Shown here piece after piece: positions 1 through 64,000 of a stretch of 64,000 bases of DNA (position 1 is the stretch's first letter; the number at the start of each line of letters is the position of its first letter). The notes beneath the pieces are model-generated. The model made no database searches and was not told where the DNA came from. It saw only the letters and a list, made by a program, of their open reading frames with translations. The position numbers were made by a program, and so were the translations under genes. Source of the DNA: Bacillota bacterium (GTDB taxonomy: Bacteria; Bacillota; Dethiobacteria; DTU022); assembly GCA_030611385.1 (NCBI GenBank), contig JAUWPV010000004.1:31295-95294 (forward strand), in the 5' to 3' direction.

Positions 1-911
1 GATCTTATTCACCGATGACTACTATCGGGGGCGGAAAAGTGCTTGATCCGTACCCGGCTCGACACCGCCGTTTTCGGCCGCCGGTAATTGAACGGCTTAA
101 GGAACTGAAACAGGCGCCGACTGCCGGAGGTGACTCCGCATTTTTGCGCCGCAAGCTCGAAGAACTTGTTGTCGCTGACAGCAACCGCCTGGAGAAGGAA
201 ACCCAGTTTGACCGGGAAAAAATAAACAATATTCTCGAAGAACTGATTGGCCGGGGTGTTGTCGAAAAGCTGGGCAGTTCATTTATTACTGCCGTGATGA
301 TCAAAGAGTTTGAAGATAAATTTCAGGCTGAACTGGAAAAATATCATCAGAAATATCCGCTCTCACCGGGAATCTCCCGCGCTCAGCTAAAAGGCCTTCT
401 GCCGCAAAATTTCGGACAGCGTGACTACGACGCCCTGCTTGAGCGTCTGCAGGCTCGTGAGATAATATCAGCGCGGAGCGACCTGGTCAGCCTTTTCCAA
501 TTTAGAGCGGAACCTTCCCCTAAAGATAAGGTCAGGCTCGATACGCTGACCGAACTATACCGGTCCAGCTGGTTTCAACCGCCATCGGTTAAAGATGCCC
601 TGGAAAAAGCGGGAGCGGAATCTGGCCGCCGGGACGAACTTTTTAATTACCTGCAAAGCAGCGCGGTATTGGTCAAGATTAGTGAAGAACTCTATTTTCA
701 CAGTGAAGCATACGGGGAGGCGTTAAAGCTGCTGCGACAACATTTTGCCGGGAAGAATGAACTTACTCTGGCCCAGTTCCGGGATATAACCGGCAGCTCC
801 CGCAAGTACGTTCAGGCTCTGCTCGAACACTTTGATCAGGCCCGGCTGACCCGGCGGGTTGAAGATTACCGGGTGCCTTTGAAACTTAACAGAGAAGTGG
901 AAGGACGGTGA
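1..911 (+). CDS. selB: Selenocysteine-specific elongation factor SelB, C-terminal portion (5' end lies outside the window)
   Basis: The reading frame is open to the window edge. The translated sequence resembles the SelB C-terminal winged-helix region (...LTLAQFRDITGSSRKYVQALLEHFD...). Its stop at 909-911 lies 4 nt before selD. Family assignment is by eye only. Confidence 0.75.
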   Translation, partial: SYSPMTTIGGGKVLDPYPARHRRFRPPVIERLKELKQAPTAGGDSAFLRRKLEELVVADSNRLEKETQFDREKINNILEELIGRGVVEKLGSSFITAVMIKEFEDKFQAELEKYHQKYPLSPGISRAQLKGLLPQNFGQRDYDALLERLQAREIISARSDLVSLFQFRAEPSPKDKVRLDTLTELYRSSWFQPPSVKDALEKAGAESGRRDELFNYLQSSAVLVKISEELYFHSEAYGEALKLLRQHFAGKNELTLAQFRDITGSSRKYVQALLEHFDQARLTRRVEDYRVPLKLNREVEGR

Positions 912-915
912 GGGG

Positions 916-1965
916 ATGAGTCGTAAAGAAATACGCCTGACTACAATGACCACCAGTGCTGGCTGAGCGGCGAAAATCGGGCCCGAGGCCCTGGCGCAGG
1001 TACTGCGCAGTTTACCAATATCCAATGACCCGAACTATTTAAACCGCGAACAGCATTTTTCAGATGCCGGCATTTACCGCATTTCCGAGACGCTGGCCCT
1101 GGTGCAGACTGTGGATTTTTTTACCCCGATAGTTGATGATCCCTACACCTTCGGTCAAATTGCAGCTGCCAATGCTCTCAGTGATGTTTATGCCATGGGC
1201 GGAAAGCCTTTAACTGTGTTGAATATTATCTGTTTCCCGGTTTCATGTCACCCGCTCGAGGTGATGGAAGAAATATTGCGCGGCGGTTACGATAAGGTGG
1301 CCGAGGCTGAAGCAGTGGTAGTCGGTGGGCATAGTATCGAAGATCCTGAACCCAAGTATGGTCTCTCAGTTACCGGGTTGGTCAATATTGAAGATATGAT
1401 TACCGGAAGCGGCGCCCGGCCCGGGGACCATCTCGTTTTGACTAAGCCTTTAGGTACCGGTATTATCGCCACCGCAGTAAAAGGCGAAATGATCACCGAA
1501 AAAGAATCTGCGGAAGCGGTAAGTGGAATGAGAGCCCTCAATGCCCCTGCTTCTGAAGCGATGCTGAATGTCGGTGTTTCCGCCTGTACGGACGTTACCG
1601 GTTTTGGCTTTTTAGGACACCTGCATGAACTGCTGGTTTCAAGCAATGTCAGCGCTGAAATAGATTATAAAAAAATAGATCTTTATCCGTCGGTTCGCGA
1701 AATGATTGCCCTGGGTATGATTCCGGCCGGGGCCTACCGTAATCTGGAATACGTGCGTCCCCATATAAAATGGGCAGGGTCGGTTGAAGAAAAAGACGAT
1801 ACCCTGATCATTCTGGCCGACCCCCAAACGTCCGGCGGCCTCCTGGTGGCTGTTTCTCCAGACAAGCTCGAACTATACCTGGTTGCCTTAAAAGAACGCG
1901 GAGTTGTCGGCTGCTCAGTCGGCCATATTACCGAAGGAACCACCAGTAGAATCACGATTTATTAG
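916..1965 (+). CDS. selD: Selenophosphate synthetase (selenide, water dikinase), selenocysteine-containing
   Basis: ATG at 916 is in frame with the tracked ORF at 1102. The N-terminus reads MSRKEIRLTTMTTSAG-U-AAKIGP, with TGA at 964-966 at the position of the SelD glycine-rich loop Cys/Sec. The remainder (VDFFTPIVDDPYTFGQIAAANALSDVYAMGG...) is typical SelD/AIR-synthase-like sequence. Confidence 0.9.
978..1008 (+). promoter_or_regulatory. Candidate SECIS region downstream of the selD UGA (two short GC-rich hairpins)
   Basis: GGGCC(cga)GGCCC lies at 979-991 and GCGCAG(gta)CTGCGC at 994-1008, starting 12 nt after the UGA. The position fits a bacterial SECIS, but the structure was not computed. 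Confidence 0.3.
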
Positions 1966-2220
1966 TTCAGCCTGATTCGCTTAACAGGTTCAATAGTTTC
2001 CCATGTAAAATATTTAAGAATTAACAAAAATCATGCAGGAAATATTTAAGGAAATGTCGAAATCCTCCAATATAACCTGTTTTTATCGCAATTGTCTAAC
2101 TATTGTAGCCAACCAATTCAGGGGGTGGCGCCGAAGGATTGTTTTTCGATTATTGATCCGGCAAGACAGGTTTGGTTTACCGGGAGTATTGCTGCGAACA
2201 ATTACTTAATGATACGGGGT

Positions 2221-3363
2221 ATGCCAATGAGTGCCGAAAGCCAGACATTTACCGAAAGATATGATTTGCTTGGTTGTATCCAGTGCGGTCGCTGTACCGG
2301 CGGCTGCCCGGTTACTGTAAGAGCCAATTTGAATGTGCGCCGCTTCGTCAACGATGCCTATTACGAGGAGAAACTGGATGAATTAGCCAGACAGGCGGAA
2401 ATCTGGGATTGTACGGCCTGTCATACCTGTGCTGTCCGCTGCCCCAAGGGTTTAAAGCCGTTGGAAGTCTTACTTGGTTTGCGTGCGATGATTATTGAAA
2501 GCGGAAAAGTAGAGCCGACAGTGCGTGATGCTCTGCAGAGCGTTCTTCTTGAAGGAAACCCCTGGGAAAAATCAAGAGCAGCTCGCAGTGACTGGATGGA
2601 AGGCCTTGATGTCAAAATTGCCGAACCGGGTGTCCCTGTTGAGAATCTCTTTTTTGTCTGCTGCACGATTGCTTACGATCCGCGCGTCCAGGCTATTGCA
2701 AAAAATATAGTCCGCCTGCTTAACAAGACTGGCGTCGATTATGCTTTCCTGGACGACAGTGAAACATGCTGCGGCAGTGAAGTGTATACCCTCGGCGAAG
2801 AAGGGCTTTTTGAAATGTTGGTTGAGGATAATACCGAGTATTTCAATGAATATTCTGCCAAGCGTATCGTCACCCTTTCACCGCACTGCTTTACCACCTA
2901 CAATGTCCATTATCCCGATTTGAACAAACCGGTTATTCACTATACCCAGCTTTTAGATGAACTGCTCAAAGAGGGCAAACTGGTCTGGAAGGGCGACTTG
3001 CCGAAGAAGATTGTTTTTCATGATCCCTGCTACCTGGGCAAACAGGGCGGCGTTTATGACGAGCCGCGTGATTTATTAAAAAGCATCCCGGGCGCGGAAC
3101 TGCTTGAATTCGAGCGTTGTCGCGAGCGCAGTTTATGCTGCGAAGGCGGAGGAGGCAAGATGTGGGTTGAATCGGAATCGAAGAAGGAACGGCTGGCCGA
3201 AACGCGGATAAAAGATGCTAAAGCCCTTGGCGCCGATATAGTGGCCGTTGCCTGTCCCTTCTGTGTGTTAACCCTGGAAGATGCCATGAAAGGATTAGGC
3301 TATGAAGAAGAGATGCGTGTAGCTGAAATTATGGAGCTTTTAGGTGAATTTATCGAAGCTTAG
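2221..3363 (+). CDS. HdrD-like (HdrC+HdrB fusion type) Fe-S oxidoreductase with CCG-type cysteine-rich domains
   Basis: It has two ferredoxin motifs, CIQCGRCTGGCP and CTACHTCAVRCP. It then has two Cys-rich CCG-type motifs, ETCCGSE...SPHC and SLCCEGGGG...ACPFC. No obvious transmembrane segment is present. The ORF opens at 2092, and the start at ATG 2221 (MPMSAES) is a guess. Confidence 0.7.
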   Translation: MPMSAESQTFTERYDLLGCIQCGRCTGGCPVTVRANLNVRRFVNDAYYEEKLDELARQAEIWDCTACHTCAVRCPKGLKPLEVLLGLRAMIIESGKVEPTVRDALQSVLLEGNPWEKSRAARSDWMEGLDVKIAEPGVPVENLFFVCCTIAYDPRVQAIAKNIVRLLNKTGVDYAFLDDSETCCGSEVYTLGEEGLFEMLVEDNTEYFNEYSAKRIVTLSPHCFTTYNVHYPDLNKPVIHYTQLLDELLKEGKLVWKGDLPKKIVFHDPCYLGKQGGVYDEPRDLLKSIPGAELLEFERCRERSLCCEGGGGKMWVESESKKERLAETRIKDAKALGADIVAVACPFCVLTLEDAMKGLGYEEEMRVAEIMELLGEFIEA

Positions 3364-3397
3364 GTAGTTACTATTCTGGTAGGAGGTGGCAAGAAAA

Positions 3398-4189
3398 ATG
3401 AAAACTATAGTTTGCATCAAGTATGTGCCGGATACTTCCGAAGCGGAAGTCAAGGTAAATCCTGACGGCATAACTGTTGACAGCAGTCGTTTCTCATTCG
3501 ATATTAACGATGCCGATAACTATGCTGTTGAAGAATCGGTTTTGATCAAGGAAGCTAAAGGCGGCGAGATAACCGTTGTTTCGATTGGACCGAAAAAGTC
3601 TGATGTTATGATCCGAATGGCCATGGCTAAGGGCTGCGATAAAGCGGTTCGCATTGAAGACGATCGAATAGCTGGTCATGATCCCCTGATGGTGGCCAAA
3701 GTACTTGCCGGCGCTGCTAAGGGTGAGGAATTTGACCTTGTGCTAACCGGTTGTATGGCCAGCGATGATGGTCATATGTCAACCGGGGTGGCTCTGGCTG
3801 AAGAATTAGGCGTAAACCATGCCTCAATGGTTAAAAAAATTGAGGTTTTAGACGGAGGTAAAATTAAAGTCAGCCGCGAACTCGAAGGTGGCCTGATGGA
3901 AGTGGTCGAACTGGAACTTCCGGCGGTAATAACAATCCAGACCGGGATTAACGAGCCGCGCTATGCCCCGATACGTGGTATTCGCGAAGCCCAGAAGAAG
4001 GAACTGAAAGTGGTTAAACTTGATGACCTCGGAGTAGATCCCGCTTCAGTCGGGCCTGACGCATCCCAGATTATTCTGGAAGCGCTCTATATTCCCGAAG
4101 TTGAATCCTCTGCGGAATTCATCGCGGGCGATCCGAACGAGAAAGCAGAAAAACTGGCGTCCATTTTGGTTAAAGGAGGCTTGATATAA
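3398..4189 (+). CDS. etfB: Electron transfer flavoprotein beta subunit
   Basis: The sequence MKTIVCIKYVPDTSEAEVKV...DINDADNYAVEESV is typical EtfB. AGGAGG at 3381-3386 precedes ATG 3398. Confidence 0.85.
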   Translation: MKTIVCIKYVPDTSEAEVKVNPDGITVDSSRFSFDINDADNYAVEESVLIKEAKGGEITVVSIGPKKSDVMIRMAMAKGCDKAVRIEDDRIAGHDPLMVAKVLAGAAKGEEFDLVLTGCMASDDGHMSTGVALAEELGVNHASMVKKIEVLDGGKIKVSRELEGGLMEVVELELPAVITIQTGINEPRYAPIRGIREAQKKELKVVKLDDLGVDPASVGPDASQIILEALYIPEVESSAEFIAGDPNEKAEKLASILVKGGLI

Positions 4190-5163
4190 TGGGTAACGTT
4201 TTAGTATTGGCGGAACACCGTCAGGGAGTTTTAAGAGATATTTCTTTTGAAATGCTGGCTGTTGCCCCTAAATTGGCTGCGGATATGGGCGGAGAAGCGA
4301 TGGTTCTATTGATCGGCAGCAGTATGGACGATATGGCCAAGAAAGCAGCCGGATACGGGGTTAAGGTAATGGTTGTTGATGATCCTCTCTTCAAGGACTT
4401 CAATGCCGACAAATATCAGAAAGTCTTATCAGCGTTGATTGATGATCTGAAACCGGCTGTAGTGATCACCGGACATACCGCCCAGGGTGTTGATTTTATG
4501 CCGGCCCTGGCTGTTGAGAAAAAGCTTCCTTTAATTGCTGAAGTAATTGGTCTTGAGTATGCCGGGGGAACATTGAAAGCAACCCGCCAGCTTTATTCGG
4601 GTAAAGTTAATGCCACTCTGGCTTTTAAACCGGCGGATACTTACCTGGTAACTTTCCGGGAAGGCGCTGTTGAAGCCCCGGCGCCGTCTTCGGCCGGTAC
4701 TGTTGAAAAACTCGATTCTCCACTCAAGGAAGACCTGCCCTACCGTAAGTTTGTCGAATATATTGAATCCGAAGTCGGCGATGTCGATATTACCCAGTCC
4801 AATATTCTCGTTGCTATCGGCCGCGGGCTTAAGGAAGATAAAAACCTGCCCCTGATCGAGGAGCTGGCCAAAGCGATCAAGGCTGATATTGCCGGTTCAA
4901 GAGCAGCAATCGATGCCGGTTGGATTCCCCATGATCGCCAGGTTGGCACTTCCGGGAAATCAGTTAAACCGAAACTCTATATTGCCATGGGTATATCCGG
5001 CGCTTTCCAGCATATTGCTGGTATAAAGGGGGCGAAGACAGTGGTGGCGATTAATAAAGACCCCGATGCTCCGATCTTTGCCGTGGCCGATTACGCCATT
5101 GTCGACGATATGTTCAAGATTATACCCAAGCTGACGGAAAAGCTGAAGGAGCTTAAAGGATAA
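4189..5163 (+). CDS. etfA: Electron transfer flavoprotein alpha subunit
   Basis: The start overlaps the etfB stop (ATAATG). The C-terminal FAD-binding region reads [10 protein letters not shown]...[25 protein letters not shown]. Confidence 0.9.
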
Positions 5164-5207
5164 CTTATTTTGCAAGGGCTAACCTTTGCAGGAGGATGAA
5201 AAACCAG

Positions 5208-7208
5208 ATGACGGAAAAACCAAAAGTGGGTGTCTATGTCTGCCACTGCGGGATAAATATTTCCGCGACTGTAGATGTTGACGCCGTTGCTGAATACGCG
5301 CAAAAACTGCCTAATGTGGTAGTAGCGCGCACTTATTCATACATGTGTTCCGATCCCGGACAGAGCCTGATTAAAAATGATATCCGGGAACTGGGCCTGA
5401 ACAGGGTTGTTGTCGCTTCCTGTTCCCCCCGCATGCATGAACCGACCTTCCGAAAAGCGATCCGCGAAGCGGGGATAAACCCTTACTTTCTCGAGATGAC
5501 CAATATTCGGGAGCAGTGTTCCTGGGTGCATGAAGATAAAGAAGAAGGTACTGCCAAGGCTAAAAAGTTGGTTAAAGCATCGGTGGCCAAAGCAAGACTG
5601 CTCGAAGCGTTGGAATCGAAAGAGGTTGACGCTGAACCGGCTGCCCTGATTATTGGAGCCGGTATTGCTGGTATTCAGGCTGCGTTAGATATTGCCGATG
5701 CCGGTTTTAAGGTTTACCTGGTGGAAAAGACACCATCGGTGGGCGGGCGTATGGCTCAGCTCGACAAAACCTTTCCGACGCTCGACTGCTCGGCCTGTAT
5801 TCTTACCCCGAAAATGGTCGATTGCGCCAGTCATCCCAATATCGAGCTGATGAGTTACTCGGAAGTCGAAAAAGTTGATGGCTTTATCGGCAATTTCGAT
5901 GTTAAGGTGCGTAAAAAAGCGCGCTATGTCGATTTCGGTAAATGTACCGGCTGCGGTGATTGCGCTGCGGAATGCCGGGTCAAAGACCGTATCCCGAGTG
6001 AGTTCGATCAGGGCATGGGTAAGCGTTCGGCGATTTACCTGCCCTTTCCCCAGGCGGTTCCGGCCAAGTATACTATTGATCCGGAGAGCTGTCTCTTTCT
6101 AACCAGGGGTAAATGCGGTAAAAACCCGAAATGCCAGGAAGTCTGCCGCGCCGAAGCGATCAATTTCGACCAGGAAGATGAAATTGTTGAATTCAAGGTC
6201 GGCGCCATTATCGTGGCGACCGGTTTCGATCCATTCGATGCGTCGCGTAAGCCCGAATACGGCTACGCTGATTATCCCAATGTGATTACCGGTATGGAGA
6301 TGGAACGCCTTGTCTCTGCCTCGGGACCAACCGGCGGTAAAGTGAAGGTCTTTAACAGCGAAGAAGAAATTGAGCCGAAAGAGATCGCCTTTATCAATTG
6401 CGTCGGATCACGGGATAAGAGCGTCGGTAATGAATATTGTTCCCGGGTTTGCTGCATGTATACGGCTAAACAGGCTCACCTGATCAGGGATAAAATCCCC
6501 GATGCCAATATCCGGGTCTACTACATAGATGTGCGCGCTTTTGGTAAGGGTTACGAAGAGTTTTATGACCGGGTCCGCCGCGAAAATATTCGCTACATCA
6601 GGGGCAATCCATCCGAAATCTTCAAGCGGGGCAATAAACTGGTGGTCAAGGTGGAAGATACCCTGACAGCGACACCGCTCGAAGATGAAGTCGATCTGGT
6701 TGTCCTGGGTGTCGGGCTCGAACCTCGTGCCGATATGCGTCAGGTTATGGATCTGCTCAGGCTTTCCCAATCGCCGGACCGCTTTTTCCTCGAGGCACAC
6801 CCGAAACTGCGGCCTGTGGATACTGCAACTGAAGGCATTTTCCTCGCCGGTTGCTGCCAGGGGCCAAAAGATATTCCCGATACAGTAGCCCAGGCCAAGG
6901 CTGCCGCTTCTTCAGCAATGATTCCCCTGGCCCGGGGTAAAGTGATGATTGGCGCCCAGGTAGCTACAGTGAATGAAGCAACCTGCCGGGGCTGTGGTTT
7001 CTGTGTTAACATCTGCCCCTATACGGCTATTGAACTGGTTACAGTAAACCGCTTTGGAAATGAAGTGGAAGTGGCCAGGGTCAATGAAGCTCTCTGTAAA
7101 GGATGCGGTTCTTGTTCGGCAGCCTGTTTATCCGATTCTATCCAACCGAAATCTTTCCGCGATCGCCAGATATTACCGCAGATAGCGGCATTGGGGGCCA
7201 TGAAATGA
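5208..7208 (+). CDS. hdrA: Heterodisulfide reductase subunit A-like flavo-Fe-S protein
   Basis: The N-terminus carries VGVYVCHCGINIS. The FAD fold reads IIGAGIAGIQAALDIADAG. Several CxxCxxCxxxC clusters are present (CTGCGDCAAEC, CRGCGFCVNICP, CKGCGSCSAAC). ATG 5196 abuts the AGGAGG site, so ATG 5208 is preferred. Confidence 0.85.
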   Translation: MTEKPKVGVYVCHCGINISATVDVDAVAEYAQKLPNVVVARTYSYMCSDPGQSLIKNDIRELGLNRVVVASCSPRMHEPTFRKAIREAGINPYFLEMTNIREQCSWVHEDKEEGTAKAKKLVKASVAKARLLEALESKEVDAEPAALIIGAGIAGIQAALDIADAGFKVYLVEKTPSVGGRMAQLDKTFPTLDCSACILTPKMVDCASHPNIELMSYSEVEKVDGFIGNFDVKVRKKARYVDFGKCTGCGDCAAECRVKDRIPSEFDQGMGKRSAIYLPFPQAVPAKYTIDPESCLFLTRGKCGKNPKCQEVCRAEAINFDQEDEIVEFKVGAIIVATGFDPFDASRKPEYGYADYPNVITGMEMERLVSASGPTGGKVKVFNSEEEIEPKEIAFINCVGSRDKSVGNEYCSRVCCMYTAKQAHLIRDKIPDANIRVYYIDVRAFGKGYEEFYDRVRRENIRYIRGNPSEIFKRGNKLVVKVEDTLTATPLEDEVDLVVLGVGLEPRADMRQVMDLLRLSQSPDRFFLEAHPKLRPVDTATEGIFLAGCCQGPKDIPDTVAQAKAAASSAMIPLARGKVMIGAQVATVNEATCRGCGFCVNICPYTAIELVTVNRFGNEVEVARVNEALCKGCGSCSAACLSDSIQPKSFRDRQILPQIAALGAMK

Positions 7209-7636
7209 GTGCAGATTATGAACCGAACATTGTAGCATTCCTCTGTAACTGGTGTTCATATGCCGGGGCCGACCTGGCCGGCACCAGCAGGGTCCACTAT
7301 CCGGCGAACGTCCAGGTTATCAGGGTAATGTGCTCCGGGCGGGTTAACCCGCTCTACGTTATGAATGCATTACAACAGGGCGCCGATGGCGTACTGGTTT
7401 CGGGATGCCACCCCGGAGATTGCCATTATATGGAAGGTAATTTCCGTGCGCGTCGTCGTCTTGGAATGCTTAAAAGTTTGATGGAATTTGTCGGTGTCGA
7501 TCCGCGGCGCTTCCATATGAGCTGGGTTTCAGCTTCAGAGGGACACAAGTGGAAAGAAGTAGTGGAAAAAACCGTTGAAGATGCGCGGGAAGCCGGACCG
7601 TTTGAAGGTTTCAGGCGCCAGCAGATCGACTGGTAG
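7205..7636 (+). CDS. MvhD/FlxD-like [2Fe-2S] protein (methyl-viologen-reducing hydrogenase delta subunit family)
   Basis: The sequence NIVAFLCNWCSYAGADLAG...VMCSGRV...VSGCHPGDCHY is the MvhD signature. The ATG overlaps the hdrA stop (ATGA). Confidence 0.85.
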   Translation: MSADYEPNIVAFLCNWCSYAGADLAGTSRVHYPANVQVIRVMCSGRVNPLYVMNALQQGADGVLVSGCHPGDCHYMEGNFRARRRLGMLKSLMEFVGVDPRRFHMSWVSASEGHKWKEVVEKTVEDAREAGPFEGFRRQQIDW

Positions 7637-7652
7637 GAGGGGTTTTTAAAAG

Positions 7653-8633
7653 ATGAATTTGGGACAATTACGCAAAATCGCAGCTGAGGTAGTGGCCCGT
7701 GAAGATGTAAAATACCTGATCGGCTGGAAGCAGGGTTCTTATGGTTACCGGATCGCACCGGGTTTTGTCGAAGATGCTGCCGGAGCTGCAGAGCTGATCT
7801 TTTCCCCTCTCTGCACAGCCAATCTGGCTACTTACCTGACCCTGGTTGAGAAACTTCCGGTGCCGCGAGGCCAGGAGGCCGACAAACGTAAAGTTGCCCT
7901 GATGGTTAAAGGTTGCGACAGCCGGGCCGTGACCCAGCTTCTGGTAGAAAAAGGAATACACCGCGATGAAGTAGTTGTAATCGGCTGTCCCTGCCCGGGA
8001 ATGGTCGATCCGGCCCTGCTAACGGAAAAATATCCGGAAACCGAAGAAACCGTTGAGGTTAAATGGAGTGGTGACGGCTTCCTGCTAAATCGCAGCGGTG
8101 AAGAAATTAAAGTTCCCAGAGATGAACTTTTGGCTGAGAAATGCCGCCTCTGCCGTTATCCGAACCCGGTAATCAGCGATATTCTGCTCGGCGAAGCTGT
8201 CGAGCCCTGGGAACTGGCGGAAGATAACGGTGTGGCCGAGGTTGAGGGTAAAGATGTTGGTGGCCGCTGGGATTACTGGGAAGAACAGTTTGCAAAATGC
8301 GTGCGCTGCTATAGCTGTCGAAATGTCTGTCCGCTCTGTTACTGCCAGGACTGCATCCTCGATCGCCTCAATCCGACTTGGGTTAACCGGGCGGTCAACT
8401 TTTCAGAGAATACATCTTTCCATATTGCCCGGGCTTTTCACCTTGCCGGCCGCTGTATTGGGTGCGGTGAGTGTGAACGAGTTTGTCCGGTCAATATTCC
8501 CCTGGGTAGGTTAAATCGCAAACTGGCCCGGGAAGTACGGGATAAATACGGTTTTGAACCAGGGGTTGATCCCGAGGCCGAGCCGTTCCAGGCCAGTTTC
8601 AAACCTGATGATCCCGGAGACTTCATACTGTAG
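7653..8633 (+). CDS. FlxC-like iron-sulfur protein (2x[4Fe-4S] ferredoxin motifs)
   Basis: Motifs CVRCYSCRNVCP and CIGCGECERVCP are present. A good ribosome-binding site (GGTAGGAGGGG) precedes the start. The subfamily name is inferred from context. Confidence 0.6.
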   Translation: MNLGQLRKIAAEVVAREDVKYLIGWKQGSYGYRIAPGFVEDAAGAAELIFSPLCTANLATYLTLVEKLPVPRGQEADKRKVALMVKGCDSRAVTQLLVEKGIHRDEVVVIGCPCPGMVDPALLTEKYPETEETVEVKWSGDGFLLNRSGEEIKVPRDELLAEKCRLCRYPNPVISDILLGEAVEPWELAEDNGVAEVEGKDVGGRWDYWEEQFAKCVRCYSCRNVCPLCYCQDCILDRLNPTWVNRAVNFSENTSFHIARAFHLAGRCIGCGECERVCPVNIPLGRLNRKLAREVRDKYGFEPGVDPEAEPFQASFKPDDPGDFIL

Positions 8634-8635
8634 AG

Positions 8636-9658
8636 GTGGGTGATCTGTCAGCGATGCTGTTAAATAAAGATAAGTGGCCTGAATTTGTCGGAAGGTTGGC
8701 CGGTAAAAAACTGCTGGCGCCGCAATCAGGCGGCGATGCTGTGCGTTTTGCTCCGGTTTCCGATGGTGAAGTGCCTATGCTCGATTTTAAAAATACCCGG
8801 GTGCCTCCGAAGCAGGCGTTATTTCCTCAAACCGAGACAATGTACCGCTTTCAGTTGGGTACTGAAGAAATAGAACTGCCACAGCTGGATGAAGAAACCA
8901 TATGGCTTGGAGTCCGCCCCTGTGATGCGCGGGCAATGGCTATTGTAGAAAAGCTTTTCAGGTGGGATATCGATGACCCGTACTATCTTAAGCGGCGTGA
9001 ACTGACCACTCTTGTTGGGCTGGCCTGTAATGAACCCGGCTTGAACTGCTTTTGTCCCTCGGTCGGTGGGGGACCGGCTTCCACTGAAGGCCTGGATCTG
9101 TTAATGATCGATCTGGATGATCGCTACCTGCTGGAAGCGATTACCCCCAAAGGTGAAGCGTTGCTTGACGTAACCGGGGATCTCCTCGATGAGGTTAAAG
9201 CAGATGCGGTTAAAGAGAAGGAAAAGGTTGTATCCGCAGCTGAAAAGAAAATTAAACGCACCGTGGATACAGAAGGAGTCTCGGCGGGGCTGCCCGGATT
9301 GTGGGAAGATCCGCTCTGGCGGCGTGTTTCAGCGGCTTGCCTTGGTTGCGGAACCTGTACTTATCTCTGTCCGACCTGTCACTGCTTTGATATTCAGGAT
9401 GAGACGGAAGGTTTCGAAGCGAGGCGCTGCCGAATGTGGGATTCCTGCATGTTTGAAGAATATACTGTCCATACCTCGGGGCATAATCCCCGGCCTACCC
9501 GCCGGGAACGGACCCGAAACCGGATTAACCATAAGTACAGCTACTATGTCGATAAGTTTGCTGTGACAGCCTGTGTTGGGTGCGGTCGATGCGTCAACCT
9601 CTGCCCTGTTAATATCGACATTATTGAAATATTAAGGCAGGTGAAAGAGGCGCTATGA
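8636..9658 (+). CDS. AsrA/HydB/FlxB-like 4Fe-4S subunit
   Basis: Motifs CLGCGTCTYLCPTCHC and CVGCGRCVNLCP are present, with AsrA-like length and layout. The start is uncertain (GTG 8636 or ATG 8654). Confidence 0.65.
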   Translation: MGDLSAMLLNKDKWPEFVGRLAGKKLLAPQSGGDAVRFAPVSDGEVPMLDFKNTRVPPKQALFPQTETMYRFQLGTEEIELPQLDEETIWLGVRPCDARAMAIVEKLFRWDIDDPYYLKRRELTTLVGLACNEPGLNCFCPSVGGGPASTEGLDLLMIDLDDRYLLEAITPKGEALLDVTGDLLDEVKADAVKEKEKVVSAAEKKIKRTVDTEGVSAGLPGLWEDPLWRRVSAACLGCGTCTYLCPTCHCFDIQDETEGFEARRCRMWDSCMFEEYTVHTSGHNPRPTRRERTRNRINHKYSYYVDKFAVTACVGCGRCVNLCPVNIDIIEILRQVKEAL

Positions 9659-10503
9659 TGACAGGCGATAACCCCTATATTCCTTATACAGCAACTGTTG
9701 AGGAAACCTGGTTTGAAACCGGCGGTGAGCGCTCTATAAAAACCTTCAAGGTTGTTTTAGATGACGAAACAGTGCGCGAAAACTGGAGCCATCGCCCCGG
9801 ACAGTGTGCCATGATTGGAGTGCTCGGTGTCGGTGAAAGCATGATCTCGATCTCCTGTTCTCCGACTGAAGGGCGCTTCCTGCGTTTTTCAGTAATGCGC
9901 ATGGGTAAAGTGACCCAGGCCTTACACCAGTTGGAACCCGGCGACAAGATGATGGTACGCGGCCCTTACGGTAGCAGTTTCCCCGTCGACGACTGGCATG
10001 GCAAGCAGATTCTGACTATCGGCGGTGGAGTCGGTCAGGCTCCCTTGCGGCCGATTGTTGAATATGTCAGGGCAAACCGTGATCAGTATGCCGGGCTGAC
10101 CATGATTTACGGTGCCCGCACATCGGGTGATCTTTGCTTCAAAGGCGAATTTGAGGAAATGAGTAAGTGCGACGATCTTGCCTGTCATCTGACGATCGAT
10201 GTGGAAGAAGATGACTGGAGTCACAATGTCGGTTTCGTGCCCCAGATGCTCCTTGACTTGAATCCTTCGCCGGAGAACACAATCGTGATCACCTGCGGTC
10301 CGCCGATTATGATCCGTTTTGTATTGGAAAACCTAAAAAAGCTGGGATTTGCCGATGAACAGATCTATACAACCCTTGAAAACAGAATGAAATGTGGTAT
10401 CGGCAAGTGCGGCCGCTGTAATGTCGGCGGCATGTATGTTTGCAAAGACGGTCCTGTATTCAGCTACGCTGTCTTAAAAGACATCCCCGAAGCCTTCGCC
10501 TGA
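9655..10503 (+). CDS. AsrB/HydG/FlxA-like FAD/NAD(P)-binding oxidoreductase with C-terminal [2Fe-2S]
   Basis: It has a ferredoxin-reductase-type fold (RFSVMRMGKVT, GGGVGQAPLRP). The C-terminal cluster motif reads CGIGKCGRCNVG...VCKDGPVF. The start overlaps the upstream stop (ATGA). Confidence 0.75.
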   Translation: MMTGDNPYIPYTATVEETWFETGGERSIKTFKVVLDDETVRENWSHRPGQCAMIGVLGVGESMISISCSPTEGRFLRFSVMRMGKVTQALHQLEPGDKMMVRGPYGSSFPVDDWHGKQILTIGGGVGQAPLRPIVEYVRANRDQYAGLTMIYGARTSGDLCFKGEFEEMSKCDDLACHLTIDVEEDDWSHNVGFVPQMLLDLNPSPENTIVITCGPPIMIRFVLENLKKLGFADEQIYTTLENRMKCGIGKCGRCNVGGMYVCKDGPVFSYAVLKDIPEAFA

Positions 10504-10549
10504 GCGCATACCGAGCCTCCGCAAACTTTATATTTTGTTTCGCAATACA

Positions 10550-10580
10550 GGGGCACATCCTTCACAGGAGTGCCCTTTGT
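10550..10580 (+). terminator. Intrinsic terminator after the hdr/flx cluster
   Basis: The stem GGGCAC...GTGCCC is followed by TTTGTGTT. Confidence 0.6.
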
Positions 10581-10753
10581 GTTGAATAATCAAGAAATAG
10601 AGTGTAGAAAGGCAAATAATTACGTTTGATCAACAATGTGGTGCTGTTGTTGCAGGCCTTAAGCGAACATAAAAGCAATTAAGTTGAGCAATTACTTGTT
10701 ACCGCAGACCGGTTATGCTAATATTTACTTATCTTCTCAGGAGGCGATTGACA

Positions 10754-11203
10754 ATGGAGCAGTACGGCCTGGTCATCGAGAACAAAGGTGAAACAGCAGT
10801 GATCAACCTACAGAGGCACCTTACCTGCGAAAGCTGCGGCCGCTGCGGGATATTGAGCGGTTCAAACAAACGGGAAATAACCGTTGAAGCGCTAAACCCG
10901 ATTAAGGCTGAAGTAGGCCAGCGAGTGATTTTAGAAACAGATGATCGCCAGGTGTTGTTTATATCTTTTATGCTCTACCTGGTTCCCCTGGGTGGCCTCG
11001 TAGCTGGTATCGTTCTCTGGCTCAGTATTGCTGAATCCCTGGGCTTGGGAGGCAACCAGGAACTGTGGGCTGCTGCGGTTGGTTTTGGACTGATGGCCGT
11101 TGTTTTTGCTTTAATTCGCATTTGGGACCGCCGGGTTAAAGACGACCCCCGGTATAAACCAGTCATAACCGGGTTGATAAAAGACGAGCCTGCCGATTGC
11201 TAA
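10754..11203 (+). CDS. RseC/MucC family (SoxR-reducing system) membrane protein
   Basis: The N-terminus MEQYGLVIENKGETAVINLQRHLTCESCGRCG is followed by two transmembrane helices. AGGAGG precedes ATG 10754. Confidence 0.7.
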   Translation: MEQYGLVIENKGETAVINLQRHLTCESCGRCGILSGSNKREITVEALNPIKAEVGQRVILETDDRQVLFISFMLYLVPLGGLVAGIVLWLSIAESLGLGGNQELWAAAVGFGLMAVVFALIRIWDRRVKDDPRYKPVITGLIKDEPADC

Positions 11204-11306
11204 ATATCTATAAATCCGCTCACTTCTCACCTCTTATTTGGGAGGGTTAGGGTGATCGGGCAAAAGATTTTTTATTTTAGATCATGTTAAATCTGGAGGA
11301 AACAGT

Positions 11307-12335
11307 GTGGCGAAAAAGTATAACGTTGCAGTAGTTGGTGCAACCGGAATGGTCGGTCAGAAAATGATCGATATACTTCTTGAGCGTAAATTTCCGTTTG
11401 TGAAGCTTAAACTGCTTGCTTCTGCCCGCTCGGCAGAAATGAAAATTAAAGCAGGCGGTTTTGTTCACACTGTTGAAGAGCTGACGGTGCAATCATTCGA
11501 TGGAATTGATTTTGCCTTTTTCAGTGCCGGTGAAATGGTCAGTCAGGAATTTGGGCTGGAAGCGGTAAAACGGGGCGCCATCGTTATCGATAACAGCAAT
11601 GCTTTCCGCATGGCTGATCACGTGCCCCTGGTTGTTCCGGAGGTGAACCCGGATGCTGTTTATTCGCATAAAGGGATCATCGCCAACCCGAATTGCTCAA
11701 CGATTCAGATGGTCGTTGTTCTTCAAGCCCTGCAAAAGGCTGCCGACATTAAGCGGGTGGTTGCTGCAACCTATCAGGCTGTTTCCGGAGCCGGCCGGGA
11801 AGCTGTTGAAGAGCTCAAAGATCAATGCCGGGCCTATCTGGACGGCGAACCGATTTTAGCTGAACGCACTCCCTATAAAGGCGCTTTGCGCAATTACCAG
11901 ATAGCTTTTAACCTTGTCCCGCAAATTGATCTGTTTGTTGAAGATGGTTACTGCAACGAAGAGATCAAGATGATTCGTGAAACTAGGAAGATAATGAGCC
12001 TTCCCGGTCTGCCGATAACGACGACCACGGTCAGAGTGCCCGTGATGATCGGGCATTCGATCGCTTTGAATGTTGAATTAAATAATCCGCTAACGGCAGC
12101 AGAAACCCGTGAGCTTCTGAAAAAAACACCAGGAGTAATCGTGGTTGACGACCCTAGGCAGTTGGAGTACCCTACTCCTTTGGATGCGGAGGGCAATGAT
12201 GCGGTCTATGTTGGCCGTATCCGCCCTGATCACTCAGTCAGGAACGGACTTAACCTGTGGGTGGTATCGGATAATATCCGTAAAGGCGCCGCCACAAACT
12301 CAATCCAGATTGCCGAACTGTTATTGAGCAGATAA
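11307..12335 (+). CDS. asd: Aspartate-semialdehyde dehydrogenase
   Basis: The sequence carries VAVVGATGMVGQ and the active-site motif IANPNCSTIQ. It is full length. Confidence 0.9.
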   Translation: MAKKYNVAVVGATGMVGQKMIDILLERKFPFVKLKLLASARSAEMKIKAGGFVHTVEELTVQSFDGIDFAFFSAGEMVSQEFGLEAVKRGAIVIDNSNAFRMADHVPLVVPEVNPDAVYSHKGIIANPNCSTIQMVVVLQALQKAADIKRVVAATYQAVSGAGREAVEELKDQCRAYLDGEPILAERTPYKGALRNYQIAFNLVPQIDLFVEDGYCNEEIKMIRETRKIMSLPGLPITTTTVRVPVMIGHSIALNVELNNPLTAAETRELLKKTPGVIVVDDPRQLEYPTPLDAEGNDAVYVGRIRPDHSVRNGLNLWVVSDNIRKGAATNSIQIAELLLSR

Positions 12336-12440
12336 AATTGGTGGTAGTTGGAAACGAGATATTATAAGGGCGAAGTGGGCAGTGAGACCTGTATACCAGA
12401 AAGAGAGCATTAGGATTTGCGCTTATTCAAAAGGAGCGTA

Positions 12441-12515
12441 GGGGTTTCAGAAAAGCTGCGAGCAACTGTCTGAGCGAGTTTTTACGAGCGAGTTGTTGGC
12501 GCAGCCTGAAACCTC
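12441..12515 (+). promoter_or_regulatory. Long imperfect hairpin in a 276-nt leader (function unknown)
   Basis: GGTTTCAG (12443-12450) pairs with CTGAAACC (12506-12513). GCTGCG (12455-12460) pairs with CGCAGC (12500-12505). AGCAACT pairs with AGTTGTT. The apex holds two GAGCGAGTT direct repeats at 12472-12480 and 12486-12494. Confidence 0.35.
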
Positions 12516-12611
12516 GAGCACCGATACAAACCTTGTCGTAAATACAGCGAGCGTTGGTAGATAGGTAAACTGACGAGTTACTATCAAGTTCAACAAAAAG
12601 GGGGTTTTCCA

Positions 12612-13499
12612 ATGAGCAGAATGGTGAGGGTAGCTTTAATTCAGGCCCGGCACGAAGTGCATGGAGATGAACCGGTTAAGAAGCACAAGGACGCGGCCAT
12701 TGAAAAATATTTAAAGCTGATTAAAGAGGCAGCTGATAAAAAAGCTCAGATCGTATGCCTTCAGGAAATTTTCTACGGACCTTACTTTTGCGCAGAGCAG
12801 AATATTAAATGGTATGAGGCAACGGAAAAGATTCCCGACGGGCCAACCACAAAACTAATGCAAGAGCAGGCTAAAAAGTACGGCATGGTTATCGTTGTTC
12901 CTATGTATGAAGAAGATATTACCGGGGTCTACTTTAACACCGCGGCTATTATTGACTCTGGGGGGGAATACCTTGGCAAATTCCGTAAGATTCACATTCC
13001 TCAAATCCAGGCCGGAAAAACACCGGCTACCGGTTTCTGGGAAAAATATTATTTTAAACCGGGCAATCTTGGCCATCCCGTCTTTGAGACTGCATTTGCC
13101 AAAATTGGCGTTTACATCTGCTATGATCGCCATTTCCCCGAAGGGCCGCGTATTCTCGGCCTTAACGGCGCAGAGATTGTCTTTAACCCTTCGGCAACTG
13201 TAGCTGGTCTTTCCGAACATCTCTGGAAACTTGAGCAGCCGGCCCATGCTGTCGCCAATGCTTATTTTGTCGGAGCAATTAACCGGGTTGGTACAGAGGC
13301 GCCCTGGGATATGGGACATTTTTATGGCAGCAGTTACCTTTGCAACCCAAGAGGACAAATTATTGCCGAAGGCAGTCGTGAAGAAGATGAGATAGTGGTC
13401 GGTGATCTGGATCTGGATATGATCAGAGAAGTTCGGAACACCTGGCAGTTCTACCGTGACCGCCGTCCAGAAATCTACGACGAAATCTGCGATTTCTAA
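12612..13499 (+). CDS. Carbon-nitrogen hydrolase family; beta-ureidopropionase / N-carbamoyl-amino-acid amidohydrolase-like
   Basis: The Glu-Lys-Cys triad context is present (VCLQEIF, KFRKIHIP, YICYDRHFPE). It sits next to a dihydropyrimidinase gene. Confidence 0.8.
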   Translation: MSRMVRVALIQARHEVHGDEPVKKHKDAAIEKYLKLIKEAADKKAQIVCLQEIFYGPYFCAEQNIKWYEATEKIPDGPTTKLMQEQAKKYGMVIVVPMYEEDITGVYFNTAAIIDSGGEYLGKFRKIHIPQIQAGKTPATGFWEKYYFKPGNLGHPVFETAFAKIGVYICYDRHFPEGPRILGLNGAEIVFNPSATVAGLSEHLWKLEQPAHAVANAYFVGAINRVGTEAPWDMGHFYGSSYLCNPRGQIIAEGSREEDEIVVGDLDLDMIREVRNTWQFYRDRRPEIYDEICDF

Positions 13500-13595
13500 A
13501 GAAATTTTATCGTAAATATAATAATTATGTAAAACCCCAAGCATGAATTGTGCTGTTACTGTAATCCGAAAGCGAACATAAAAGGAGGGCTTTAT

Positions 13596-14978
13596 ATGCG
13601 TACGCTGATTAAAAACGGTACCGTTGTTACAGCCTCAGACAGCTATAGGGCTGCTGTCTTGATTGAAGATGAAAAAATAATCGCCCTGGAATCAAATCCC
13701 GGCGCCGACGCTGACGAAATTATCGATGCTTCAGGCAAGTATATTTTCCCCGGCGCAATTGACGTGCATACCCATCTCGACATGCCTTTTTGCGGAACGA
13801 TTACAGCCGACGACTTTACCACCGGAACAATCGCTGCAGCCGCCGGAGGAACGACCTGCATCATCGATTATGCTCTGCAAACGCCCGGTGAAACACTGCA
13901 GGCAGCGCTTGACGTCTGGCATCAGCGGGCAGAGGGAAAATGCGCTGTCGATTATAGCTTTCATGTTGCTGTTACTGACTTGAATGATGCCGTAATGGCA
14001 GAAATCCCGGCCCTGATTAAAAAAGGTTACCCTTCATTTAAAGTATTTATGGCCCATAAAGGCGTATTCCAGATTGACGATGCCACTCTGCTCAAAGTGT
14101 TGAAGCAGTCTGGAGAAGCCGGAGGCCTGGTCCTGGTTCATGCCGAAAACGGTGATGTGATCGATGTACTAGTCAAAGAAATGGTCGCTGCCGGTCGGAC
14201 CGAGCCGCTCTACCATGCTTTATGCCACCCGCCGCAGGCCGAAGAAGAAGCAGTTAACCGCTTCATCACCATGGCCGAAATAAGCGGGGCTCCGGCTTAT
14301 ATCGTTCACTTAAGTGATGCCGGCGCCCTGGGTAGGGTTGCCGACGCCCGGTTACAGGGTTTACCAGTCTACGCCGAAACATGCCCACAATACCTGTTTC
14401 TTAATATCGATCGCTACAGTGAACCCGATTTTGGTGGAGCCAAATACGTAATGTCACCGCCGCTTCGCGAAGCGGGTAATGAAGAGTACCTCTGGAGCGG
14501 TCTGGCCTCAGGTAACCTGCAGGTTGTCGCTACCGATCACTGTTCATTTAACTTTAAAGGGCAAAAAGAACTCGGGCGGCATGATTTTACTAAAATTCCC
14601 AGTGGTGCCCCGGGATTGGAAACGAGAGTCCAACTGCTCTATGCCGGTGGGGTGAACGAGGGTAGAATTTCTATCCATAAGTTTGTCGACCTGGTCAGCA
14701 CCGCCCCGGCTAAACTGTTTGGTTTGTATCCGCAGAAAGGGTCTGTTACTGTTGGCAGTGATGCCGACCTGGTCATTTTTGATCCGGAAGCTGCTTTTAC
14801 GATCAGCCAGGCCACCCAGTATCAGAATGTCGACCATAATCCCTATGAAGGTTTTACCGGTAAAGGGGTGCCGGAAAAGATCTTTTCCCGCGGCCGCCTG
14901 ATTTTCGATAGTGGAAAATACGTTGGCCAGGTCGGACACGGCCGCTTCCAGCCGCGCAAACCTTTCACCGGACTATAA
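13596..14978 (+). CDS. Dihydropyrimidinase / D-hydantoinase
   Basis: Cyclic amidohydrolase motifs are present (GAIDVHTHLDMPF, SFKVFMA, VHAENGD, VATDHC). AGGAGG precedes ATG 13596. Confidence 0.85.
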   Translation: MRTLIKNGTVVTASDSYRAAVLIEDEKIIALESNPGADADEIIDASGKYIFPGAIDVHTHLDMPFCGTITADDFTTGTIAAAAGGTTCIIDYALQTPGETLQAALDVWHQRAEGKCAVDYSFHVAVTDLNDAVMAEIPALIKKGYPSFKVFMAHKGVFQIDDATLLKVLKQSGEAGGLVLVHAENGDVIDVLVKEMVAAGRTEPLYHALCHPPQAEEEAVNRFITMAEISGAPAYIVHLSDAGALGRVADARLQGLPVYAETCPQYLFLNIDRYSEPDFGGAKYVMSPPLREAGNEEYLWSGLASGNLQVVATDHCSFNFKGQKELGRHDFTKIPSGAPGLETRVQLLYAGGVNEGRISIHKFVDLVSTAPAKLFGLYPQKGSVTVGSDADLVIFDPEAAFTISQATQYQNVDHNPYEGFTGKGVPEKIFSRGRLIFDSGKYVGQVGHGRFQPRKPFTGL

Positions 14979-15044
14979 AGATCTGTCCCTCCCCCTCTAT
15001 TCTAAAAGGGCAGAGGGTTGGGAAGGATAACCTCATCATAAATC

Positions 15045-15083
15045 AAACGGAAGCGGTAATTGCAGCTGATACCGCTTCCGTTT
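15045..15083. terminator. Bidirectional terminator hairpin between convergent genes
   Basis: The stem is 14 bp, AAACGGAAGCGGTA / TACCGCTTCCGTTT. Confidence 0.7.
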
Positions 15084-15120
15084 AACTATCAATATCATTT
15101 TTGCTACTCAAAGCTGTAAA

Positions 15121-15324
15121 TTAATCTTCAAACTTAAAAGAAACGGTCATCTTGATCCTGAAGACAAGGTCACCTTCCTCTATTTTGATATCCATCTCTT
15201 TAACCTCGGCGACCCTTAGATCGCGCAATGTTTTTGACGCGGTGCCAACGGCTACCCTGGCCGCTTCTTCCCATGATTTGTTGCTGGTCCCGATAATATC
15301 GACTAATTTATATACACTTTCCAT
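15121..15324 (-). CDS. Dodecin family flavin-binding protein
   Basis: The protein is 67 aa. The sequence SVYKLVDIIGTSNKSWEEAARVAV...EVKEMDIKIEEGDLVFRIKMTVSFK is a typical dodecin. Confidence 0.8.
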   Translation of the reverse strand: MESVYKLVDIIGTSNKSWEEAARVAVGTASKTLRDLRVAEVKEMDIKIEEGDLVFRIKMTVSFKFED

Positions 15325-15568
15325 AGTAATCCCCCTTTAATAGGATAAGGCTTATGGTACATATTCTATATACAATTTAAGCACATGTCAACATTGCCAT
15401 AATTCAAGCATCAATGATTAACCAGAGTATCAAAAGAAGAGATCAGCAGTGATTTCAGTTACTATCCGAATATGATGTATGAACAAACCATCCTTTTCAT
15501 AGTTTTGTAGCGTTGGTTTAATGATCTGGTGATCTGTGATAGAATACAAAAAAGCGCGCTGAGAGGGG

Positions 15569-16012
15569 ATGCAACCTGTGATTAAAATGGAGGTTAAAAC
15601 CGTAACTGCCGATCAGGGTGGAAATTTCTTGGTCTTGCTAATGGATGACGAAGGAAAAAAGGTACTGCCCATTTCAATCGGTCCTCTTGAAGCTCAGGCA
15701 ATTGCCCTGGTATTGCAGGGTGAAGAACCACCCCGACCGCTGACGCATGATCTGTTGAAATCTGTTTGCGAGAAACTCGGCGGTGTGATGGAGAAAGTAG
15801 TGATTACTGATATACGGGAAAACACTTTTTATGCAGAGATCTACCTGCAGCATAACAATGAAACCATAGTAGTTGATTCCAGGCCGAGTGATGCCATTGC
15901 TCTTGCTTTACGGTTCCAGGCTCCTGTATACATGATTACAAAGCTGATTGAGTTTACCTATGATTATCAGGACATCATTGCCCGTGAGGGTGGCGATGAA
16001 CAGTTGCATTAG
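15569..16012 (+). CDS. Bifunctional nuclease (BFN/DUF151) domain protein
   Basis: The sequence reads LVLLMDDEGKKVLPISIGPLEAQAIALVLQGEEPPRPLTHDLL. The exact start is uncertain. Confidence 0.75.
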   Translation: MQPVIKMEVKTVTADQGGNFLVLLMDDEGKKVLPISIGPLEAQAIALVLQGEEPPRPLTHDLLKSVCEKLGGVMEKVVITDIRENTFYAEIYLQHNNETIVVDSRPSDAIALALRFQAPVYMITKLIEFTYDYQDIIAREGGDEQLH

Positions 16013-16026
16013 TTCATGAATCAGGT

Positions 16027-16953
16027 TTAAAGAGCTTTTACTTCCGCTTCCTCCCGGTTGCCCTGCTCTACCGGGGTGACCTTTGAGATCTGAACCAGAA
16101 TAACTCCGCCAATAATGATCACCGTAGCAATAATATTTTGAGTAGTTACAGTCTCCTTGAGAATCAGTGCGCCAAGGATAACTGCCACAATCGGGTTAAT
16201 ATAGGCATATGTGCCAGCCTTGGCGGCAGGCAGTGCTTTTAGCATATAGTTAAAGGCGGTATACGCCAGGATTGACCCGATAAAGATAAGGTAAAGCAGG
16301 GCTGCAATCCCACTGGGCGACGAGCCTGATATTGAAACTCCACCAAAAAAGTACGCAGCAAATAAAAAGGCTGCCCCGGCAGCTAACATTTGAATGCCCA
16401 CATTGGGCATCATTGCACCGCTAACCGTTCGCCTCTTCAAGTAGATCGATGCGATTGCCCAGTTCAGGGATGCTGCTAAAACAGCCAGCATGGCTGAAAA
16501 TGTCCGCCCTTCCAGGGCTAAATGGGGACTGACCAGGAAAGCAACTCCCAGAAAACCGATCACCAAACCGACCCAGCCTAATCTGCCGATACGCTGGTCT
16601 CGGGGAAAGATTGCTTCTATTAATGCCATAAACAGAGGGACTGAAGCGATGAGCAATGCCGTCAAACTTGATTCAAGCCACTGTTCAGCCCAACAGATCA
16701 GACCATTGCTGATGAACAACAACATCAATCCGGCAAAAATGATCGTTTTATAATCCTGACTGTTTTTAGGGAATGACCATCCTTTTAGTTTGGAGACAAT
16801 CAGGATCAAAACTCCGGCCGTAAAAAAACGGATACCGGCGAAAGCCAGAAAAGGCATATCGGTAACGGCGACCCGAATAGCCAGGTATGTGGACCCCCAG
16901 ACCAGACAAACCGTAAGATAAGCTAGTATAGACAGATTTTTATTATAAACCAT
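16027..16953 (-). CDS. EamA/DMT family transporter
   Basis: The protein has about 10 transmembrane helices and a duplicated EamA-like layout. Confidence 0.85.
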   Translation of the reverse strand: MVYNKNLSILAYLTVCLVWGSTYLAIRVAVTDMPFLAFAGIRFFTAGVLILIVSKLKGWSFPKNSQDYKTIIFAGLMLLFISNGLICWAEQWLESSLTALLIASVPLFMALIEAIFPRDQRIGRLGWVGLVIGFLGVAFLVSPHLALEGRTFSAMLAVLAASLNWAIASIYLKRRTVSGAMMPNVGIQMLAAGAAFLFAAYFFGGVSISGSSPSGIAALLYLIFIGSILAYTAFNYMLKALPAAKAGTYAYINPIVAVILGALILKETVTTQNIIATVIIIGGVILVQISKVTPVEQGNREEAEVKAL

Positions 16954-17091
16954 TTGTTTGTCCTCCTGACAGGTAGTCTGATCATGTAAATTCTTTGAGC
17001 CAAAAAAAACTCCTCGGAAAAACCAGGGCAGCTGAATAGTACTGGCTATTAGGTGATGCCAGGGTATTGATTTACAGGAAAATCATATATC

Positions 17092-17178
17092 TGGTGCGGG
17101 CAAGAGGATTTGAACCTCCAAGGGATTGCTCCCACTGGATCCTAAGTCCAGCGCGTCTGCCAGTTCCGCCATGCCCGC
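17092..17178 (-). tRNA. tRNA-Leu (anticodon UAG), long variable arm, CCA encoded
   Basis: The reverse complement reads GCGGGCATGGCGGAACTGGCAGACGCGCTGGACTTAGGATCCAG...GGTTCAAATCC...GCCCGCACCA. The anticodon loop is CTTAGGA. Confidence 0.9.
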
Positions 17179-17387
17179 CTGTTTTTACCGAGCTTCATTA
17201 TAAACGCTTTTATTCCATATTTCAACTGCCGGGGGTTATCAAGACACTGATATATCGGTGTATCTCGATATTATTGTAGAGGACTTTACTGAAATTCGTA
17301 GTTGGAACAGAAAACTGGGATTCAAAGCAGGATTTCTTCTAATATTTACGAATATTCTAAGATGAAGAAGGAAGGCAGGTTTACCGT

Positions 17388-19076
17388 TTGATCAAAACAG
17401 CCTTGATAATAAAAGGACGACGTGGCGTTGAGCTGTTTCACCTACTCAAACAGTGCAGTGATCTGGATCTGATTGGGTTGGCCTGCCTGGATGGTGAAAT
17501 AGAATGGCTAACTGAATCGGAGCGAAAAAACTATTTTGTTACCACCGATCTGAATAAAATAGCGGCGCTTCCTGAATTAGAAACAGTGATTGAGGGAACC
17601 GGTGACTCTTTAGTAATAGACTATCTGAAGAAAAACCTGGGCAGCGGGGTTCAACTTGAAGAGCTGAAACCTGGTTCAGTATTAAACGCAGTTATTAATT
17701 CCCGGGAACAGCTTCTGGAAACGCGTATAGTGAAAGGTGAATTGCTGGCTGTACTCAATTCTGTTCAGGATGCAATTGAGGTCGTTGACGCAAAAGGGAT
17801 TATTAAGTATGTTAACCCGGCTTTTACCAGGGTAACCGGAATTCCTGAAAGCAAGCGTTTGGGCCGCAGCCTGTTTGAGGCGTCTCCGCACGGAGCCCTG
17901 GCTCAATCACTTATTCAGCAAAAACCGGTTACCGGTTATCGAACATATGTCGGTGGTTCCGATGCAGATGTAATATCCAACGCTTCGCCAATTATTGTTG
18001 ATGGAGAGCTGATGGGAGCAGTCGTTGTTTTCCAACCGGTCGGGGATATCTTGAAATTAATGGATGAGCTCAAACACAGCAATGCCATAATTGATAACCT
18101 TTATGCCCAGATTGATCAGATATCCGGCAGTCGTATTAGCTTCGAATCACTGACTGGTCAGAGTAAAGTATTTACAGCAACTCTGGAAAAAGCCCGTAAG
18201 GCAGCTCGCAGTGAATCTACTGTCCTGATCAGCGGCGAAAACGGAACCGGAAAAAGCCTTTTTGCCCAGGCCATACACAATAGCAGCGTCCGGAAAAAAA
18301 GACCTTTAATTGTTGTCGATTGTGCTGTAGTCCCTGATTCTTTACAGGAGATCGAGATCTTTGGCTGTGAGAAAGGTGCTATGCCGGGAGTTCTGCGCAC
18401 TCGCCTTGGAAAAATTGAACTGGCTGAAGGGAGTACCCTTTTTATTAAAGAAATAAACGCGCTGAGCCCTTTTTTGCAGATACTGGTGTTGAGGGCTTTA
18501 AACGAGCAAAATTTTTGCCGTATCGGTGGAGATCAATCAATTCCGATGGATGTCAGGATAGTTGCCTCGGCCAGTGATGATCTTGTCAATGCTTATCTCC
18601 AGGGCTGTTTTTCTGAAGAATTATACCGGAAGTTGAGCCTGGTAACTGTGAAGGTGCCCCCGCTGCGCAAGCGTCCCGAAGATATTCCCTTACTGGCTGA
18701 AGCGCTGATGGATCGACTGAACCGCAAGCTTGGTAAAAAGATCCATGAAATATCACCACGAGCCCTGCAAGAGCTGACGGAATATGATTGGCCTGGTAAT
18801 ATCAGTGAGCTTAAAAGCGTTATCGAGCGCGCGATGGTGATTGCAGACAGCCCTGTAATCGAGCATCATCATCTGTCGCCGTATATCGGGCGTCCTGGAA
18901 TTAAGGACGCCCCGGTCTTTGATGAAATTATTCCTATTGATAAGATGGAAGAGATGATGCTTAAGCTGGCCCTGACCAGGTATGGGGAAACCCTGGAAGG
19001 CAAAAAAAAGGCGGCTCAGGCCTTGAATATTTCATTGGCAACTTTATATAATAAACTGAAAAGATACAGTGACTAA
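17388..19076 (+). CDS. PAS-domain, AAA+ enhancer-binding-protein-like transcriptional regulator with Fis-type HTH (degenerate GAFTGA and Walker B)
   Basis: Walker A reads GENGTGKS. The GAFTGA position reads GAMPGV. Walker B reads LFIKEI instead of LFLDEI. The C-terminal helix-turn-helix reads AAQALNISLATLYNKLKRY. Confidence 0.8.
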   Translation: MIKTALIIKGRRGVELFHLLKQCSDLDLIGLACLDGEIEWLTESERKNYFVTTDLNKIAALPELETVIEGTGDSLVIDYLKKNLGSGVQLEELKPGSVLNAVINSREQLLETRIVKGELLAVLNSVQDAIEVVDAKGIIKYVNPAFTRVTGIPESKRLGRSLFEASPHGALAQSLIQQKPVTGYRTYVGGSDADVISNASPIIVDGELMGAVVVFQPVGDILKLMDELKHSNAIIDNLYAQIDQISGSRISFESLTGQSKVFTATLEKARKAARSESTVLISGENGTGKSLFAQAIHNSSVRKKRPLIVVDCAVVPDSLQEIEIFGCEKGAMPGVLRTRLGKIELAEGSTLFIKEINALSPFLQILVLRALNEQNFCRIGGDQSIPMDVRIVASASDDLVNAYLQGCFSEELYRKLSLVTVKVPPLRKRPEDIPLLAEALMDRLNRKLGKKIHEISPRALQELTEYDWPGNISELKSVIERAMVIADSPVIEHHHLSPYIGRPGIKDAPVFDEIIPIDKMEEMMLKLALTRYGETLEGKKKAAQALNISLATLYNKLKRYSD

Positions 19077-19106
19077 CAAATTTGTCTGGTGAAAGGATGA
19101 TTCGCT

Positions 19107-20219
19107 TTGAAGCTCTATGAGTACTTGGGGAAAGAACTTTTTTATCGCTATGATATTCCGGTTCCGCACCGAAAACTGATCGAAAGCGCAGAAGAGGCTA
19201 CGGAAGCTGCGGCTGAATTGGGCAATGTGGTAATCAAATCGCAGGTGTTGACCGGTAAAAGGGGCAAAGCCGGAGGTATTGCTTTTGCCGCGGATCCTGG
19301 TGAAGCGAGAAAAGAAGCAGAACGGATCTTCAAAATGGAACTAAACGGTTTAAAGGTTGAAAAAGTATTGGTTGAGGAAAAACTTCAGATCGATCAGGAA
19401 CTCTACCTGGCTCTGACGGTCGATGGAGCGGCCCGTTGCCCGGTTGTGCTTGTTTCTCTTGACGGAGGAATGGATGTAGAGGATGTTGCCGAGGAGCGTA
19501 TGGTCAGGTGGCCGGTCAATATTACACTCGGTTTGCAAGACTATATGGTCAGGGAAATTTGCCGCCTGCTGGGCGTTACCGGTGATCTAAAGAAGGAGTT
19601 TATCGAGTTCTTACCTAAACTGTACCGACTTTTCAGGGAGCTCGACGCTGAACTGGCTGAGATTAATCCTTTAGCTTTAACTCCGGCCGGATTGGTTGCC
19701 GCTGATGCCAAGGTCACCATTGATGACGATGCCCTTTACCGCCACCCCCAGCTGCCGCGAATCAAGGAAAAGACTGCTCTGGAATTAAAAGCTGAAGAGC
19801 TTGATCTGGCCTATGTTGAGCTGGATGGCAACATAGCAGTTATGGCGAACGGTGCCGGAATAACCATGGCTACCCTGGATATGGTTCAACACTACGGTGG
19901 AGCGCCGGCTAATTTTCTCGACTTTGGAGGAGGAGCCGATGTTGAAAGGACCTCAAAAGCCATAGAACTCCTGCTGGGAACTTCTCCGAAAGTGCTGTTG
20001 ATCAATATTTTCGGAGGAATAACCCGCTGCGATGTCGTTGCGGAAGCCTTTGTCCGGGTTAGAGAGAGCAAGGGTATCGACTTGCCGGTATCTTTTCGCC
20101 TCGTTGGAACTAACGAAGCCGAGGGGCGGGCTCTCCTGGGAAAAGTGGGCATTAAAGCAGTTACCTCTATGGATGATGCCGTGCGCCATGCCGTTGAACT
20201 GTCCGTTGTATCTAAATAA
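19107..20219 (+). CDS. sucC: Succinate--CoA ligase beta subunit-like (ATP-grasp)
   Basis: The N-terminus reads MKLYEYLGKELFYRYDIPVP...VIKSQVLTGKRGKAGGI. The start codon is TTG. Confidence 0.8.
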   Translation: MKLYEYLGKELFYRYDIPVPHRKLIESAEEATEAAAELGNVVIKSQVLTGKRGKAGGIAFAADPGEARKEAERIFKMELNGLKVEKVLVEEKLQIDQELYLALTVDGAARCPVVLVSLDGGMDVEDVAEERMVRWPVNITLGLQDYMVREICRLLGVTGDLKKEFIEFLPKLYRLFRELDAELAEINPLALTPAGLVAADAKVTIDDDALYRHPQLPRIKEKTALELKAEELDLAYVELDGNIAVMANGAGITMATLDMVQHYGGAPANFLDFGGGADVERTSKAIELLLGTSPKVLLINIFGGITRCDVVAEAFVRVRESKGIDLPVSFRLVGTNEAEGRALLGKVGIKAVTSMDDAVRHAVELSVVSK

Positions 20220-20257
20220 AAGTTTGTAGATTTGCGCCAAGGAAAGGAGTCTAGAGA

Positions 20258-21133
20258 ATGTCAATATTTATAGATAAACAGACCCGGGTTCTGGTTCAGG
20301 GTATAACTGGCAAGCAAGGTTCTTTTCATACCGGCCAGATGATTGCTTACGGGACAAAAATTGTCGGCGGCATCTCCCCCGGTAAGGGTGGGCAGACTGT
20401 CGAAGGTGTTCCGGTATTTGATACTGTCTTTGAAGCGTTGGAAAAACAACCAGTTGATGCGAGTATCCTTTTTATACCGGCTCCTTATGCCAAAGATGCC
20501 GCCCTCGAGGCACTCGATGCCGGTGTTAAAATTATTGTTCTGATTCCTGAACATATCCCCCTGCATGATGCCATGGAGATCATGGCTTATGCCAGGCAGA
20601 AAGAGGCTGTTATTGTCGGCCCCAATACTTTCGGGCTGGTTTCTTCCGGCAGCTGTAAAATCGGTATTATGCCTAACCGTTATTTTATTCCCGGTCCGGT
20701 GGGAGTTGTTTCACGAAGCGGTACCCTCTGCTACGAAATAGTCGGGCATCTGACTGATAGTGATATCGGAACTACTACTGTAGTCGGCCTCGGCGGTGAC
20801 CGGGTTGTCGGCTTGAATTTTATTGATGTGCTTGAAAAATTTGAAGAAGATCCGGCCACCAAAATGATTATTTTAGTTGGCGAAATCGGCGGCAGTTCCG
20901 AGGAAGAGGCAGCCCAATACATTGCTAACTCGATGACGAAGCCGGTTATTGCTTACCTGGCCGGGCGAAGCGCGCCTCCGGGCAAACGAATGGGCCATGC
21001 TGGGGCTATTATTGAAAGGGGCCGGGGTACCTTTGAAAGCAAGGTCAAAGCGCTTTCGGAAGCGGGAGTAAAGGTAGCTGAACTGCCGATGGAGATTCCC
21101 TTGTTGGTTAAAGCTGCCCTAGCCAAAGCTTAA
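20258..21133 (+). CDS. sucD: Succinate--CoA ligase alpha subunit
   Basis: The sequence carries [14 protein letters not shown] and the phosphohistidine loop GHAGAII. Confidence 0.9.
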
Positions 21134-21209
21134 CTGATTTTTTGGCGGGATTTGTATACTGCTGCTATATAAAGGGCAGCCGCATTAAGATAGGAGGGTA
21201 CGGCTAAAA

Positions 21210-22883
21210 TTGAGTGATCAGGAAAAGAACAAAGAGTTGATTCAGGCTAAAGAAACCTGGCAGCAAAAAGTAAACAAAACAATCGAAAAATACCCTGAGC
21301 GCAAGACGTTTAAGCTTGACTCAGACCTTGAAATAGAGACAGTTTACGATCCTCTGAATATGGCAGATTTCGACTATGCGGACCAACTGAACTGGCCGGG
21401 CGAATACCCATATACAAGGGGTATACAGCCGACCATGTACAGGGGGCGGCTCTGGACGATGCGCCAGTACGCCGGTTTTGGTAGTGCCGAGGAAACAAAC
21501 GAACGGTTTCGCTACCTTATGGAACAAGGGCAAACCGGTTTGAGTGTGGCCTTCGATCTGCCGACCCAGATTGGTTATGATTCAGATCATCCACTGGCCC
21601 GCGGTGAGGTGGGTAAAGTTGGAGTGGCTATTGATTCTCTGGCCGACATGGAAATACTCATGGATAAAATTCCCCTCGACCAGGTCAGCACCTCGATGAC
21701 GATCAACTCGCCGGCTGCTGTACTCCTGGCCATGTACATGGCTGTAGCGGAAAAACAGGGTATTCCGATGGATAAGATCAACGGGACCATTCAAAACGAT
21801 ATTCTCAAAGAATATGCGGCCCGGGGAACTTATATATTTCCACCCCGCGAATCGATGCGCCTGATTGTCGATATTATTGCCTTTGCCGGTGAAAAAATAC
21901 CGACCTTTAACACGATCAGTATCAGCGGGTACCATATCAGGGAAGCCGGGTCAACTGCTATCCAGGAAGTGGCCTTTACCTTAAGTAATGCGATTGCCTA
22001 TGTGGAGGCAGCTCTGGGAGCAGGGCTGGAAATCGATCAGTTCGCCCCCAGGCTTTCCTTTTTCTTTAACGCCCACTCGAACTTTTTCGAAGAGATTGCC
22101 AAGTTCAGGGCGGCCCGGAGAATCTGGGCCCGGCTGATGAAAGAACGTTTTGGAGCCCGTAACCCCCGCTCGCTGATGCTGCGTTTTCATACCCAGACAG
22201 CAGGCTCAACCCTGACTGCTCAGCAGCCTGATGTCAATATTATGCGGGTTGCTTTTCAGGCTTTAAGCGCTGTTTTAGGCGGAACCCAATCACTGCACAC
22301 AAATTCGCGTGACGAAGCGCTGGCCTTGCCCAGTGAACATTCAGTTCTGCTGGCTTTACGAACACAGCAGGTTATCGGCTACGAGATCGGAGCCACTGAC
22401 GCGGCTGACCCGCTGGGCGGTTCCTACTATATCGAAAATCTGACCAACCATATCGAAGAAGAGGTTCTGCGTTACATTGACCGTATCGATGAAATCGGCG
22501 GAGCGGTCGAAGCTATCGAAAAAGGGTTTATTCAAAGGGAAATTCAGGCCAGTGCTTACCGTTACCAAAAAGAAATTGAATCGCAGGAACGGGTGGTGGT
22601 AGGGGTTAACCGTTTTACGCAGAGCGGTGAACAGCCGATTGATTTGTTGAAGATGGATCCGGCAACAAGTCAGCGTCAGGTTGAACGCTTAAAAGAGGTC
22701 CGTTTAAGCCGCAACCAGGGCAAAGTGGCCGAATCGCTGCAGGAACTGCGCAAGGCGGCCCAATCAGACGAAAACCTGATGCCGTATATTTTAGCTGCGG
22801 TTAGGGCCTATACTACTTTAGGTGAAATTTGCGGTGTTTTAAGAGATGTGTTCGGTGAGTACCAGCAGCAAGTTACCCTATAA
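21210..22883 (+). CDS. Methylmalonyl-CoA mutase, large (catalytic) subunit
   Basis: Typical mutase motifs are present: [26 protein letters not shown] and [12 protein letters not shown]. Confidence 0.9.
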
Positions 22884-22918
22884 AAGCGGATAAATAACAG
22901 TAAGGAGGAAATTGCGAT

Positions 22919-23323
22919 ATGGCTGATAAACCGTTGCGGGTTCTTGTCGGAAAAGTAGGCCTGGATGGGCACGATCGTGGGGCAAAGGTAGTCGCCCAGG
23001 CGCTGCGCGATGCCGGCATGGAAGTTGTTTATACCGGTCTGCGGCAGACACCTGAACAAATCGTCGAAGCAGCGATTCAGGAAGATGTTCAGGTGATCGG
23101 GTTAAGTATATTATCCGGCGCGCATATGCAGCTGTTACCTCCGGTTTTGGAGATGCTGCGTGAACAGGATAGCAGTGATATAATTGTCGTTGTCGGTGGA
23201 ATTATCCCGCGGGAAGACATTGTCTACCTTAAAGAAAATGGCGTGGCAGAAGTTTTCACCCCCGGTTCAACTACCGTTGACATTATCAATTTTATTAAAG
23301 AAAAAGTTGAGCAAAACAAATAA
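22919..23323 (+). CDS. Methylmalonyl-CoA mutase, B12-binding small subunit
   Basis: The DxHxxG motif is present ([10 protein letters not shown]), along with GLSILSG and a GG motif. Confidence 0.9.
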
Positions 23324-23339
23324 GACAGGAGTGGTGACC

Positions 23340-23738
23340 TTGTTTGATAAAATAGACCATATTGGTATCGCGGTTGGTGATCTGGAAAAAGCGCTTAGTT
23401 TCTATCGGGACCAGATTGGTCTGGTATTTAATGGCATTGAAGAGATTGATGAACAGAAAGTCAGGGTTGCTTTTCTCCCGGTTGGTGAAAGCGAGATTGA
23501 ACTATTAGAGTCTACTGACCCGGCCGGGCCAGTCGGTAAGTTTATTGAAAAGAAAGGTGAAGGGGTCCACCACCTTGCTTTTCGTGTATCGGATATTGAA
23601 GATAAACTAGAGCAGTTAAAAGAACAGGGAGTAGCCTTAATCGATGAAAAACCTCGCTACGGGGCTGGAGGAGCTAAGATTGCTTTCCTTCATCCTAAAT
23701 CTACAGGCGGAGTTTTGGTGGAATTGTGCGAACGTTAA
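23340..23738 (+). CDS. Methylmalonyl-CoA epimerase (VOC family)
   Basis: The sequence reads FDKIDHIGIAV...GVHHLAFRV...AFLHPKSTGGVLVELCE. A TTG start lies 8 nt after AGGAG. The tracked ORF start at 23184 overlaps the upstream gene and is rejected. Confidence 0.8.
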   Translation: MFDKIDHIGIAVGDLEKALSFYRDQIGLVFNGIEEIDEQKVRVAFLPVGESEIELLESTDPAGPVGKFIEKKGEGVHHLAFRVSDIEDKLEQLKEQGVALIDEKPRYGAGGAKIAFLHPKSTGGVLVELCER

Positions 23739-25316
23739 ATGGAGAAGAGAATATTGCAGAAAGCGGTGAACGCAATGGATGACAAGCTGGGCCATTTACA
23801 GGAGAGACGCAGTCGGACTATTGCCGGCGGCGGTGAAAAGCGAATTGAAGATCAGCGCAAGAAAGGTAAATTAACAGCCAGAGAGAGATTGATCAGGCTT
23901 ATGGACGAGGACAGTTTTGTCGAGATAGGCACCTTTGTGCAAACCGGGCTTGAGGACGCCAGCAGTCTTGATTACCCAAACCCGGGTGAGGGTGTTGTTA
24001 CCGGTTATGGAACTGTTGGCGGGCGACGGATTTATGTTTACGCCCAGGATTTTACTGTAGCCGGAGGTTCACTCAGCGAAGTTCATGCAGCGAAGATCTG
24101 CCGCATCCTCGATCTGGCCTCCCAAAATGGAATCCCGGTGATCGGTTTAAACGACTCCGGAGGAGCCCGCATTCAGGAAGGGGTTTACGCATTAAACGGT
24201 TACGGCTCGATATTTTATCGGAACACCCTTTGTTCCGGTGTAATACCACAGCTCTCGGTAATCATGGGCCCCTGTGCCGGTGGCGCTGTTTATTCACCGG
24301 CGATTACCGACTTTATATTTATGGTTAGTGGAATTGGCAATATGTTTATAACCGGACCGCAGGTGATTAAGGCTGTAACCGGTGAAGAGGTTTCTGCTGA
24401 AGAACTGGGTGGTGCAGCAACGCACAACCAGACCAGTGGAGTAGCCCATTTTTTTGCCGAAAACGAAGAAGAGTGTTTTATTCAAATTCGCAGCCTGCTA
24501 AGCTACTTGCCCTCAAATAATGTTGACGATCCACCCCGGGCTGAACCCCGTGAACCGGAATTGGATCAGGAGGAACTGGTTTCACTGATGCCGGATAATC
24601 CTAACCGATCTTACGATGTTCGGGAAATAATTAAGCGGGTGGTTGACGGCAGTGAACTGATGGAAGTTCACCAGGGTTATGCACAGAATGCTGTGGTCGG
24701 CTTTGCCCGCATCAACGGCCGTCCGGTAGGCATTATCGCCAACCAACCCCAGTTCAAGGCCGGCTGTCTTGATGTAAACAGTTCGGATAAGATTGCCCGC
24801 TTTGTCCGTTTCTGTGACAGCTTTAACCTGCCCCTGATTACTTTAGTCGATGTGCCTGGTTACCTGCCCGGTGTTGAACAGGAGTGGGGCGGAGTGATTC
24901 GCCACGGGGCCAAGGTTCTCTATGCTTATGCTGAGGCAACTGTGCCCCAGATATCGATCGTCCTGCGTAAAGCCTACGGAGGAGCTTATATTGCCATGAA
25001 TTCGCGCTCACTGGGTGCTGACCTTTGCCTGGCCTGGCCGACGGCAGAAATCGCCGTAATGGGTCCGGAAGGGGCAGTCAATATTGTCAACAGGCGTGAA
25101 CTGGAAGCGGCTGACGATAAAGAGCAGAAACGTCAGGAATTAGTCCAGCAATACCGCGAGGAATATGCCAATCCCTATATAGCTGCCGCCCGTGGTTGGA
25201 TCGATGAGGTCATCGATCCGCGCCAGACTCGCGCTTACCTGATCCGTGGGCTGGAGATGGTTGAAAATAAACGGGAACAGCGCCTGATGCGCAAGCACGG
25301 CAATATTCCGCTATAA
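23739..25316 (+). CDS. Methylmalonyl-CoA carboxyltransferase 12S / propionyl-CoA carboxylase beta-type subunit
   Basis: Carboxyltransferase motifs are present: DSGGARIQEG and VMGPCAGGAVYSPA. Confidence 0.85.
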   Translation: MEKRILQKAVNAMDDKLGHLQERRSRTIAGGGEKRIEDQRKKGKLTARERLIRLMDEDSFVEIGTFVQTGLEDASSLDYPNPGEGVVTGYGTVGGRRIYVYAQDFTVAGGSLSEVHAAKICRILDLASQNGIPVIGLNDSGGARIQEGVYALNGYGSIFYRNTLCSGVIPQLSVIMGPCAGGAVYSPAITDFIFMVSGIGNMFITGPQVIKAVTGEEVSAEELGGAATHNQTSGVAHFFAENEEECFIQIRSLLSYLPSNNVDDPPRAEPREPELDQEELVSLMPDNPNRSYDVREIIKRVVDGSELMEVHQGYAQNAVVGFARINGRPVGIIANQPQFKAGCLDVNSSDKIARFVRFCDSFNLPLITLVDVPGYLPGVEQEWGGVIRHGAKVLYAYAEATVPQISIVLRKAYGGAYIAMNSRSLGADLCLAWPTAEIAVMGPEGAVNIVNRRELEAADDKEQKRQELVQQYREEYANPYIAAARGWIDEVIDPRQTRAYLIRGLEMVENKREQRLMRKHGNIPL

Positions 25317-25333
25317 AAAATCATCAGATCCCC

Positions 25334-25361
25334 TTGACATAGCCAATGGGGATGTTATAAA
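25334..25361 (+). promoter_or_regulatory. Sigma-A type promoter for the argGH leader
   Basis: TTGACA lies at 25334-25339. An extended -10 element, TGtTATAAA, ends at 25361. Confidence 0.5.
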
Positions 25362-25384
25362 ATATTAGACAATATAAAAAAGTC

Positions 25385-25651
25385 CGTGATGGGGAGAGTA
25401 GCTGTTTTGTGGCGGTAGTAGCGAGCCGGAGTTGGTGAAAGTCCGGACCTGAAGCAAGTGGCGAAGCGCACCCCGGAGGTGGCGGTTGAAGCCGGTTTTA
25501 TAAACCGGTGAGTAGGCTGGCCCGGTTTTATACCGTTATCAAGGCCGTTTTTCATGAAAACGGTGTGAGTGGATCGGCCTATGTTTTGCCGGTCAATAAA
25601 GGTGGTACCGCGAGCCTCTCGTCCTTTTAAGGATGAGAGGCTTTTTATTTT
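25385..25651 (+). promoter_or_regulatory. T-box riboswitch leader with terminator
   Basis: Stem I elements are present: GGAGAGTAG and the distal GGTGAAAG. The T-box core AAAGGTGGTACCGCG lies at 25598-25612. The terminator GAGCCTCTC...GAGAGGCTTTTTATTTT lies at 25612-25651. Confidence 0.8.
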
Positions 25652-25696
25652 CCGGGAAATATGATTGGGAGATTATTAGTTCAGGAGGAGATAACG

Positions 25697-26932
25697 ATGG
25701 CAAAAGAAAGAATAGTGCTGGCTTATTCAGGCGGACTGGACACCTCGGTAATTGTCAAGTGGCTCCAGGAAAAGTACGATTACGATATTGTGGTGATGAC
25801 TGCAAATGTTGGCCAGGGCGAAACCGAATTAGCTGGTTTGGAAGAAAAAGCGATCAAGACAGGGGCTACCCGGGTTTTCATTGAGGATTTACGCGAAGAA
25901 CTGGTGAAAGACTATATCTTTCCGATGGTTCAGGCGGGGGCGGTATACGAGGGCAAATATCTGCTTGGCACTGCTATTGCCCGCCCGGTTATCGGCAAAA
26001 AACTGGTTGAAACCGCCGAAAAAGTTGGAGCTACAGCCGTAGCTCACGGTGCTACCGGTAAGGGTAATGATCAGGTGCGTTTTGAATTTGCTGTTAAAGC
26101 GCTGAATCCCTACCTGAAGATTATTGCTCCCTGGCGGGAATGGGATCTAAAATCACGAAGCGATTGTATGGATTATGCCTGTCAGCATAATATACCGGTC
26201 CCGGTTACTGCAGAAAAACCATACAGCATTGATCGCAACATCTGGCATATCAGCTTTGAGGGAGGCATTCTGGAAGACCCGGACAGAGAGCCGGATCACG
26301 ATATGTTTCGGCTGACTGTTGCCCCTGAAGATGCTCCCGAACAGCCGGAAGAGGTGGCGATCAGCTTTGAAAGAGGGATTCCCTATGCTATTAATGGTAA
26401 GAAGTTTGGTCCGGTGGAACTGGTTGAAGAGTTGAATTGTATAGCCGGCAAGCATGGTGTCGGCCGGGTTGATCTGGTCGAAAATCGTCTTCTCGGCATG
26501 AAATCGCGCGGCATTTATGAAACTCCGGGGGGCACTCTGCTGGCATTTGCCCATCGGGAGCTGGAACAGTATACTTTAGATCGGGAAACCTATCATTACA
26601 AGGAAGTGCTTGCTCTTAAATATGCCGAGTTAATTTATTACGGCCTCTGGTTTACTCCGCTGCGGGAAGCGCTGGATGGATTTATTCAGAAAACCCAGGA
26701 AACAGTTTGCGGAACAATTAAGACGAAGCTTTACAAAGGAAATATTAATGTGTCCGGCAGGAAATCGCTGCATACCCTTTATCATCCGGAAATGGTTACC
26801 TTTGAGGCTGATGAACTTTTTAATCAGAAAGATGCCGAAGGTTTCATCAATCTTTACGGTCTGCCTCTGACTATTAAAGGTATTCTTGAGCTGCAGAAGA
26901 AAAAGCTTTTACGGGAGGTGTCAAGTAGCTGA
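25697..26932 (+). CDS. argG: Argininosuccinate synthase
   Basis: The N-terminus reads [17 protein letters not shown], followed by [15 protein letters not shown]. It is full length. Confidence 0.95.
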
Positions 26933-28326
26933 AAAACCCATGGCAGGGCCGTTTTTTCAAAGACATTGACGAGGCTGTGTTGAATTTTACGGCATCACTG
27001 TCCTTTGACCGACGCCTGGGGCTCTGTGATATAAGAGGCAGTATTGCCCACGTTGAGATGTTGGCAGCCCGGCAGATCATTACTACTGCCGAGTTGACTC
27101 GGCTTATCGGGGGGCTGGAAGAAGTCAGAACAGAAATTATTGAGAACCGGTTCCCATACGATATCCGGTATGAGGATATCCACATGAATATTGAAAAAAG
27201 GCTTACCGATAAACTCGGTCCGCTTGGTGGAAAGCTGCACACAGCGCGCAGCCGTAACGACCAGGTAGCTTTAGATATGCATCTTTATGTTAAGGAAGAG
27301 ATCGGGAACATCGACTCTCATTTGCATCAACTGCAGGAAACAATGATTGCCCTGGCCGAAGAATACTCAGATGTGCTTATCCCCGGTTACACTCACCTGC
27401 AGAGGGCGCAGCCGGTTTTATTGGCCCATCACCTGTTGACTTACTTCTGGATGTTGCAACGTGATCGGGATCGCCTCGCCGGATCCTTACAGCGCGCTGA
27501 CCTGATGCCCCTGGGTGCGGGGGCTATTGCCGGAACCGGGTTTGCTGTTGATCGTGAACTGGTGGCTAATAAACTGGGGTTTGGTCAGCTTTATGAAAAC
27601 AGCATTGATGCTGTCAGTGACCGTGATTATATTATTGAATTCTTATCTTTTGCCGCTATCCTGATGATGCACTTGAGCCGCTTGGGTGAAGAGCTGGTTC
27701 TCTGGTCATCGACTGAGTTCGGTTTTATCGAGATCGATGATGCCTATACAACCGGCAGCAGCATGATGCCACAAAAAAAGAATCCTGATGTGGCCGAGCT
27801 AATCCGGGGTAAAACCGGCCGTGTCTATGGCAGTCTTTTCTCAATGTTGACGATAATGAAAGGTTTGCCTCTCGCTTACAATAAGGATATGCAGGAAGAT
27901 AAGGAAGGGCTTTTTGACACGATCGATACTTTGAAGGCTTCGCTTCCGCTTCTGGCCCAAATGCTGCAGAAAATCAGCGTTAACAGGTCCCGCCTGGCGG
28001 ATGCTGTTGACGATGACAACCTCTGTGCGACCGACCTGGCTGACTACCTGGTCCGACATGGTTCAACCTTCAGGGATTCTCATCATATTATCGGCAAAAT
28101 GATCGCTTACTGTTTGCGGGAAGGTTTGCGTCTGCGCGAGCTTGACTCCGATTGTCGGCGGCGTTTTCACCCCGACCTGGCAGCAGATGTATCAACACTG
28201 CTTGATCCGGGTAAAGTGGTCGCAGCCCGTAGTAGTCGCGGCGGCACAGCTCCCGCGGCGGTAAAAGAACAGCTGAAGCTGGCTAAACAGTTATTGGCCA
28301 ATAAAAAGCGGAACCCATTATATTAA
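26929..28326 (+). CDS. argH: Argininosuccinate lyase (apparent CTG start overlapping the argG stop)
   Basis: The conserved N-terminus (K)[25 protein letters not shown] is encoded upstream of the tracked GTG at 26977. The only start-like codon after the in-frame TAG (26926-26928) is CTG at 26929, 8 nt after GGGAGGTG. The fumarate-lyase signature [12 protein letters not shown] is present. Confidence 0.85.
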
Positions 28327-28802
28327 AAAACTCTAACAACAAACCAGGTGATCATTGCCGCTTCCAGGACAAGTTTAATTGGTAAAGCGCTCCAAAAGCC
28401 AAGGGATGCACCGATACCTGCTTTAATTGCTTGATCGGTGCTGCGTCCGAAAATAAGATCGGCCAGTGCTGCACCCAGAAAGGGGCCGATCAGCAAGCCG
28501 ATTGGGAAAAAGAAAAGTCCAATCAGTAAGCCGCCCGCAGCTCCCCAGGGGGCTGCTTTTGATCCGCCAAAATAGCGGCTGCCCATGGCAGTAAAAAGAT
28601 AATCAACCCCCATGATGGCCAAGACCAGTAAGGCCTGGATCAAAAAGAAAGAGAATCCGAGATTTCCAAAGCCGGCTATTAAACCATAAACGAGCATACC
28701 GAACCATATTAACGGAGCGCCCGGTAAAAGCGGCAGCAGTGTTCCGGCCAGTCCGACAAAAAAGAACAACGCGGCAACTACAAGAGCAATTATTTGAGTC
28801 AT
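28323..28802 (-). CDS. DUF456 family membrane protein
   Basis: The N-terminus reads MTQIIALVVAALFFFVGLAGTLLPLLPGAPLIW. GGGAGG precedes ATG 28802. Confidence 0.75.
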   Translation of the reverse strand: MTQIIALVVAALFFFVGLAGTLLPLLPGAPLIWFGMLVYGLIAGFGNLGFSFFLIQALLVLAIMGVDYLFTAMGSRYFGGSKAAPWGAAGGLLIGLFFFPIGLLIGPFLGAALADLIFGRSTDQAIKAGIGASLGFWSALPIKLVLEAAMITWFVVRVF

Positions 28803-29044
28803 CTTCAGACCTCCCGCTATTTTTGGGATTTTATAAGTCAATTAACATCATAACATACAGCGGTGGGAATGAGGACAGGGTGTTTGAGCGCTATATTTAT
28901 CTGGTGTAAAAGAAGGAATAACAGACTACGGGTAGAATAAATACAGTTGATTTCGAACAGTGCGAAATTGGTGAAAGGGGGCAAAAAATAAAAGTATTAT
29001 GAAATAATGAAAGCTTTTTAACTGAACAAGGAGGTGATAAACGG

Positions 29045-29350
29045 ATGAAAGATTATAAACTGGAGGTATGGATTACGGCAATATGTTTCATGGTTGTCGC
29101 AGTAACCGGCGGGTTTTTCAGTTCTATTGTCGTTCTTTTGAATGAAAGATTTTTTGATGCGGTACCGACACCAGAAGCACTAATTCCTTATTACGGAGAG
29201 GGCATGTATGTATTTAAGCAGCAGCTTTCCATTATGGGTTTTCCGCTCCATTACTTTTTATTGATTATGCTCAGTTGGATTGGCGTAACGATTATCGGAG
29301 CGATCTGGTGTGTGGTTATGGACAGGATTGAAGCTAGACAAAAAGGTTAA
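29045..29350 (+). CDS. DUF4212-type small membrane subunit of a sodium:solute symporter
   Basis: The protein is 101 aa with two transmembrane helices. It lies immediately upstream of a symporter gene, which is the usual DUF4212 arrangement. Confidence 0.7.
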   Translation: MKDYKLEVWITAICFMVVAVTGGFFSSIVVLLNERFFDAVPTPEALIPYYGEGMYVFKQQLSIMGFPLHYFLLIMLSWIGVTIIGAIWCVVMDRIEARQKG

Positions 29351-29380
29351 TTTTTAATTGAAAGGAGGGATTACTTATTC

Positions 29381-31039
29381 ATGGAACCAAGAGGTGAAGT
29401 TTTTGTATTAGGTTTAATTCTCAGTATGGTTGTCCTTGTTGTTTCTATATTAATAAGTGTTTGGGCCCGCCGTTTTACCCGGAACCTGGGCGATTATTAT
29501 GTAGCCGGTCGCAGTATCGGCGCTGTTAATAACGGGTTAGCAATGGTGTCTTTGGCCCTCAGTTTGACTACATTTCTCGGTTTAACCGCCCTGATTCTAG
29601 AGGGTGTTTATATTGCCGTAGCTGTTTACGCTTCTTTTACTGCTGCTTTTATCGGTCTGATGATTTTAGCCGCACCTTATCTGAGGCGTCATAAGTCATT
29701 TACGACTATGGCTTTTATTTCGGAGCGGTACGGCAGTAAAACACTGCGCTATATCTCTGTTGTTGTGATGTTGATTGTCAGTGTGCTCTACCTTGCCGGG
29801 AACCTTAAAGGTATCGGGATAGTTTTCTTTTACCTGCTCGGTGTACCTGAAGTAGTGGGTATCATTGTCGGAGGCCTGGTAGTTACACTTTACGTGACCG
29901 TGGGTGGTATGTATGGCGTTACCTATAACCAGACATTTCAGACCATTGTCCTGCTCTTCTGCCTGATGTTCCCGGTGGCCATTGTCTTAAAAACTCTGGG
30001 GGCTGCTGGTTGGTATTTCCCACCCCTGGGCTATGGAGATATGGTACCCCTGATGTCTCAGATCGTGCCTCACTATTTTTGGCCGATGCTGGTGCATCCT
30101 GTAACCTATATTGCCATCTTCCTCGGCTCATTCTTCGGCATTATCGGCCTGCCGCACTTCGTGATGCGTTTCTTCACCGTGCGTGATGCCAGGGAAGCCC
30201 GCTGGAGCACTGTTCTTTGCGTATTCCTGGTTGGTCTGGTTAACACCACTGTTTTTGCGACCGGTTTTGCCGCGGTCTATTACATGAATACTCAGGGTGT
30301 CGATATTCCGACCGCAGGCTACGACTATATGGTCTTTATTCTCGTTGATGCCCTGGCCGGGCAGGGCTGGCTGGCTCTGGCCGTTGCCGGTTCGGTGGCC
30401 GCCGGTCTATCCACTGTGGCTGGCCTTTTGATGATCATGGGTGTTGGATTAATTCACGACCTGTATGGGGCGATCAAACCAGATGTCGATGATGAGAAGA
30501 AACTGAAACTTTCATACGCGACAATGTTTATTGTCGGCATTTTGGTTATTATCTTCTCACTTAACCCGCCCGAGTTTATTCTCAAGGCGATTATGTGGGC
30601 CTTTGGTATCGCCGCAGCCGGACTCGGTGTGCCGATTGTGCTCGGTATCTGGTGGAAGCGTACCAACAAATACGGCGCTGGTGCCGGGATGGTTGTTGGT
30701 ACTTTAATCGCTTTTCTTGGCTGGATTATGATCGACTACATGGGTATAAACCCGGTTGATATTCCCTTCCCCTTCTTTGCCAAGTATTTTTACGGGCCTT
30801 TAGGGTTTATCAAGGTTACTGCAGTTGCTGTGCCGATATCCTTTATTCTGACCATTGTGGTATCCTGGCTGACACCGCCACCTGGTCCGGAACTGCAGCG
30901 TCAGGTTGACGAGATGCACGGATGGACTGATGTAGATCCCAAGCGCTATAACAGCAAGGGATTGCCGATCACAATTATTATTCTGTCCGTATTTGTGATG
31001 TGGTTTATGACAACTCTCTACGACGTCTTTCCCAAGTAA
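29381..31039 (+). CDS. Sodium:solute symporter family (SSF) permease
   Basis: The protein is 552 aa with 13 or more transmembrane helices. The N-terminal region reads YYVAGRSIGAVNNGLAM. Confidence 0.85.
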   Translation: MEPRGEVFVLGLILSMVVLVVSILISVWARRFTRNLGDYYVAGRSIGAVNNGLAMVSLALSLTTFLGLTALILEGVYIAVAVYASFTAAFIGLMILAAPYLRRHKSFTTMAFISERYGSKTLRYISVVVMLIVSVLYLAGNLKGIGIVFFYLLGVPEVVGIIVGGLVVTLYVTVGGMYGVTYNQTFQTIVLLFCLMFPVAIVLKTLGAAGWYFPPLGYGDMVPLMSQIVPHYFWPMLVHPVTYIAIFLGSFFGIIGLPHFVMRFFTVRDAREARWSTVLCVFLVGLVNTTVFATGFAAVYYMNTQGVDIPTAGYDYMVFILVDALAGQGWLALAVAGSVAAGLSTVAGLLMIMGVGLIHDLYGAIKPDVDDEKKLKLSYATMFIVGILVIIFSLNPPEFILKAIMWAFGIAAAGLGVPIVLGIWWKRTNKYGAGAGMVVGTLIAFLGWIMIDYMGINPVDIPFPFFAKYFYGPLGFIKVTAVAVPISFILTIVVSWLTPPPGPELQRQVDEMHGWTDVDPKRYNSKGLPITIIILSVFVMWFMTTLYDVFPK

Positions 31040-31120
31040 TTCCTGAGGTCGGAAGGGCTGCTCTATTATTGAGGAGCCTCCTTCCGACCTTGATTATTAT
31101 CCACAGGAGGTGATGGCTTT

Positions 31121-32578
31121 ATGGAGAATTGGGAAAAATTATGTAAGATGCCCTATAAAGAGATAAAAGATATGCAGAACCGTAAACTGCGGGCCTTTAT
31201 CGCCAACCAGATCTATCTTTACAGCCCCCATTATAGTGCGCTACTGAAAGAACATAAGATAGACCCCTTTAAAATCAAAGGCATAGACGATTTGCGTCAT
31301 CTTCCCTTTACTTATAAGTGGGATATTGCTCCTACTGACGAGAATCCGCAGAAAACCAAGGATTTTGTGATTCGGCCTGATGAAGAGGTTACAGAGAAAT
31401 ACGGTCATCTGGCCAAAATGTCGATGACCGGTGGTAAGGCTATGGTAGAGGAGCGGGTTTATGATTTTAAGCCGGTCCATATGCATTTTACAACTGGTCG
31501 GACGGCTTTGCCGACCCCGTTTGTCTATTCGAAACGCGACCTGGAAAATTTACGTGAATCGGGCGCTCGCCTGCTTGATGTTTTCAAGGTAACCAGTGAA
31601 GATATTGTGGTGAACTGCTTTCCCTTCGCCCCACACCTTGCTTTCTGGCAGACTTTTTTTGCCGGAGAAAAAGCTAATGTAGCTGGATTCCACAGCGGGG
31701 GTGGTAAGATTGTTGGTACCAATAACCTGATGGATGCTTTCGAATATGTACGCCCAACGGTGGCGGTTTTTATCCCCGGTTACTGCTATTACTTTCTGCG
31801 CGAAGCAGTAAAACAGGGCCGTGACTTTTCATCGGTTCAGAAGATATTCTTCGGCGGCGAGCGTGTACCGCCGGGCTTGAAGGATAAGATTAAAGAACTA
31901 TTTGCCCAGCTTGGCGCGCAGGATGTAATGGTGCTGGCCACCTACGGTATGACTGAGGCCAAAGTGGCCTGGGCCGAGTGCCCGTCTCATGACGAATACT
32001 ACGGTTACCACCTTTACCCCGATATGGAGGTTTTTGAGACGGTTGATCCGGAAAGCGGCGAGCCGGTCGGGGAAGGCGAAGAGGGCGAAATAGTCTATTC
32101 AGCACTTGATTGGCGGGGCACTGCCGTGCTGCGCTACCGCACTGGTGATATTGCCAAGGGTGGGCTGCTCTATGAACCCTGCCCCAACTGCGGGCGGACA
32201 ATGCCGCGAATCAGCTCCAATATTCAGCGTAAGTCGGAAGTGAAGGAGTTCAATATGACCAAGGTCAAAGGAACCCTGGTTAACCTGAATAACTTCTTCC
32301 CCCTAATGATGAGCCATCCCGATATTGAAGAGTGGCAGGTTGAGATGCGCAAGCGCAATGACGATCCCTTTGATCTCGACGAGATCTACCTTTACCTGGC
32401 TACCGAGGGTGAAGTTAATCGTGACAAGCTGGTTGCCGAGTTGAAGCAAAAAGTGCTTAGAGATACTGAAGTATCACTGACCGATGTTATCTTTAAATCT
32501 GTGCCTGAACTGATCACTCAGCTTGGCATGGAAACAGAATTAAAGGAAAAAAGAATTGTCGACAACAGGCCCAGTTAG
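31121..32578 (+). CDS. Phenylacetate-CoA ligase (PaaK)/F390-synthetase-like adenylate-forming enzyme, paralog 1
   Basis: The layout is ANL-superfamily-like. Motifs HFTTGRTALPTP, ATYGMTEAK and RYRTGDI are present, followed by EPCPNCGRTMPRI. Confidence 0.7.
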   Translation: MENWEKLCKMPYKEIKDMQNRKLRAFIANQIYLYSPHYSALLKEHKIDPFKIKGIDDLRHLPFTYKWDIAPTDENPQKTKDFVIRPDEEVTEKYGHLAKMSMTGGKAMVEERVYDFKPVHMHFTTGRTALPTPFVYSKRDLENLRESGARLLDVFKVTSEDIVVNCFPFAPHLAFWQTFFAGEKANVAGFHSGGGKIVGTNNLMDAFEYVRPTVAVFIPGYCYYFLREAVKQGRDFSSVQKIFFGGERVPPGLKDKIKELFAQLGAQDVMVLATYGMTEAKVAWAECPSHDEYYGYHLYPDMEVFETVDPESGEPVGEGEEGEIVYSALDWRGTAVLRYRTGDIAKGGLLYEPCPNCGRTMPRISSNIQRKSEVKEFNMTKVKGTLVNLNNFFPLMMSHPDIEEWQVEMRKRNDDPFDLDEIYLYLATEGEVNRDKLVAELKQKVLRDTEVSLTDVIFKSVPELITQLGMETELKEKRIVDNRPS

Positions 32579-32611
32579 TTTAGAATAACGAAAGGTGAAA
32601 GGAGGCAAAGC

Positions 32612-34036
32612 ATGCAGGCGTGGAATAAAATCAGACGAATGCCGGCAGCAGAAATTAGAAAAATGCAAGATGATCTCGTGTATAAAATGGTTAATGAAGA
32701 ATTGGCTGTCCGGCATCCCTATTACCGGGCTTTATTTAAAGAAGCAAATATTAACCCTGCTGAAATTAAGGGTGTTAGTGATTTAAGCAAACTGCCCTTT
32801 ACGGAAAAGAAAGATCTGCTTCCTCCGGAAGGCGAACCGCTTCATCCGAAGAAGTTTGTTTTAGAGACTCCTGAAGAAAGTGAAGATAAGGGTAAAAAGA
32901 AAGGTTTTGCCTTATTCGGAAAGAAAGAGGCAGAAACGGAGTGTTCTGACTACCGCTTCCAGGCACTATATTTTACAGCCGGCAGAACTGAGAAGCCTAT
33001 TCCGGTGGAGTACACCCATTATGACCTCGATAACGTCAGGGAAGCCGGTTTAAGAACTTTTGATATCCTTGGTTTGACCCGTGATGATACGCTGATCAAC
33101 GCTTTTACTTTTGCTCCGAATGTCTATTTCTGGCAGATGTTCTACAGCACTATCGGTATTGGCAGCACCGCGCTACAAACCGGCGGAGGTAAAGTTCTGG
33201 GGATGGAAAAGATTCTCAAAGCGCTCGACAGTATGGAAGCTCCGGTACTGGTTGCAGCGCCAGGTTATGTCAGGTTTGCGCTGCAAACACTCGATCATTT
33301 CGGTTTCAGTGCGGCGAACCTCGAGCGCGTAGTAATTGGCATCGATTATGCCCCGATGGAGGCAGTAGAAAAGCTCAGGAAACTGATGAAATCAGTAGGC
33401 GCAAAAAATGATCTGGTGCAGCGTATTTATTTTATCTCAGAAGCAAAATCGGGTTGGGCTGAATGTGAACCCGATTTTGGATATCACACTAACCCGGATC
33501 ACATCCTGGTCGAAATTGTCGATCCGGAAAGTGGGGTTCTTCTTGGCGAAGGTGAAAAAGGTGAAGTGGTTATTACTCATCTTGATACCCGCGGCACTGT
33601 TTTGATGCGCTATAAAACCGGCGATATAGCCACTGGTGGCCTGACCACTGAGCCCTGCCCCAACTGTAAGCGGACTGTTCCACGAATTATGGGCGACATT
33701 GAAAGGAAATCTCTGGTTTATGATCTTAAGGGCAGGGATGGAGCCTTCCAGTTTAATGGTAATCACTTGCGCAAAAAGATGTTTACCAGGGAAGATGTTT
33801 TGCTCTGGTATGTTGAACTTAATCGCAGTGGTTCGGAAGATAATTTAAAGATAGTGGTTAAAGGAACTTCGGGAGCAGACGAAGCGGTGTTGCTAAAAAC
33901 ACTGGAGCAGGAGCTGCAGGCAGAATATAAGGTTCCCGTTACAGTTGAAAGCAGTACTCTTGATGCTGTCGCTGATAAGATCGGTATGGAAAAACAGATA
34001 ACCGAGCAAACCATTTTTGACAATCGAAACAGTTAA
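32612..34036 (+). CDS. PaaK/F390-synthetase-like adenylate-forming enzyme, paralog 2 (divergent)
   Basis: Motifs YFTAGRTEKPIP, RYKTGDI and EPCPNCKRTVPRI are present. The YGMTE position reads YFISEAK. Confidence 0.65.
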   Translation: MQAWNKIRRMPAAEIRKMQDDLVYKMVNEELAVRHPYYRALFKEANINPAEIKGVSDLSKLPFTEKKDLLPPEGEPLHPKKFVLETPEESEDKGKKKGFALFGKKEAETECSDYRFQALYFTAGRTEKPIPVEYTHYDLDNVREAGLRTFDILGLTRDDTLINAFTFAPNVYFWQMFYSTIGIGSTALQTGGGKVLGMEKILKALDSMEAPVLVAAPGYVRFALQTLDHFGFSAANLERVVIGIDYAPMEAVEKLRKLMKSVGAKNDLVQRIYFISEAKSGWAECEPDFGYHTNPDHILVEIVDPESGVLLGEGEKGEVVITHLDTRGTVLMRYKTGDIATGGLTTEPCPNCKRTVPRIMGDIERKSLVYDLKGRDGAFQFNGNHLRKKMFTREDVLLWYVELNRSGSEDNLKIVVKGTSGADEAVLLKTLEQELQAEYKVPVTVESSTLDAVADKIGMEKQITEQTIFDNRNS

Positions 34037-34049
34037 TCTTCGCAAAAAA

Positions 34050-34086
34050 GGCAAAAGCCCCCGCGCAAACGGGGGCTTTTGCCTTT
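34050..34086. terminator. Strong terminator hairpin
   Basis: The stem is 14 bp, GGCAAAAGCCCCCG / CGGGGGCTTTTGCC. It is flanked by an A-run and a T-run. Confidence 0.8.
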
Positions 34087-34216
34087 AAAAAGCTTGCTGT
34101 CATGGCGCATAAAGCGAAGCAGAGCTTTTCAATAACTCCTGCTAATGTTATAATTATATAAGGAAGTACTTGCATAATTTTGTTTTATTATTGAAAGCTA
34201 TGATCGAGAGGCAGGT

Positions 34217-35332
34217 GTGAAGTTGAATAATCTACCGGAACCGGTAAACTTGGATACAATTGCCGGCAACTTGGCTGATGCTGTATTTTTAGTTGACCGG
34301 GAAATGAACATTGTCTGGTTGAACAAGAAAGCCGAAGAATTTTTTCATACCAGCTTTGGTGCAGCACTAGATATAAAAATAACGGAGCTGACTGCGATCA
34401 AAAAGCTGGAGAGCCTGCTTGAAGATGTTTTTGAAAGGGAAGAAGCTTTAAAATGCTCATACGAAGAGGCTGCAGTAAAGGTAAAGCGGCTCGACCAGCG
34501 CTACTTTTTTAAGATTGCCATCAATCCGATCTTCCACCAGGACAAGCTCTGGGGGGCTCTGATTCAACTTACTGATGTAACCCGTTTTCATGAAATGGAG
34601 AAAATCAAGACAGATTTTGTATCCATTGTATCGCACGAGTTTCGCACACCACTAACGACGATCATTGTCGGCGTGGAGATGCTAAAGGAAGGAATGCTCG
34701 GTGATCTTACACCACGGGGCAAAGAAGTTCTCGAAGCAATCGGGGCAGACTGCGAGAGATTGAACAGACTCATAGACAATTTGATGGAGCTTTCCCGTAT
34801 CGAATCCGGAACTATTTATGTCGAGGCCGAATCAACCGATGTGGCCAACCTGGTGAAGGAAGCTGTCCGTCCGCTGAAAATTCAGGCAGATAAACAAGGT
34901 ATTGAATTGATTACCGATCTGCCTCCGGAACTGCCTCCGATCGCAGCTGATTTTAATAAATCGGTTTGGGTGATCGCTAACCTGGTCGGTAATGCTATGC
35001 GCTATACAGAAAAGGGTGGTACGATCATAGTTCGGGTCAGGCAGCGTGGCAAACGTCTATTCTTTTCTGTTGAGGATACCGGTTGCGGTATACCAAAAGA
35101 ACATCATGAAAAGATTTTCCATAAATATATTCAGGTCAGTGGCGCTGGCCGTAAGGATACCGGTGGTGTCGGCCTGGGTCTGGCTATCGCCAAGGACATT
35201 GTTATGGCCCATGGCGGCGAAATATGGGTTGACAGCGAAGTAGGCAAAGGGACCGTATTTATATTTACTCTCCCGGTCTACCAGGGAAACGAATCTGTAA
35301 CACTTCCGGATACTGTTGAAAAAGGAGGTTAG
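34217..35332 (+). CDS. PAS-domain sensor histidine kinase (cytoplasmic)
   Basis: The H-box reads SHEFRTPLT. N, G1 and G2 boxes are present (NLVGNAMRYT, DTGCGI, GGVGLGLAI). No transmembrane helix is seen. Confidence 0.85.
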   Translation: MKLNNLPEPVNLDTIAGNLADAVFLVDREMNIVWLNKKAEEFFHTSFGAALDIKITELTAIKKLESLLEDVFEREEALKCSYEEAAVKVKRLDQRYFFKIAINPIFHQDKLWGALIQLTDVTRFHEMEKIKTDFVSIVSHEFRTPLTTIIVGVEMLKEGMLGDLTPRGKEVLEAIGADCERLNRLIDNLMELSRIESGTIYVEAESTDVANLVKEAVRPLKIQADKQGIELITDLPPELPPIAADFNKSVWVIANLVGNAMRYTEKGGTIIVRVRQRGKRLFFSVEDTGCGIPKEHHEKIFHKYIQVSGAGRKDTGGVGLGLAIAKDIVMAHGGEIWVDSEVGKGTVFIFTLPVYQGNESVTLPDTVEKGG

Positions 35333-35335
35333 GCT

Positions 35336-35704
35336 ATGGGTAAAAAGGTTCTACTGGTTGAAGACGAGAAAAATATTATACTCGGAGTGCGTACCTGTCT
35401 TGATGCCGTCGGTTACAAGGTTGAGATTGCTGAAGACGGCGAAGAAGCGCTTAAGGCCGTACGCAGAGAGCACCCGGATTTAATTTTACTTGACTTATTG
35501 CTTCCTAAAGTAGATGGTTTTGAAGTGCTAAAAGTGTTGAAAGGTGATGCTGCCACCAGCAGTATCCCGATTATAGTTCTCACGGCTAAAGCAGAAGAGG
35601 AAGACCGTCAGAGAGCGCTAGACCTCGGCGCCGATAGTTATATGACCAAACCTTTTAAACCCCAGAAATTATGGGATAACCTGAAACATTATCTTGCCGA
35701 TTAA
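35336..35704 (+). CDS. Single-domain response regulator (CheY-like receiver)
   Basis: The sequence reads KKVLLVEDE...DLILLDLLLPKVDG...LTAK...KPF. No output domain is present. Confidence 0.9.
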   Translation: MGKKVLLVEDEKNIILGVRTCLDAVGYKVEIAEDGEEALKAVRREHPDLILLDLLLPKVDGFEVLKVLKGDAATSSIPIIVLTAKAEEEDRQRALDLGADSYMTKPFKPQKLWDNLKHYLAD

Positions 35705-35826
35705 TAAAGTTATATTACCAGATAGCATAATATGTTTTCTTAAGGGCACAGTGAGCTGTGCCCTTAAGCGAATTGGTAACGGCCTGCATTTTCATGATGC
35801 AAACCCCTGAATAGAGGAGATCATTA

Positions 35827-36969
35827 TTGACTGTTAACAGTTTGAATATTGAGCAGGGGCCAATCCGTCCACCCAGCGAAGCGAACAGTTTACTGCTGCG
35901 TCTAACACGCAATTGTCCCTGGAACCGCTGTCTTTTTTGCCCGGTTTACAAGGCTGAAAAATATAGTCGGCGTAGTCTTGACGATATCAGGAACGACATC
36001 GAGTCGATTGCTGGTGCAGTCGATAAAATAAAAGAGATCTCCCAGGCAAAGGGTTTTGGCGGCGTGATTAACCGGCAGGCTGCAGCGCTGGTTCAATCTG
36101 AATACCCTGAGCTCTTCCCGGTGGCTTTCTGGCAGTTTCATGGTGGAAAAACAGCATTCCTCCAGGATGGTGACAGCCTTCATTTACCAGTATCCCAATT
36201 GGTGGAAGTACTGGGTCTGTTAAAAGAAAAATTACCCTCTATTCAAAGGATTACAACCTATGCCCGTTCCCGCACCTTACTGCGCTGGACTGTCGAAGAA
36301 CTCGTCCTGCTTAGAAAAACAGGTTTAAACCGTATTCATGTCGGACTGGAAAGCGGCAATGACCAGGTCCTTGAATTTATGCAGAAAGGAGTAACTGGGG
36401 TTCAACATGTTGAGGCCGGACAAAAAGTAAAAGCAGCCGGGATTTCTTTAAGTGAATATGTGATTCTGGGCCTGGGTGGAACAAAACTATGGCGTGAACA
36501 CGCTCTTGATACAGCAAAAATATTGAATGAGATCAATCCTGACTTTATCCGTGTGCGGACCCTTGCTGTGCCTCCGGAAACTCCTCTATTCAAGAAAGTA
36601 CAGCAGGGTGAGTTTAAGCTGCTGCACGATGATGATGTCGTCAGAGAAGAAGCTCTTTTCGTAGAGCACCTTGAGGGAATCGAAAGTGTTTTTTACAGTG
36701 ATCATATTCTGAACCTTTTAGAAGAGGTATACGGCAATCTGCCGGAAGATAAGCCGGTTATGCAGAAGACGATTAACAGCTACCTTTTGTTAACAGCTTC
36801 AGATCGGGAACGGTTCCGACTTGGCAGGAGAACCGGTTATTACAGAAATCTGGCCGATAGGCATGATGAATCGCTTGAACTAGCGGTGGAACGAATCTAT
36901 CAGCAGCTGCAAATTGAGGGAATTACAGTTGACGATTATATCTTGCAATTAATGCGCAGATTTATATAA
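35827..36969 (+). CDS. Radical SAM superfamily protein, unknown function
   Basis: The sequence GPIRPPSEANSLLLRLTRNCPWNRCLFCPVY carries a Cys triad spaced CX4CX2C. The start codon is TTG. Confidence 0.65.
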   Translation: MTVNSLNIEQGPIRPPSEANSLLLRLTRNCPWNRCLFCPVYKAEKYSRRSLDDIRNDIESIAGAVDKIKEISQAKGFGGVINRQAAALVQSEYPELFPVAFWQFHGGKTAFLQDGDSLHLPVSQLVEVLGLLKEKLPSIQRITTYARSRTLLRWTVEELVLLRKTGLNRIHVGLESGNDQVLEFMQKGVTGVQHVEAGQKVKAAGISLSEYVILGLGGTKLWREHALDTAKILNEINPDFIRVRTLAVPPETPLFKKVQQGEFKLLHDDDVVREEALFVEHLEGIESVFYSDHILNLLEEVYGNLPEDKPVMQKTINSYLLLTASDRERFRLGRRTGYYRNLADRHDESLELAVERIYQQLQIEGITVDDYILQLMRRFI

Positions 36970-36973
36970 AAAG

Positions 36974-37267
36974 GTGGTGGACCTTTTTCGCGTAGCTATT
37001 TGTTTGCTTGAACTGCATATTCCCGGAGCAACTTCACTGAAAGCGAAGCGCCGGGTTATCAAGAGTCTTATTCAGCGTCTGCGCAACCGCTTCAATGTTT
37101 CAGTTACAGAGATCGGCAACCAAGATCTCTGGCAGCGCGCTGAACTTGGTATGGCTGTAGTCTGTCACAATGGCGCGGGTGCCGATAGTATCATTGAAAT
37201 GCTGACCGCTTATGTTGAGCAGGAAAGCAGTGTTGAAATAATCGGTTCTCGTCAGGAGAATTATTGA
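36974..37267 (+). CDS. DUF503 (YlxP-like) protein
   Basis: The sequence reads LELHIPGATSLKAKRRVIKSLIQRLRNRFNVSVTEIG. Confidence 0.75.
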   Translation: MVDLFRVAICLLELHIPGATSLKAKRRVIKSLIQRLRNRFNVSVTEIGNQDLWQRAELGMAVVCHNGAGADSIIEMLTAYVEQESSVEIIGSRQENY

Positions 37268-37282
37268 GTGAGGCATCAGACC

Positions 37283-37864
37283 ATGATTTCCATCAAAAAA
37301 ATAACTGAACTTGCCCATCATAAAACCGGCCTTATAATTAAAAAGGGCGATTATGTTGTTGATGCAACTGCTGGAAACGGTAATGACACCGTATTCTTGG
37401 CTGAAAAAGTAGGGCCGGTCGGCCATGTATATGCCTTTGATATCCAGATAGATGCCCTGGCTAAAACAGCTGAAATATTAAAAAAAAAAGAGCTCTCTGA
37501 TCGAGTTTCTTTGATTCAATCGGGCCACGAACAACTGTTACAATATGTCAGGAATCCAGTCTCAGTGGTTATGTATAATCTTGGTTTCCTGCCCGGAGGA
37601 GACCGGCAGGTAACCACAAAATCCGAAACCACTTTAAGTAGCTTCAAACAAGCTTTGACCCTTCTTAAACCCGGTGGGATGATTACAATGGTCATCTATC
37701 CGGGTCACTCTGAAGGCAGACTCGAAAAAGAAGAGCTTATGTTAGTGTGCAAAGATTTATCTTCATCCGATTATGCTGTTTTGCATCTTGAATTGATTAA
37801 TCAGGCCAATGATCCACCGGAGCTGTTTGTTGTTCAAAAAATATTTTTCCGTCCGGCTGAATAG
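37283..37864 (+). CDS. Class I SAM-dependent methyltransferase, YtqB/MnmM-like
   Basis: The sequence VVDATAGNGNDTVFLAEKVGPVGHVYAFDIQ is a typical YtqB-type motif. Confidence 0.7.
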   Translation: MISIKKITELAHHKTGLIIKKGDYVVDATAGNGNDTVFLAEKVGPVGHVYAFDIQIDALAKTAEILKKKELSDRVSLIQSGHEQLLQYVRNPVSVVMYNLGFLPGGDRQVTTKSETTLSSFKQALTLLKPGGMITMVIYPGHSEGRLEKEELMLVCKDLSSSDYAVLHLELINQANDPPELFVVQKIFFRPAE

Positions 37865-37991
37865 GTCAAAAAGGGTATCAATCCCGTGTTGTCGAACAAA
37901 TTGAACAGTTAACACAGGATGTTCTGCTTCGTAAAATGTAATGGTTGTTCGGCCCTTAATCGAATCTTAGGCAATAATGGAGGTACGCAAA

Positions 37992-38687
37992 ATGCCTGAC
38001 CGTAGCATATCAAAAACTGCTATTAAAAGATTTCCGATATATCTCCGCATCTTGGATCAATTGGTTCAGCGTAAGGTCGATATGGTTTCCTCTAAAGAAC
38101 TAAGTAGTGAATCTGGCTTTTCAGCGGAGCAAATACGCAAAGACCTCACTTACTTTGGAGCATTTGGAACACGCGGCGCCGGCTATAATACTATGTTTTT
38201 GAGAGAGAAAATTATTAAGATTATCGGCTTGGATAAAACAATTGATACAATAGTTATGGGTGCCGGGAATCTGGGTACAGCCTTAACCCGTTATAATTCG
38301 ACAAAAAACCCCTATGTCAATGTGGTTGCTGTATTTGATCGGGATCCCGGATTGATCGGTAAAAAAATTGACGAAATCAATATTCATTCAATTGATGAAA
38401 CCCCAGGATATATTGAAAGTCATAAGATCAGAGTTGCGATAGTTGCCGTTCCAGCCGGTGCGGCTCAGGAAGTCGCCGACTTGATTACCAAGCACGGAGT
38501 CAAAGCCATCCTTAATTTTGCGCCTGTTAAGCTCCATGTTCCTGAAGGAGTCCATGTCCATAATGCTGATCTGACTATAGAGCTGCAGAGTCTGATTTAT
38601 TACAGCTCAGCCAATGAAGAACGTTTGAAACGTCTCCACCAGACAACTACAGCAGTGCAGTCACCAAAAACCCTTTCACTCGAATAG
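37992..38687 (+). CDS. rex: Redox-sensing transcriptional repressor Rex
   Basis: The sequence carries RFPIYLRILDQL...SSKELS...QIRKDLTYFGAFGTRGAGY and a Rossmann motif GAGNLGTAL. Confidence 0.9.
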   Translation: MPDRSISKTAIKRFPIYLRILDQLVQRKVDMVSSKELSSESGFSAEQIRKDLTYFGAFGTRGAGYNTMFLREKIIKIIGLDKTIDTIVMGAGNLGTALTRYNSTKNPYVNVVAVFDRDPGLIGKKIDEINIHSIDETPGYIESHKIRVAIVAVPAGAAQEVADLITKHGVKAILNFAPVKLHVPEGVHVHNADLTIELQSLIYYSSANEERLKRLHQTTTAVQSPKTLSLE

Positions 38688-38734
38688 CCATTATTTAAAG
38701 CAGTTAATAAGTTTCCCTGGCCCTGCCGATTGTA

Positions 38735-38763
38735 TTGACTTTTTGTAACAGCTTTTGTATACT
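38735..38763 (+). promoter_or_regulatory. Sigma-A promoter for the tRNA cluster
   Basis: TTGACT (38735-38740) is separated by 17 nt from TATACT (38758-38763). Confidence 0.5.
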
Positions 38764-38776
38764 TATTATTACGCGT

Positions 38777-38853
38777 GGAGCTGTGGTGTAGTCGGTTAAC
38801 ATATCGGCCTGTCAAGCCGAAGACCGCGGGTTCGAGTCCCGTCAGCTCCGCCA
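38777..38853 (+). tRNA. tRNA-Asp (GUC)
   Basis: GGAGCTGTGGTGTAGTCGGTTAAC...CCTGTCAAGG-type anticodon loop CTGTCAA. The T-arm is GGTTCGAGTCC. CCA is encoded. Confidence 0.9.
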
Positions 38854-38858
38854 AAATT

Positions 38859-38934
<76 letters not shown>

Positions 38935-38939
38935 GTTTT

Positions 38940-39014
38940 GCGGAAGTAGCTCAGTGGTAGAGCATCGCCTTGCCAAGGCGAGGGTCGCGGGTTCAAATCC
39001 CGTCTTCCGCTCCA
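38940..39014 (+). tRNA. tRNA-Gly (GCC)
   Basis: The sequence begins GCGGAAGTAGCTCAGTGGTAGAGC. The anticodon loop is TTGCCAA. CCA is encoded. Confidence 0.9.
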
Positions 39015-39021
39015 TTTATTT

Positions 39022-39095
39022 GGCGACATAGCCAAGTGGTAAGGCAGAGGACTGCAAATCCTTCATCCCCGGTTCAAATCCGGGTGTCGCCTCCA
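39022..39095 (+). tRNA. tRNA-Cys (GCA)
   Basis: The sequence begins GGCGACATAGCCAAGTGGTAAGGC. The anticodon loop is CTGCAAA. CCA is encoded. Confidence 0.9.
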
Positions 39096-39101
39096 ACTAT
39101 C

Positions 39102-39189
39102 GCCGGAGTGGCGGAACAGGCAGACGCAAGGGACTTAAAATCCCTCGATCGTAACGATCGTACCGGTTCGATTCCGGTCTCCGGCACCA
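39102..39189 (+). tRNA. tRNA-Leu (UAA), long variable arm
   Basis: The sequence begins GCCGGAGTGGCGGAACAGGCAGACGC. The anticodon loop is CTTAAAA. CCA is encoded. Confidence 0.9.
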
Positions 39190-39206
39190 ATAGTTTTTAA
39201 TGTTCT

Positions 39207-39237
39207 ATCAGGGTAAATTTTAACCCTGATTTTTTTG
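39207..39237 (+). terminator. Terminator after the tRNA cluster
   Basis: The stem ATCAGGGT...ACCCTGAT is followed by TTTTTTTG. Confidence 0.7.
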
Positions 39238-39300
39238 TTTATCGTTTTTTTTAAGGTTGAGTGTTGAGAAGTTTGAAGAAGTTCCATCTTGCAATGAAAG

Positions 39301-39864
39301 CTAATGTTTGGGTTGTCTTTTTTTCAGCATATTATGCTGAAGGAAAACAAGAATTCCACACCCGATGAAAATATCGCCGATACTAAGCAGCTGATTCCGC
39401 CTGTACGGGATGGGAATACGGTCACCAAGATAATCGAGCCAGGTATTATCGGTTATGGTTGTGTGGAAAGGACTCTTTACACCTGTAGCCAGTTCTTCTG
39501 CAACCGTGGAGGGCATTCTGGTGCTGTCTACAGGCATTATACCTCTGTTAGCGGTAATTACTAACAAATTGAGCAGTATGCCTAACCCGATAATAATAAT
39601 ACCGGCCTGACGGTTTTGAAGAAAAATAAACAGCAGTAAGAAGACAAATGAAATTAAATATATAAACGGATAAACAGTTGTTAAGTAACCAGATGAAGTA
39701 TTAAAATCGATCCAGACTGCTGTCTGCACCAGGAGAGCCAGAATAATCAGCGGCCAGCCGAACAGTGATACCTTATTTAAATACTTTAATTTACCGTTCC
39801 GGAGCCACCCGATGATTATTCCCAGCAAAATAGCTTCCCAGAGCAAATATCTGTTCCTCCCCAA
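39301..39864 (-). CDS. Small polytopic membrane protein, DUF5317-like
   Basis: The protein is 187 aa with about 5 transmembrane helices. The family name is recalled by eye and needs an HMM check. Confidence 0.5.
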   Translation of the reverse strand: MGRNRYLLWEAILLGIIIGWLRNGKLKYLNKVSLFGWPLIILALLVQTAVWIDFNTSSGYLTTVYPFIYLISFVFLLLFIFLQNRQAGIIIIGLGILLNLLVITANRGIMPVDSTRMPSTVAEELATGVKSPFHTTITDNTWLDYLGDRIPIPYRRNQLLSIGDIFIGCGILVFLQHNMLKKRQPKH

Positions 39865-39924
39865 TAAAATTAATAATAATCACCAGTTTGATACGCTATA
39901 TATTTATTCGGGGGAGTATTCACA

Positions 39925-41274
39925 TCAGCCACCGGTAGATACTTTAAAATTAAGCTGAGGTAAAATACGGGTAAAAGCGTTGACTACTTTTGGATCAAAC
40001 TGGGTTCCGGCACATGATTTCAGTTCTTTTAAGGCCGACGACTGCCCTAGTGCTTTTCGGTAAGGCCGAGTGCTGGTCATGGCGTCAAATGCATCGGCAA
40101 CCGCCATTATGCGAGCTCCCTCGGGTATTTCTTCGCCCCCGATCTGATCAGGATAGCCTGTGCCATCCCAACGCTCATGATGGTGCCTGATAATATCTGT
40201 GCCTGCTGCAAAGTACTTGATATCTCGGATCACTTCAGCGCCGGCGGCGCTATGTGTTTTCATGATGGCAAATTCTTCATTTGATAATAGGCCTTCTTTT
40301 TTTAAGATATAATCCGGTACCGCCACCTTGCCGACATCATGAATCAGGGCGATGTATTGTAAAAATTCCACCTTGTCTTCGGGCCATTTTAGTTCGTGGG
40401 CGAGAGAGACTACATAATCAGCCACGCGTGAAGAATGGCCCTTAGTGTAAGGATCTTTTGCATCAATGGCCAGGGAAAGGCTTTTTATCGTATCCAGGAA
40501 GGTCTGGCGAATATTCATATAAGACTGGAATGAGTGGCGAGCCAGAATCATGGGTAGCAAAAAGAGAACGAGGCCCCAGAAACCGATATTGATATAGATC
40601 ACTGCAATTAAAGCACCCAGGGGTGCCATACTTATAAATGTTAAAGTACACCATTTTAAGTTGATTAACCAGACTGCATAAGGATTTTCTTCCTGGACAA
40701 AGGCGAGAATAAGTGTGACGAAGGAACTGTTTAGCACAAAGAAGACGATCATAGAAACAATAAAAGCCGGAATGTGGTTGGTAGAAAATACCAGTGAAGA
40801 TGGAGTCATACTCCTGTAAATCAAGGCCGCTGATCCAGCAGAAACGACTAGTTGTGAGGCATTGAAAAGGTATTTTATGCGATTTTTCTCTCTGATCATC
40901 AGAAACAGATCTCTTGTAATTGTAATGACAACAACGATAAATGGTTGGAACATCAGTATAGCGGCGGCAATAGTGGCGAAACTGACAGAAACACTGCCGC
41001 CACGGGGCAGTGTTACCGGAAAGGAATCAGATAGAGCAATCAACAGTAGAAAAACGAGGACAGGAAACCAATAAGCTTGGGACCAGTTCATGATTGTTAC
41101 GGTGTAAGCGATCATTACGGCCGCAGTGCAGGCAAGCAATGTAACATAGATTGCAGCTTTTATTGATATTTTTTTATCCACCAGTAACCACCCTGTTGTT
41201 CGTCCTATTATAAGTAGTGAAGCCGGCAGGCAGGCTAGCAAACAATTACCATCTAAAAACTGCTGCACCAGCAA
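39925..41274 (-). CDS. Membrane-anchored HD-GYP domain protein (putative cyclic-di-GMP phosphodiesterase)
   Basis: The N-terminus has 7-8 transmembrane helices. The C-terminal part carries HSSRV, IALIHDVGKVAVP and HHERWDGTGYPD. The start is uncertain. Confidence 0.8.
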   Translation of the reverse strand: MLVQQFLDGNCLLACLPASLLIIGRTTGWLLVDKKISIKAAIYVTLLACTAAVMIAYTVTIMNWSQAYWFPVLVFLLLIALSDSFPVTLPRGGSVSVSFATIAAAILMFQPFIVVVITITRDLFLMIREKNRIKYLFNASQLVVSAGSAALIYRSMTPSSLVFSTNHIPAFIVSMIVFFVLNSSFVTLILAFVQEENPYAVWLINLKWCTLTFISMAPLGALIAVIYINIGFWGLVLFLLPMILARHSFQSYMNIRQTFLDTIKSLSLAIDAKDPYTKGHSSRVADYVVSLAHELKWPEDKVEFLQYIALIHDVGKVAVPDYILKKEGLLSNEEFAIMKTHSAAGAEVIRDIKYFAAGTDIIRHHHERWDGTGYPDQIGGEEIPEGARIMAVADAFDAMTSTRPYRKALGQSSALKELKSCAGTQFDPKVVNAFTRILPQLNFKVSTGG

Positions 41275-41447
41275 GAACCAAACCAGCCAGTGCGATGAGC
41301 GCCTTAGCCAGGTTAAACTTCATAGTTTAACCCCCTTTATCAGGTAGCTCAACGGTTTTCCGCTATAGCCGTTGGCGGCGCTTCGCTCGGTTTTCGCTCA
41401 AAAAAATCAAACAATACCAGGTAAATGCCTACTGCCGGCTTCAAATT

Positions 41448-42092
41448 TTAATTGTTTTTCAATAAAGCGAGCCTTCGATTAATGGCATCCAGTGAAGCCC
41501 GTACTGTCGATTCAAGATCATCTCCCTTATTTACAGCTGTGCCCAAAAGTAATTCTTCCTGATATTTCGATTGCAAAAAAAATGCAGAGATAATTATCTC
41601 TTGCTCGCATAGGTTTATTTTTTGAACATCACCGACAACAAGTTTGCCATCAATATCCAAATATTGCTCTACTGCCGATAAAGTTGCCGAAGCAGTCAGT
41701 TTGAGGCGGCTCTGCCTGGAATTTGGCCCGGTAATTTTAGCGGTGTACAAATTATCGCCTGTTTTTAAAGTAACCATTATCGTTGTAGTGCCGTTTTCGG
41801 AACTATAATTAATACCCTTGAGCTGGAATCTGGTCTCTTTATCAGCAGGTACAACCATGTCCGGTCCAAGTTGAGCCACGCTGATACGCTTATGATCCAG
41901 CTCAAGTCCCAGTTTAATCAGTACCGCCGATTCGATATCTCTGACCACCTGTTTGGGGGAGCGTGTCTTATCGGCCAGAACATGAATCTCAACAATATCG
42001 CCATCCTGGCAAACTAAACGCCCGGAAGAAACACCCTGAATTTGGGAGATAATCGATTCAATTTCCCGTACTGTTTGATCTTTATCTTCCAA
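41448..42092 (-). CDS. Hypothetical protein (no family recognised)
   Basis: The ORF opens at 42173. TTG 42092, 8 nt after AAGGGGG, is the preferred start. No recognisable motif was found. Confidence 0.45.
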   Translation of the reverse strand: MEDKDQTVREIESIISQIQGVSSGRLVCQDGDIVEIHVLADKTRSPKQVVRDIESAVLIKLGLELDHKRISVAQLGPDMVVPADKETRFQLKGINYSSENGTTTIMVTLKTGDNLYTAKITGPNSRQSRLKLTASATLSAVEQYLDIDGKLVVGDVQKINLCEQEIIISAFFLQSKYQEELLLGTAVNKGDDLESTVRASLDAINRRLALLKNN

Positions 42093-42268
42093 AATGACAG
42101 CCCCCTTAAGGGATGACTTCAAAGTGGTAAACAACAGTGGTTTATTCGGTTTTAATAAAAACACCTGGTACAATTATACCACAACTATATTAATTTGCTA
42201 TAATTCTACAATAATGGTTAATTTCCTTTTTTTTATCAAAAATAATTAAAAATGATTACCGCCTATTC

Positions 42269-45200
42269 TTAACATTCACTGAAACCGCAGGCTTCGCACT
42301 TCAGGCATCCTTCAGCCCTGATCAGAGCACAGGTACCACAATCCGGGCATAGCTCCAGGGGATTGCTATTGTGGTTGAGAGCTTCACCATTTTCAATCTC
42401 GGCCAGTTTTCGAAGGCCCTGGCCGATGGCATCGGGAACGCTCATTATCCTGTTCGGCCCGAACCCTACCGATCGGGCGCCGCCGATACCTTCAAGCTGG
42501 GTTACGATTTCATCTACGCTTACTCCGCAGCGCAGGGCCAGTGAGATCAGGCGGGCGATTGCTTCGGTGAAGGCAACCACGTCACTGCCGGCTTTACCGA
42601 TCTGGGCGAATAGCTCAAAAGGTTTATCGTCAGCTTTATTGACAGTGACAAATAAATTACCAAGGGCTGTCCTGATGCTGGTTGTGTGGCCGCTCAATGT
42701 TTTCGGTCTTTTTGTCGGTTTGAGGTTATCCTCCTGTGATCCATCTCCGACATTGAGGACCTGTTTAGTCCGGGAACTGTCCCGGTAAATAGTGATACCC
42801 TTACAGCCTGCTTCCCAGGCAGTAATGTAAGCGTATTTAACATCGTCGATAGTGGCATCTTGTTTAAGGTTGATCGTTTTGCTGACCGCATTGTCGGTAT
42901 GTTTCTGGAAAGTTGCCTGATGCCTGACGTGCCAGCTGTAGTCAATTTCCATTGCAGTTTTAAAAAGATTCTTATACTTTTGAGGGACTACCGAATCGTC
43001 TGGTATTTTGCCGCTGCGGGCGATTTCCTGGATCAGACTTTCACTGTAAAAGCCTTCCCTTTGGGCTATTTCAAGAAAGAGGGGATTAACTTCAGGTAAA
43101 TCGAGGCCGCCCAATATATTTTTTCGGATAAAGGCAATGCTGAAGTAAGGTTCTATTCCACTGCTGGCGCTGGCGAGGATAGAAATGGTTCCGGTAGGGG
43201 CGATTGTTGTACGGGTTGCATTACGAACCCGATCTTCGGGATTTCCGTTATCGTAAATGCTGCCGCTGAAATTCGGGAAGACTCCACGCTCTTTTGCCAG
43301 GACAACTGATTCTTTTTTAGCTTCAGTGTTAATAAACTGCATCACCTTATCGGCAGTTTCAATTGCTTCTTCACTGTCGTAAGTAATCCCTAATCTGACC
43401 AGCAGATCATGCCAGCCCATAATACCCAGCCCGATTTTCCGGTTACCTTCTTTGTGCATGGCAGCGATTTCCGGAATAACATAGTTGCTGGCATCGATAA
43501 CGTTATCGAGGAAGCGGACAACAGTTTTTACAACTGCGCCCAATTTATCCCAGTCTACCTGGGAATTATTCGTAACATATTTTCCCAGATTAATAGAGCC
43601 GAGGCAGCATGCTTCATAAGGCAGCAGCGGCTGTTCTCCGCAGTTGTGGACCATAATACCGTTAGCGTCGAAGGCATTGATCCCGGGAACCTGGACGTCA
43701 TAGACTTCTTCGGTCCCATCTGGTGTCACCGTGTCAACCGTGGTCGTGAAGCGCACGCGATTTGGTTCTCGGCGGTATAATGACAGGACCGCGGTAAGGC
43801 GGCTCTTCTTCATAGTGTCGCAAAATCCGATCTGTTCTGCAAAAATCTTTAAATTATCTTTAGAGATGATCAACTCGTGTTGGGGCTTGGTTTCGTAGGT
43901 GGAGGTTCCCATTTTACCATTCGGCATCGGCTTGGTCATCTTCTCACGACGGTTTGCATAGATGGAACTGGTGATGCCGAAACGGGCCAGCATCCGCTGG
44001 ACAGCCCGGAGTCTTTCCATATCGCTCTGGGCCAACCGGATGGAAATACCCTTTTCCAGGGAGCCCTGTACAGAGCCGTCGGAATCGAAGAAACCCCTCA
44101 GGAAACCCTTGACAAAGTCTGAGGAAGTCTGGGTTTCCAGGTAGGGTGTAATGGCCTTGTTTCCCGGTTTCATGCCGAGGGAGAAGGCTACTTTCCGGAG
44201 AGTTGCGAGGCTCATTCTGCATTCATTCCTTCCGCTGACCTTCCACCAGCCTTTGAAATCACTCCGGTGGGGTAAGAACTCGGCAGCCTCGAAGGCAGCG
44301 CCCATAATGCCCGTGGTGCCTTGATTAGGCCAAACAGATAGAAGAGCCTTGTCCGATTTTAACGTTCCATCGCCTGTAAGCAGGCCGACAAAATAGCCCT
44401 CTTCATCTCCATAAAGACCGCTCCATCCGGAAAACTCGCGGTGGTCGTGAAGCATAATCTCATCTCCGGGTTTGAGATCTGCTGCATTGGCCCACTCCTT
44501 TTCAAGGGTGAATCTTGTCTTTACCTTAACCCTGAGCACGGGATGCCCACCGGTGGCACGGAATGAATAACCTTCCTTTGTCCTGATGGAAAGAAGGGGT
44601 TTGATGCCTGTTGGGAAAAAGCCGGCCTCGGTAGTCTGGAAGGGTTTTCCGTCGACGATGAGGGCGGTGCTCTTTCCGAGGAGATCCCTGACCATTCTGG
44701 GCCCATCGGCGGTCAGGATGAAGGTATCACCGGGCACGCAGGGGTTTGTGGTTTCATAGGCGCCGACGTTTGGTGTAGGGTTATATTTGTTCATCTGGTC
44801 GATTAAGATAATACCGGGATCGCCTTTTTCCCAGGCCTTTTGGATAATCAGATCAAAAACCGCTTTTGCGTCGAGTTGAATTTGGTTACCTGTTTCCGGA
44901 TCACAATAGATCTGTTTGGTGCGGGGGTTGATCAGGTAATATAATGGATCGGGATCCTCACCGGTAGCTTTTCGCATAAATTCATCTGAAACGGTGATCG
45001 ATAGATTAAAATTGTTAATTTCATCTTCGTTCTCCTTACAGCAGATAAAATCGATAACATTTGGGTGGTTATAAATCAGCGAGCCCATGTTAGCCCCGCG
45101 TCTTGTTCCACCTTGTTTTACTGCTTCAGTAGCGGTGTCAAATATTTTAAGGAATGAAAGTGGTCCACTGGCAACACCATTGGTTGACCGGACGATATCA

Positions 45201-45586
45201 TTACTTGGTCGCAGGCGATCGAAGGCGAAACCAGTACCGCCACCTGTTTTTTGGACCAGGGCCATATTCTTAAGGGTGGTAAAGATACCATCCATGCTAT
45301 CTTCCATAGGTAAGACAAAACAGGCGCTCAACTGTTGGAGTTCTCGGCCGGCGTTCATCAGGGTAGGGGAGTTAGGCATAAACTGAGTATCAGCCATAAT
45401 TTGGAAAAAGTTCTCTTCAATTGCTTTTATCTCTGCCTCATCCTTGCCGTAGTTTTTTTCAATGGCGGCAATATTGACAGCCACACGGTGCAGAAGATCT
45501 TCCGGAGTTTCGGTTGGAGCTCCTTTTTCGTCTTTGATCAGATATCTTTTTTCAAAAGTGATGCGGGCGTTAGAGCTTAATTCCAT
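42269..45586 (-). CDS. nrdJ: Adenosylcobalamin-dependent (class II) ribonucleotide reductase NrdJ, interrupted by an intein
   Basis: N-terminal RNR motifs are present (FMPNSPTLMNAG, ACFVLP, GGTRRGA). The active-site motif TNP/CGEQPL is split by a 366-aa insert. The C-terminal tail is Cys-rich. Confidence 0.9.
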   Translation of the reverse strand: MELSSNARITFEKRYLIKDEKGAPTETPEDLLHRVAVNIAAIEKNYGKDEAEIKAIEENFFQIMADTQFMPNSPTLMNAGRELQQLSACFVLPMEDSMDGIFTTLKNMALVQKTGGGTGFAFDRLRPSNDIVRSTNGVASGPLSFLKIFDTATEAVKQGGTRRGANMGSLIYNHPNVIDFICCKENEDEINNFNLSITVSDEFMRKATGEDPDPLYYLINPRTKQIYCDPETGNQIQLDAKAVFDLIIQKAWEKGDPGIILIDQMNKYNPTPNVGAYETTNPCVPGDTFILTADGPRMVRDLLGKSTALIVDGKPFQTTEAGFFPTGIKPLLSIRTKEGYSFRATGGHPVLRVKVKTRFTLEKEWANAADLKPGDEIMLHDHREFSGWSGLYGDEEGYFVGLLTGDGTLKSDKALLSVWPNQGTTGIMGAAFEAAEFLPHRSDFKGWWKVSGRNECRMSLATLRKVAFSLGMKPGNKAITPYLETQTSSDFVKGFLRGFFDSDGSVQGSLEKGISIRLAQSDMERLRAVQRMLARFGITSSIYANRREKMTKPMPNGKMGTSTYETKPQHELIISKDNLKIFAEQIGFCDTMKKSRLTAVLSLYRREPNRVRFTTTVDTVTPDGTEEVYDVQVPGINAFDANGIMVHNCGEQPLLPYEACCLGSINLGKYVTNNSQVDWDKLGAVVKTVVRFLDNVIDASNYVIPEIAAMHKEGNRKIGLGIMGWHDLLVRLGITYDSEEAIETADKVMQFINTEAKKESVVLAKERGVFPNFSGSIYDNGNPEDRVRNATRTTIAPTGTISILASASSGIEPYFSIAFIRKNILGGLDLPEVNPLFLEIAQREGFYSESLIQEIARSGKIPDDSVVPQKYKNLFKTAMEIDYSWHVRHQATFQKHTDNAVSKTINLKQDATIDDVKYAYITAWEAGCKGITIYRDSSRTKQVLNVGDGSQEDNLKPTKRPKTLSGHTTSIRTALGNLFVTVNKADDKPFELFAQIGKAGSDVVAFTEAIARLISLALRCGVSVDEIVTQLEGIGGARSVGFGPNRIMSVPDAIGQGLRKLAEIENGEALNHNSNPLELCPDCGTCALIRAEGCLKCEACGFSEC
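43643..44740 (-). mobile_element. Intein with LAGLIDADG homing-endonuclease domain inside nrdJ (aa 283-648)
   Basis: It begins CVPGDTFILT. Block B reads TGGH. The LAGLIDADG motifs read YFVGLLTGDGTL and FLRGFFDSDGSV. It ends GIMVHN, followed by the +1 Cys of CGEQPL. Confidence 0.85.
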
Positions 45587-45773
45587 CAGTTGAATCCTCC
45601 CCTTTAAATATTATTTATTCTTTCTCTATAGTCCTTATTTTTCCTTTTCATTTGGAGGTTTTTATTTAGTTGTTAAATTAACTCTTTTTTCGTACGTTAA
45701 GCAGTGATATAATGAGCAATAGATTTTAAGGCAAATTTTGAAAGATATGCAAAGGAGGGGACGAGTTCAGATT

Positions 45774-45866
45774 ATGGCACAAGAAAAAACACGAAAGCAG
45801 CTCAAGAAACAACGCAAAAAAAGAAGACGGGCCAAAAAAAGAAAGAGGTTAAAAGGCCGGACCTAG
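45774..45866 (+). CDS. Candidate 30-aa extremely basic small ORF (not in the ORF track)
   Basis: The translation is MAQEKTRKQLKKQRKKRRRAKKRKRLKGRT. An extended -10 element, TGaTATAAT, lies near 45705-45713. An in-frame ATG at 45747 is an alternative start. It may not be coding. Confidence 0.25.
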   Translation: MAQEKTRKQLKKQRKKRRRAKKRKRLKGRT

Positions 45867-45939
45867 AAAGCCGCTTAGCGGCGGTATGATTATATCGCTG
45901 TTAAGCTTCAATAATTGATTGACGAGAGGAGGTGCAGTT

Positions 45940-46122
45940 TTGCCCCTTTATGAATTCTACTGTTCCAAGTGCAAAAATAAAACTGAGGAACTGTGCAGCA
46001 GCGCTGTACAAAGTGTACGCTGCCCATCTTGTGGAAAAGATACTGAAAAAGTGTTGTCTCTTTTTCGGACAGGCAGAAGTTCTACAGGAGGCGGAGCCGC
46101 CTCCTCAAATTGCGGAGGGTGA
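45940..46122 (+). CDS. FmdB-family zinc-ribbon protein
   Basis: The sequence (M)PLYEFYCSKCKNKTEEL...VRCPSCG carries two CxxC pairs. A TTG start lies 8 nt after GGAGG. Confidence 0.7.
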   Translation: MPLYEFYCSKCKNKTEELCSSAVQSVRCPSCGKDTEKVLSLFRTGRSSTGGGAASSNCGG

Positions 46123-46198
46123 ACAAAAACCAACTGCAGCAGTTGCTGAACCGCTTTAATCAGTAAGAATCAAAACAAAGAGCAGCAGGGAGGCGCTT

Positions 46199-47809
46199 AT
46201 GACCAAGTATATTTTTATTACGGGTGGCGTAGTATCATCTCTGGGTAAAGGAATAACAGCTGCTTCTCTGGGATGTTTGCTGAAAAACAGAGGTTTAAAA
46301 CTTATCATTCAAAAGTTTGATCCTTATATTAACTATGATCCCGGCACGATGAGCCCCTACCAGCACGGTGAGGTATTCGTTACCGAAGATGGGGCGGAAA
46401 CAGATCTTGATTTAGGCCACTATGAGCGTTTTACTGATGAACATCTTACCCGAGACAATAATGTTACCGCGGGCAAAATATACTGGTCGGTAATTGAGGC
46501 TGAAAGAAAAGGTCTCTACCAGGGCAATACTGTTCAGGTAATTCCCCATATCACCGATGAAATAAAAAAATGTGTGATGAAGCCTGATCGCAACCGTGAT
46601 CTTGATGTGGTGATTACTGAGATAGGCGGTACAGTCGGTGATATTGAAAGCCTGCCTTTTTTGGAAGCTATTCGCCAGGTCAGGTATGAAATTGGCTGGG
46701 AGAATGTCGTATTCATTCATGTTACTCTTGTGCCGTATCTGCCGATGTCCGGTGAACTAAAAACAAAACCAACCCAGCACAGTGTCAAGGAGCTGCGCAG
46801 TATCGGTATCCAACCGGATATAATTGTCTGCCGAACGGAGCATCCCCTCGGCGATGATTTAAGAAAAAAAGTAGCTCTATTTTGCAATATCCAACCTCAT
46901 GAAGTTGTCGAAAACATAGATACAAAAATAATATATGAAGTTCCCCTGCTGTTGCAGAAACAGTATTTGGACCAGATGGTCCTGGAAAAGTTAAACATGA
47001 CTTGTCAACCGGCGCAGATGGAGAAGTGGAGCGCCATGGTTCAGCAGGCTTATAATTTAAAGGATCAGGTCACCATAGCCCTGGTCGGTAAATATGTTGC
47101 TCTGCGCGACGCTTATATCAGTATCAATGAAGCGCTTTTTCATGCCGGGCTCGCCCATAATGTCGATGTTGAAATCGTTCTCATACCGGCTGAAGATATT
47201 GAATCAGGAGACGCGAACGATATATTAGACGGAGTTGACGGCATTCTGGTTCCCGGTGGTTTTGGTGAGCGCGGAATCGAGGGTAAAATAAAGGCGATAC
47301 GCACTGCCCGAGAGAACAAAATTCCTTTCCTCGGACTGTGTCTCGGGATGCAATGCGCGGTTATTGAATTTGCCAGAAACGCTGCCGGAATAGACGGCGC
47401 TCATAGCACCGAGTTTAATCCAGAAACACCCGGACCGGTAATCGTTTATTTACCAGGTCAGGAGGAGAATACCAAAATTGGCGGTACCCTTCGTCTGGGT
47501 AGTTATCCCTGTTCAATAAAGAAAGGCTCATTGGCTGAAGCAGCTTACCAGGAAAAACTGGTCAGTGAGCGGCACCGGCACCGCTATGAATTTAACAATG
47601 AGTACATTCCGATATTGGAAAAAGCGGGTATGATTTTCAGCGGCGTAAATGAAGATGATAATTTGATCGAAATGATTGAGCTTAAAGATCACCCTTGGTT
47701 TGTGGCGGTTCAATTTCACCCCGAGTTCAAGTCGCGGCCAACCCGCTCACATCCCCTGTTCAAAGGCTTTATTGGCGCTGCCATTAAAAAGAAATTTGGT
47801 CGGGATTAG
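46199..47809 (+). CDS. pyrG: CTP synthase
   Basis: The N-terminus reads [18 protein letters not shown]. The GATase motif reads GLCLGMQ, followed by QFHPEF. Confidence 0.95.
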
Positions 47810-48350
47810 CAATAACTCGGTAGGCCATTTCGATTATACTTACCCGGTGTTCCATACTTGTTTTCTGTAAATAGCGATAAGCGCTATCTTCATCAATTGC
47901 CATATTATTCATTAATATGGCTTTCGCTTTTTCGATCTCTTCGCGTCTGCTCAGTTTTTTCTCTAAACCCTTAATCTTCTGTTGCAACTTTTTCTTATGG
48001 GAAAATTCAAGGCAAAGCGCTTCCGCAACGGCAATCAGGACCAGTTCTTCCACCGGCCACTGTAACAGCATATAGCCGTTTAAATTTATGCTCCCGGTGC
48101 TAATATATAATATGGCAGAAAGGCCGTCTTCTTCGATGATCGAAGCCAGCTGTTTTATATTGCCTGGAGGAAGCTGTGTATCGATTATCGCCAGCCATGG
48201 TTGGATCAATCGAAGCATACGTAAAAATTCCGGAATATTTTTTCCTTCTCCGGAAGAATAAAAGCCTCGCTCAGTCAACATCGCGGTCACGGCTTTTTTA
48301 AAACCGGGATTAGCCGTGCCTATGCAGTAATCATAGCGGTTATCAACCAT
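47784..48350 (-). CDS. ANTAR-domain RNA-binding regulator with receiver-like N-terminal domain
   Basis: The C-terminal part reads [43 protein letters not shown]. Its 3' end overlaps the pyrG 3' end by 26 nt in convergent orientation. Confidence 0.75.
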
Positions 48351-48570
48351 AAGCTAACCTTCTCTTGTTGTGACCATTACAGCGAAAGATACCGAGTAAG
48401 CAGTGGCCATGGGACGGTTCGAGCGTCACCGAAGGTCCGTCAGGGAAGACGATGGAACCATCCCCATGGCAAAGTGTTTCTAAATAAACCAGTTATGTTT
48501 CGCTGTAGTGTTACTTGTTTTCTATTATACTATTTCTTTAACTGGCAATTGACAAGGTTAGCTCTCATCA

Positions 48571-48598
48571 TAAAAAAATAAGAGCGCTTATGCGCTCC
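48571..48598 (-). terminator. glnA terminator
   Basis: On the minus strand, GAGCGC(ataa)GCGCTC is followed by TTATTTTTTTA. Confidence 0.7.
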
Positions 48599-48621
48599 TA
48601 TTTAATGGTTATCCTGATAAT

Positions 48622-49950
48622 CTAAAAGCGAGGCAGATAATGTTTAACTTCCCAATCGTGGACCTGGATCCGGTAATCGAGCCATTCTTTGATGCGGCCT
48701 TCCCGGAAGCGGTTATAGATATGCTCTCCGAGAGCTTCCCGGATCAGCGGACTTCCATCCAGTTCCATCACGGCATCGTAAAGGTTTTCTGGCAATCGGT
48801 CTATACCATAAGCATTTTTCTCTTCCTCGGTCATGGCATAGATGTTTAGATTAACCGGTTTGGGCGGATCAATTTTGTTATGTATGCCATCCAACCCGGC
48901 ACGAAGCATCACGGCAAATGCCAGATAAGGGTTACACGATGGGTCCGGGCTGCGCAGTTCAACCCTTGTGCCGATACCTCGTCTTGCCGGTACCCGCACC
49001 AGTGGGCTGCGGTTGCGGTAAGACCAGGCAATATATACCGGTGCTTCATAACCCGGTACCAGTCTTTTGTAGGAATTCACAAGCGGGTTGGTTACAGCAG
49101 TATAACTTTTGGCATGTTTCAAAAGCCCACCAATAAAATAGAGCATCTCCTGGCTCATCTCTTCAGGAGCGTTGGGGTCATAAAAAATATTATTCCCGTT
49201 TTCAAAAATTGAAAGGTGGGTGTGCATACCGGAACCATTAATCATAACGATTGGTTTGGGCATAAAGGTAGCATAAAGTCCATGTCGCTGAGCTATCGTT
49301 CGGACAACAAAGCGGAAGGTAGAAAGGCTGTCGGCAGTAGTCAGGGCGTCACTATATTTAAAGTCTATTTCATGTTGGCCGGGAGCAACCTCATGGTGCG
49401 ACGCTTCGATTTCGAGACCCATCTCCTCCAGGCTGAGAACCATATCCCTGCGAGCATTTTCACCCAGGTCAGTGGGGGCAAGATCGAAGTATCCGCCCTG
49501 GTCATGAGTGTGCAGGGTAGGAGCGCCGTTTTCATCAGTATGAAACATAAAGAATTCTGCCTCGGGCCCACAGTTCATGGTGTAGCGATCTTTTTTTGCC
49601 AGTGCAATCATTCGTTTCAATTGGCTGCGGGGGCAACCTTCAAAGGGAGTACCGTCCGGATTGTATACATCACACATCAGCCGGGCAATGCCGCCTTCAC
49701 GGGGGTGCCAGGGGAAAATGGAAAATGTGTCGGGATCGGGACGCAGATACATATCTGATTCTTCGATACGCACAAATCCTTCGATTGACGACCCATCAAA
49801 CATGATCTCTCCGTCAAGGGCTTTATGCAGTTGGCTAGTTGTAATGGCCACATTTTTAAGCTGTCCGGCCAGATCAGTAAACTGCATATGAATGAACCTG
49901 ACCCCCGATTCTTTTACCTCATGGAGAATATCTTCTTTTGTTTTGCTCAT
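48622..49950 (-). CDS. glnA: Glutamine synthetase type I
   Basis: The sequence is a full-length GS-I ([13 protein letters not shown], the NGSGMHTH variant, [12 protein letters not shown]). ATG 49950 lies 8 nt after AAGGAG. Confidence 0.95.
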
Positions 49951-49974
49951 ACTGGTCACTCCTTCGTTATTTGA

Positions 49975-50025
49975 TTGAAAATAAGAAACGCCCGCCAGGC
50001 AGCTGTTCTGCTGTTCCTGCGGGCG
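49975..50025 (-). terminator. Long terminator/attenuator hairpin immediately upstream of the glnA RBS
   Basis: On the minus strand, CGCCCGCAGG...CAGC(agaaca)GCTG...CCTGGCGGGCG is followed by TTTCTTATTTTC. The T-run ends about 20 nt before the glnA Shine-Dalgarno site. Confidence 0.65.
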
Positions 50026-50056
50026 CCTTTGCCCATAAATTATTTTTTTATAGTAC

Positions 50057-50530
50057 CTATTCCATTATGTTAATATCATACCACACGTCTGAACCATCAC
50101 TCTCGATAATAACAGTTGTGGTGTTTCCGCCGGGACCGGAGGTTTCCGTTGTTGTTGCCGTTTCGGTTGTTTCAGTCGTTTGCTCAGTGGTTGTTTCTTC
50201 TTCAGGCGGGTTAACTTCGGCGGGCTGTACTGCAACACTATCTTGTCCGGAGGTATTCAGAGTTTTTAAGCCTTCAGGCTGATCTTTAAAAAAATCAACG
50301 CCGGCTGCTTGAAGAGTAATACTGGCAAACTTTAAACTACCGGGCAGTCGATCTTTTTCTCCCTGCCGGGCAATGGTTTCAATATTATTTTCGACAACTG
50401 GTTCAGTAAGAGCCTTCGCGCTGCTTCCAAAAAGAGAAGTGGAAAAAAGGAAGGCAATCAGCACTATCAAAATGCCCCACTTTTTGAACACTTTTTTCAT
50501 CTCCCCGTTCAAAAATATTTTTTTACCCAA
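50057..50530 (-). CDS. Hypothetical secreted protein with Thr/Glu-rich C-terminal half
   Basis: A signal-peptide-like N-terminus is present ([25 protein letters not shown]), followed by a [17 protein letters not shown] tract. The start is uncertain. Confidence 0.45.
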
Positions 50531-50736
50531 TGATCTTCTTAATTATAGCACAACATTCGTCAAAATAGAAAACAGAAAATTATTTTGAAAAGATACCCAA
50601 AATATTGTATGATTAAAGACGATATACGTAATTATCTGCAAAAGGAATGAAGGTGTGCCCTCTGGCTTGGCGAAGGAAACCGAAAGGCGAAACTCACGGT
50701 GCGGTAAATGGTCCCAAAACTTTTACAGGAGGCGAT

Positions 50737-51507
50737 TTGCATGTTACGCCTTCAAATCATCAGCATATCGGATCCAGGGAAAATCAGGAGGACTCCTTTG
50801 CCCTATCCGACCTGACGGACAGAAAATTGGTTGCCGAAAGCGGGGTGTTAGCATTAGTAGCCGACGGCATGGGCGGCCTTGCCCTTGGTGAAGAAGCAAG
50901 CCGGGTAGCAGTTCAGGTATTTCTTAGGGAACATCTGCTGCGTGAGTCGGATGAATCGGCTCCACAAAGACTGCATCGTGCGTTGGTGACGGCCAATGCC
51001 GCTGTTTTTGATCGTGCCTATCAAGACGGTGAGGAACTTGAGCTGGGAACAACTATGGTTGCAACGCTTGTCCACAAACGCGAACTGTACTGGATATCAG
51101 TTGGCGATAGTCGCATCTATCATTTAAGAAACAACACTTTAACACAGCTGACCAGAGACCATATCTACAAAAATCAATTAATGGATGATGTCCGCAAAGG
51201 ATTTTTAACAAAAGCGCAGGCGGAAAGCCACCCTGAAGGCGCATACTTAACCAGCTACCTGGGGCTGCTGGCACTGACTGAAATCAATAAGAACAGCGAA
51301 CCCTTACTATTAGAACCCGGAGATTGGATTTTGCTTTGCAGCGACGGTTTGTACAACTCCCTGACAGACGAGGAAATCAAACTGTTCTTAAAAAATACTG
51401 AACAAACCAGCGCTGAAAATCTGGTTAAAAGAGCACTTGCCAAGAATTTAAAACACCAGGATAATATTACAGTGGTTTTACTTTCCTGCAACTCTGTGGG
51501 TAAATAA
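50737..51507 (+). CDS. PP2C-family Ser/Thr phosphatase 1
   Basis: PP2C motifs are present: GSRENQEDSF, ADGMGG, VGDSRIY, CSDGLY and QDNITVV. The ORF opens at 50647. The TTG 50737 start is inferred from the typical PP2C N-terminal length. Confidence 0.8.
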   Translation: MHVTPSNHQHIGSRENQEDSFALSDLTDRKLVAESGVLALVADGMGGLALGEEASRVAVQVFLREHLLRESDESAPQRLHRALVTANAAVFDRAYQDGEELELGTTMVATLVHKRELYWISVGDSRIYHLRNNTLTQLTRDHIYKNQLMDDVRKGFLTKAQAESHPEGAYLTSYLGLLALTEINKNSEPLLLEPGDWILLCSDGLYNSLTDEEIKLFLKNTEQTSAENLVKRALAKNLKHQDNITVVLLSCNSVGK

Positions 51508-51530
51508 TAATGCGAAAGGGATGATCGGTG

Positions 51531-53093
51531 ATGAAAAAAAACTTAATTAGTTTTCGTGTAATCTTAGGTTTAATGGTTTTTCTCTTTATTATGATTACCT
51601 GTAGCGGATCTGTATTCGCTCAAACCAGTATTGATGATGTCAGTAAGAGCGTGGTGAGGATACAAGAAACTGGAGGTGGCCGGCTAGTAAATAGAACGGG
51701 ATTTGTTCTGGGCATAGAACCTCCCTTTCAATATGTAGCGACTACTGATGATATAGTCAGTGTGGTAAATCCAGTTTTAAATATCTGGAGGTCAAGAGAC
51801 GACCTATATCCGTGTACAGTTTATTTCAGACTTCAAGCTTCAGGAATTGTCGTCCTCAGGCTTGATCCAGACCATCAATTGCATCCATACGAACCATTAG
51901 CGCTTGGTACAAGTAGCATGATCAGCCAGGGTGACGATATGTTTGCTATCGGCTACCCCCTAAATGTGCTAACAGCCAGGAATACCGATACATCGGTAAC
52001 GAAAAGTGTTTTTAGCAGGCCACGGACAGTCGGGGGCATATTATTCTATCTTATGGCCGAAGGCTCTCTAATCAACAGGGGTATGGAAGGTGGCCCCTTG
52101 GTCAACAAAGATGGTGTTGTTATTGGTATGAATGTTTTTAATGCGGGCGGATCAGGCATATCCGGGGGTTTGGATATAGAAGCCTTGATTGATGCTCTTG
52201 AAGGACGCAACATCGATTTTATTGAAGCTGGGGAAACACCGGTGCAGCCTGGGGAAGCTACTCCTCCACCTCCTGAGCCTAAACCGCTGCCCCAGGTAAC
52301 AAGTCCACAACTGACAGCGGAAGGAATTCTCAGTTGGGATGCGGTTAGTGACGCCCAGAGCTATGAAATAGCGCTTTTCCGCGACGGACAGTTAGTTGAT
52401 TCTGTTCCGTTAGGTGCCGAATATACCAGTTTTAGCATTAGTAACGCTATTGACACTCATGGGCCCGGATCGTACACGGCCCAGGTGAAGGCTATCGGCG
52501 GTGGAGAATTTCTTGACGGCTCCCCATCACCTTCTTCTAATGTCCTTGTTGAAAAGAAAAGCATTTTCGGTATCGACCCCTTGATTCTTGGCATTGGCGG
52601 TGGCGCCTTACTACTGATAGTGCTAGCCGTTGTTTTAATTACTATGAATTCAAAGAAAGCGGCACTAGCTGTTTCTGCCGCAGCAGCTGCACAAAGAGCG
52701 CCGGCCCCTGTCACACAGGCCAAACCTAAACCACCGGTCAGCGCTCCTGTAACTAAAGCAAAGCCCTCTCTGCCCAGAGCGGGTATTAAGGGAATTTCAG
52801 GTCAGTTTGCCGGTCAAACCATCGAACTGGTCGACAACCAGTTAGTAATCGGGCGCGATCCGCGTATGGCCCAGCTGGTCTACCCGCAGTCAAATGAAGA
52901 GATCAGCAGGAAACACGTTACCATTCGCTTTGATGAAAGAACCAACAAGTTCATCCTGGAAGATTCATCTTCCAATGGAACCTTTTTATCTTCCAACCAG
53001 AAATTGGAATCGGGTAAGCCGTATTATCTAAACGCTGGCGACCGTTTTTATATTGCCGATCCCAAGGAAGTTTATGAATTGAAAATGGGGTAA
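51531..53093 (+). CDS. Transmembrane protein: signal peptide, degenerate trypsin-like (S1) domain, beta-sandwich-like domain, TM helix, cytoplasmic FHA domain
   Basis: The fold matches trypsin-2 (SVVRI, GDDMFAIGYPLN, GGPLVNKDGVVIGMN), but the catalytic triad positions read D, G and E. The transmembrane helix is LILGIGGGALLLIVLAVVLITM. The C-terminal FHA domain reads LVIGRD...ISRKHVTI...DSSSNGTFL. Confidence 0.7.
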   Translation: MKKNLISFRVILGLMVFLFIMITCSGSVFAQTSIDDVSKSVVRIQETGGGRLVNRTGFVLGIEPPFQYVATTDDIVSVVNPVLNIWRSRDDLYPCTVYFRLQASGIVVLRLDPDHQLHPYEPLALGTSSMISQGDDMFAIGYPLNVLTARNTDTSVTKSVFSRPRTVGGILFYLMAEGSLINRGMEGGPLVNKDGVVIGMNVFNAGGSGISGGLDIEALIDALEGRNIDFIEAGETPVQPGEATPPPPEPKPLPQVTSPQLTAEGILSWDAVSDAQSYEIALFRDGQLVDSVPLGAEYTSFSISNAIDTHGPGSYTAQVKAIGGGEFLDGSPSPSSNVLVEKKSIFGIDPLILGIGGGALLLIVLAVVLITMNSKKAALAVSAAAAAQRAPAPVTQAKPKPPVSAPVTKAKPSLPRAGIKGISGQFAGQTIELVDNQLVIGRDPRMAQLVYPQSNEEISRKHVTIRFDERTNKFILEDSSSNGTFLSSNQKLESGKPYYLNAGDRFYIADPKEVYELKMG

Positions 53094-53099
53094 ATAAAG

Positions 53100-53828
53100 A
53101 TGATCATACACGCTGCGCTTCTATCGAAAACGGGCGGCAGAAAAGTTAACGAAGACTTTTGCTGCTATGATGAAAAGAGTGGTTTTGGCTGCTATATCTT
53201 GGCGGATGGTCTAGGCGGCCACAAGGGCGGAGCACTGGCTTCGAGGACAATCGGAGAAGCGGTAATAGAGGCTTTTACTGCTTCTCCGGGTTTCTCAGCT
53301 ATAAAGCTTATTGAATATGTAGAATATGCCCGCCGCTCCTTTCTGGCGGCCCGTATAGAAACTCATGAGCATAAAAGCATGAAAGCAACCCTTGTCCTTT
53401 TATTAACCGATGGACATAGTGCCCTCTGGGGGCATATTGGGGACTCTCGTCTCTATTATTTTCACGCAGGCAATTTATTATTTCAGACAAAGGACCATAG
53501 TGTGCCGCAGTTGCTGGCAGACAGCGGCGAAATTAAAGAGGATCAGATTCGTTTTCACGAAGATCGCAACCGCCTGACTGCAGCTTTCGATGGCGAAGAG
53601 TTGGTGCGCTTTACTATTCCGGAAAAACCAGTAGAGTTAAATTCAGGTGATGCTTTTTTGCTTTGTAGCGACGGATTTTGGGAGTATCTGACTGAACCAG
53701 AGATGGTATCCGTTTTGAAGCGGGCCGACAAGTCGGAACAGTGGCTCGCCGAAATGGAAAATATGCTACTGGATCGCGCGGAAACCGGGCACGACAATTA
53801 TTCGGCCCTGGCGGTAATCATTGAATGA
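53100..53828 (+). CDS. PP2C-family Ser/Thr phosphatase 2
   Basis: PP2C motifs are present: GGRKVNEDF, ADGLGGH, IGDSRLYYF, CSDGFWEY and GHDNYS. Confidence 0.85.
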   Translation: MIIHAALLSKTGGRKVNEDFCCYDEKSGFGCYILADGLGGHKGGALASRTIGEAVIEAFTASPGFSAIKLIEYVEYARRSFLAARIETHEHKSMKATLVLLLTDGHSALWGHIGDSRLYYFHAGNLLFQTKDHSVPQLLADSGEIKEDQIRFHEDRNRLTAAFDGEELVRFTIPEKPVELNSGDAFLLCSDGFWEYLTEPEMVSVLKRADKSEQWLAEMENMLLDRAETGHDNYSALAVIIE

Positions 53829-53892
53829 TCCAGCTTGATTGGTTGAGATATTTGGTCTTCTAAAAATATACTGCATTGGAGGGAACCGGACA

Positions 53893-54447
53893 ATGGAGGC
53901 GTTAACGAGGTGCAATAATGGTCATTATTTTGACTCAAAGAAACATTCATCGTGTCCGTTTTGTGGCGTGCAAGACCTTGAGATAAACATTAATAAAACA
54001 ATGGCCAAGAGACCCGGCAAATCTGGATCGCGAGGTGGTGAAGAGGGCAAGACTGTGGGCATCTACAAGAGAAAGCTTGGCATTGACCCGGTTGTCGGCT
54101 GGCTGGTAGCGATAACAGGCCCGGAAAAAGGGCGTGACTTTCGTATAACTGCTGAAAAAAACTTTATCGGTCGGTCGGAAAAAATGGATATTAGGATACC
54201 TGATGACGAGTCGATATCGAGAGATAGCCATGCCGTGGTCAGTTTTAACCCTAAAAATTTGACATTTCGCCTCTTCCCCGGCGAAAGCAAAGGCTTGGCT
54301 TACCTTAATGGAGAAGAAGTGATCGCTCCCGTAGTCCTAAAAGCTTATGATACTATTGAAGTTGGTCAAACCAAGCTGATATATATACCATTATGCAGCG
54401 AAAGCTTTCATTGGGATATGGTTAAAGGAGAAGGCGAGCAGAACTGA
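53893..54447 (+). CDS. Cytoplasmic zinc-ribbon + FHA domain protein
   Basis: The N-terminus carries C..GH...CPFCG. The FHA domain reads NFIGRSEKMDIRI...ISRDSHAVV...GLAYLNG. Confidence 0.75.
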   Translation: MEALTRCNNGHYFDSKKHSSCPFCGVQDLEININKTMAKRPGKSGSRGGEEGKTVGIYKRKLGIDPVVGWLVAITGPEKGRDFRITAEKNFIGRSEKMDIRIPDDESISRDSHAVVSFNPKNLTFRLFPGESKGLAYLNGEEVIAPVVLKAYDTIEVGQTKLIYIPLCSESFHWDMVKGEGEQN

Positions 54448-54506
54448 TTGCGTTAAAAGTTATGACAGGGAGAGAAATGATAAAGAGAATATTTGAGGTG
54501 AAGCAG

Positions 54507-55697
54507 ATGCGAAAGAAACTGTTTTCTTTGCTTACGGTGATTTTATTCATTCTGATATTCCCTGCATCCCTTGTTCTTGCGCAGCTTGTCGTGCCTGTAA
54601 CCGGTGTCACTCTGGATCACGCTAATCTGATTTTGGAGCGCGGAGATGCGGATGTTTTAATAGCTACGGTTCAACCGGTCAAGGTAACAAGTAAGACAGT
54701 AAGTAATGCAACAAATGCAAACATTTTTTGGACATCGAGCGATCCCGGTGTTGTTGATGTGCAATCCAGCGGGCCCTCAACTGCGGCTATAAGTGCGTTA
54801 ACGGCAGGAACAGCTACCATAACAGTAACTACCGTAGATGGTGGCAAAATTGCAACCTGTGTTGTTCAAGTAGTTGTCTCGATGCGCAGTTTAAGTTTGG
54901 ATGTAAATGAAACCACGCTGGCTCCGGGTGATGAACTAATCCTGAATGCCAAAATAATCCCGGCAGATACTACCAACCAGTTGGTTACCTGGCAGTCGAC
55001 AAACCCGGGTATTGCTTCGGTAGTTGAAGTTGACCCGGCCAGAACGGCCGCTCGCAACCCGCAGGGGAAAGTTACCGTCCACAGTGAAGGCGAGACCAGA
55101 ATCATCGTTCGCTCAGTACAGAATAATAGCATAACGGCATTTTGCACAGTTACTGTTTCGTCTTCCGCGCCACCGGTTACCGACACAGATCAACCCCTGC
55201 CTGCTGTTTCCGAACCGGAACAGGTTGATCAGAACGCCCCGGTGATCGATGATCAAACGACGGAAAGATCTGCTATCAGCAGCACTATTTACGTCTTGAT
55301 TGGCCTCGGTGCTGTTTTACTGTTAGCTGTTCCTTTGGTCTATTTGATCAATCGAAACAGGCAGGCCGCATTTATCCCGGCAGCTGGAATTAAAGGTATT
55401 TCCGGCCACTTTGCCGGGCAAACCTTTAAACTGGTTAAAGGAAAGCTAATCTTTGGCCGCGATGCAGTAGAAGCTCAAATCGCTTACCCTCAATCTAACA
55501 GTCAAATTAGCAGGAAGCATTGTACTCTTAGCTACGATCGTGCCGGTAATAGTTTTATACTAATTGATTCATCCACTAACGGTACTTTTCTTTCGACTGG
55601 TGAGAGATTGATATCAGGCAAGCCATATATCTTGAAATCGGGCGATAAATTCTATATGGCTGATCCCAAAGAACTATTTGAAATCAGGCCAGGTTAA
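54507..55697 (+). CDS. Transmembrane protein: signal peptide, two Big_2-like Ig domains, TM helix, cytoplasmic FHA domain
   Basis: Two repeats have Big_2 features (VTGVTL...ATVQP...WTSSDPGVVDV...GTATITVTT, and a second copy). The transmembrane helix is IYVLIGLGAVLLLAVPLVYLI. The C-terminal FHA domain is paralogous to that of 51531-53093. Confidence 0.75.
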   Translation: MRKKLFSLLTVILFILIFPASLVLAQLVVPVTGVTLDHANLILERGDADVLIATVQPVKVTSKTVSNATNANIFWTSSDPGVVDVQSSGPSTAAISALTAGTATITVTTVDGGKIATCVVQVVVSMRSLSLDVNETTLAPGDELILNAKIIPADTTNQLVTWQSTNPGIASVVEVDPARTAARNPQGKVTVHSEGETRIIVRSVQNNSITAFCTVTVSSSAPPVTDTDQPLPAVSEPEQVDQNAPVIDDQTTERSAISSTIYVLIGLGAVLLLAVPLVYLINRNRQAAFIPAAGIKGISGHFAGQTFKLVKGKLIFGRDAVEAQIAYPQSNSQISRKHCTLSYDRAGNSFILIDSSTNGTFLSTGERLISGKPYILKSGDKFYMADPKELFEIRPG

Positions 55698-55869
55698 GGT
55701 GATTAAAATAGAATTAACTTATTTAGGCATGGGCTGAATAGAGGGGGCCATTCCGGATTCACCTTACGGATAGGTTCGCGGTGACTAGACGGCCAGGGTG
55801 GTTGTTTTCAGGCTTAGAAGATATTCTGCGATTGTGTTCTAACGATACTGCTTGAGTGGAGTGATCTAA

Positions 55870-57951
55870 TTGGAGCTAACTGATTTGTGTATGGGTTGTA
55901 TGGAAGAGAATGTTAACCAGGTAGCCGAGTGTCCGCAATGCGGTTGGGTTGAGGGAACCGAACCTGCTTCGCCGCTGTTTCTGCCACCGCGGACAGTCTT
56001 GGAAGGCAAATACCTGATTGGCCGCGTCCTTGGACAAGGTGGCTTTGGTATTACCTACCTGGCTTGGGATATCAACCTGAATATTAAGCTGGCTATTAAA
56101 GAATTTTTTCCGCAGGATTTGGCCTCGCGGGCAGCCGGGCACAGCCAGGTATCCGCATATTCAGGCAGCATGGGTAGTCAGTATGATTACGGTCTCGATA
56201 AATTTTTACAGGAAGCACGGACTCTTGCCCAGTTTGAGGGGCATCCAAACATTGTATCCGTGCGCGATTTCTTTAAGGCAAACGGTACTGCCTATTTCGT
56301 AATGAGTTATGTAGATGGCATTACCCTGAAAGATCACCTGGCCAATTCAAGCGGTAAATTGCCGATTGATCAGGCCCGGGGTATCATTATGCCGGTGCTC
56401 GATGCTTTAAAAGAAGTCCACAAGGTTAATGTTTTGCACCGTGATATCAGCCCTGACAACATCTTTATTAATCAAAAAGGACAGGTCATTTTAATCGACT
56501 TTGGAGCCGCCCGCCAGGCGATCGGCGAAAAAGGGAGAAGTTTGTCGATTATTCTTAAACCAGGCTACGCTCCTGAAGAGCAGTACCGCAGTAAAGGAGT
56601 TCAGGGACCCTGGACCGATATTTATGCTGTCGGAGCCACTTTATTTCATCTGGTAACCGGTCAGCAACCCCCTGAGGCATTGGAACGACTGGTTGAAGAT
56701 TCAATGCAATCACCATCGGAACTTGGAGCCGTCCTAAGTGAGAATGAAGAGTTGGCTTTATATAAAGCTCTCGCCGTCCGCGCTGGTGATCGTTTCCAGA
56801 CAGTTGAGGAATTCCAGGCGGCACTAATGGGCGAACAGGCATCTTTTATTATTACCGCTCCGATACCGACCGCTCCAGCTGCAACCGATAGAGCGGGAGT
56901 ACCGGCTGCCAGGAAAAAAAGGCCTTTAGGGCTGATTGCTGGTTTCGCTGCTGTTGTTATTATCGGTGCTGCCTTATATGCGCTATGGGCCGGAGGTTTA
57001 CTCAATGACTGGATAGCGGCAACTACAGGAGAACCCCTGGAAGAGGTAGAAGAAATTGTTGACGAGCTTGAGCCAGAAGTTATCCTGGCAGTTAACAGTG
57101 AAGGCAATACAGCCGGCAATCTGGTCAATGGTGGTCTGGCGACAGTCCAGGGAGACTGGATTTATTTTCGCAGCAACGAGGGTGGCAGCCTCTATAAGGG
57201 AAATCTTGCCAGTGGGGGCGGAGCTAAAATAGTTAGCACTGATGCTGCCTGGTTCATCAATGTGTCCGGAGATTGGGTCTACTATAGCAATCGCGATGAT
57301 GATAACCGCTTATATAAGATTAAGATCGATGGCAGTGATCGGACTGCTTTAACCGAAGGCGGAGCCTGGTTTGTTACTTTGGTAAATGATTGGATTTATT
57401 ACATCAATGAGGCAGACGATTATCGTCTTTACAAAATCAGTGTCGACGGCAGCGGCAGAACTAAAATTAGCGATGATACTGCCTGGTATGTCAATGTAGT
57501 CGACGAGTGGATTTACTATATCAACAGCAGCGATGGTGATAAAATCTACCGTATAAAAACCGATGCCAGTGAGAGGACTCAAATTAGCGATTATGCTGCC
57601 GACTGCATCAATGTCTATGGTGATTGGATTTACCATACCAACGAAGCCGACGGTTCAAAGCTCTATAAAATCCGCCTTGATGGCAGTGACAGGATCGAGA
57701 TAACTGACCACTCTGCCTGGTTCATAAATGTTTATGACGATTGGATCTACTATGTTAGCGAGGATGATGATTTTACTTTATACAAGATTAAACTGGATGG
57801 AAGCGGGAGGACAAAACTGACCAATGAACCGACCCGTTATGTGGTTGTGGCTGAGGACTGGATTATTTATCTCGATCAGGCTGAAGAAGATACTATCTAC
57901 AAGATTCGTCTTGACGGTACCGCTAATAGCTACATTGAGAGCGGGTTTTAG
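55870..57951 (+). CDS. Hanks-type Ser/Thr protein kinase with N-terminal zinc ribbon, TM helix and extracytoplasmic 7-repeat (DUF5050-like) propeller
   Basis: The N-terminus carries CMGC...CPQCG. Kinase motifs are LGQGGFGITY, LAIKEF, HRDISPDN, DFGAA and GYAPEE. The transmembrane helix is LGLIAGFAAVVIIGAALYALWAG. Seven DWIYY...LYKI..DGS.RT repeats follow. Confidence 0.85.
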   Translation: MELTDLCMGCMEENVNQVAECPQCGWVEGTEPASPLFLPPRTVLEGKYLIGRVLGQGGFGITYLAWDINLNIKLAIKEFFPQDLASRAAGHSQVSAYSGSMGSQYDYGLDKFLQEARTLAQFEGHPNIVSVRDFFKANGTAYFVMSYVDGITLKDHLANSSGKLPIDQARGIIMPVLDALKEVHKVNVLHRDISPDNIFINQKGQVILIDFGAARQAIGEKGRSLSIILKPGYAPEEQYRSKGVQGPWTDIYAVGATLFHLVTGQQPPEALERLVEDSMQSPSELGAVLSENEELALYKALAVRAGDRFQTVEEFQAALMGEQASFIITAPIPTAPAATDRAGVPAARKKRPLGLIAGFAAVVIIGAALYALWAGGLLNDWIAATTGEPLEEVEEIVDELEPEVILAVNSEGNTAGNLVNGGLATVQGDWIYFRSNEGGSLYKGNLASGGGAKIVSTDAAWFINVSGDWVYYSNRDDDNRLYKIKIDGSDRTALTEGGAWFVTLVNDWIYYINEADDYRLYKISVDGSGRTKISDDTAWYVNVVDEWIYYINSSDGDKIYRIKTDASERTQISDYAADCINVYGDWIYHTNEADGSKLYKIRLDGSDRIEITDHSAWFINVYDDWIYYVSEDDDFTLYKIKLDGSGRTKLTNEPTRYVVVAEDWIIYLDQAEEDTIYKIRLDGTANSYIESGF
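57151..57948 (+). repeat. Seven tandem ~117-nt (39-codon) coding repeats in the kinase ectodomain
   Basis: The protein repeats each contain (G/D)DWIYY, then LYKI, then DGS.RT. The last copy is shorter. Confidence 0.75.
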
Positions 57952-58027
57952 GCATGACTTTAATGAGCGGTAATAAAAATATAGACGGCAAAGGATATTC
58001 AGGCTCTAAAGTTGAATTAACTCCATT

Positions 58028-59482
58028 GTGTTCAACGGATTAGAACGGCATAACAATATTTATATAAGCCCCAGTAGTAGAGATGATCAGTTAAGTAATC
58101 GGTTAACGGATCTGCGGCCGCGGGAAAAGTGCGGTATTTTTGCTATTTACAATTACAGTGGTCCCGGTAATGCCGCGAATATAACATACTTAGGGTTACT
58201 GGCCCTCCAGCATCGCGGCCAGGAGAGCGCTGGCATGGCCTATAACGGCGCTAAAGGCATTCAGTATATTAAGAATATGGGACATGTTGATAGTGTCTTC
58301 CCCCGTCAGGTGATCTCCTCGATTGAAGCGCATACTATTCTCGGCCATGTCCGCTACTCGACAACCGGGTCAAGCAGCGCTGTCAATGCTCAGCCGCTGG
58401 TTGCCCATTCGTTCGATCAAACCGGGATTGCCCTGGCTCATAACGGCAACCTTACCAATACCAGGCGACTGCATCACAAGCTGCTTCAGGAAGGACAGAT
58501 ATTTCATACCACTTCCGATACGGAAATTCTTTTAACTTACCTTTTCCGTTTCCGCAACCAGGGTTTGATCAATGCAATTAAAAAAACAATGGAGATAGTT
58601 GAAGGCGCTTATGCTGCGGTGATTATGGACCAGGAGCAGTTGGTTGCTTTTCGCGATCCGCGTGGTTTCAGACCGCTTGTCATCGGCAAACTCGGTGAAG
58701 CATTTGTTTTTGCATCCGAAACCGCCGCTCTTGATACGGTTGGCGCCACTTTTTTAAGAGAAGTAGAACCCGGTGAAATTGTTGCCGTAGGACCCGATGG
58801 GCTTAAATCTACATTCGGGCAATCCAGGTCCGGACGCTCTCTTTGTATCTTCGAATATGTATACTTCGCCCGCCCTGACAGTGTCATTGGTGGAAGAAGC
58901 GTTTACATTGTGCGTAAAACTGTCGGTTCTCTGTTGGCTGGGCGTATTTCTGCCAAGTTGGATATGGTTATTCCTTCACCGGACTCCGGTGTATCCGCAG
59001 CAATTGGGCTGGCCGAAACTCTGAAACTGCCTCTGGAGTGGGCGGTGCATCGTAATCCTTATCTGGGAAGAACTTTTATTGAGCCGACCCAGGCAGAACG
59101 TGACCTGGCGGTTCGCCTGAAATTTAATCCGATAAAAGTGCTGGTTAAAGATAAGCGGGTTGCTATTGTTGATGATTCACTGGTGCGTGGTACCACGGTC
59201 CGGGTGCTGACGGCACTGCTGAGATCTGCAGGTGCCGCGGAAGTCCATCTTTGCATTGCTTCTCCGCCCTATAAATATCCCTGTTATTATGGAATCGACA
59301 TACCGGTCGCCTCCGAACTGGCAGCTCTCGATACAAATTTTGACCGGTTGGCTGTAACGATTGGGGCAAGCAGTTTAACTTTTGCCGAACCCGAAGATTT
59401 GTACCGGGCCGTTGGAAATGATAACCATGCTTTTTGTACCGCCTGTTTTTCAGGCATCTATCCAGGCGATTTAGCTGAATGA
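58028..59482 (+). CDS. purF: Amidophosphoribosyltransferase
   Basis: The Ntn Cys context CGIFAIY is present, with RYSTTG and the PRPP loop VDDSLVRGTT. The propeptide length and start are uncertain. Confidence 0.9.
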   Translation: MFNGLERHNNIYISPSSRDDQLSNRLTDLRPREKCGIFAIYNYSGPGNAANITYLGLLALQHRGQESAGMAYNGAKGIQYIKNMGHVDSVFPRQVISSIEAHTILGHVRYSTTGSSSAVNAQPLVAHSFDQTGIALAHNGNLTNTRRLHHKLLQEGQIFHTTSDTEILLTYLFRFRNQGLINAIKKTMEIVEGAYAAVIMDQEQLVAFRDPRGFRPLVIGKLGEAFVFASETAALDTVGATFLREVEPGEIVAVGPDGLKSTFGQSRSGRSLCIFEYVYFARPDSVIGGRSVYIVRKTVGSLLAGRISAKLDMVIPSPDSGVSAAIGLAETLKLPLEWAVHRNPYLGRTFIEPTQAERDLAVRLKFNPIKVLVKDKRVAIVDDSLVRGTTVRVLTALLRSAGAAEVHLCIASPPYKYPCYYGIDIPVASELAALDTNFDRLAVTIGASSLTFAEPEDLYRAVGNDNHAFCTACFSGIYPGDLAE

Positions 59483-59498
59483 GGAAGGGTGAGCTGAA

Positions 59499-61079
59499 AT
59501 GAAACATTTCTTAGCCGAAGATTCCGGAAGTATTCGCGAAAAAGTGATCATCCTTGATTTTGGCGGGCAGTACAGTATGCTCATCGCCAGAAGAATCAGG
59601 GAAGCGGGCGTCTACTGCGAACTACTACCATATAACACTTCCTGGATGCAAATAGAAAAAAGTAAGCCAGCCGGTATTATTCTGTCTGGCAGTCCGGCCA
59701 GTGTCAACCAGGAGCATGCTCCGTCCTGTGATCCGGCAATTTTTAAGGGAGGCATCCCCATATTGGGCATTTGCTACGGGATGCAGCTCTTGGCGAAAGA
59801 AATGGGCGGAGAGGTTGAAAGGGGTATCCGCTCTGAGTTCGGTCGAACCTCGTTTGCTATAGTCGAAGCTGAGCCGTTCTTTAAAGACGATTTTTTTCAG
59901 GAAGAAAGCGCCTGCTGCTGTTGGATGAGTCATCAGGACGAAGTTATCAAATCTCCTCCGGGTTTCAACGTACTGGCTCGGACTGAAAATAATACCATAG
60001 CTGCTATTGGCGATCATCAAAAGAAAATCTATGGGCTACAATTTCACCCCGAAGTATTCCATACTCCCGGTGGTAGATATATCCTGAAGAATTTCTTATT
60101 TGACGTCTGCGGTTGTAATCGTACCTGGACCCCCCAAAGTTTTGTTGAAGACGCCGTTGAAAAAATTACTGAAATAATCGGAGAAGATCAAAAAGTAGTC
60201 TGCGCTCTCAGTGGTGGAGTCGATTCATCGGTAGTGGCGTTCCTGCTTGATCGTGCGGTTGGCGAAAGAGCCGTCTTCATCTTTGTTGATCACGGTTTAC
60301 TGCGGTTAGAAGAAGCAAAACAGGTTGTGGAGCTTTACAACGAACGGTTGAAAGGGCAGTTTATTCATGTTAATGCAAAAGAGCGGTTTTTGAGTTCACT
60401 GGCCGGAGTTACCGATCCGGAAGAAAAGCGAAGGATTATCGGCGCTGAGTTTATAAATGTTTTCAAGGATAAAGCCCTCTCGATGGGCGACATTACCTAT
60501 CTGGCCCAGGGCACAATTTACCCGGATGTCATTGAAAGCGGTTCGGTTTACGGCGCAGCCGTTATCAAAACGCACCACAATGTGGGTGGTTTGCCGGAAG
60601 AACTGGGTTTTAAACTGATCGAACCACTGCGGGAACTATTCAAGGATGAAGTGCGCCTGGTCGGCGCAGAACTGGGCTTGCCTGGTTCAGTTTTGAAGAG
60701 ACAGCCTTTTCCGGGGCCTGGTCTGGCCGTTCGTATAATTGGAGAGGTTACCGATGAAAAACTTTCTTTACTACAGCAGGCTGATGCTATCTTCCGGGAA
60801 GAGGTTCTGCAAGCAGGATTGTCTGAAGAATTGTGGCAGTATTTTGCAGTGCTGACAGATGTTCAGGTAGTTGGAGTAAAAGGAGACGATCGCCATTACG
60901 GACCGGTTATTGCCCTGAGAGCTGTTGTTTCAGAAGATGCCATGACTGCAGACTGGGCCCGCCTACCCCACGATTTGCTAGAGAAAGCTTCGATGCGTAT
61001 TACCGGGGAAATATCGAAAGTAGCCCGGGTAGTTTACGATATTACCTCAAAACCCCCCGGTACCATTGAGTGGGAGTAA
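59499..61079 (+). CDS. guaA: GMP synthase (glutamine-hydrolysing)
   Basis: GATase motifs are present (GICYGMQ, QFHPE). The PP-loop reads SGGVDSSV. The C-terminus reads PPGTIEWE. Confidence 0.95.
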   Translation: MKHFLAEDSGSIREKVIILDFGGQYSMLIARRIREAGVYCELLPYNTSWMQIEKSKPAGIILSGSPASVNQEHAPSCDPAIFKGGIPILGICYGMQLLAKEMGGEVERGIRSEFGRTSFAIVEAEPFFKDDFFQEESACCCWMSHQDEVIKSPPGFNVLARTENNTIAAIGDHQKKIYGLQFHPEVFHTPGGRYILKNFLFDVCGCNRTWTPQSFVEDAVEKITEIIGEDQKVVCALSGGVDSSVVAFLLDRAVGERAVFIFVDHGLLRLEEAKQVVELYNERLKGQFIHVNAKERFLSSLAGVTDPEEKRRIIGAEFINVFKDKALSMGDITYLAQGTIYPDVIESGSVYGAAVIKTHHNVGGLPEELGFKLIEPLRELFKDEVRLVGAELGLPGSVLKRQPFPGPGLAVRIIGEVTDEKLSLLQQADAIFREEVLQAGLSEELWQYFAVLTDVQVVGVKGDDRHYGPVIALRAVVSEDAMTADWARLPHDLLEKASMRITGEISKVARVVYDITSKPPGTIEWE

Positions 61080-61107
61080 CGACAAGTAAAGTTGAATTTA
61101 TATATAT

Positions 61108-61140
61108 AACTCTTGCTAAATGAAGAATTTAGCAAGAGTT
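61108..61140 (+). terminator. Perfect 14-bp inverted repeat after guaA (terminator-like hairpin without a clear U-tract)
   Basis: AACTCTTGCTAAAT (61108-61121) and ATTTAGCAAGAGTT (61127-61140) flank the loop GAAGA. Confidence 0.5.
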
Positions 61141-61267
61141 ATTGTGATAGAAAGACATGTGAGAATTTACCCGCAAAAAATAATTGGAAGCTACTACCAT
61201 CTGTAGTATAATAAAGCAACGACATCTATACATGTTGTTACTTTGTCTTTTAATCGGGGGAATAGAT

Positions 61268-63895
61268 ATGATATTTAACTTCAATGAAAAAAATGTACCA
61301 CCTCTATCACAAATAGGCGGCAAGGCAAAGGCGTTGATTGAAACAACAAAAGTAGGATTTCCAGTTCCTGATGGTATTGCTCTATCTGTAGAATTTTTTG
61401 ATGAGTGGTTCAAAGTGGTCAAAACATCCAGTGAGTTTAAAATAGCCATCAAAGATGTTACAAATAAAAATTGTGAAGCTGTTAAGACTCTGGCAGAAAA
61501 TATGAAATTTACAAGCGTACAAAAATCGGCTTTTGATAGTGCAATAAAGGACGTAGACAGCAAGCTTTTTGCAGTTCGTTCATCATCTCCAGAAGAGGAT
61601 TTAAAGGGAACATCTTTTGCAGGAATGTATGAAACATTTTTAGGGACACCTTATGATAAGTTAGAAGAAAACACAGCGAAGGCATTTGCATCCTGCTTCG
61701 ACTTTCGTGTATTGGAGTATAAGAATCAAAATAATATAGATTTACATAATACTAGTATTGCAGTAATTGTACAAAAACAAATAGCGTCCGATGTCAACGG
61801 GATAGGCTTTTCACTAAATCCATTGAATAATGATTATGACGAAGCTGTTATTAATGCGAATTTTGGTTTGGGTGAATCTGTTGTATCTGGTACAGTTACA
61901 CCTGATCAGTTTATTGTAAGTAAGGTCAATAATGAAATCATAGATAAGACGTTGGGTGGTCATGAAGTTGTTATAAACATTGGAGCCGCTGGTGGTGTTA
62001 CCCATGATAAACCCAAAAGTAAAAAATTTTCGCTTAGCGATGAAAAGGTTATTGAAGTTGCAAATATTATTGCAAAAATCGAAGAGTTTTATGGCTTCCC
62101 CGTGGATATTGAGTGGGCATATGAAGAGAAAAATCTTTATATACTTCAAGCAAGACCTATTACAGCATTTATTTCTCTTGAACCCCATATGATGACAAAA
62201 TCTGGAGAAAGACGAATGCTATATTTTGATGCAAACTTAGTCGATTCACTTACTAGCAATGTACCCATATTACCGCTGACCATAGATTGGTTTTATGATG
62301 CTTTTATGATGTTTACAGGACCATTATTTGGTGATGCAACTCTTAATGGGCATTTACCTCCTAAAGAGGGATTGGTCTTTTGTGGTAATGGACGTGTATA
62401 TATAAATATGTCACAGATTTTGCATCTTATTAAGCTTGACAAACTAATGGCTGCAGGGGAGCAGGCAGATAAGCAAATTGTTGAAATATCAAAAAATATT
62501 GATTCGAAAAAATACAAGATGGAAAATCCATTGTCTTACCTTAAACTTGGGTTTTTGATAAGAAAATCACCAAGGGTGATGTGGAATTCTCGTAGGCTTA
62601 TCAGTAAATCAATGAAGGCATATTTTTGCCCAAACAAATTTTATGATAAAGATTTTAAGCCAAATGTGGATCGAGTAATTGAAAAACTAAAATCTGATGC
62701 TTATAAAGATATACCCCTGGCTCAAATTACAACAAAAATAGATAAAGATATAGATAATGTTTTGTTCACCTATGGTTTTGCAGCCATTATCCCATTAATG
62801 GTTGCATTGGATAAAATCCCTAAGCTGGTCAAGGATGGTACGGATGAAATGGATGAACTGGCAGATGATATCTTCCTGGGCACTGAGGATAATGAGTCCA
62901 TTGAGATGGGTATTTCCATGTTTCATATGGCGAAGCTTCTAAAAAAATCCGACTTTGACGATTTGGATGTTTTGGCAAAGAAAATTGAAGATAAAAATAT
63001 GAGTGATGAGTTTTTGTTGCTTTGGGATAAGTTTATTTCAACGTACAAATTTAGAGGTCCAAATGAACTGGAGCTAAGTAATTACCGGTATGGAGATAAT
63101 CCTCAATTAGCGTTGCAACAGATGTCATACATGGTGGACAGTGAATACAATCCAGAGCAATCTCAGAAACAGAATATTCAAAAGCGTGAGAGGGCTTATG
63201 AAATATTATGTAGTAAGCTGAAAGGGCGAAAGCTTAAACAGTTTAAGATTAATTATGCGGTAGCGTCTTTATATGCAACAGCAAGAGATACACCAAAGTA
63301 TATTTGGCTGCTGGAAAATGGAATAGTTCGTCAAAGAGCATTGTTTGAAGGCAGTGGTCTTGTTGATGATGGTCATTTGGATGAAAAAGAGGACATATTC
63401 TTTTTGTACTTTAAAGAGGTTGAAAAAGCTCAAAACGGAGATGATATTGATCTTAAAAAAATCGTTTCTGAGCGAAAGGTGCTTTATGAAAAGCTTGACA
63501 GAATTGACTCATATCCACTATTTATTGACTCGCGTGGGAATATTCCTGCTGCTAAGGTTGATGCAGTGGATGAAGACTCATTTAAAGGGCATGGTATTTC
63601 TCGTGGGGTAAAGACCGGACGAATTAAGGTTATGAAAAACCCAACAGAAAAGCCTATTGAAAAAGGTGATATCTTGGTTACCTATACCACAGATCCGGGT
63701 TGGACACCTCTTTTTGTAAATGCAGAAGCTATTATCCTGCAAGTCGGTGGACCGCTTCAGCATGGCGGGGTTGTTGCTCGTGAATATGGCAAACCTTGTG
63801 TGGTTGGGATTGCGAGCGTTTATGATAAATTCCACGATGGTCAATTAGTTGAAGTTAATGGTACAAATGGCCTAGTTAGGATTATTAAGGAATAG
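61268..63895 (+). CDS. PEP-utilizing enzyme with rifampin-phosphotransferase-like architecture (N-terminal PPDK_N ATP-grasp, long middle region, C-terminal His swivel domain)
   Basis: The N-terminus reads LSQIGGKAKALIETTKVGFPVPDG...FAVRSSSPEEDL...SFAGMYETF. The C-terminus reads GDILVTYTTDPGWTPLF...GGPLQHGGVVAREYGKPCVVG. ATG 61268 lies 8 nt after GGGGGA. Confidence 0.7.
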   Translation: MIFNFNEKNVPPLSQIGGKAKALIETTKVGFPVPDGIALSVEFFDEWFKVVKTSSEFKIAIKDVTNKNCEAVKTLAENMKFTSVQKSAFDSAIKDVDSKLFAVRSSSPEEDLKGTSFAGMYETFLGTPYDKLEENTAKAFASCFDFRVLEYKNQNNIDLHNTSIAVIVQKQIASDVNGIGFSLNPLNNDYDEAVINANFGLGESVVSGTVTPDQFIVSKVNNEIIDKTLGGHEVVINIGAAGGVTHDKPKSKKFSLSDEKVIEVANIIAKIEEFYGFPVDIEWAYEEKNLYILQARPITAFISLEPHMMTKSGERRMLYFDANLVDSLTSNVPILPLTIDWFYDAFMMFTGPLFGDATLNGHLPPKEGLVFCGNGRVYINMSQILHLIKLDKLMAAGEQADKQIVEISKNIDSKKYKMENPLSYLKLGFLIRKSPRVMWNSRRLISKSMKAYFCPNKFYDKDFKPNVDRVIEKLKSDAYKDIPLAQITTKIDKDIDNVLFTYGFAAIIPLMVALDKIPKLVKDGTDEMDELADDIFLGTEDNESIEMGISMFHMAKLLKKSDFDDLDVLAKKIEDKNMSDEFLLLWDKFISTYKFRGPNELELSNYRYGDNPQLALQQMSYMVDSEYNPEQSQKQNIQKRERAYEILCSKLKGRKLKQFKINYAVASLYATARDTPKYIWLLENGIVRQRALFEGSGLVDDGHLDEKEDIFFLYFKEVEKAQNGDDIDLKKIVSERKVLYEKLDRIDSYPLFIDSRGNIPAAKVDAVDEDSFKGHGISRGVKTGRIKVMKNPTEKPIEKGDILVTYTTDPGWTPLFVNAEAIILQVGGPLQHGGVVAREYGKPCVVGIASVYDKFHDGQLVEVNGTNGLVRIIKE

Positions 63896-63934
63896 ATATA
63901 TGGACACATCTCCAAAGAAAGTGACAGGGGACGG

Positions 63935-64000
63935 TTCTTCTGACACATTAATTGCACTTGTTAATCTGGATCTATTGCAAATTGCAGTGTGTCAGAAGAA
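63935..64000. repeat. 13-bp perfect inverted repeat separated by 40 nt, cut by the window end
   Basis: TTCTTCTGACACA (63935-63947) pairs with TGTGTCAGAAGAA (63988-64000). The spacer contains two copies of AATTGCA. Confidence 0.4.

Follow-up and report, generated by a model that had tools for sequence, protein, structure and literature searches.

The threonine phosphorylation pathway of type VI secretion is built on a trio of proteins: a membrane Hanks kinase (PpkA), which has an extracytoplasmic domain and switches on secretion, a PP2C phosphatase (PppA) and an FHA protein (Fha/TagH). The PpkA of Pseudomonas aeruginosa also carries a vWA domain. In Agrobacterium, phosphorylation of the membrane protein TssL at Thr14 by PpkA creates a phosphothreonine to which Fha binds (PMC3953482). 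The actinobacterial fhaA-fhaB(fipA)-pstP-rodA-pbpA-pknA-pknB locus is likewise an operon of FHA proteins, a PP2C phosphatase and receptor Hanks kinases. Amongst the Bacillota, the type VII secretion variants T7SSc-j encode membrane kinases, PPM phosphatases and separate FHA proteins together, and T7SSg includes a DUF5050 propeller protein, TsgL (PMC11217815).

Here we describe a cluster of six co-directional genes (50647–57951, + strand) that encodes two PP2C phosphatases, three FHA proteins and one receptor Hanks kinase. It lies in a window of 64 000 nucleotides from a Bacillota genome, and all coordinates are those of the window. The cluster is real, widespread in Bacillota and apparently unstudied; as the preliminary description had supposed, no characterised system matching it was found in NCBIfam equivalogs, PADLOC or the literature searched.

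Gene order, conservation and surroundings

The six genes were originally delineated by inspection; all are present as + strand ORFs at the coordinates then claimed, and every domain assignment is backed by Pfam.

50585–50613, + strand: promoter-like site, possible operon promoter (TTGAAA, 17 nt spacer, TATGAT; 34 nt upstream of g1; consensus match only)
50647–51507, + strand: g1, PP2C phosphatase 1 (286 aa; PP2C_2, E 1.9e-19)
51528–53093, + strand: g2, type I membrane protein (Trypsin_2, E 3.4e-11; FHA, E 1.6e-11)
53100–53828, + strand: g3, PP2C phosphatase 2 (242 aa; PP2C_2, E 3.6e-14)
53893–54447, + strand: g4, cytoplasmic zinc-ribbon–FHA protein (184 aa; FHA, E 1.8e-7)
54507–55697, + strand: g5, type I membrane protein (396 aa; Big_2 in two stretches, E 2.8e-14; FHA, E 9.7e-13)
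55870–57951, + strand: g6, receptor Hanks kinase (693 aa; Pkinase, E 1.7e-33; DUF5050, E 3.8e-67)

By consensus matching, promoter-like sites in the region are no more numerous than expected from shuffled sequence. The starts of g4 (53893, giving 184 aa) and g5 (54507, giving 396 aa) follow the gene calls of the identical public contig and orthologue alignments; upstream extension of the ORFs is possible, to a TTG at 53839 and to 54462, respectively. With these corrected starts, the intergenic gaps are 6–172 nt, the same range as first reported; g3 begins 6 nt past the g2 stop codon. The public gene call for g1 is 284 aa.

The core order of PP2C, trypsin–TM–FHA, PP2C, zinc-ribbon–FHA and kinase is also found in Dethiobacteria, Anoxynatronum, Tindallia and Syntrophomonas. 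In Bacillaceae and Intestinimonas the triplet of PP2C, trypsin–FHA and PP2C is retained and the remaining genes are rearranged; a related variant occurs in Lachnospiraceae. The ordered triplet is present in 31 of 62 species loci, and at least one PP2C, at least one kinase and at least two FHA proteins in 45 of them; the genes thus co-occur as a unit elsewhere, and, since the same order recurs in dozens of species-level genomes, the cluster is not a chance assembly. Conservation of the core order across several Bacillota classes is apparent from these sequence comparisons. The ectodomains of the cluster kinases are swapped among relatives (DUF5050, MORN, GYF_2, PASTA/TPR), the Bacillaceae kinase having a PASTA domain and TPR repeats, and many relatives have an additional kinase, which combines an FHA domain with MORN repeats and is absent from the window's cluster. 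Judged by these relatives, the six-gene form is a reduced version in which the DUF5050 ectodomain is interchangeable.

Ectodomains are exchanged between relatives on the FHA tails as well as on the kinases, as in conflict systems, and a role against phage or in inter-bacterial conflict, with a surface-sensing kinase triggering a response under attack, might be considered. The PADLOC models PD-T4-6 and mad6 match the kinase domain, and the candidate PDC-M21C matches g3 (E 9e-17). These matches, however, are to generic kinase and PP2C domains, g1, g4 and g5 have none, and a nuclease, toxin or other effector is not encoded in the cluster. The surroundings are housekeeping genes, which the cluster resembles in GC content, and its position is syntenic in related genomes. 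We regard such a role as highly improbable.

The housekeeping neighbours are glnA/pyrG on one side and purF/guaA on the other. The arrangement is shared by five related Dethiobacteria loci, and neither pair was found beside the core at any locus outside that subgroup, Ca. Contubernalis included. Across lineages the core has no other gene family as a conserved neighbour (62 loci, 10 kb flanks), which bears out the term ‘self-contained’ used in the preliminary description. The same survey bears on the idea that the cluster is an accessory post-translational switch for a machine encoded elsewhere, be it a type VII variant, a Tad pilus or sortase-dependent pili, in parallel with what PpkA, PppA and Fha do for type VI secretion. 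Evidence for this includes the homology of the kinase to PpkA and a sortase gene a short way upstream of the core, seen in Anoxynatronum and at one Dethiobacteria locus. However, genes for EssC/FtsK-type ATPases, WXG100 proteins, pili and type VI components were not found among the window ORFs scanned (20 of the 36 large ORFs in 1–46000, plus the cluster flanks), and no such family recurs beside the core in the 62 loci; moreover, the module's own ectodomain-bearing membrane proteins could be its output. An accessory switch seems to us quite unlikely.

The three FHA proteins

Both g2 and g5 cross the membrane once, with a cytoplasmic FHA domain and an extracellular part that is HtrA-like in g2 and Big_2 in g5. 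The structure of g2 was examined as an AlphaFold model (mean pLDDT 87), in which an N-terminal signal or anchor helix (residues 4–39) precedes the following features.

51651–52205, + strand: HtrA/trypsin-like domain (aa 42–226; Pfam, Foldseek, alignment to HtrA1)
52326–52553, + strand: second extracellular domain, an all-beta sandwich (aa 267–342; pLDDT 93–97, strands only)
52578–52643, + strand: TM helix (aa 351–372; AlphaFold model)
52647–52766, + strand: disordered cytoplasmic linker (aa 374–413; pLDDT <50)
52779–53087, + strand: FHA domain (aa 418–520), with GR (442–443), SRKH (460–463) and SNGT (482–485)

The fold assigned to the first domain by inspection is confirmed (Foldseek against HtrA1, E 4.5e-12, target TM-score ~0.75), but its reading as sensor-like fits less well. 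All three catalytic residues are replaced in g2: His by Asp in TTDDIV (aa 72–77), Asp by Gly in SGIVVL (aa 105–110) and Ser by Glu in GMEGGP (aa 185–190), which aligns with GNSGGP of HtrA1. The triad columns of the orthologue alignment show the same loss in the seven closest relatives of g2, whereas 31 of the 32 more distant orthologues examined keep the full triad. On this alignment the g2 of the window is an HtrA-like pseudoprotease, the loss being confined to its subclade among the orthologues examined, and the ectodomain looks to have been ancestrally more an effector than a ligand-binding sensor. The beta-sandwich has no Pfam match.

The g2 linker contains two PVTxAK motifs, PVTQAK (nt 52707–52724) and PVTKAK (nt 52746–52763), which are candidate phospho-acceptor or FHA-docking sites. 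Across 37 orthologous g2 linkers, TxA[KR] occurs 39 times, against 3.4 ± 1.8 in shuffles (maximum 10), in a test that ignores the relatedness of the linker sequences.

In g5, a signal peptide is followed by two Big_2 domains, a TM helix (aa 264–281), a short linker and the FHA tail (FGRD, SRKH, TNGT). The close relationship between the g2 and g5 tails, first counted by hand as 63 of 103 positions, is upheld by alignment (61% identity over 106 residues). The FHA assignments made by inspection are likewise sustained by Pfam profile searches, and the canonical G-R, S-x-x-H and N-G-T positions vary little or not at all across 80 homologues; from these motifs the FHA domains of g2, g4 and g5 carry phosphothreonine-binding residues. 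Amongst 115 family representatives scanned, Trypsin_2 was found in 57 and Big_2 in 24, each with a C-terminal FHA tail, and the clusters of Lachnospiraceae and Intestinimonas include vWA–TM–FHA proteins. Of the NCBIfam models, that of the type VI protein TagH matches the FHA domains of g2 and g5 best (37 and 33 bits; cut-off 120).

The third FHA protein, g4, has a zinc ribbon, RCNNGHYFDSKKHSSCPFCG, at aa 6–25, the conserved motifs KTMAKR (aa 35–40) and GKTVGIY (aa 52–58), FHA motifs GR, SRDSH and LNGEE, and a conserved C-terminal CSESFHW. Most g4 orthologues, from Dethiobacteria to Bacillaceae, share the patterns KT[MV]AK and GKT[VM]G[IV]; KTMAK and GKTVGI are candidate phosphosites. FHA proteins with their own conserved Thr motifs are probably substrates as well as adaptors, and g4, whose build resembles that of GarA/OdhI, may be a soluble competitor or a switch. 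A more specific proposal would be nitrogen or nucleotide control of the GarA/OdhI kind, in which a phospho-switched g4 regulates the neighbouring glutamine-dependent enzymes (glnA, pyrG, purF, guaA). Amongst solved structures GarA/Rv1827 is the closest to g4 by sequence, though weakly so (E 0.002–0.007), NCBIfam gives a weak match to OdhI, g4 resembles GarA in having Thr motifs upstream of its FHA domain, and those enzymes flank the cluster. Against this, the neighbours are restricted to one Dethiobacteria subgroup, the OdhI score is 21 bits where the cut-off is 200 and the membrane FHA proteins would be left unexplained. We consider metabolic control very unlikely.

The kinase, the phosphatases and a possible phosphothreonine assembly

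The kinase g6 has an N-terminal CxxC...CxxC zinc ribbon (aa 7–25), a feature of 92 of the 96 cluster kinases, and a TM helix (aa 353–378) that separates two domains.

56008–56829, + strand: PpkA-type kinase domain (aa 47–320), with catalytic loop HRDISPDN (aa 190–197) and DFG (aa 210–212)
57106–57906, + strand: extracellular seven-repeat DUF5050 (LRP1-like) beta-propeller (aa 413–679; Pfam DUF5050)

The motifs GQGGFG, AIK, HRD, DFG and APE are retained, and the translation of the propeller shows seven WIY-type repeats spaced by ~39 residues. The kinase domain scores 197.8 bits against PpkA (PDB 5hnv; E 2.6e-57) and 93 bits against PknB; in the alignment both have the HRDIS-x-DN catalytic loop in common with each other, g6 and PpkA alike, and both read as having an insert that separates strand beta-3 from helix C. 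These comparisons show g6 to be an intact receptor kinase of the PpkA type whose seven-repeat propeller lies outside the cell. Because the kinase is PpkA-like, the nearest known counterpart of the cluster is the type VI threonine phosphorylation pathway rather than the actinobacterial locus to which the cluster had first been compared.

The module might still regulate envelope growth or division in the actinobacterial manner, its FHA proteins recruiting wall or divisome proteins encoded elsewhere. The TM-plus-FHA layout of g2 and g5 weakly matches FhaB/FipA (NF049868, 32.6 bits against a cut-off of 125), the Bacillaceae kinase has PASTA and TPR, and HtrA-type proteases, which act in envelope quality control, provide a further tie. 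However, ORF translations and scans found no rodA/ftsW or pbp in the window around the cluster, an absence from the cluster already pointed out in the preliminary description, and these genes are not conserved beside the core in the 62 loci. In addition, the kinase is PpkA-like and not PknB-like, it scores 153.7 on the NCBIfam PASTA kinase model (cut-off 450), and Pfam found no PASTA domain in g6. We consider an envelope role unlikely.

Both phosphatases keep the (N/Q)ED, DGxGG, GDSR, SDG and DN motifs, as had been claimed for their metal-binding residues: QED47, DGMGG73, GDSR153, SDGL232 and DNI272 in g1, which has a basic N-terminal extension of ~40 residues, and NED17, DGLGG36, GDSR114, SDGF190 and DNY232 in g3. 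By these motifs g1 and g3 are intact PP2C phosphatases; their likeness to PppA is at the domain level only.

The reading that we prefer, and to which we give about an even chance, is by analogy that of a self-contained, membrane-anchored phosphothreonine module that assembles FHA-tailed surface proteins, following the logic of the type VI pathway with no attached secretion machine. A signal at the g6 propeller would activate the kinase, which would phosphorylate the Thr of the PVTxAK repeats (g2) and of KTMAK and GKTVGI (g4), and probably also itself. The FHA domains of g2, g5 and g4 would bind these phosphothreonines, mostly in trans, and the surface proteins with FHA tails, possibly with the kinase, would thereby gather in a membrane assembly that depends on phosphorylation and that the two PP2Cs would take apart. 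The likely output would lie in the ectodomains themselves, in how they cluster or how active they are: in most relatives an extracytoplasmic HtrA-type protease together with Big_2 surface domains, the HtrA-like domain of the window now being, on this scheme, a non-catalytic binding or scaffold domain. We infer both the recruitment by phosphorylation and the binding of ligands by the ectodomains. If the scheme is true, the module controls a cell-surface function and not transcription. Several observations count against it: the g6 activation loop has Ser and lacks Thr, the juxtamembrane region is poorly conserved among cluster kinases, and a Thr motif was not found in the short g5 linker. It should be noted that a basic residue at +3 is an atypical FHA preference and that the Thr motifs could be conserved for reasons other than phosphorylation.

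Comparison with known systems

FhaB/FipA of the actinobacterial locus is a small protein with a TM helix and an FHA domain, laid out as in the g2 and g5 tails. The cluster differs in lacking rodA, pbpA and an FhaA-type (DUF3662) protein, in having a kinase that is not PknB-like and has no PASTA domain, and in the large ectodomains of its FHA proteins. The T7SSc-j systems belong to the same phylum and have kinase, PPM and FHA components as in the cluster; their FHA proteins (with DUF6382) have an architecture unlike those described here (PMC11217815), and no EssC-type ATPase, WXG100 or YukD-like gene adjoins the cluster in the window or in the 62 related loci.

Individual proteins also have known counterparts. 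GarA/OdhI and g4 are small soluble proteins in which Thr motifs precede an FHA domain; the similarity is weak, the Thr motifs differ from KTMAK and GKTVGI, and GarA has no counterpart to the N-terminal zinc ribbon of g4 or to its conserved, Cys-containing C-terminal tail. The g2 ectodomain shares the HtrA fold with the HtrA/DegP/DegS proteases, and all but one of the orthologues examined outside its subclade share the full triad; g2 differs in having no PDZ domain, in being membrane-anchored with a cytoplasmic FHA domain and in the replacement of all three catalytic residues.

The type VI pathway has the same trio of membrane Hanks kinase with an extracytoplasmic domain, PP2C and FHA protein, and PpkA is by a wide margin the closest solved relative of the g6 kinase domain, with HRDIS-x-DN in common. 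The vWA domain of P. aeruginosa PpkA has a parallel in the vWA–FHA proteins of the related Lachnospiraceae and Intestinimonas clusters, and the likeness of the cluster tails to TagH is at the domain level, far below the model cut-off. Type VI genes were not found among the window ORFs scanned, nor does any such family recur next to the core at related loci, and type VI secretion is described as a Gram-negative system, whereas the hosts of the cluster are Bacillota. Where the type VI pathway has one PP2C and one FHA protein, the cluster has two PP2Cs and three FHA proteins; its FHA domains form part of single-pass proteins whose ectodomains are HtrA-like or Big_2, and its kinase carries an N-terminal zinc ribbon and a DUF5050 propeller.

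The six genes and their surroundings

The genes g1-g6 are six ORFs, all on the + strand, at 50647-57951 of the window, and are listed below with their Pfam matches. A contig in a public assembly (run SRR12623521) is identical, and its gene calls agree with these ORFs except at the starts of g4 and g5, both of which are placed later than in the longest ORFs; the later starts are confirmed by alignments of orthologues.

Genes of the cluster (window 50647-57951) and their Pfam matches
g1, + strand: PP2C phosphatase; PP2C_2, E 1.9e-19, 70.5 bits (cut-off 24)
g2, + strand: HtrA-like (trypsin-like) ectodomain, beta-sandwich, TM helix, linker and FHA domain (Tryp-FHA); Trypsin_2, E 3.4e-11, 44.5 bits (cut-off 27.6); FHA, E 1.6e-11, 44.9 bits (cut-off 20.7)
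g3, + strand: PP2C phosphatase; PP2C_2, E 3.6e-14, 53.3 bits (cut-off 24)
g4, + strand, start 53893, 184 aa: cytoplasmic zinc-ribbon-FHA protein; FHA, E 1.8e-7, 31.9 bits (cut-off 20.7)
g5, + strand, start 54507, 396 aa: Big_2, TM helix and FHA domain; Big_2 in two stretches, E 2.8e-14; FHA, E 9.7e-13, 48.8 bits (cut-off 20.7)
g6, + strand: receptor Hanks kinase with zinc ribbon, TM helix and extracellular DUF5050 propeller; Pkinase, E 1.7e-33; DUF5050, E 3.8e-67

The six-gene arrangement reported in the preliminary description is confirmed, and every domain assignment made there is supported by Pfam, including the FHA domains of g2, g4 and g5, all of which score above the Pfam gathering score. 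Both PP2C proteins had been said to keep their metal-binding motifs, and (N/Q)ED, DGxGG, GDSR, SDG and DN are all present in g1 and g3. The g6 kinase retains GQGGFG, AIK, HRD, DFG and APE, and the FHA domains of g2, g4 and g5 retain G-R, S-x-x-H and N-G; among 80 homologues of g2 the phosphothreonine-binding residues are invariant or nearly so. Judged by these motifs, the kinase, both phosphatases and the three phosphothreonine readers appear functional. Closely related FHA tails in g2 and g5, proposed earlier from a hand alignment, are confirmed at 61% identity over 106 residues, and the ectodomains of the two proteins are unrelated. The topology is such that the FHA domains and the linkers bearing threonine motifs are cytoplasmic, with the HtrA-like, Big_2 and propeller domains outside. 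Within the cluster, a scan for promoters and terminators turned up no convincing signal; g1 is preceded at a distance of 34 nt by a promoter-like site, of a kind not enriched in the region. Inspection of the 172-nt spacer between g5 and g6 revealed nothing notable, and Rfam gave no RNA elements in or adjoining the cluster.

Upstream lie genes for a ribonucleotide reductase with an intein, pyrG, an ANTAR protein and glnA, and downstream purF, guaA and a PEP-utilising enzyme; the GC content of the cluster resembles that of its neighbours. Among the window ORFs scanned there are no genes of type VI or type VII secretion or of pili. The metabolic neighbours (glnA, pyrG, purF and guaA) recur beside the cluster only in a subgroup of Dethiobacteria, and a functional link to them was rejected because the synteny is confined to that subgroup. 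It is very unlikely that the cluster exerts metabolic control in the manner of GarA; this reading can draw on the same synteny, though lineage-restricted, and on a weak similarity of g4 to GarA, which reaches only E 0.002-0.007, and the OdhI model NF041660 gives g4 21 bits against a cut-off of 200.

Other features of the window
17095-17178, - strand: isolated tRNA
25377-25629, + strand: T-box leader (108.8 bits), directly upstream of argininosuccinate synthase (25661-26932) and lyase (26977-28326)
38777-39186, + strand: cluster of five tRNAs
39301-39864, - strand: DUF5317 protein
39925-41274, - strand: HD_5 (HD-GYP-type) protein with MASE9 membrane sensor, adjoining the DUF5317 protein
42269-45586, - strand: ribonucleotide reductase large subunit, 1105 aa; intein with LAGLIDADG homing endonuclease (Pfam)
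50057-50530, - strand: ORF between glnA and g1, 157 aa (144 aa in the public gene call), with hydrophobic N-terminus and Thr/Glu-rich tail
60001-64000: GC falls from about 0.47 to 0.37-0.41 over a PEP-utilising enzyme-like gene (61184-63895)

The T-box leader suggests that arginine synthesis is controlled by tRNA sensing. The HD_5/MASE9 and DUF5317 proteins may be a cyclic-di-GMP-related pair, and the PEP-utilising enzyme-like gene may have been horizontally acquired. Neither Pfam nor PADLOC matches the ORF at 50057-50530, and one of the related loci (L004) has no called gene at the corresponding position.

Distribution of the gene set in Bacillota

One genome per species was scanned with DNA patterns for the FHA tail, drawn from an alignment of eight sequences, which yielded 62 loci whose ORFs were annotated by phmmer with the domains of the window as queries. 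The order PP2C, Tryp-TM-FHA, PP2C occurs in 31 of the 62, directly followed by the zinc-ribbon-FHA gene in 22, and at least one PP2C, at least one kinase and at least two FHA proteins lie within 10 kb of one another in 45. The genes thus co-occur as a unit in other genomes, as their treatment as one system in the preliminary description had implied, and comparison of the loci shows the gene set to be inherited as a unit. The gene set was found in soda-lake Dethiobacteria MAGs (frequently under the label Syntrophomonadaceae), Anoxynatronum, Tindallia, Syntrophomonas and Intestinimonas and, in the Bacillaceae, Bacillus dakarensis, Cytobacillus eiseniae, Robertmurraya and Fredinandcohnia. Lachnospiraceae have a related variant to which a vWA-TM-FHA protein and a kinase-FHA fusion are added; eight loci in Cohnella have a lone FHA protein only.

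In a syntenic locus from a related metagenome, the genes lying between glnA and guaA encode PP2C, Tryp-FHA, zinc-ribbon-FHA, a kinase bearing both FHA and MORN domains, Big_2, PP2C and the DUF5050 kinase. The complete genome of Contubernalis has PP2C, Tryp-FHA, PP2C, zinc-ribbon-FHA, kinase-FHA-MORN, Big_2-FHA and kinase-MORN, and its DUF5050 kinase is found alone elsewhere in the genome. In many relatives one more kinase gene separates the zinc-ribbon-FHA gene from the Big_2 gene, for instance in L004 (6361-8295) and L006 (6895-8802), where Pfam finds FHA and MORN, and in L009 (11704-13275), where it is annotated as a kinase only; the window and its closest relative, L007, have no such gene.

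A vWA-FHA protein belongs to the versions of the cluster in Lachnospiraceae and Intestinimonas (L040, 11817-13643; L044, 8014-9534); PpkA, the kinase of type VI secretion (T6SS), also bears a vWA domain in P. aeruginosa. A vWA/MoxR conflict system was considered and rejected, since the window cluster encodes neither vWA nor MoxR proteins and no effector. The first PP2C of Bacillaceae (L032, L034-L036 and L039) has a hydrophobic, TM-like N-terminal segment, e.g. WWGYLIILGI, where Dethiobacteria have a short polybasic stretch; this first phosphatase may be anchored to the membrane. In Anoxynatronum and in one Dethiobacteria locus (L017, 7122-7952; L019, 7204-8016; L013, 175-780), the gene immediately preceding the first PP2C belongs to the sortase family.

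All-against-all clustering of every ORF in the 62 loci gave no other family that adjoins the core across lineages. The module had been proposed to be self-contained, and this description holds because no other gene family common to the lineages lies beside the core.

Surface proteins, threonine motifs and the kinase

The AlphaFold model of g2 (mean pLDDT 87) comprises an N-terminal helix, the HtrA-like domain, an all-beta sandwich (267-342), a TM helix (351-372), a disordered linker (374-413) and the FHA domain (418-520). The first domain matches HtrA1 in Foldseek with E 4.5e-12 and a target TM-score of about 0.75, so that both this structural match and that to Trypsin_2 indicate the chymotrypsin-like fold of the HtrA/S1C proteases. 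The catalytic triad of these proteases is, however, absent from g2, which has Asp, Gly and Glu in the columns occupied by His, Asp and Ser. Loss of the triad is common to the seven closest homologues (47-83% identical; DGE, DRA, DNE, NNE). His-Asp-Ser is kept in 31 of the 32 more distant orthologues examined, including those of Contubernalis, Tindallia, Syntrophomonas and Bacillus, the one that deviates having Arg-Asp-Ser, and when the 150 best representatives of the family were scanned for the motif, it could be recognised in 59, of which 55 keep the active-site Ser. The protease seems to have been turned into a non-catalytic binding or scaffold domain in the lineage of the window.

Searched against 1.84 billion proteins, a profile of the FHA tail retrieves 1090 cluster representatives (E <= 1e-10), nearly all with a signal peptide, an ectodomain, one TM helix and then the C-terminal FHA domain. 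Among the 115 top representatives Pfam finds Trypsin_2 in 57 and Big_2 in 24, others being multi-pass membrane proteins, and the unusual design in which a phosphothreonine reader in the cytoplasm is fused to an HtrA-type protease outside it, whether intact or dead, is present in at least 57. The source names of these relatives are generic only ('trypsin-like peptidase domain-containing protein', 'FHA domain-containing protein').

The disordered linker between TM helix and FHA domain in Tryp-FHA proteins contains one to three copies of PVT[QKR]A[KR], those of g2 being PVTQAK and PVTKAK. There are 39 occurrences of TxA[KR] in 37 linkers against 3.4 +/- 1.8 (maximum 10) in composition-preserving shuffles, a difference that, the sequences being related, gives no true probability. 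No PVTxAK repeats were seen in the linkers of Bacillaceae, and g5-type linkers are short, with no threonine motif. The zinc-ribbon-FHA family of g4 is highly conserved from Dethiobacteria through Bacillaceae; in most members the zinc ribbon is followed by KT[MV]AK and the FHA core is directly preceded by GKT[VM]G[IV], and the family has in common a C-terminal FxPxCxExFxW tail. The conserved threonine motifs are candidate phosphosites that can be tested directly.

The kinase domain of g6 has as its best PDB match PpkA (5hnv; 197.8 bits, E 2.6e-57, residues 47-317), the next best being PknB, at 93 bits. An insert before helix C is common to g6 and PpkA, as is a catalytic loop of the form HRDIS-P/L-DN (HRDISPDN in g6, window 56437-56460, aa 190-197; HRDISLDN in PpkA). 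Ser here occupies the place of the usual Lys of HRDxKxxN, which is nearly universal among Ser/Thr kinases. Amongst 96 kinases of the related loci, 92 have an N-terminal CxxC...CxxC zinc ribbon, and the loop HRD[IV][ST]PxN together with DFG was detected in 79, in all of which the Lys is replaced by Ser or Thr; this substitution may be the mark of a distinct kinase subfamily. Paralogous kinases with kinase domains about 70% identical differ in their ectodomains (DUF5050, MORN, GYF_2, beta-helix, Big_2, and PASTA with TPR repeats). The closest relatives of the g6 kinase are mostly metagenomic proteins, the others coming from Dethiobacteria, Clostridia bacterium MAGs and Candidatus Contubernalis alkaliaceticus.

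A working scheme can be outlined in which a signal received by the propeller would activate the PpkA-type kinase, which would then phosphorylate the threonine motifs of g2 and g4, and probably itself. FHA domains would bind the phosphorylated sites, mainly in trans, such that the FHA-tailed surface proteins assemble into a phosphorylation-dependent complex, and the two PP2Cs would undo the assembly. In its general form, namely FHA assembly controlled by kinase and PP2C with the ectodomains as the output and hence control of the cell surface, we give this model about an even chance of being correct. The ectodomains are favoured as the output because downstream genes are not conserved and the protease outside the cell stays active in most relatives. 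A bolder version, which we regard as possible but unlikely, is a hitherto unrecognised kind of transmembrane signalling in Gram-positive organisms, in which enzymes and adhesin-like domains outside the cell (HtrA-type protease, Big_2, vWA) are connected to the cytoplasm by a phosphorylatable PVTxAK linker and an FHA domain at the C-terminus; the PpkA-type kinase and two PP2Cs would make and break head-to-tail FHA-phosphothreonine contacts, so that the proteins polymerise reversibly into a surface array with inside-out control of surface proteolysis or adhesion, and the T6SS pathway would be one specialised offshoot of a much broader, older module. If phosphorylation does govern a surface protease or adhesin from inside, this would be a new mode of surface regulation in Gram-positive organisms; such inside-out control, if true, would also provide an evolutionary context for the T6SS switch.

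Comparison with known systems

Bacterial signalling by Hanks kinases, PP2C phosphatases and FHA proteins is understood through a handful of cases, amongst them mycobacterial PknB with FhaA, FhaB and GarA, and PpkA with Fha in T6SS. The present cluster is a conserved, apparently unstudied module of many Bacillota, including cultivable Bacillaceae, with related forms in gut Lachnospiraceae and Intestinimonas. A search for literature on the cluster, on PpkA-like kinases outside T6SS and on protease-FHA fusions found nothing, an absence that is no proof, since most subscription journals lie outside its coverage. The preliminary description had proposed an uncharacterised system, and the tests for the T6SS pathway, the actinobacterial locus, T7SS variants, GarA/OdhI, an active HtrA and PADLOC systems all fail. 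The module is thus widespread, uncharacterised and mechanistically suggestive; its component parts are familiar.

PADLOC gave no match to a defined system. It gave generic kinase matches (PD-T4-6, mad6) and a PP2C match to the candidate PDC-M21C, with none for g1, g4 or g5; a role in defence, for which these generic matches speak, is highly improbable. The T7SSc-j variants are defined as having a WXG100 protein and an FtsK-like ATPase (EssC/EccC), and kinases, PPM phosphatases and FHA proteins are frequent among their components (PMC11217815), which lends some support to the idea that the cluster is an accessory switch serving machinery whose genes lie at another place, a T7SS variant for example. 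Pfam found neither the EssC/EccC ATPase nor WXG100 among the neighbours scanned in the window, and no such family is conserved in the 62 loci; with no such machine genes linked there we consider an accessory switch decidedly unlikely. Association with T7SS itself, raised since DUF5050 and kinases co-occur in one paper on T7SS, was rejected for want of EssC or WXG100 nearby.

Control of the envelope or of division, as in Actinobacteria, would be in keeping with the FhaB-like layout of the FHA proteins and with a PASTA kinase in the Bacillaceae cluster. Set against this are the kinase type and the absence, noted earlier for the cluster and found here also in the related loci, of the cell-wall genes rodA/ftsW and pbpA of the fhaAB-pstP-rodA-pbpA-pknAB locus; it is quite unlikely. 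The PASTA-kinase model NF033483 gives g6, whose ectodomain is DUF5050 with no PASTA, 153.7 bits against a cut-off of 450, and the FhaB/FipA equivalog NF049868 gives 32.6 bits for g2 and 25.2 for g4 against 125. The PP2Cs, at 168 and 149.6, likewise fall short of the Stp1/IreP equivalog (230).

The system nearest in kind is the PpkA/PppA/Fha pathway. In Agrobacterium, Thr14 of the membrane protein TssL is phosphorylated by PpkA, and binding of Fha to the phosphothreonine activates T6SS (PMC3953482). The cluster has a kinase of the PpkA type, on the evidence of the margin over PknB and of the HRDIS-x-DN loop, yet no attached secretion system: there is no gene for TssA-M, Hcp or VgrG among the neighbours scanned, which are metabolic and housekeeping genes, and in the 62 loci no further conserved family adjoins the core. 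The closest NCBIfam model to the FHA tails of g2 and g5 is T6SS TagH (TIGR03354), which both fall well below (37 and 33.4 bits; cut-off 120.25), only the FHA domain being matched (profile 21-94 of 420). For the phosphatases g1 and g3 the match to PppA (6jkv) has an E of about 1e-19 to 1e-20 and shows no specific affinity, since PstP and tPphA match equally well or better. Membership of T6SS therefore fails, both because its genetic context is lacking and because TagH is below cut-off. By analogy, the cluster would work like the threonine phosphorylation pathway of T6SS, with a kinase of the same subfamily, but outside that system.
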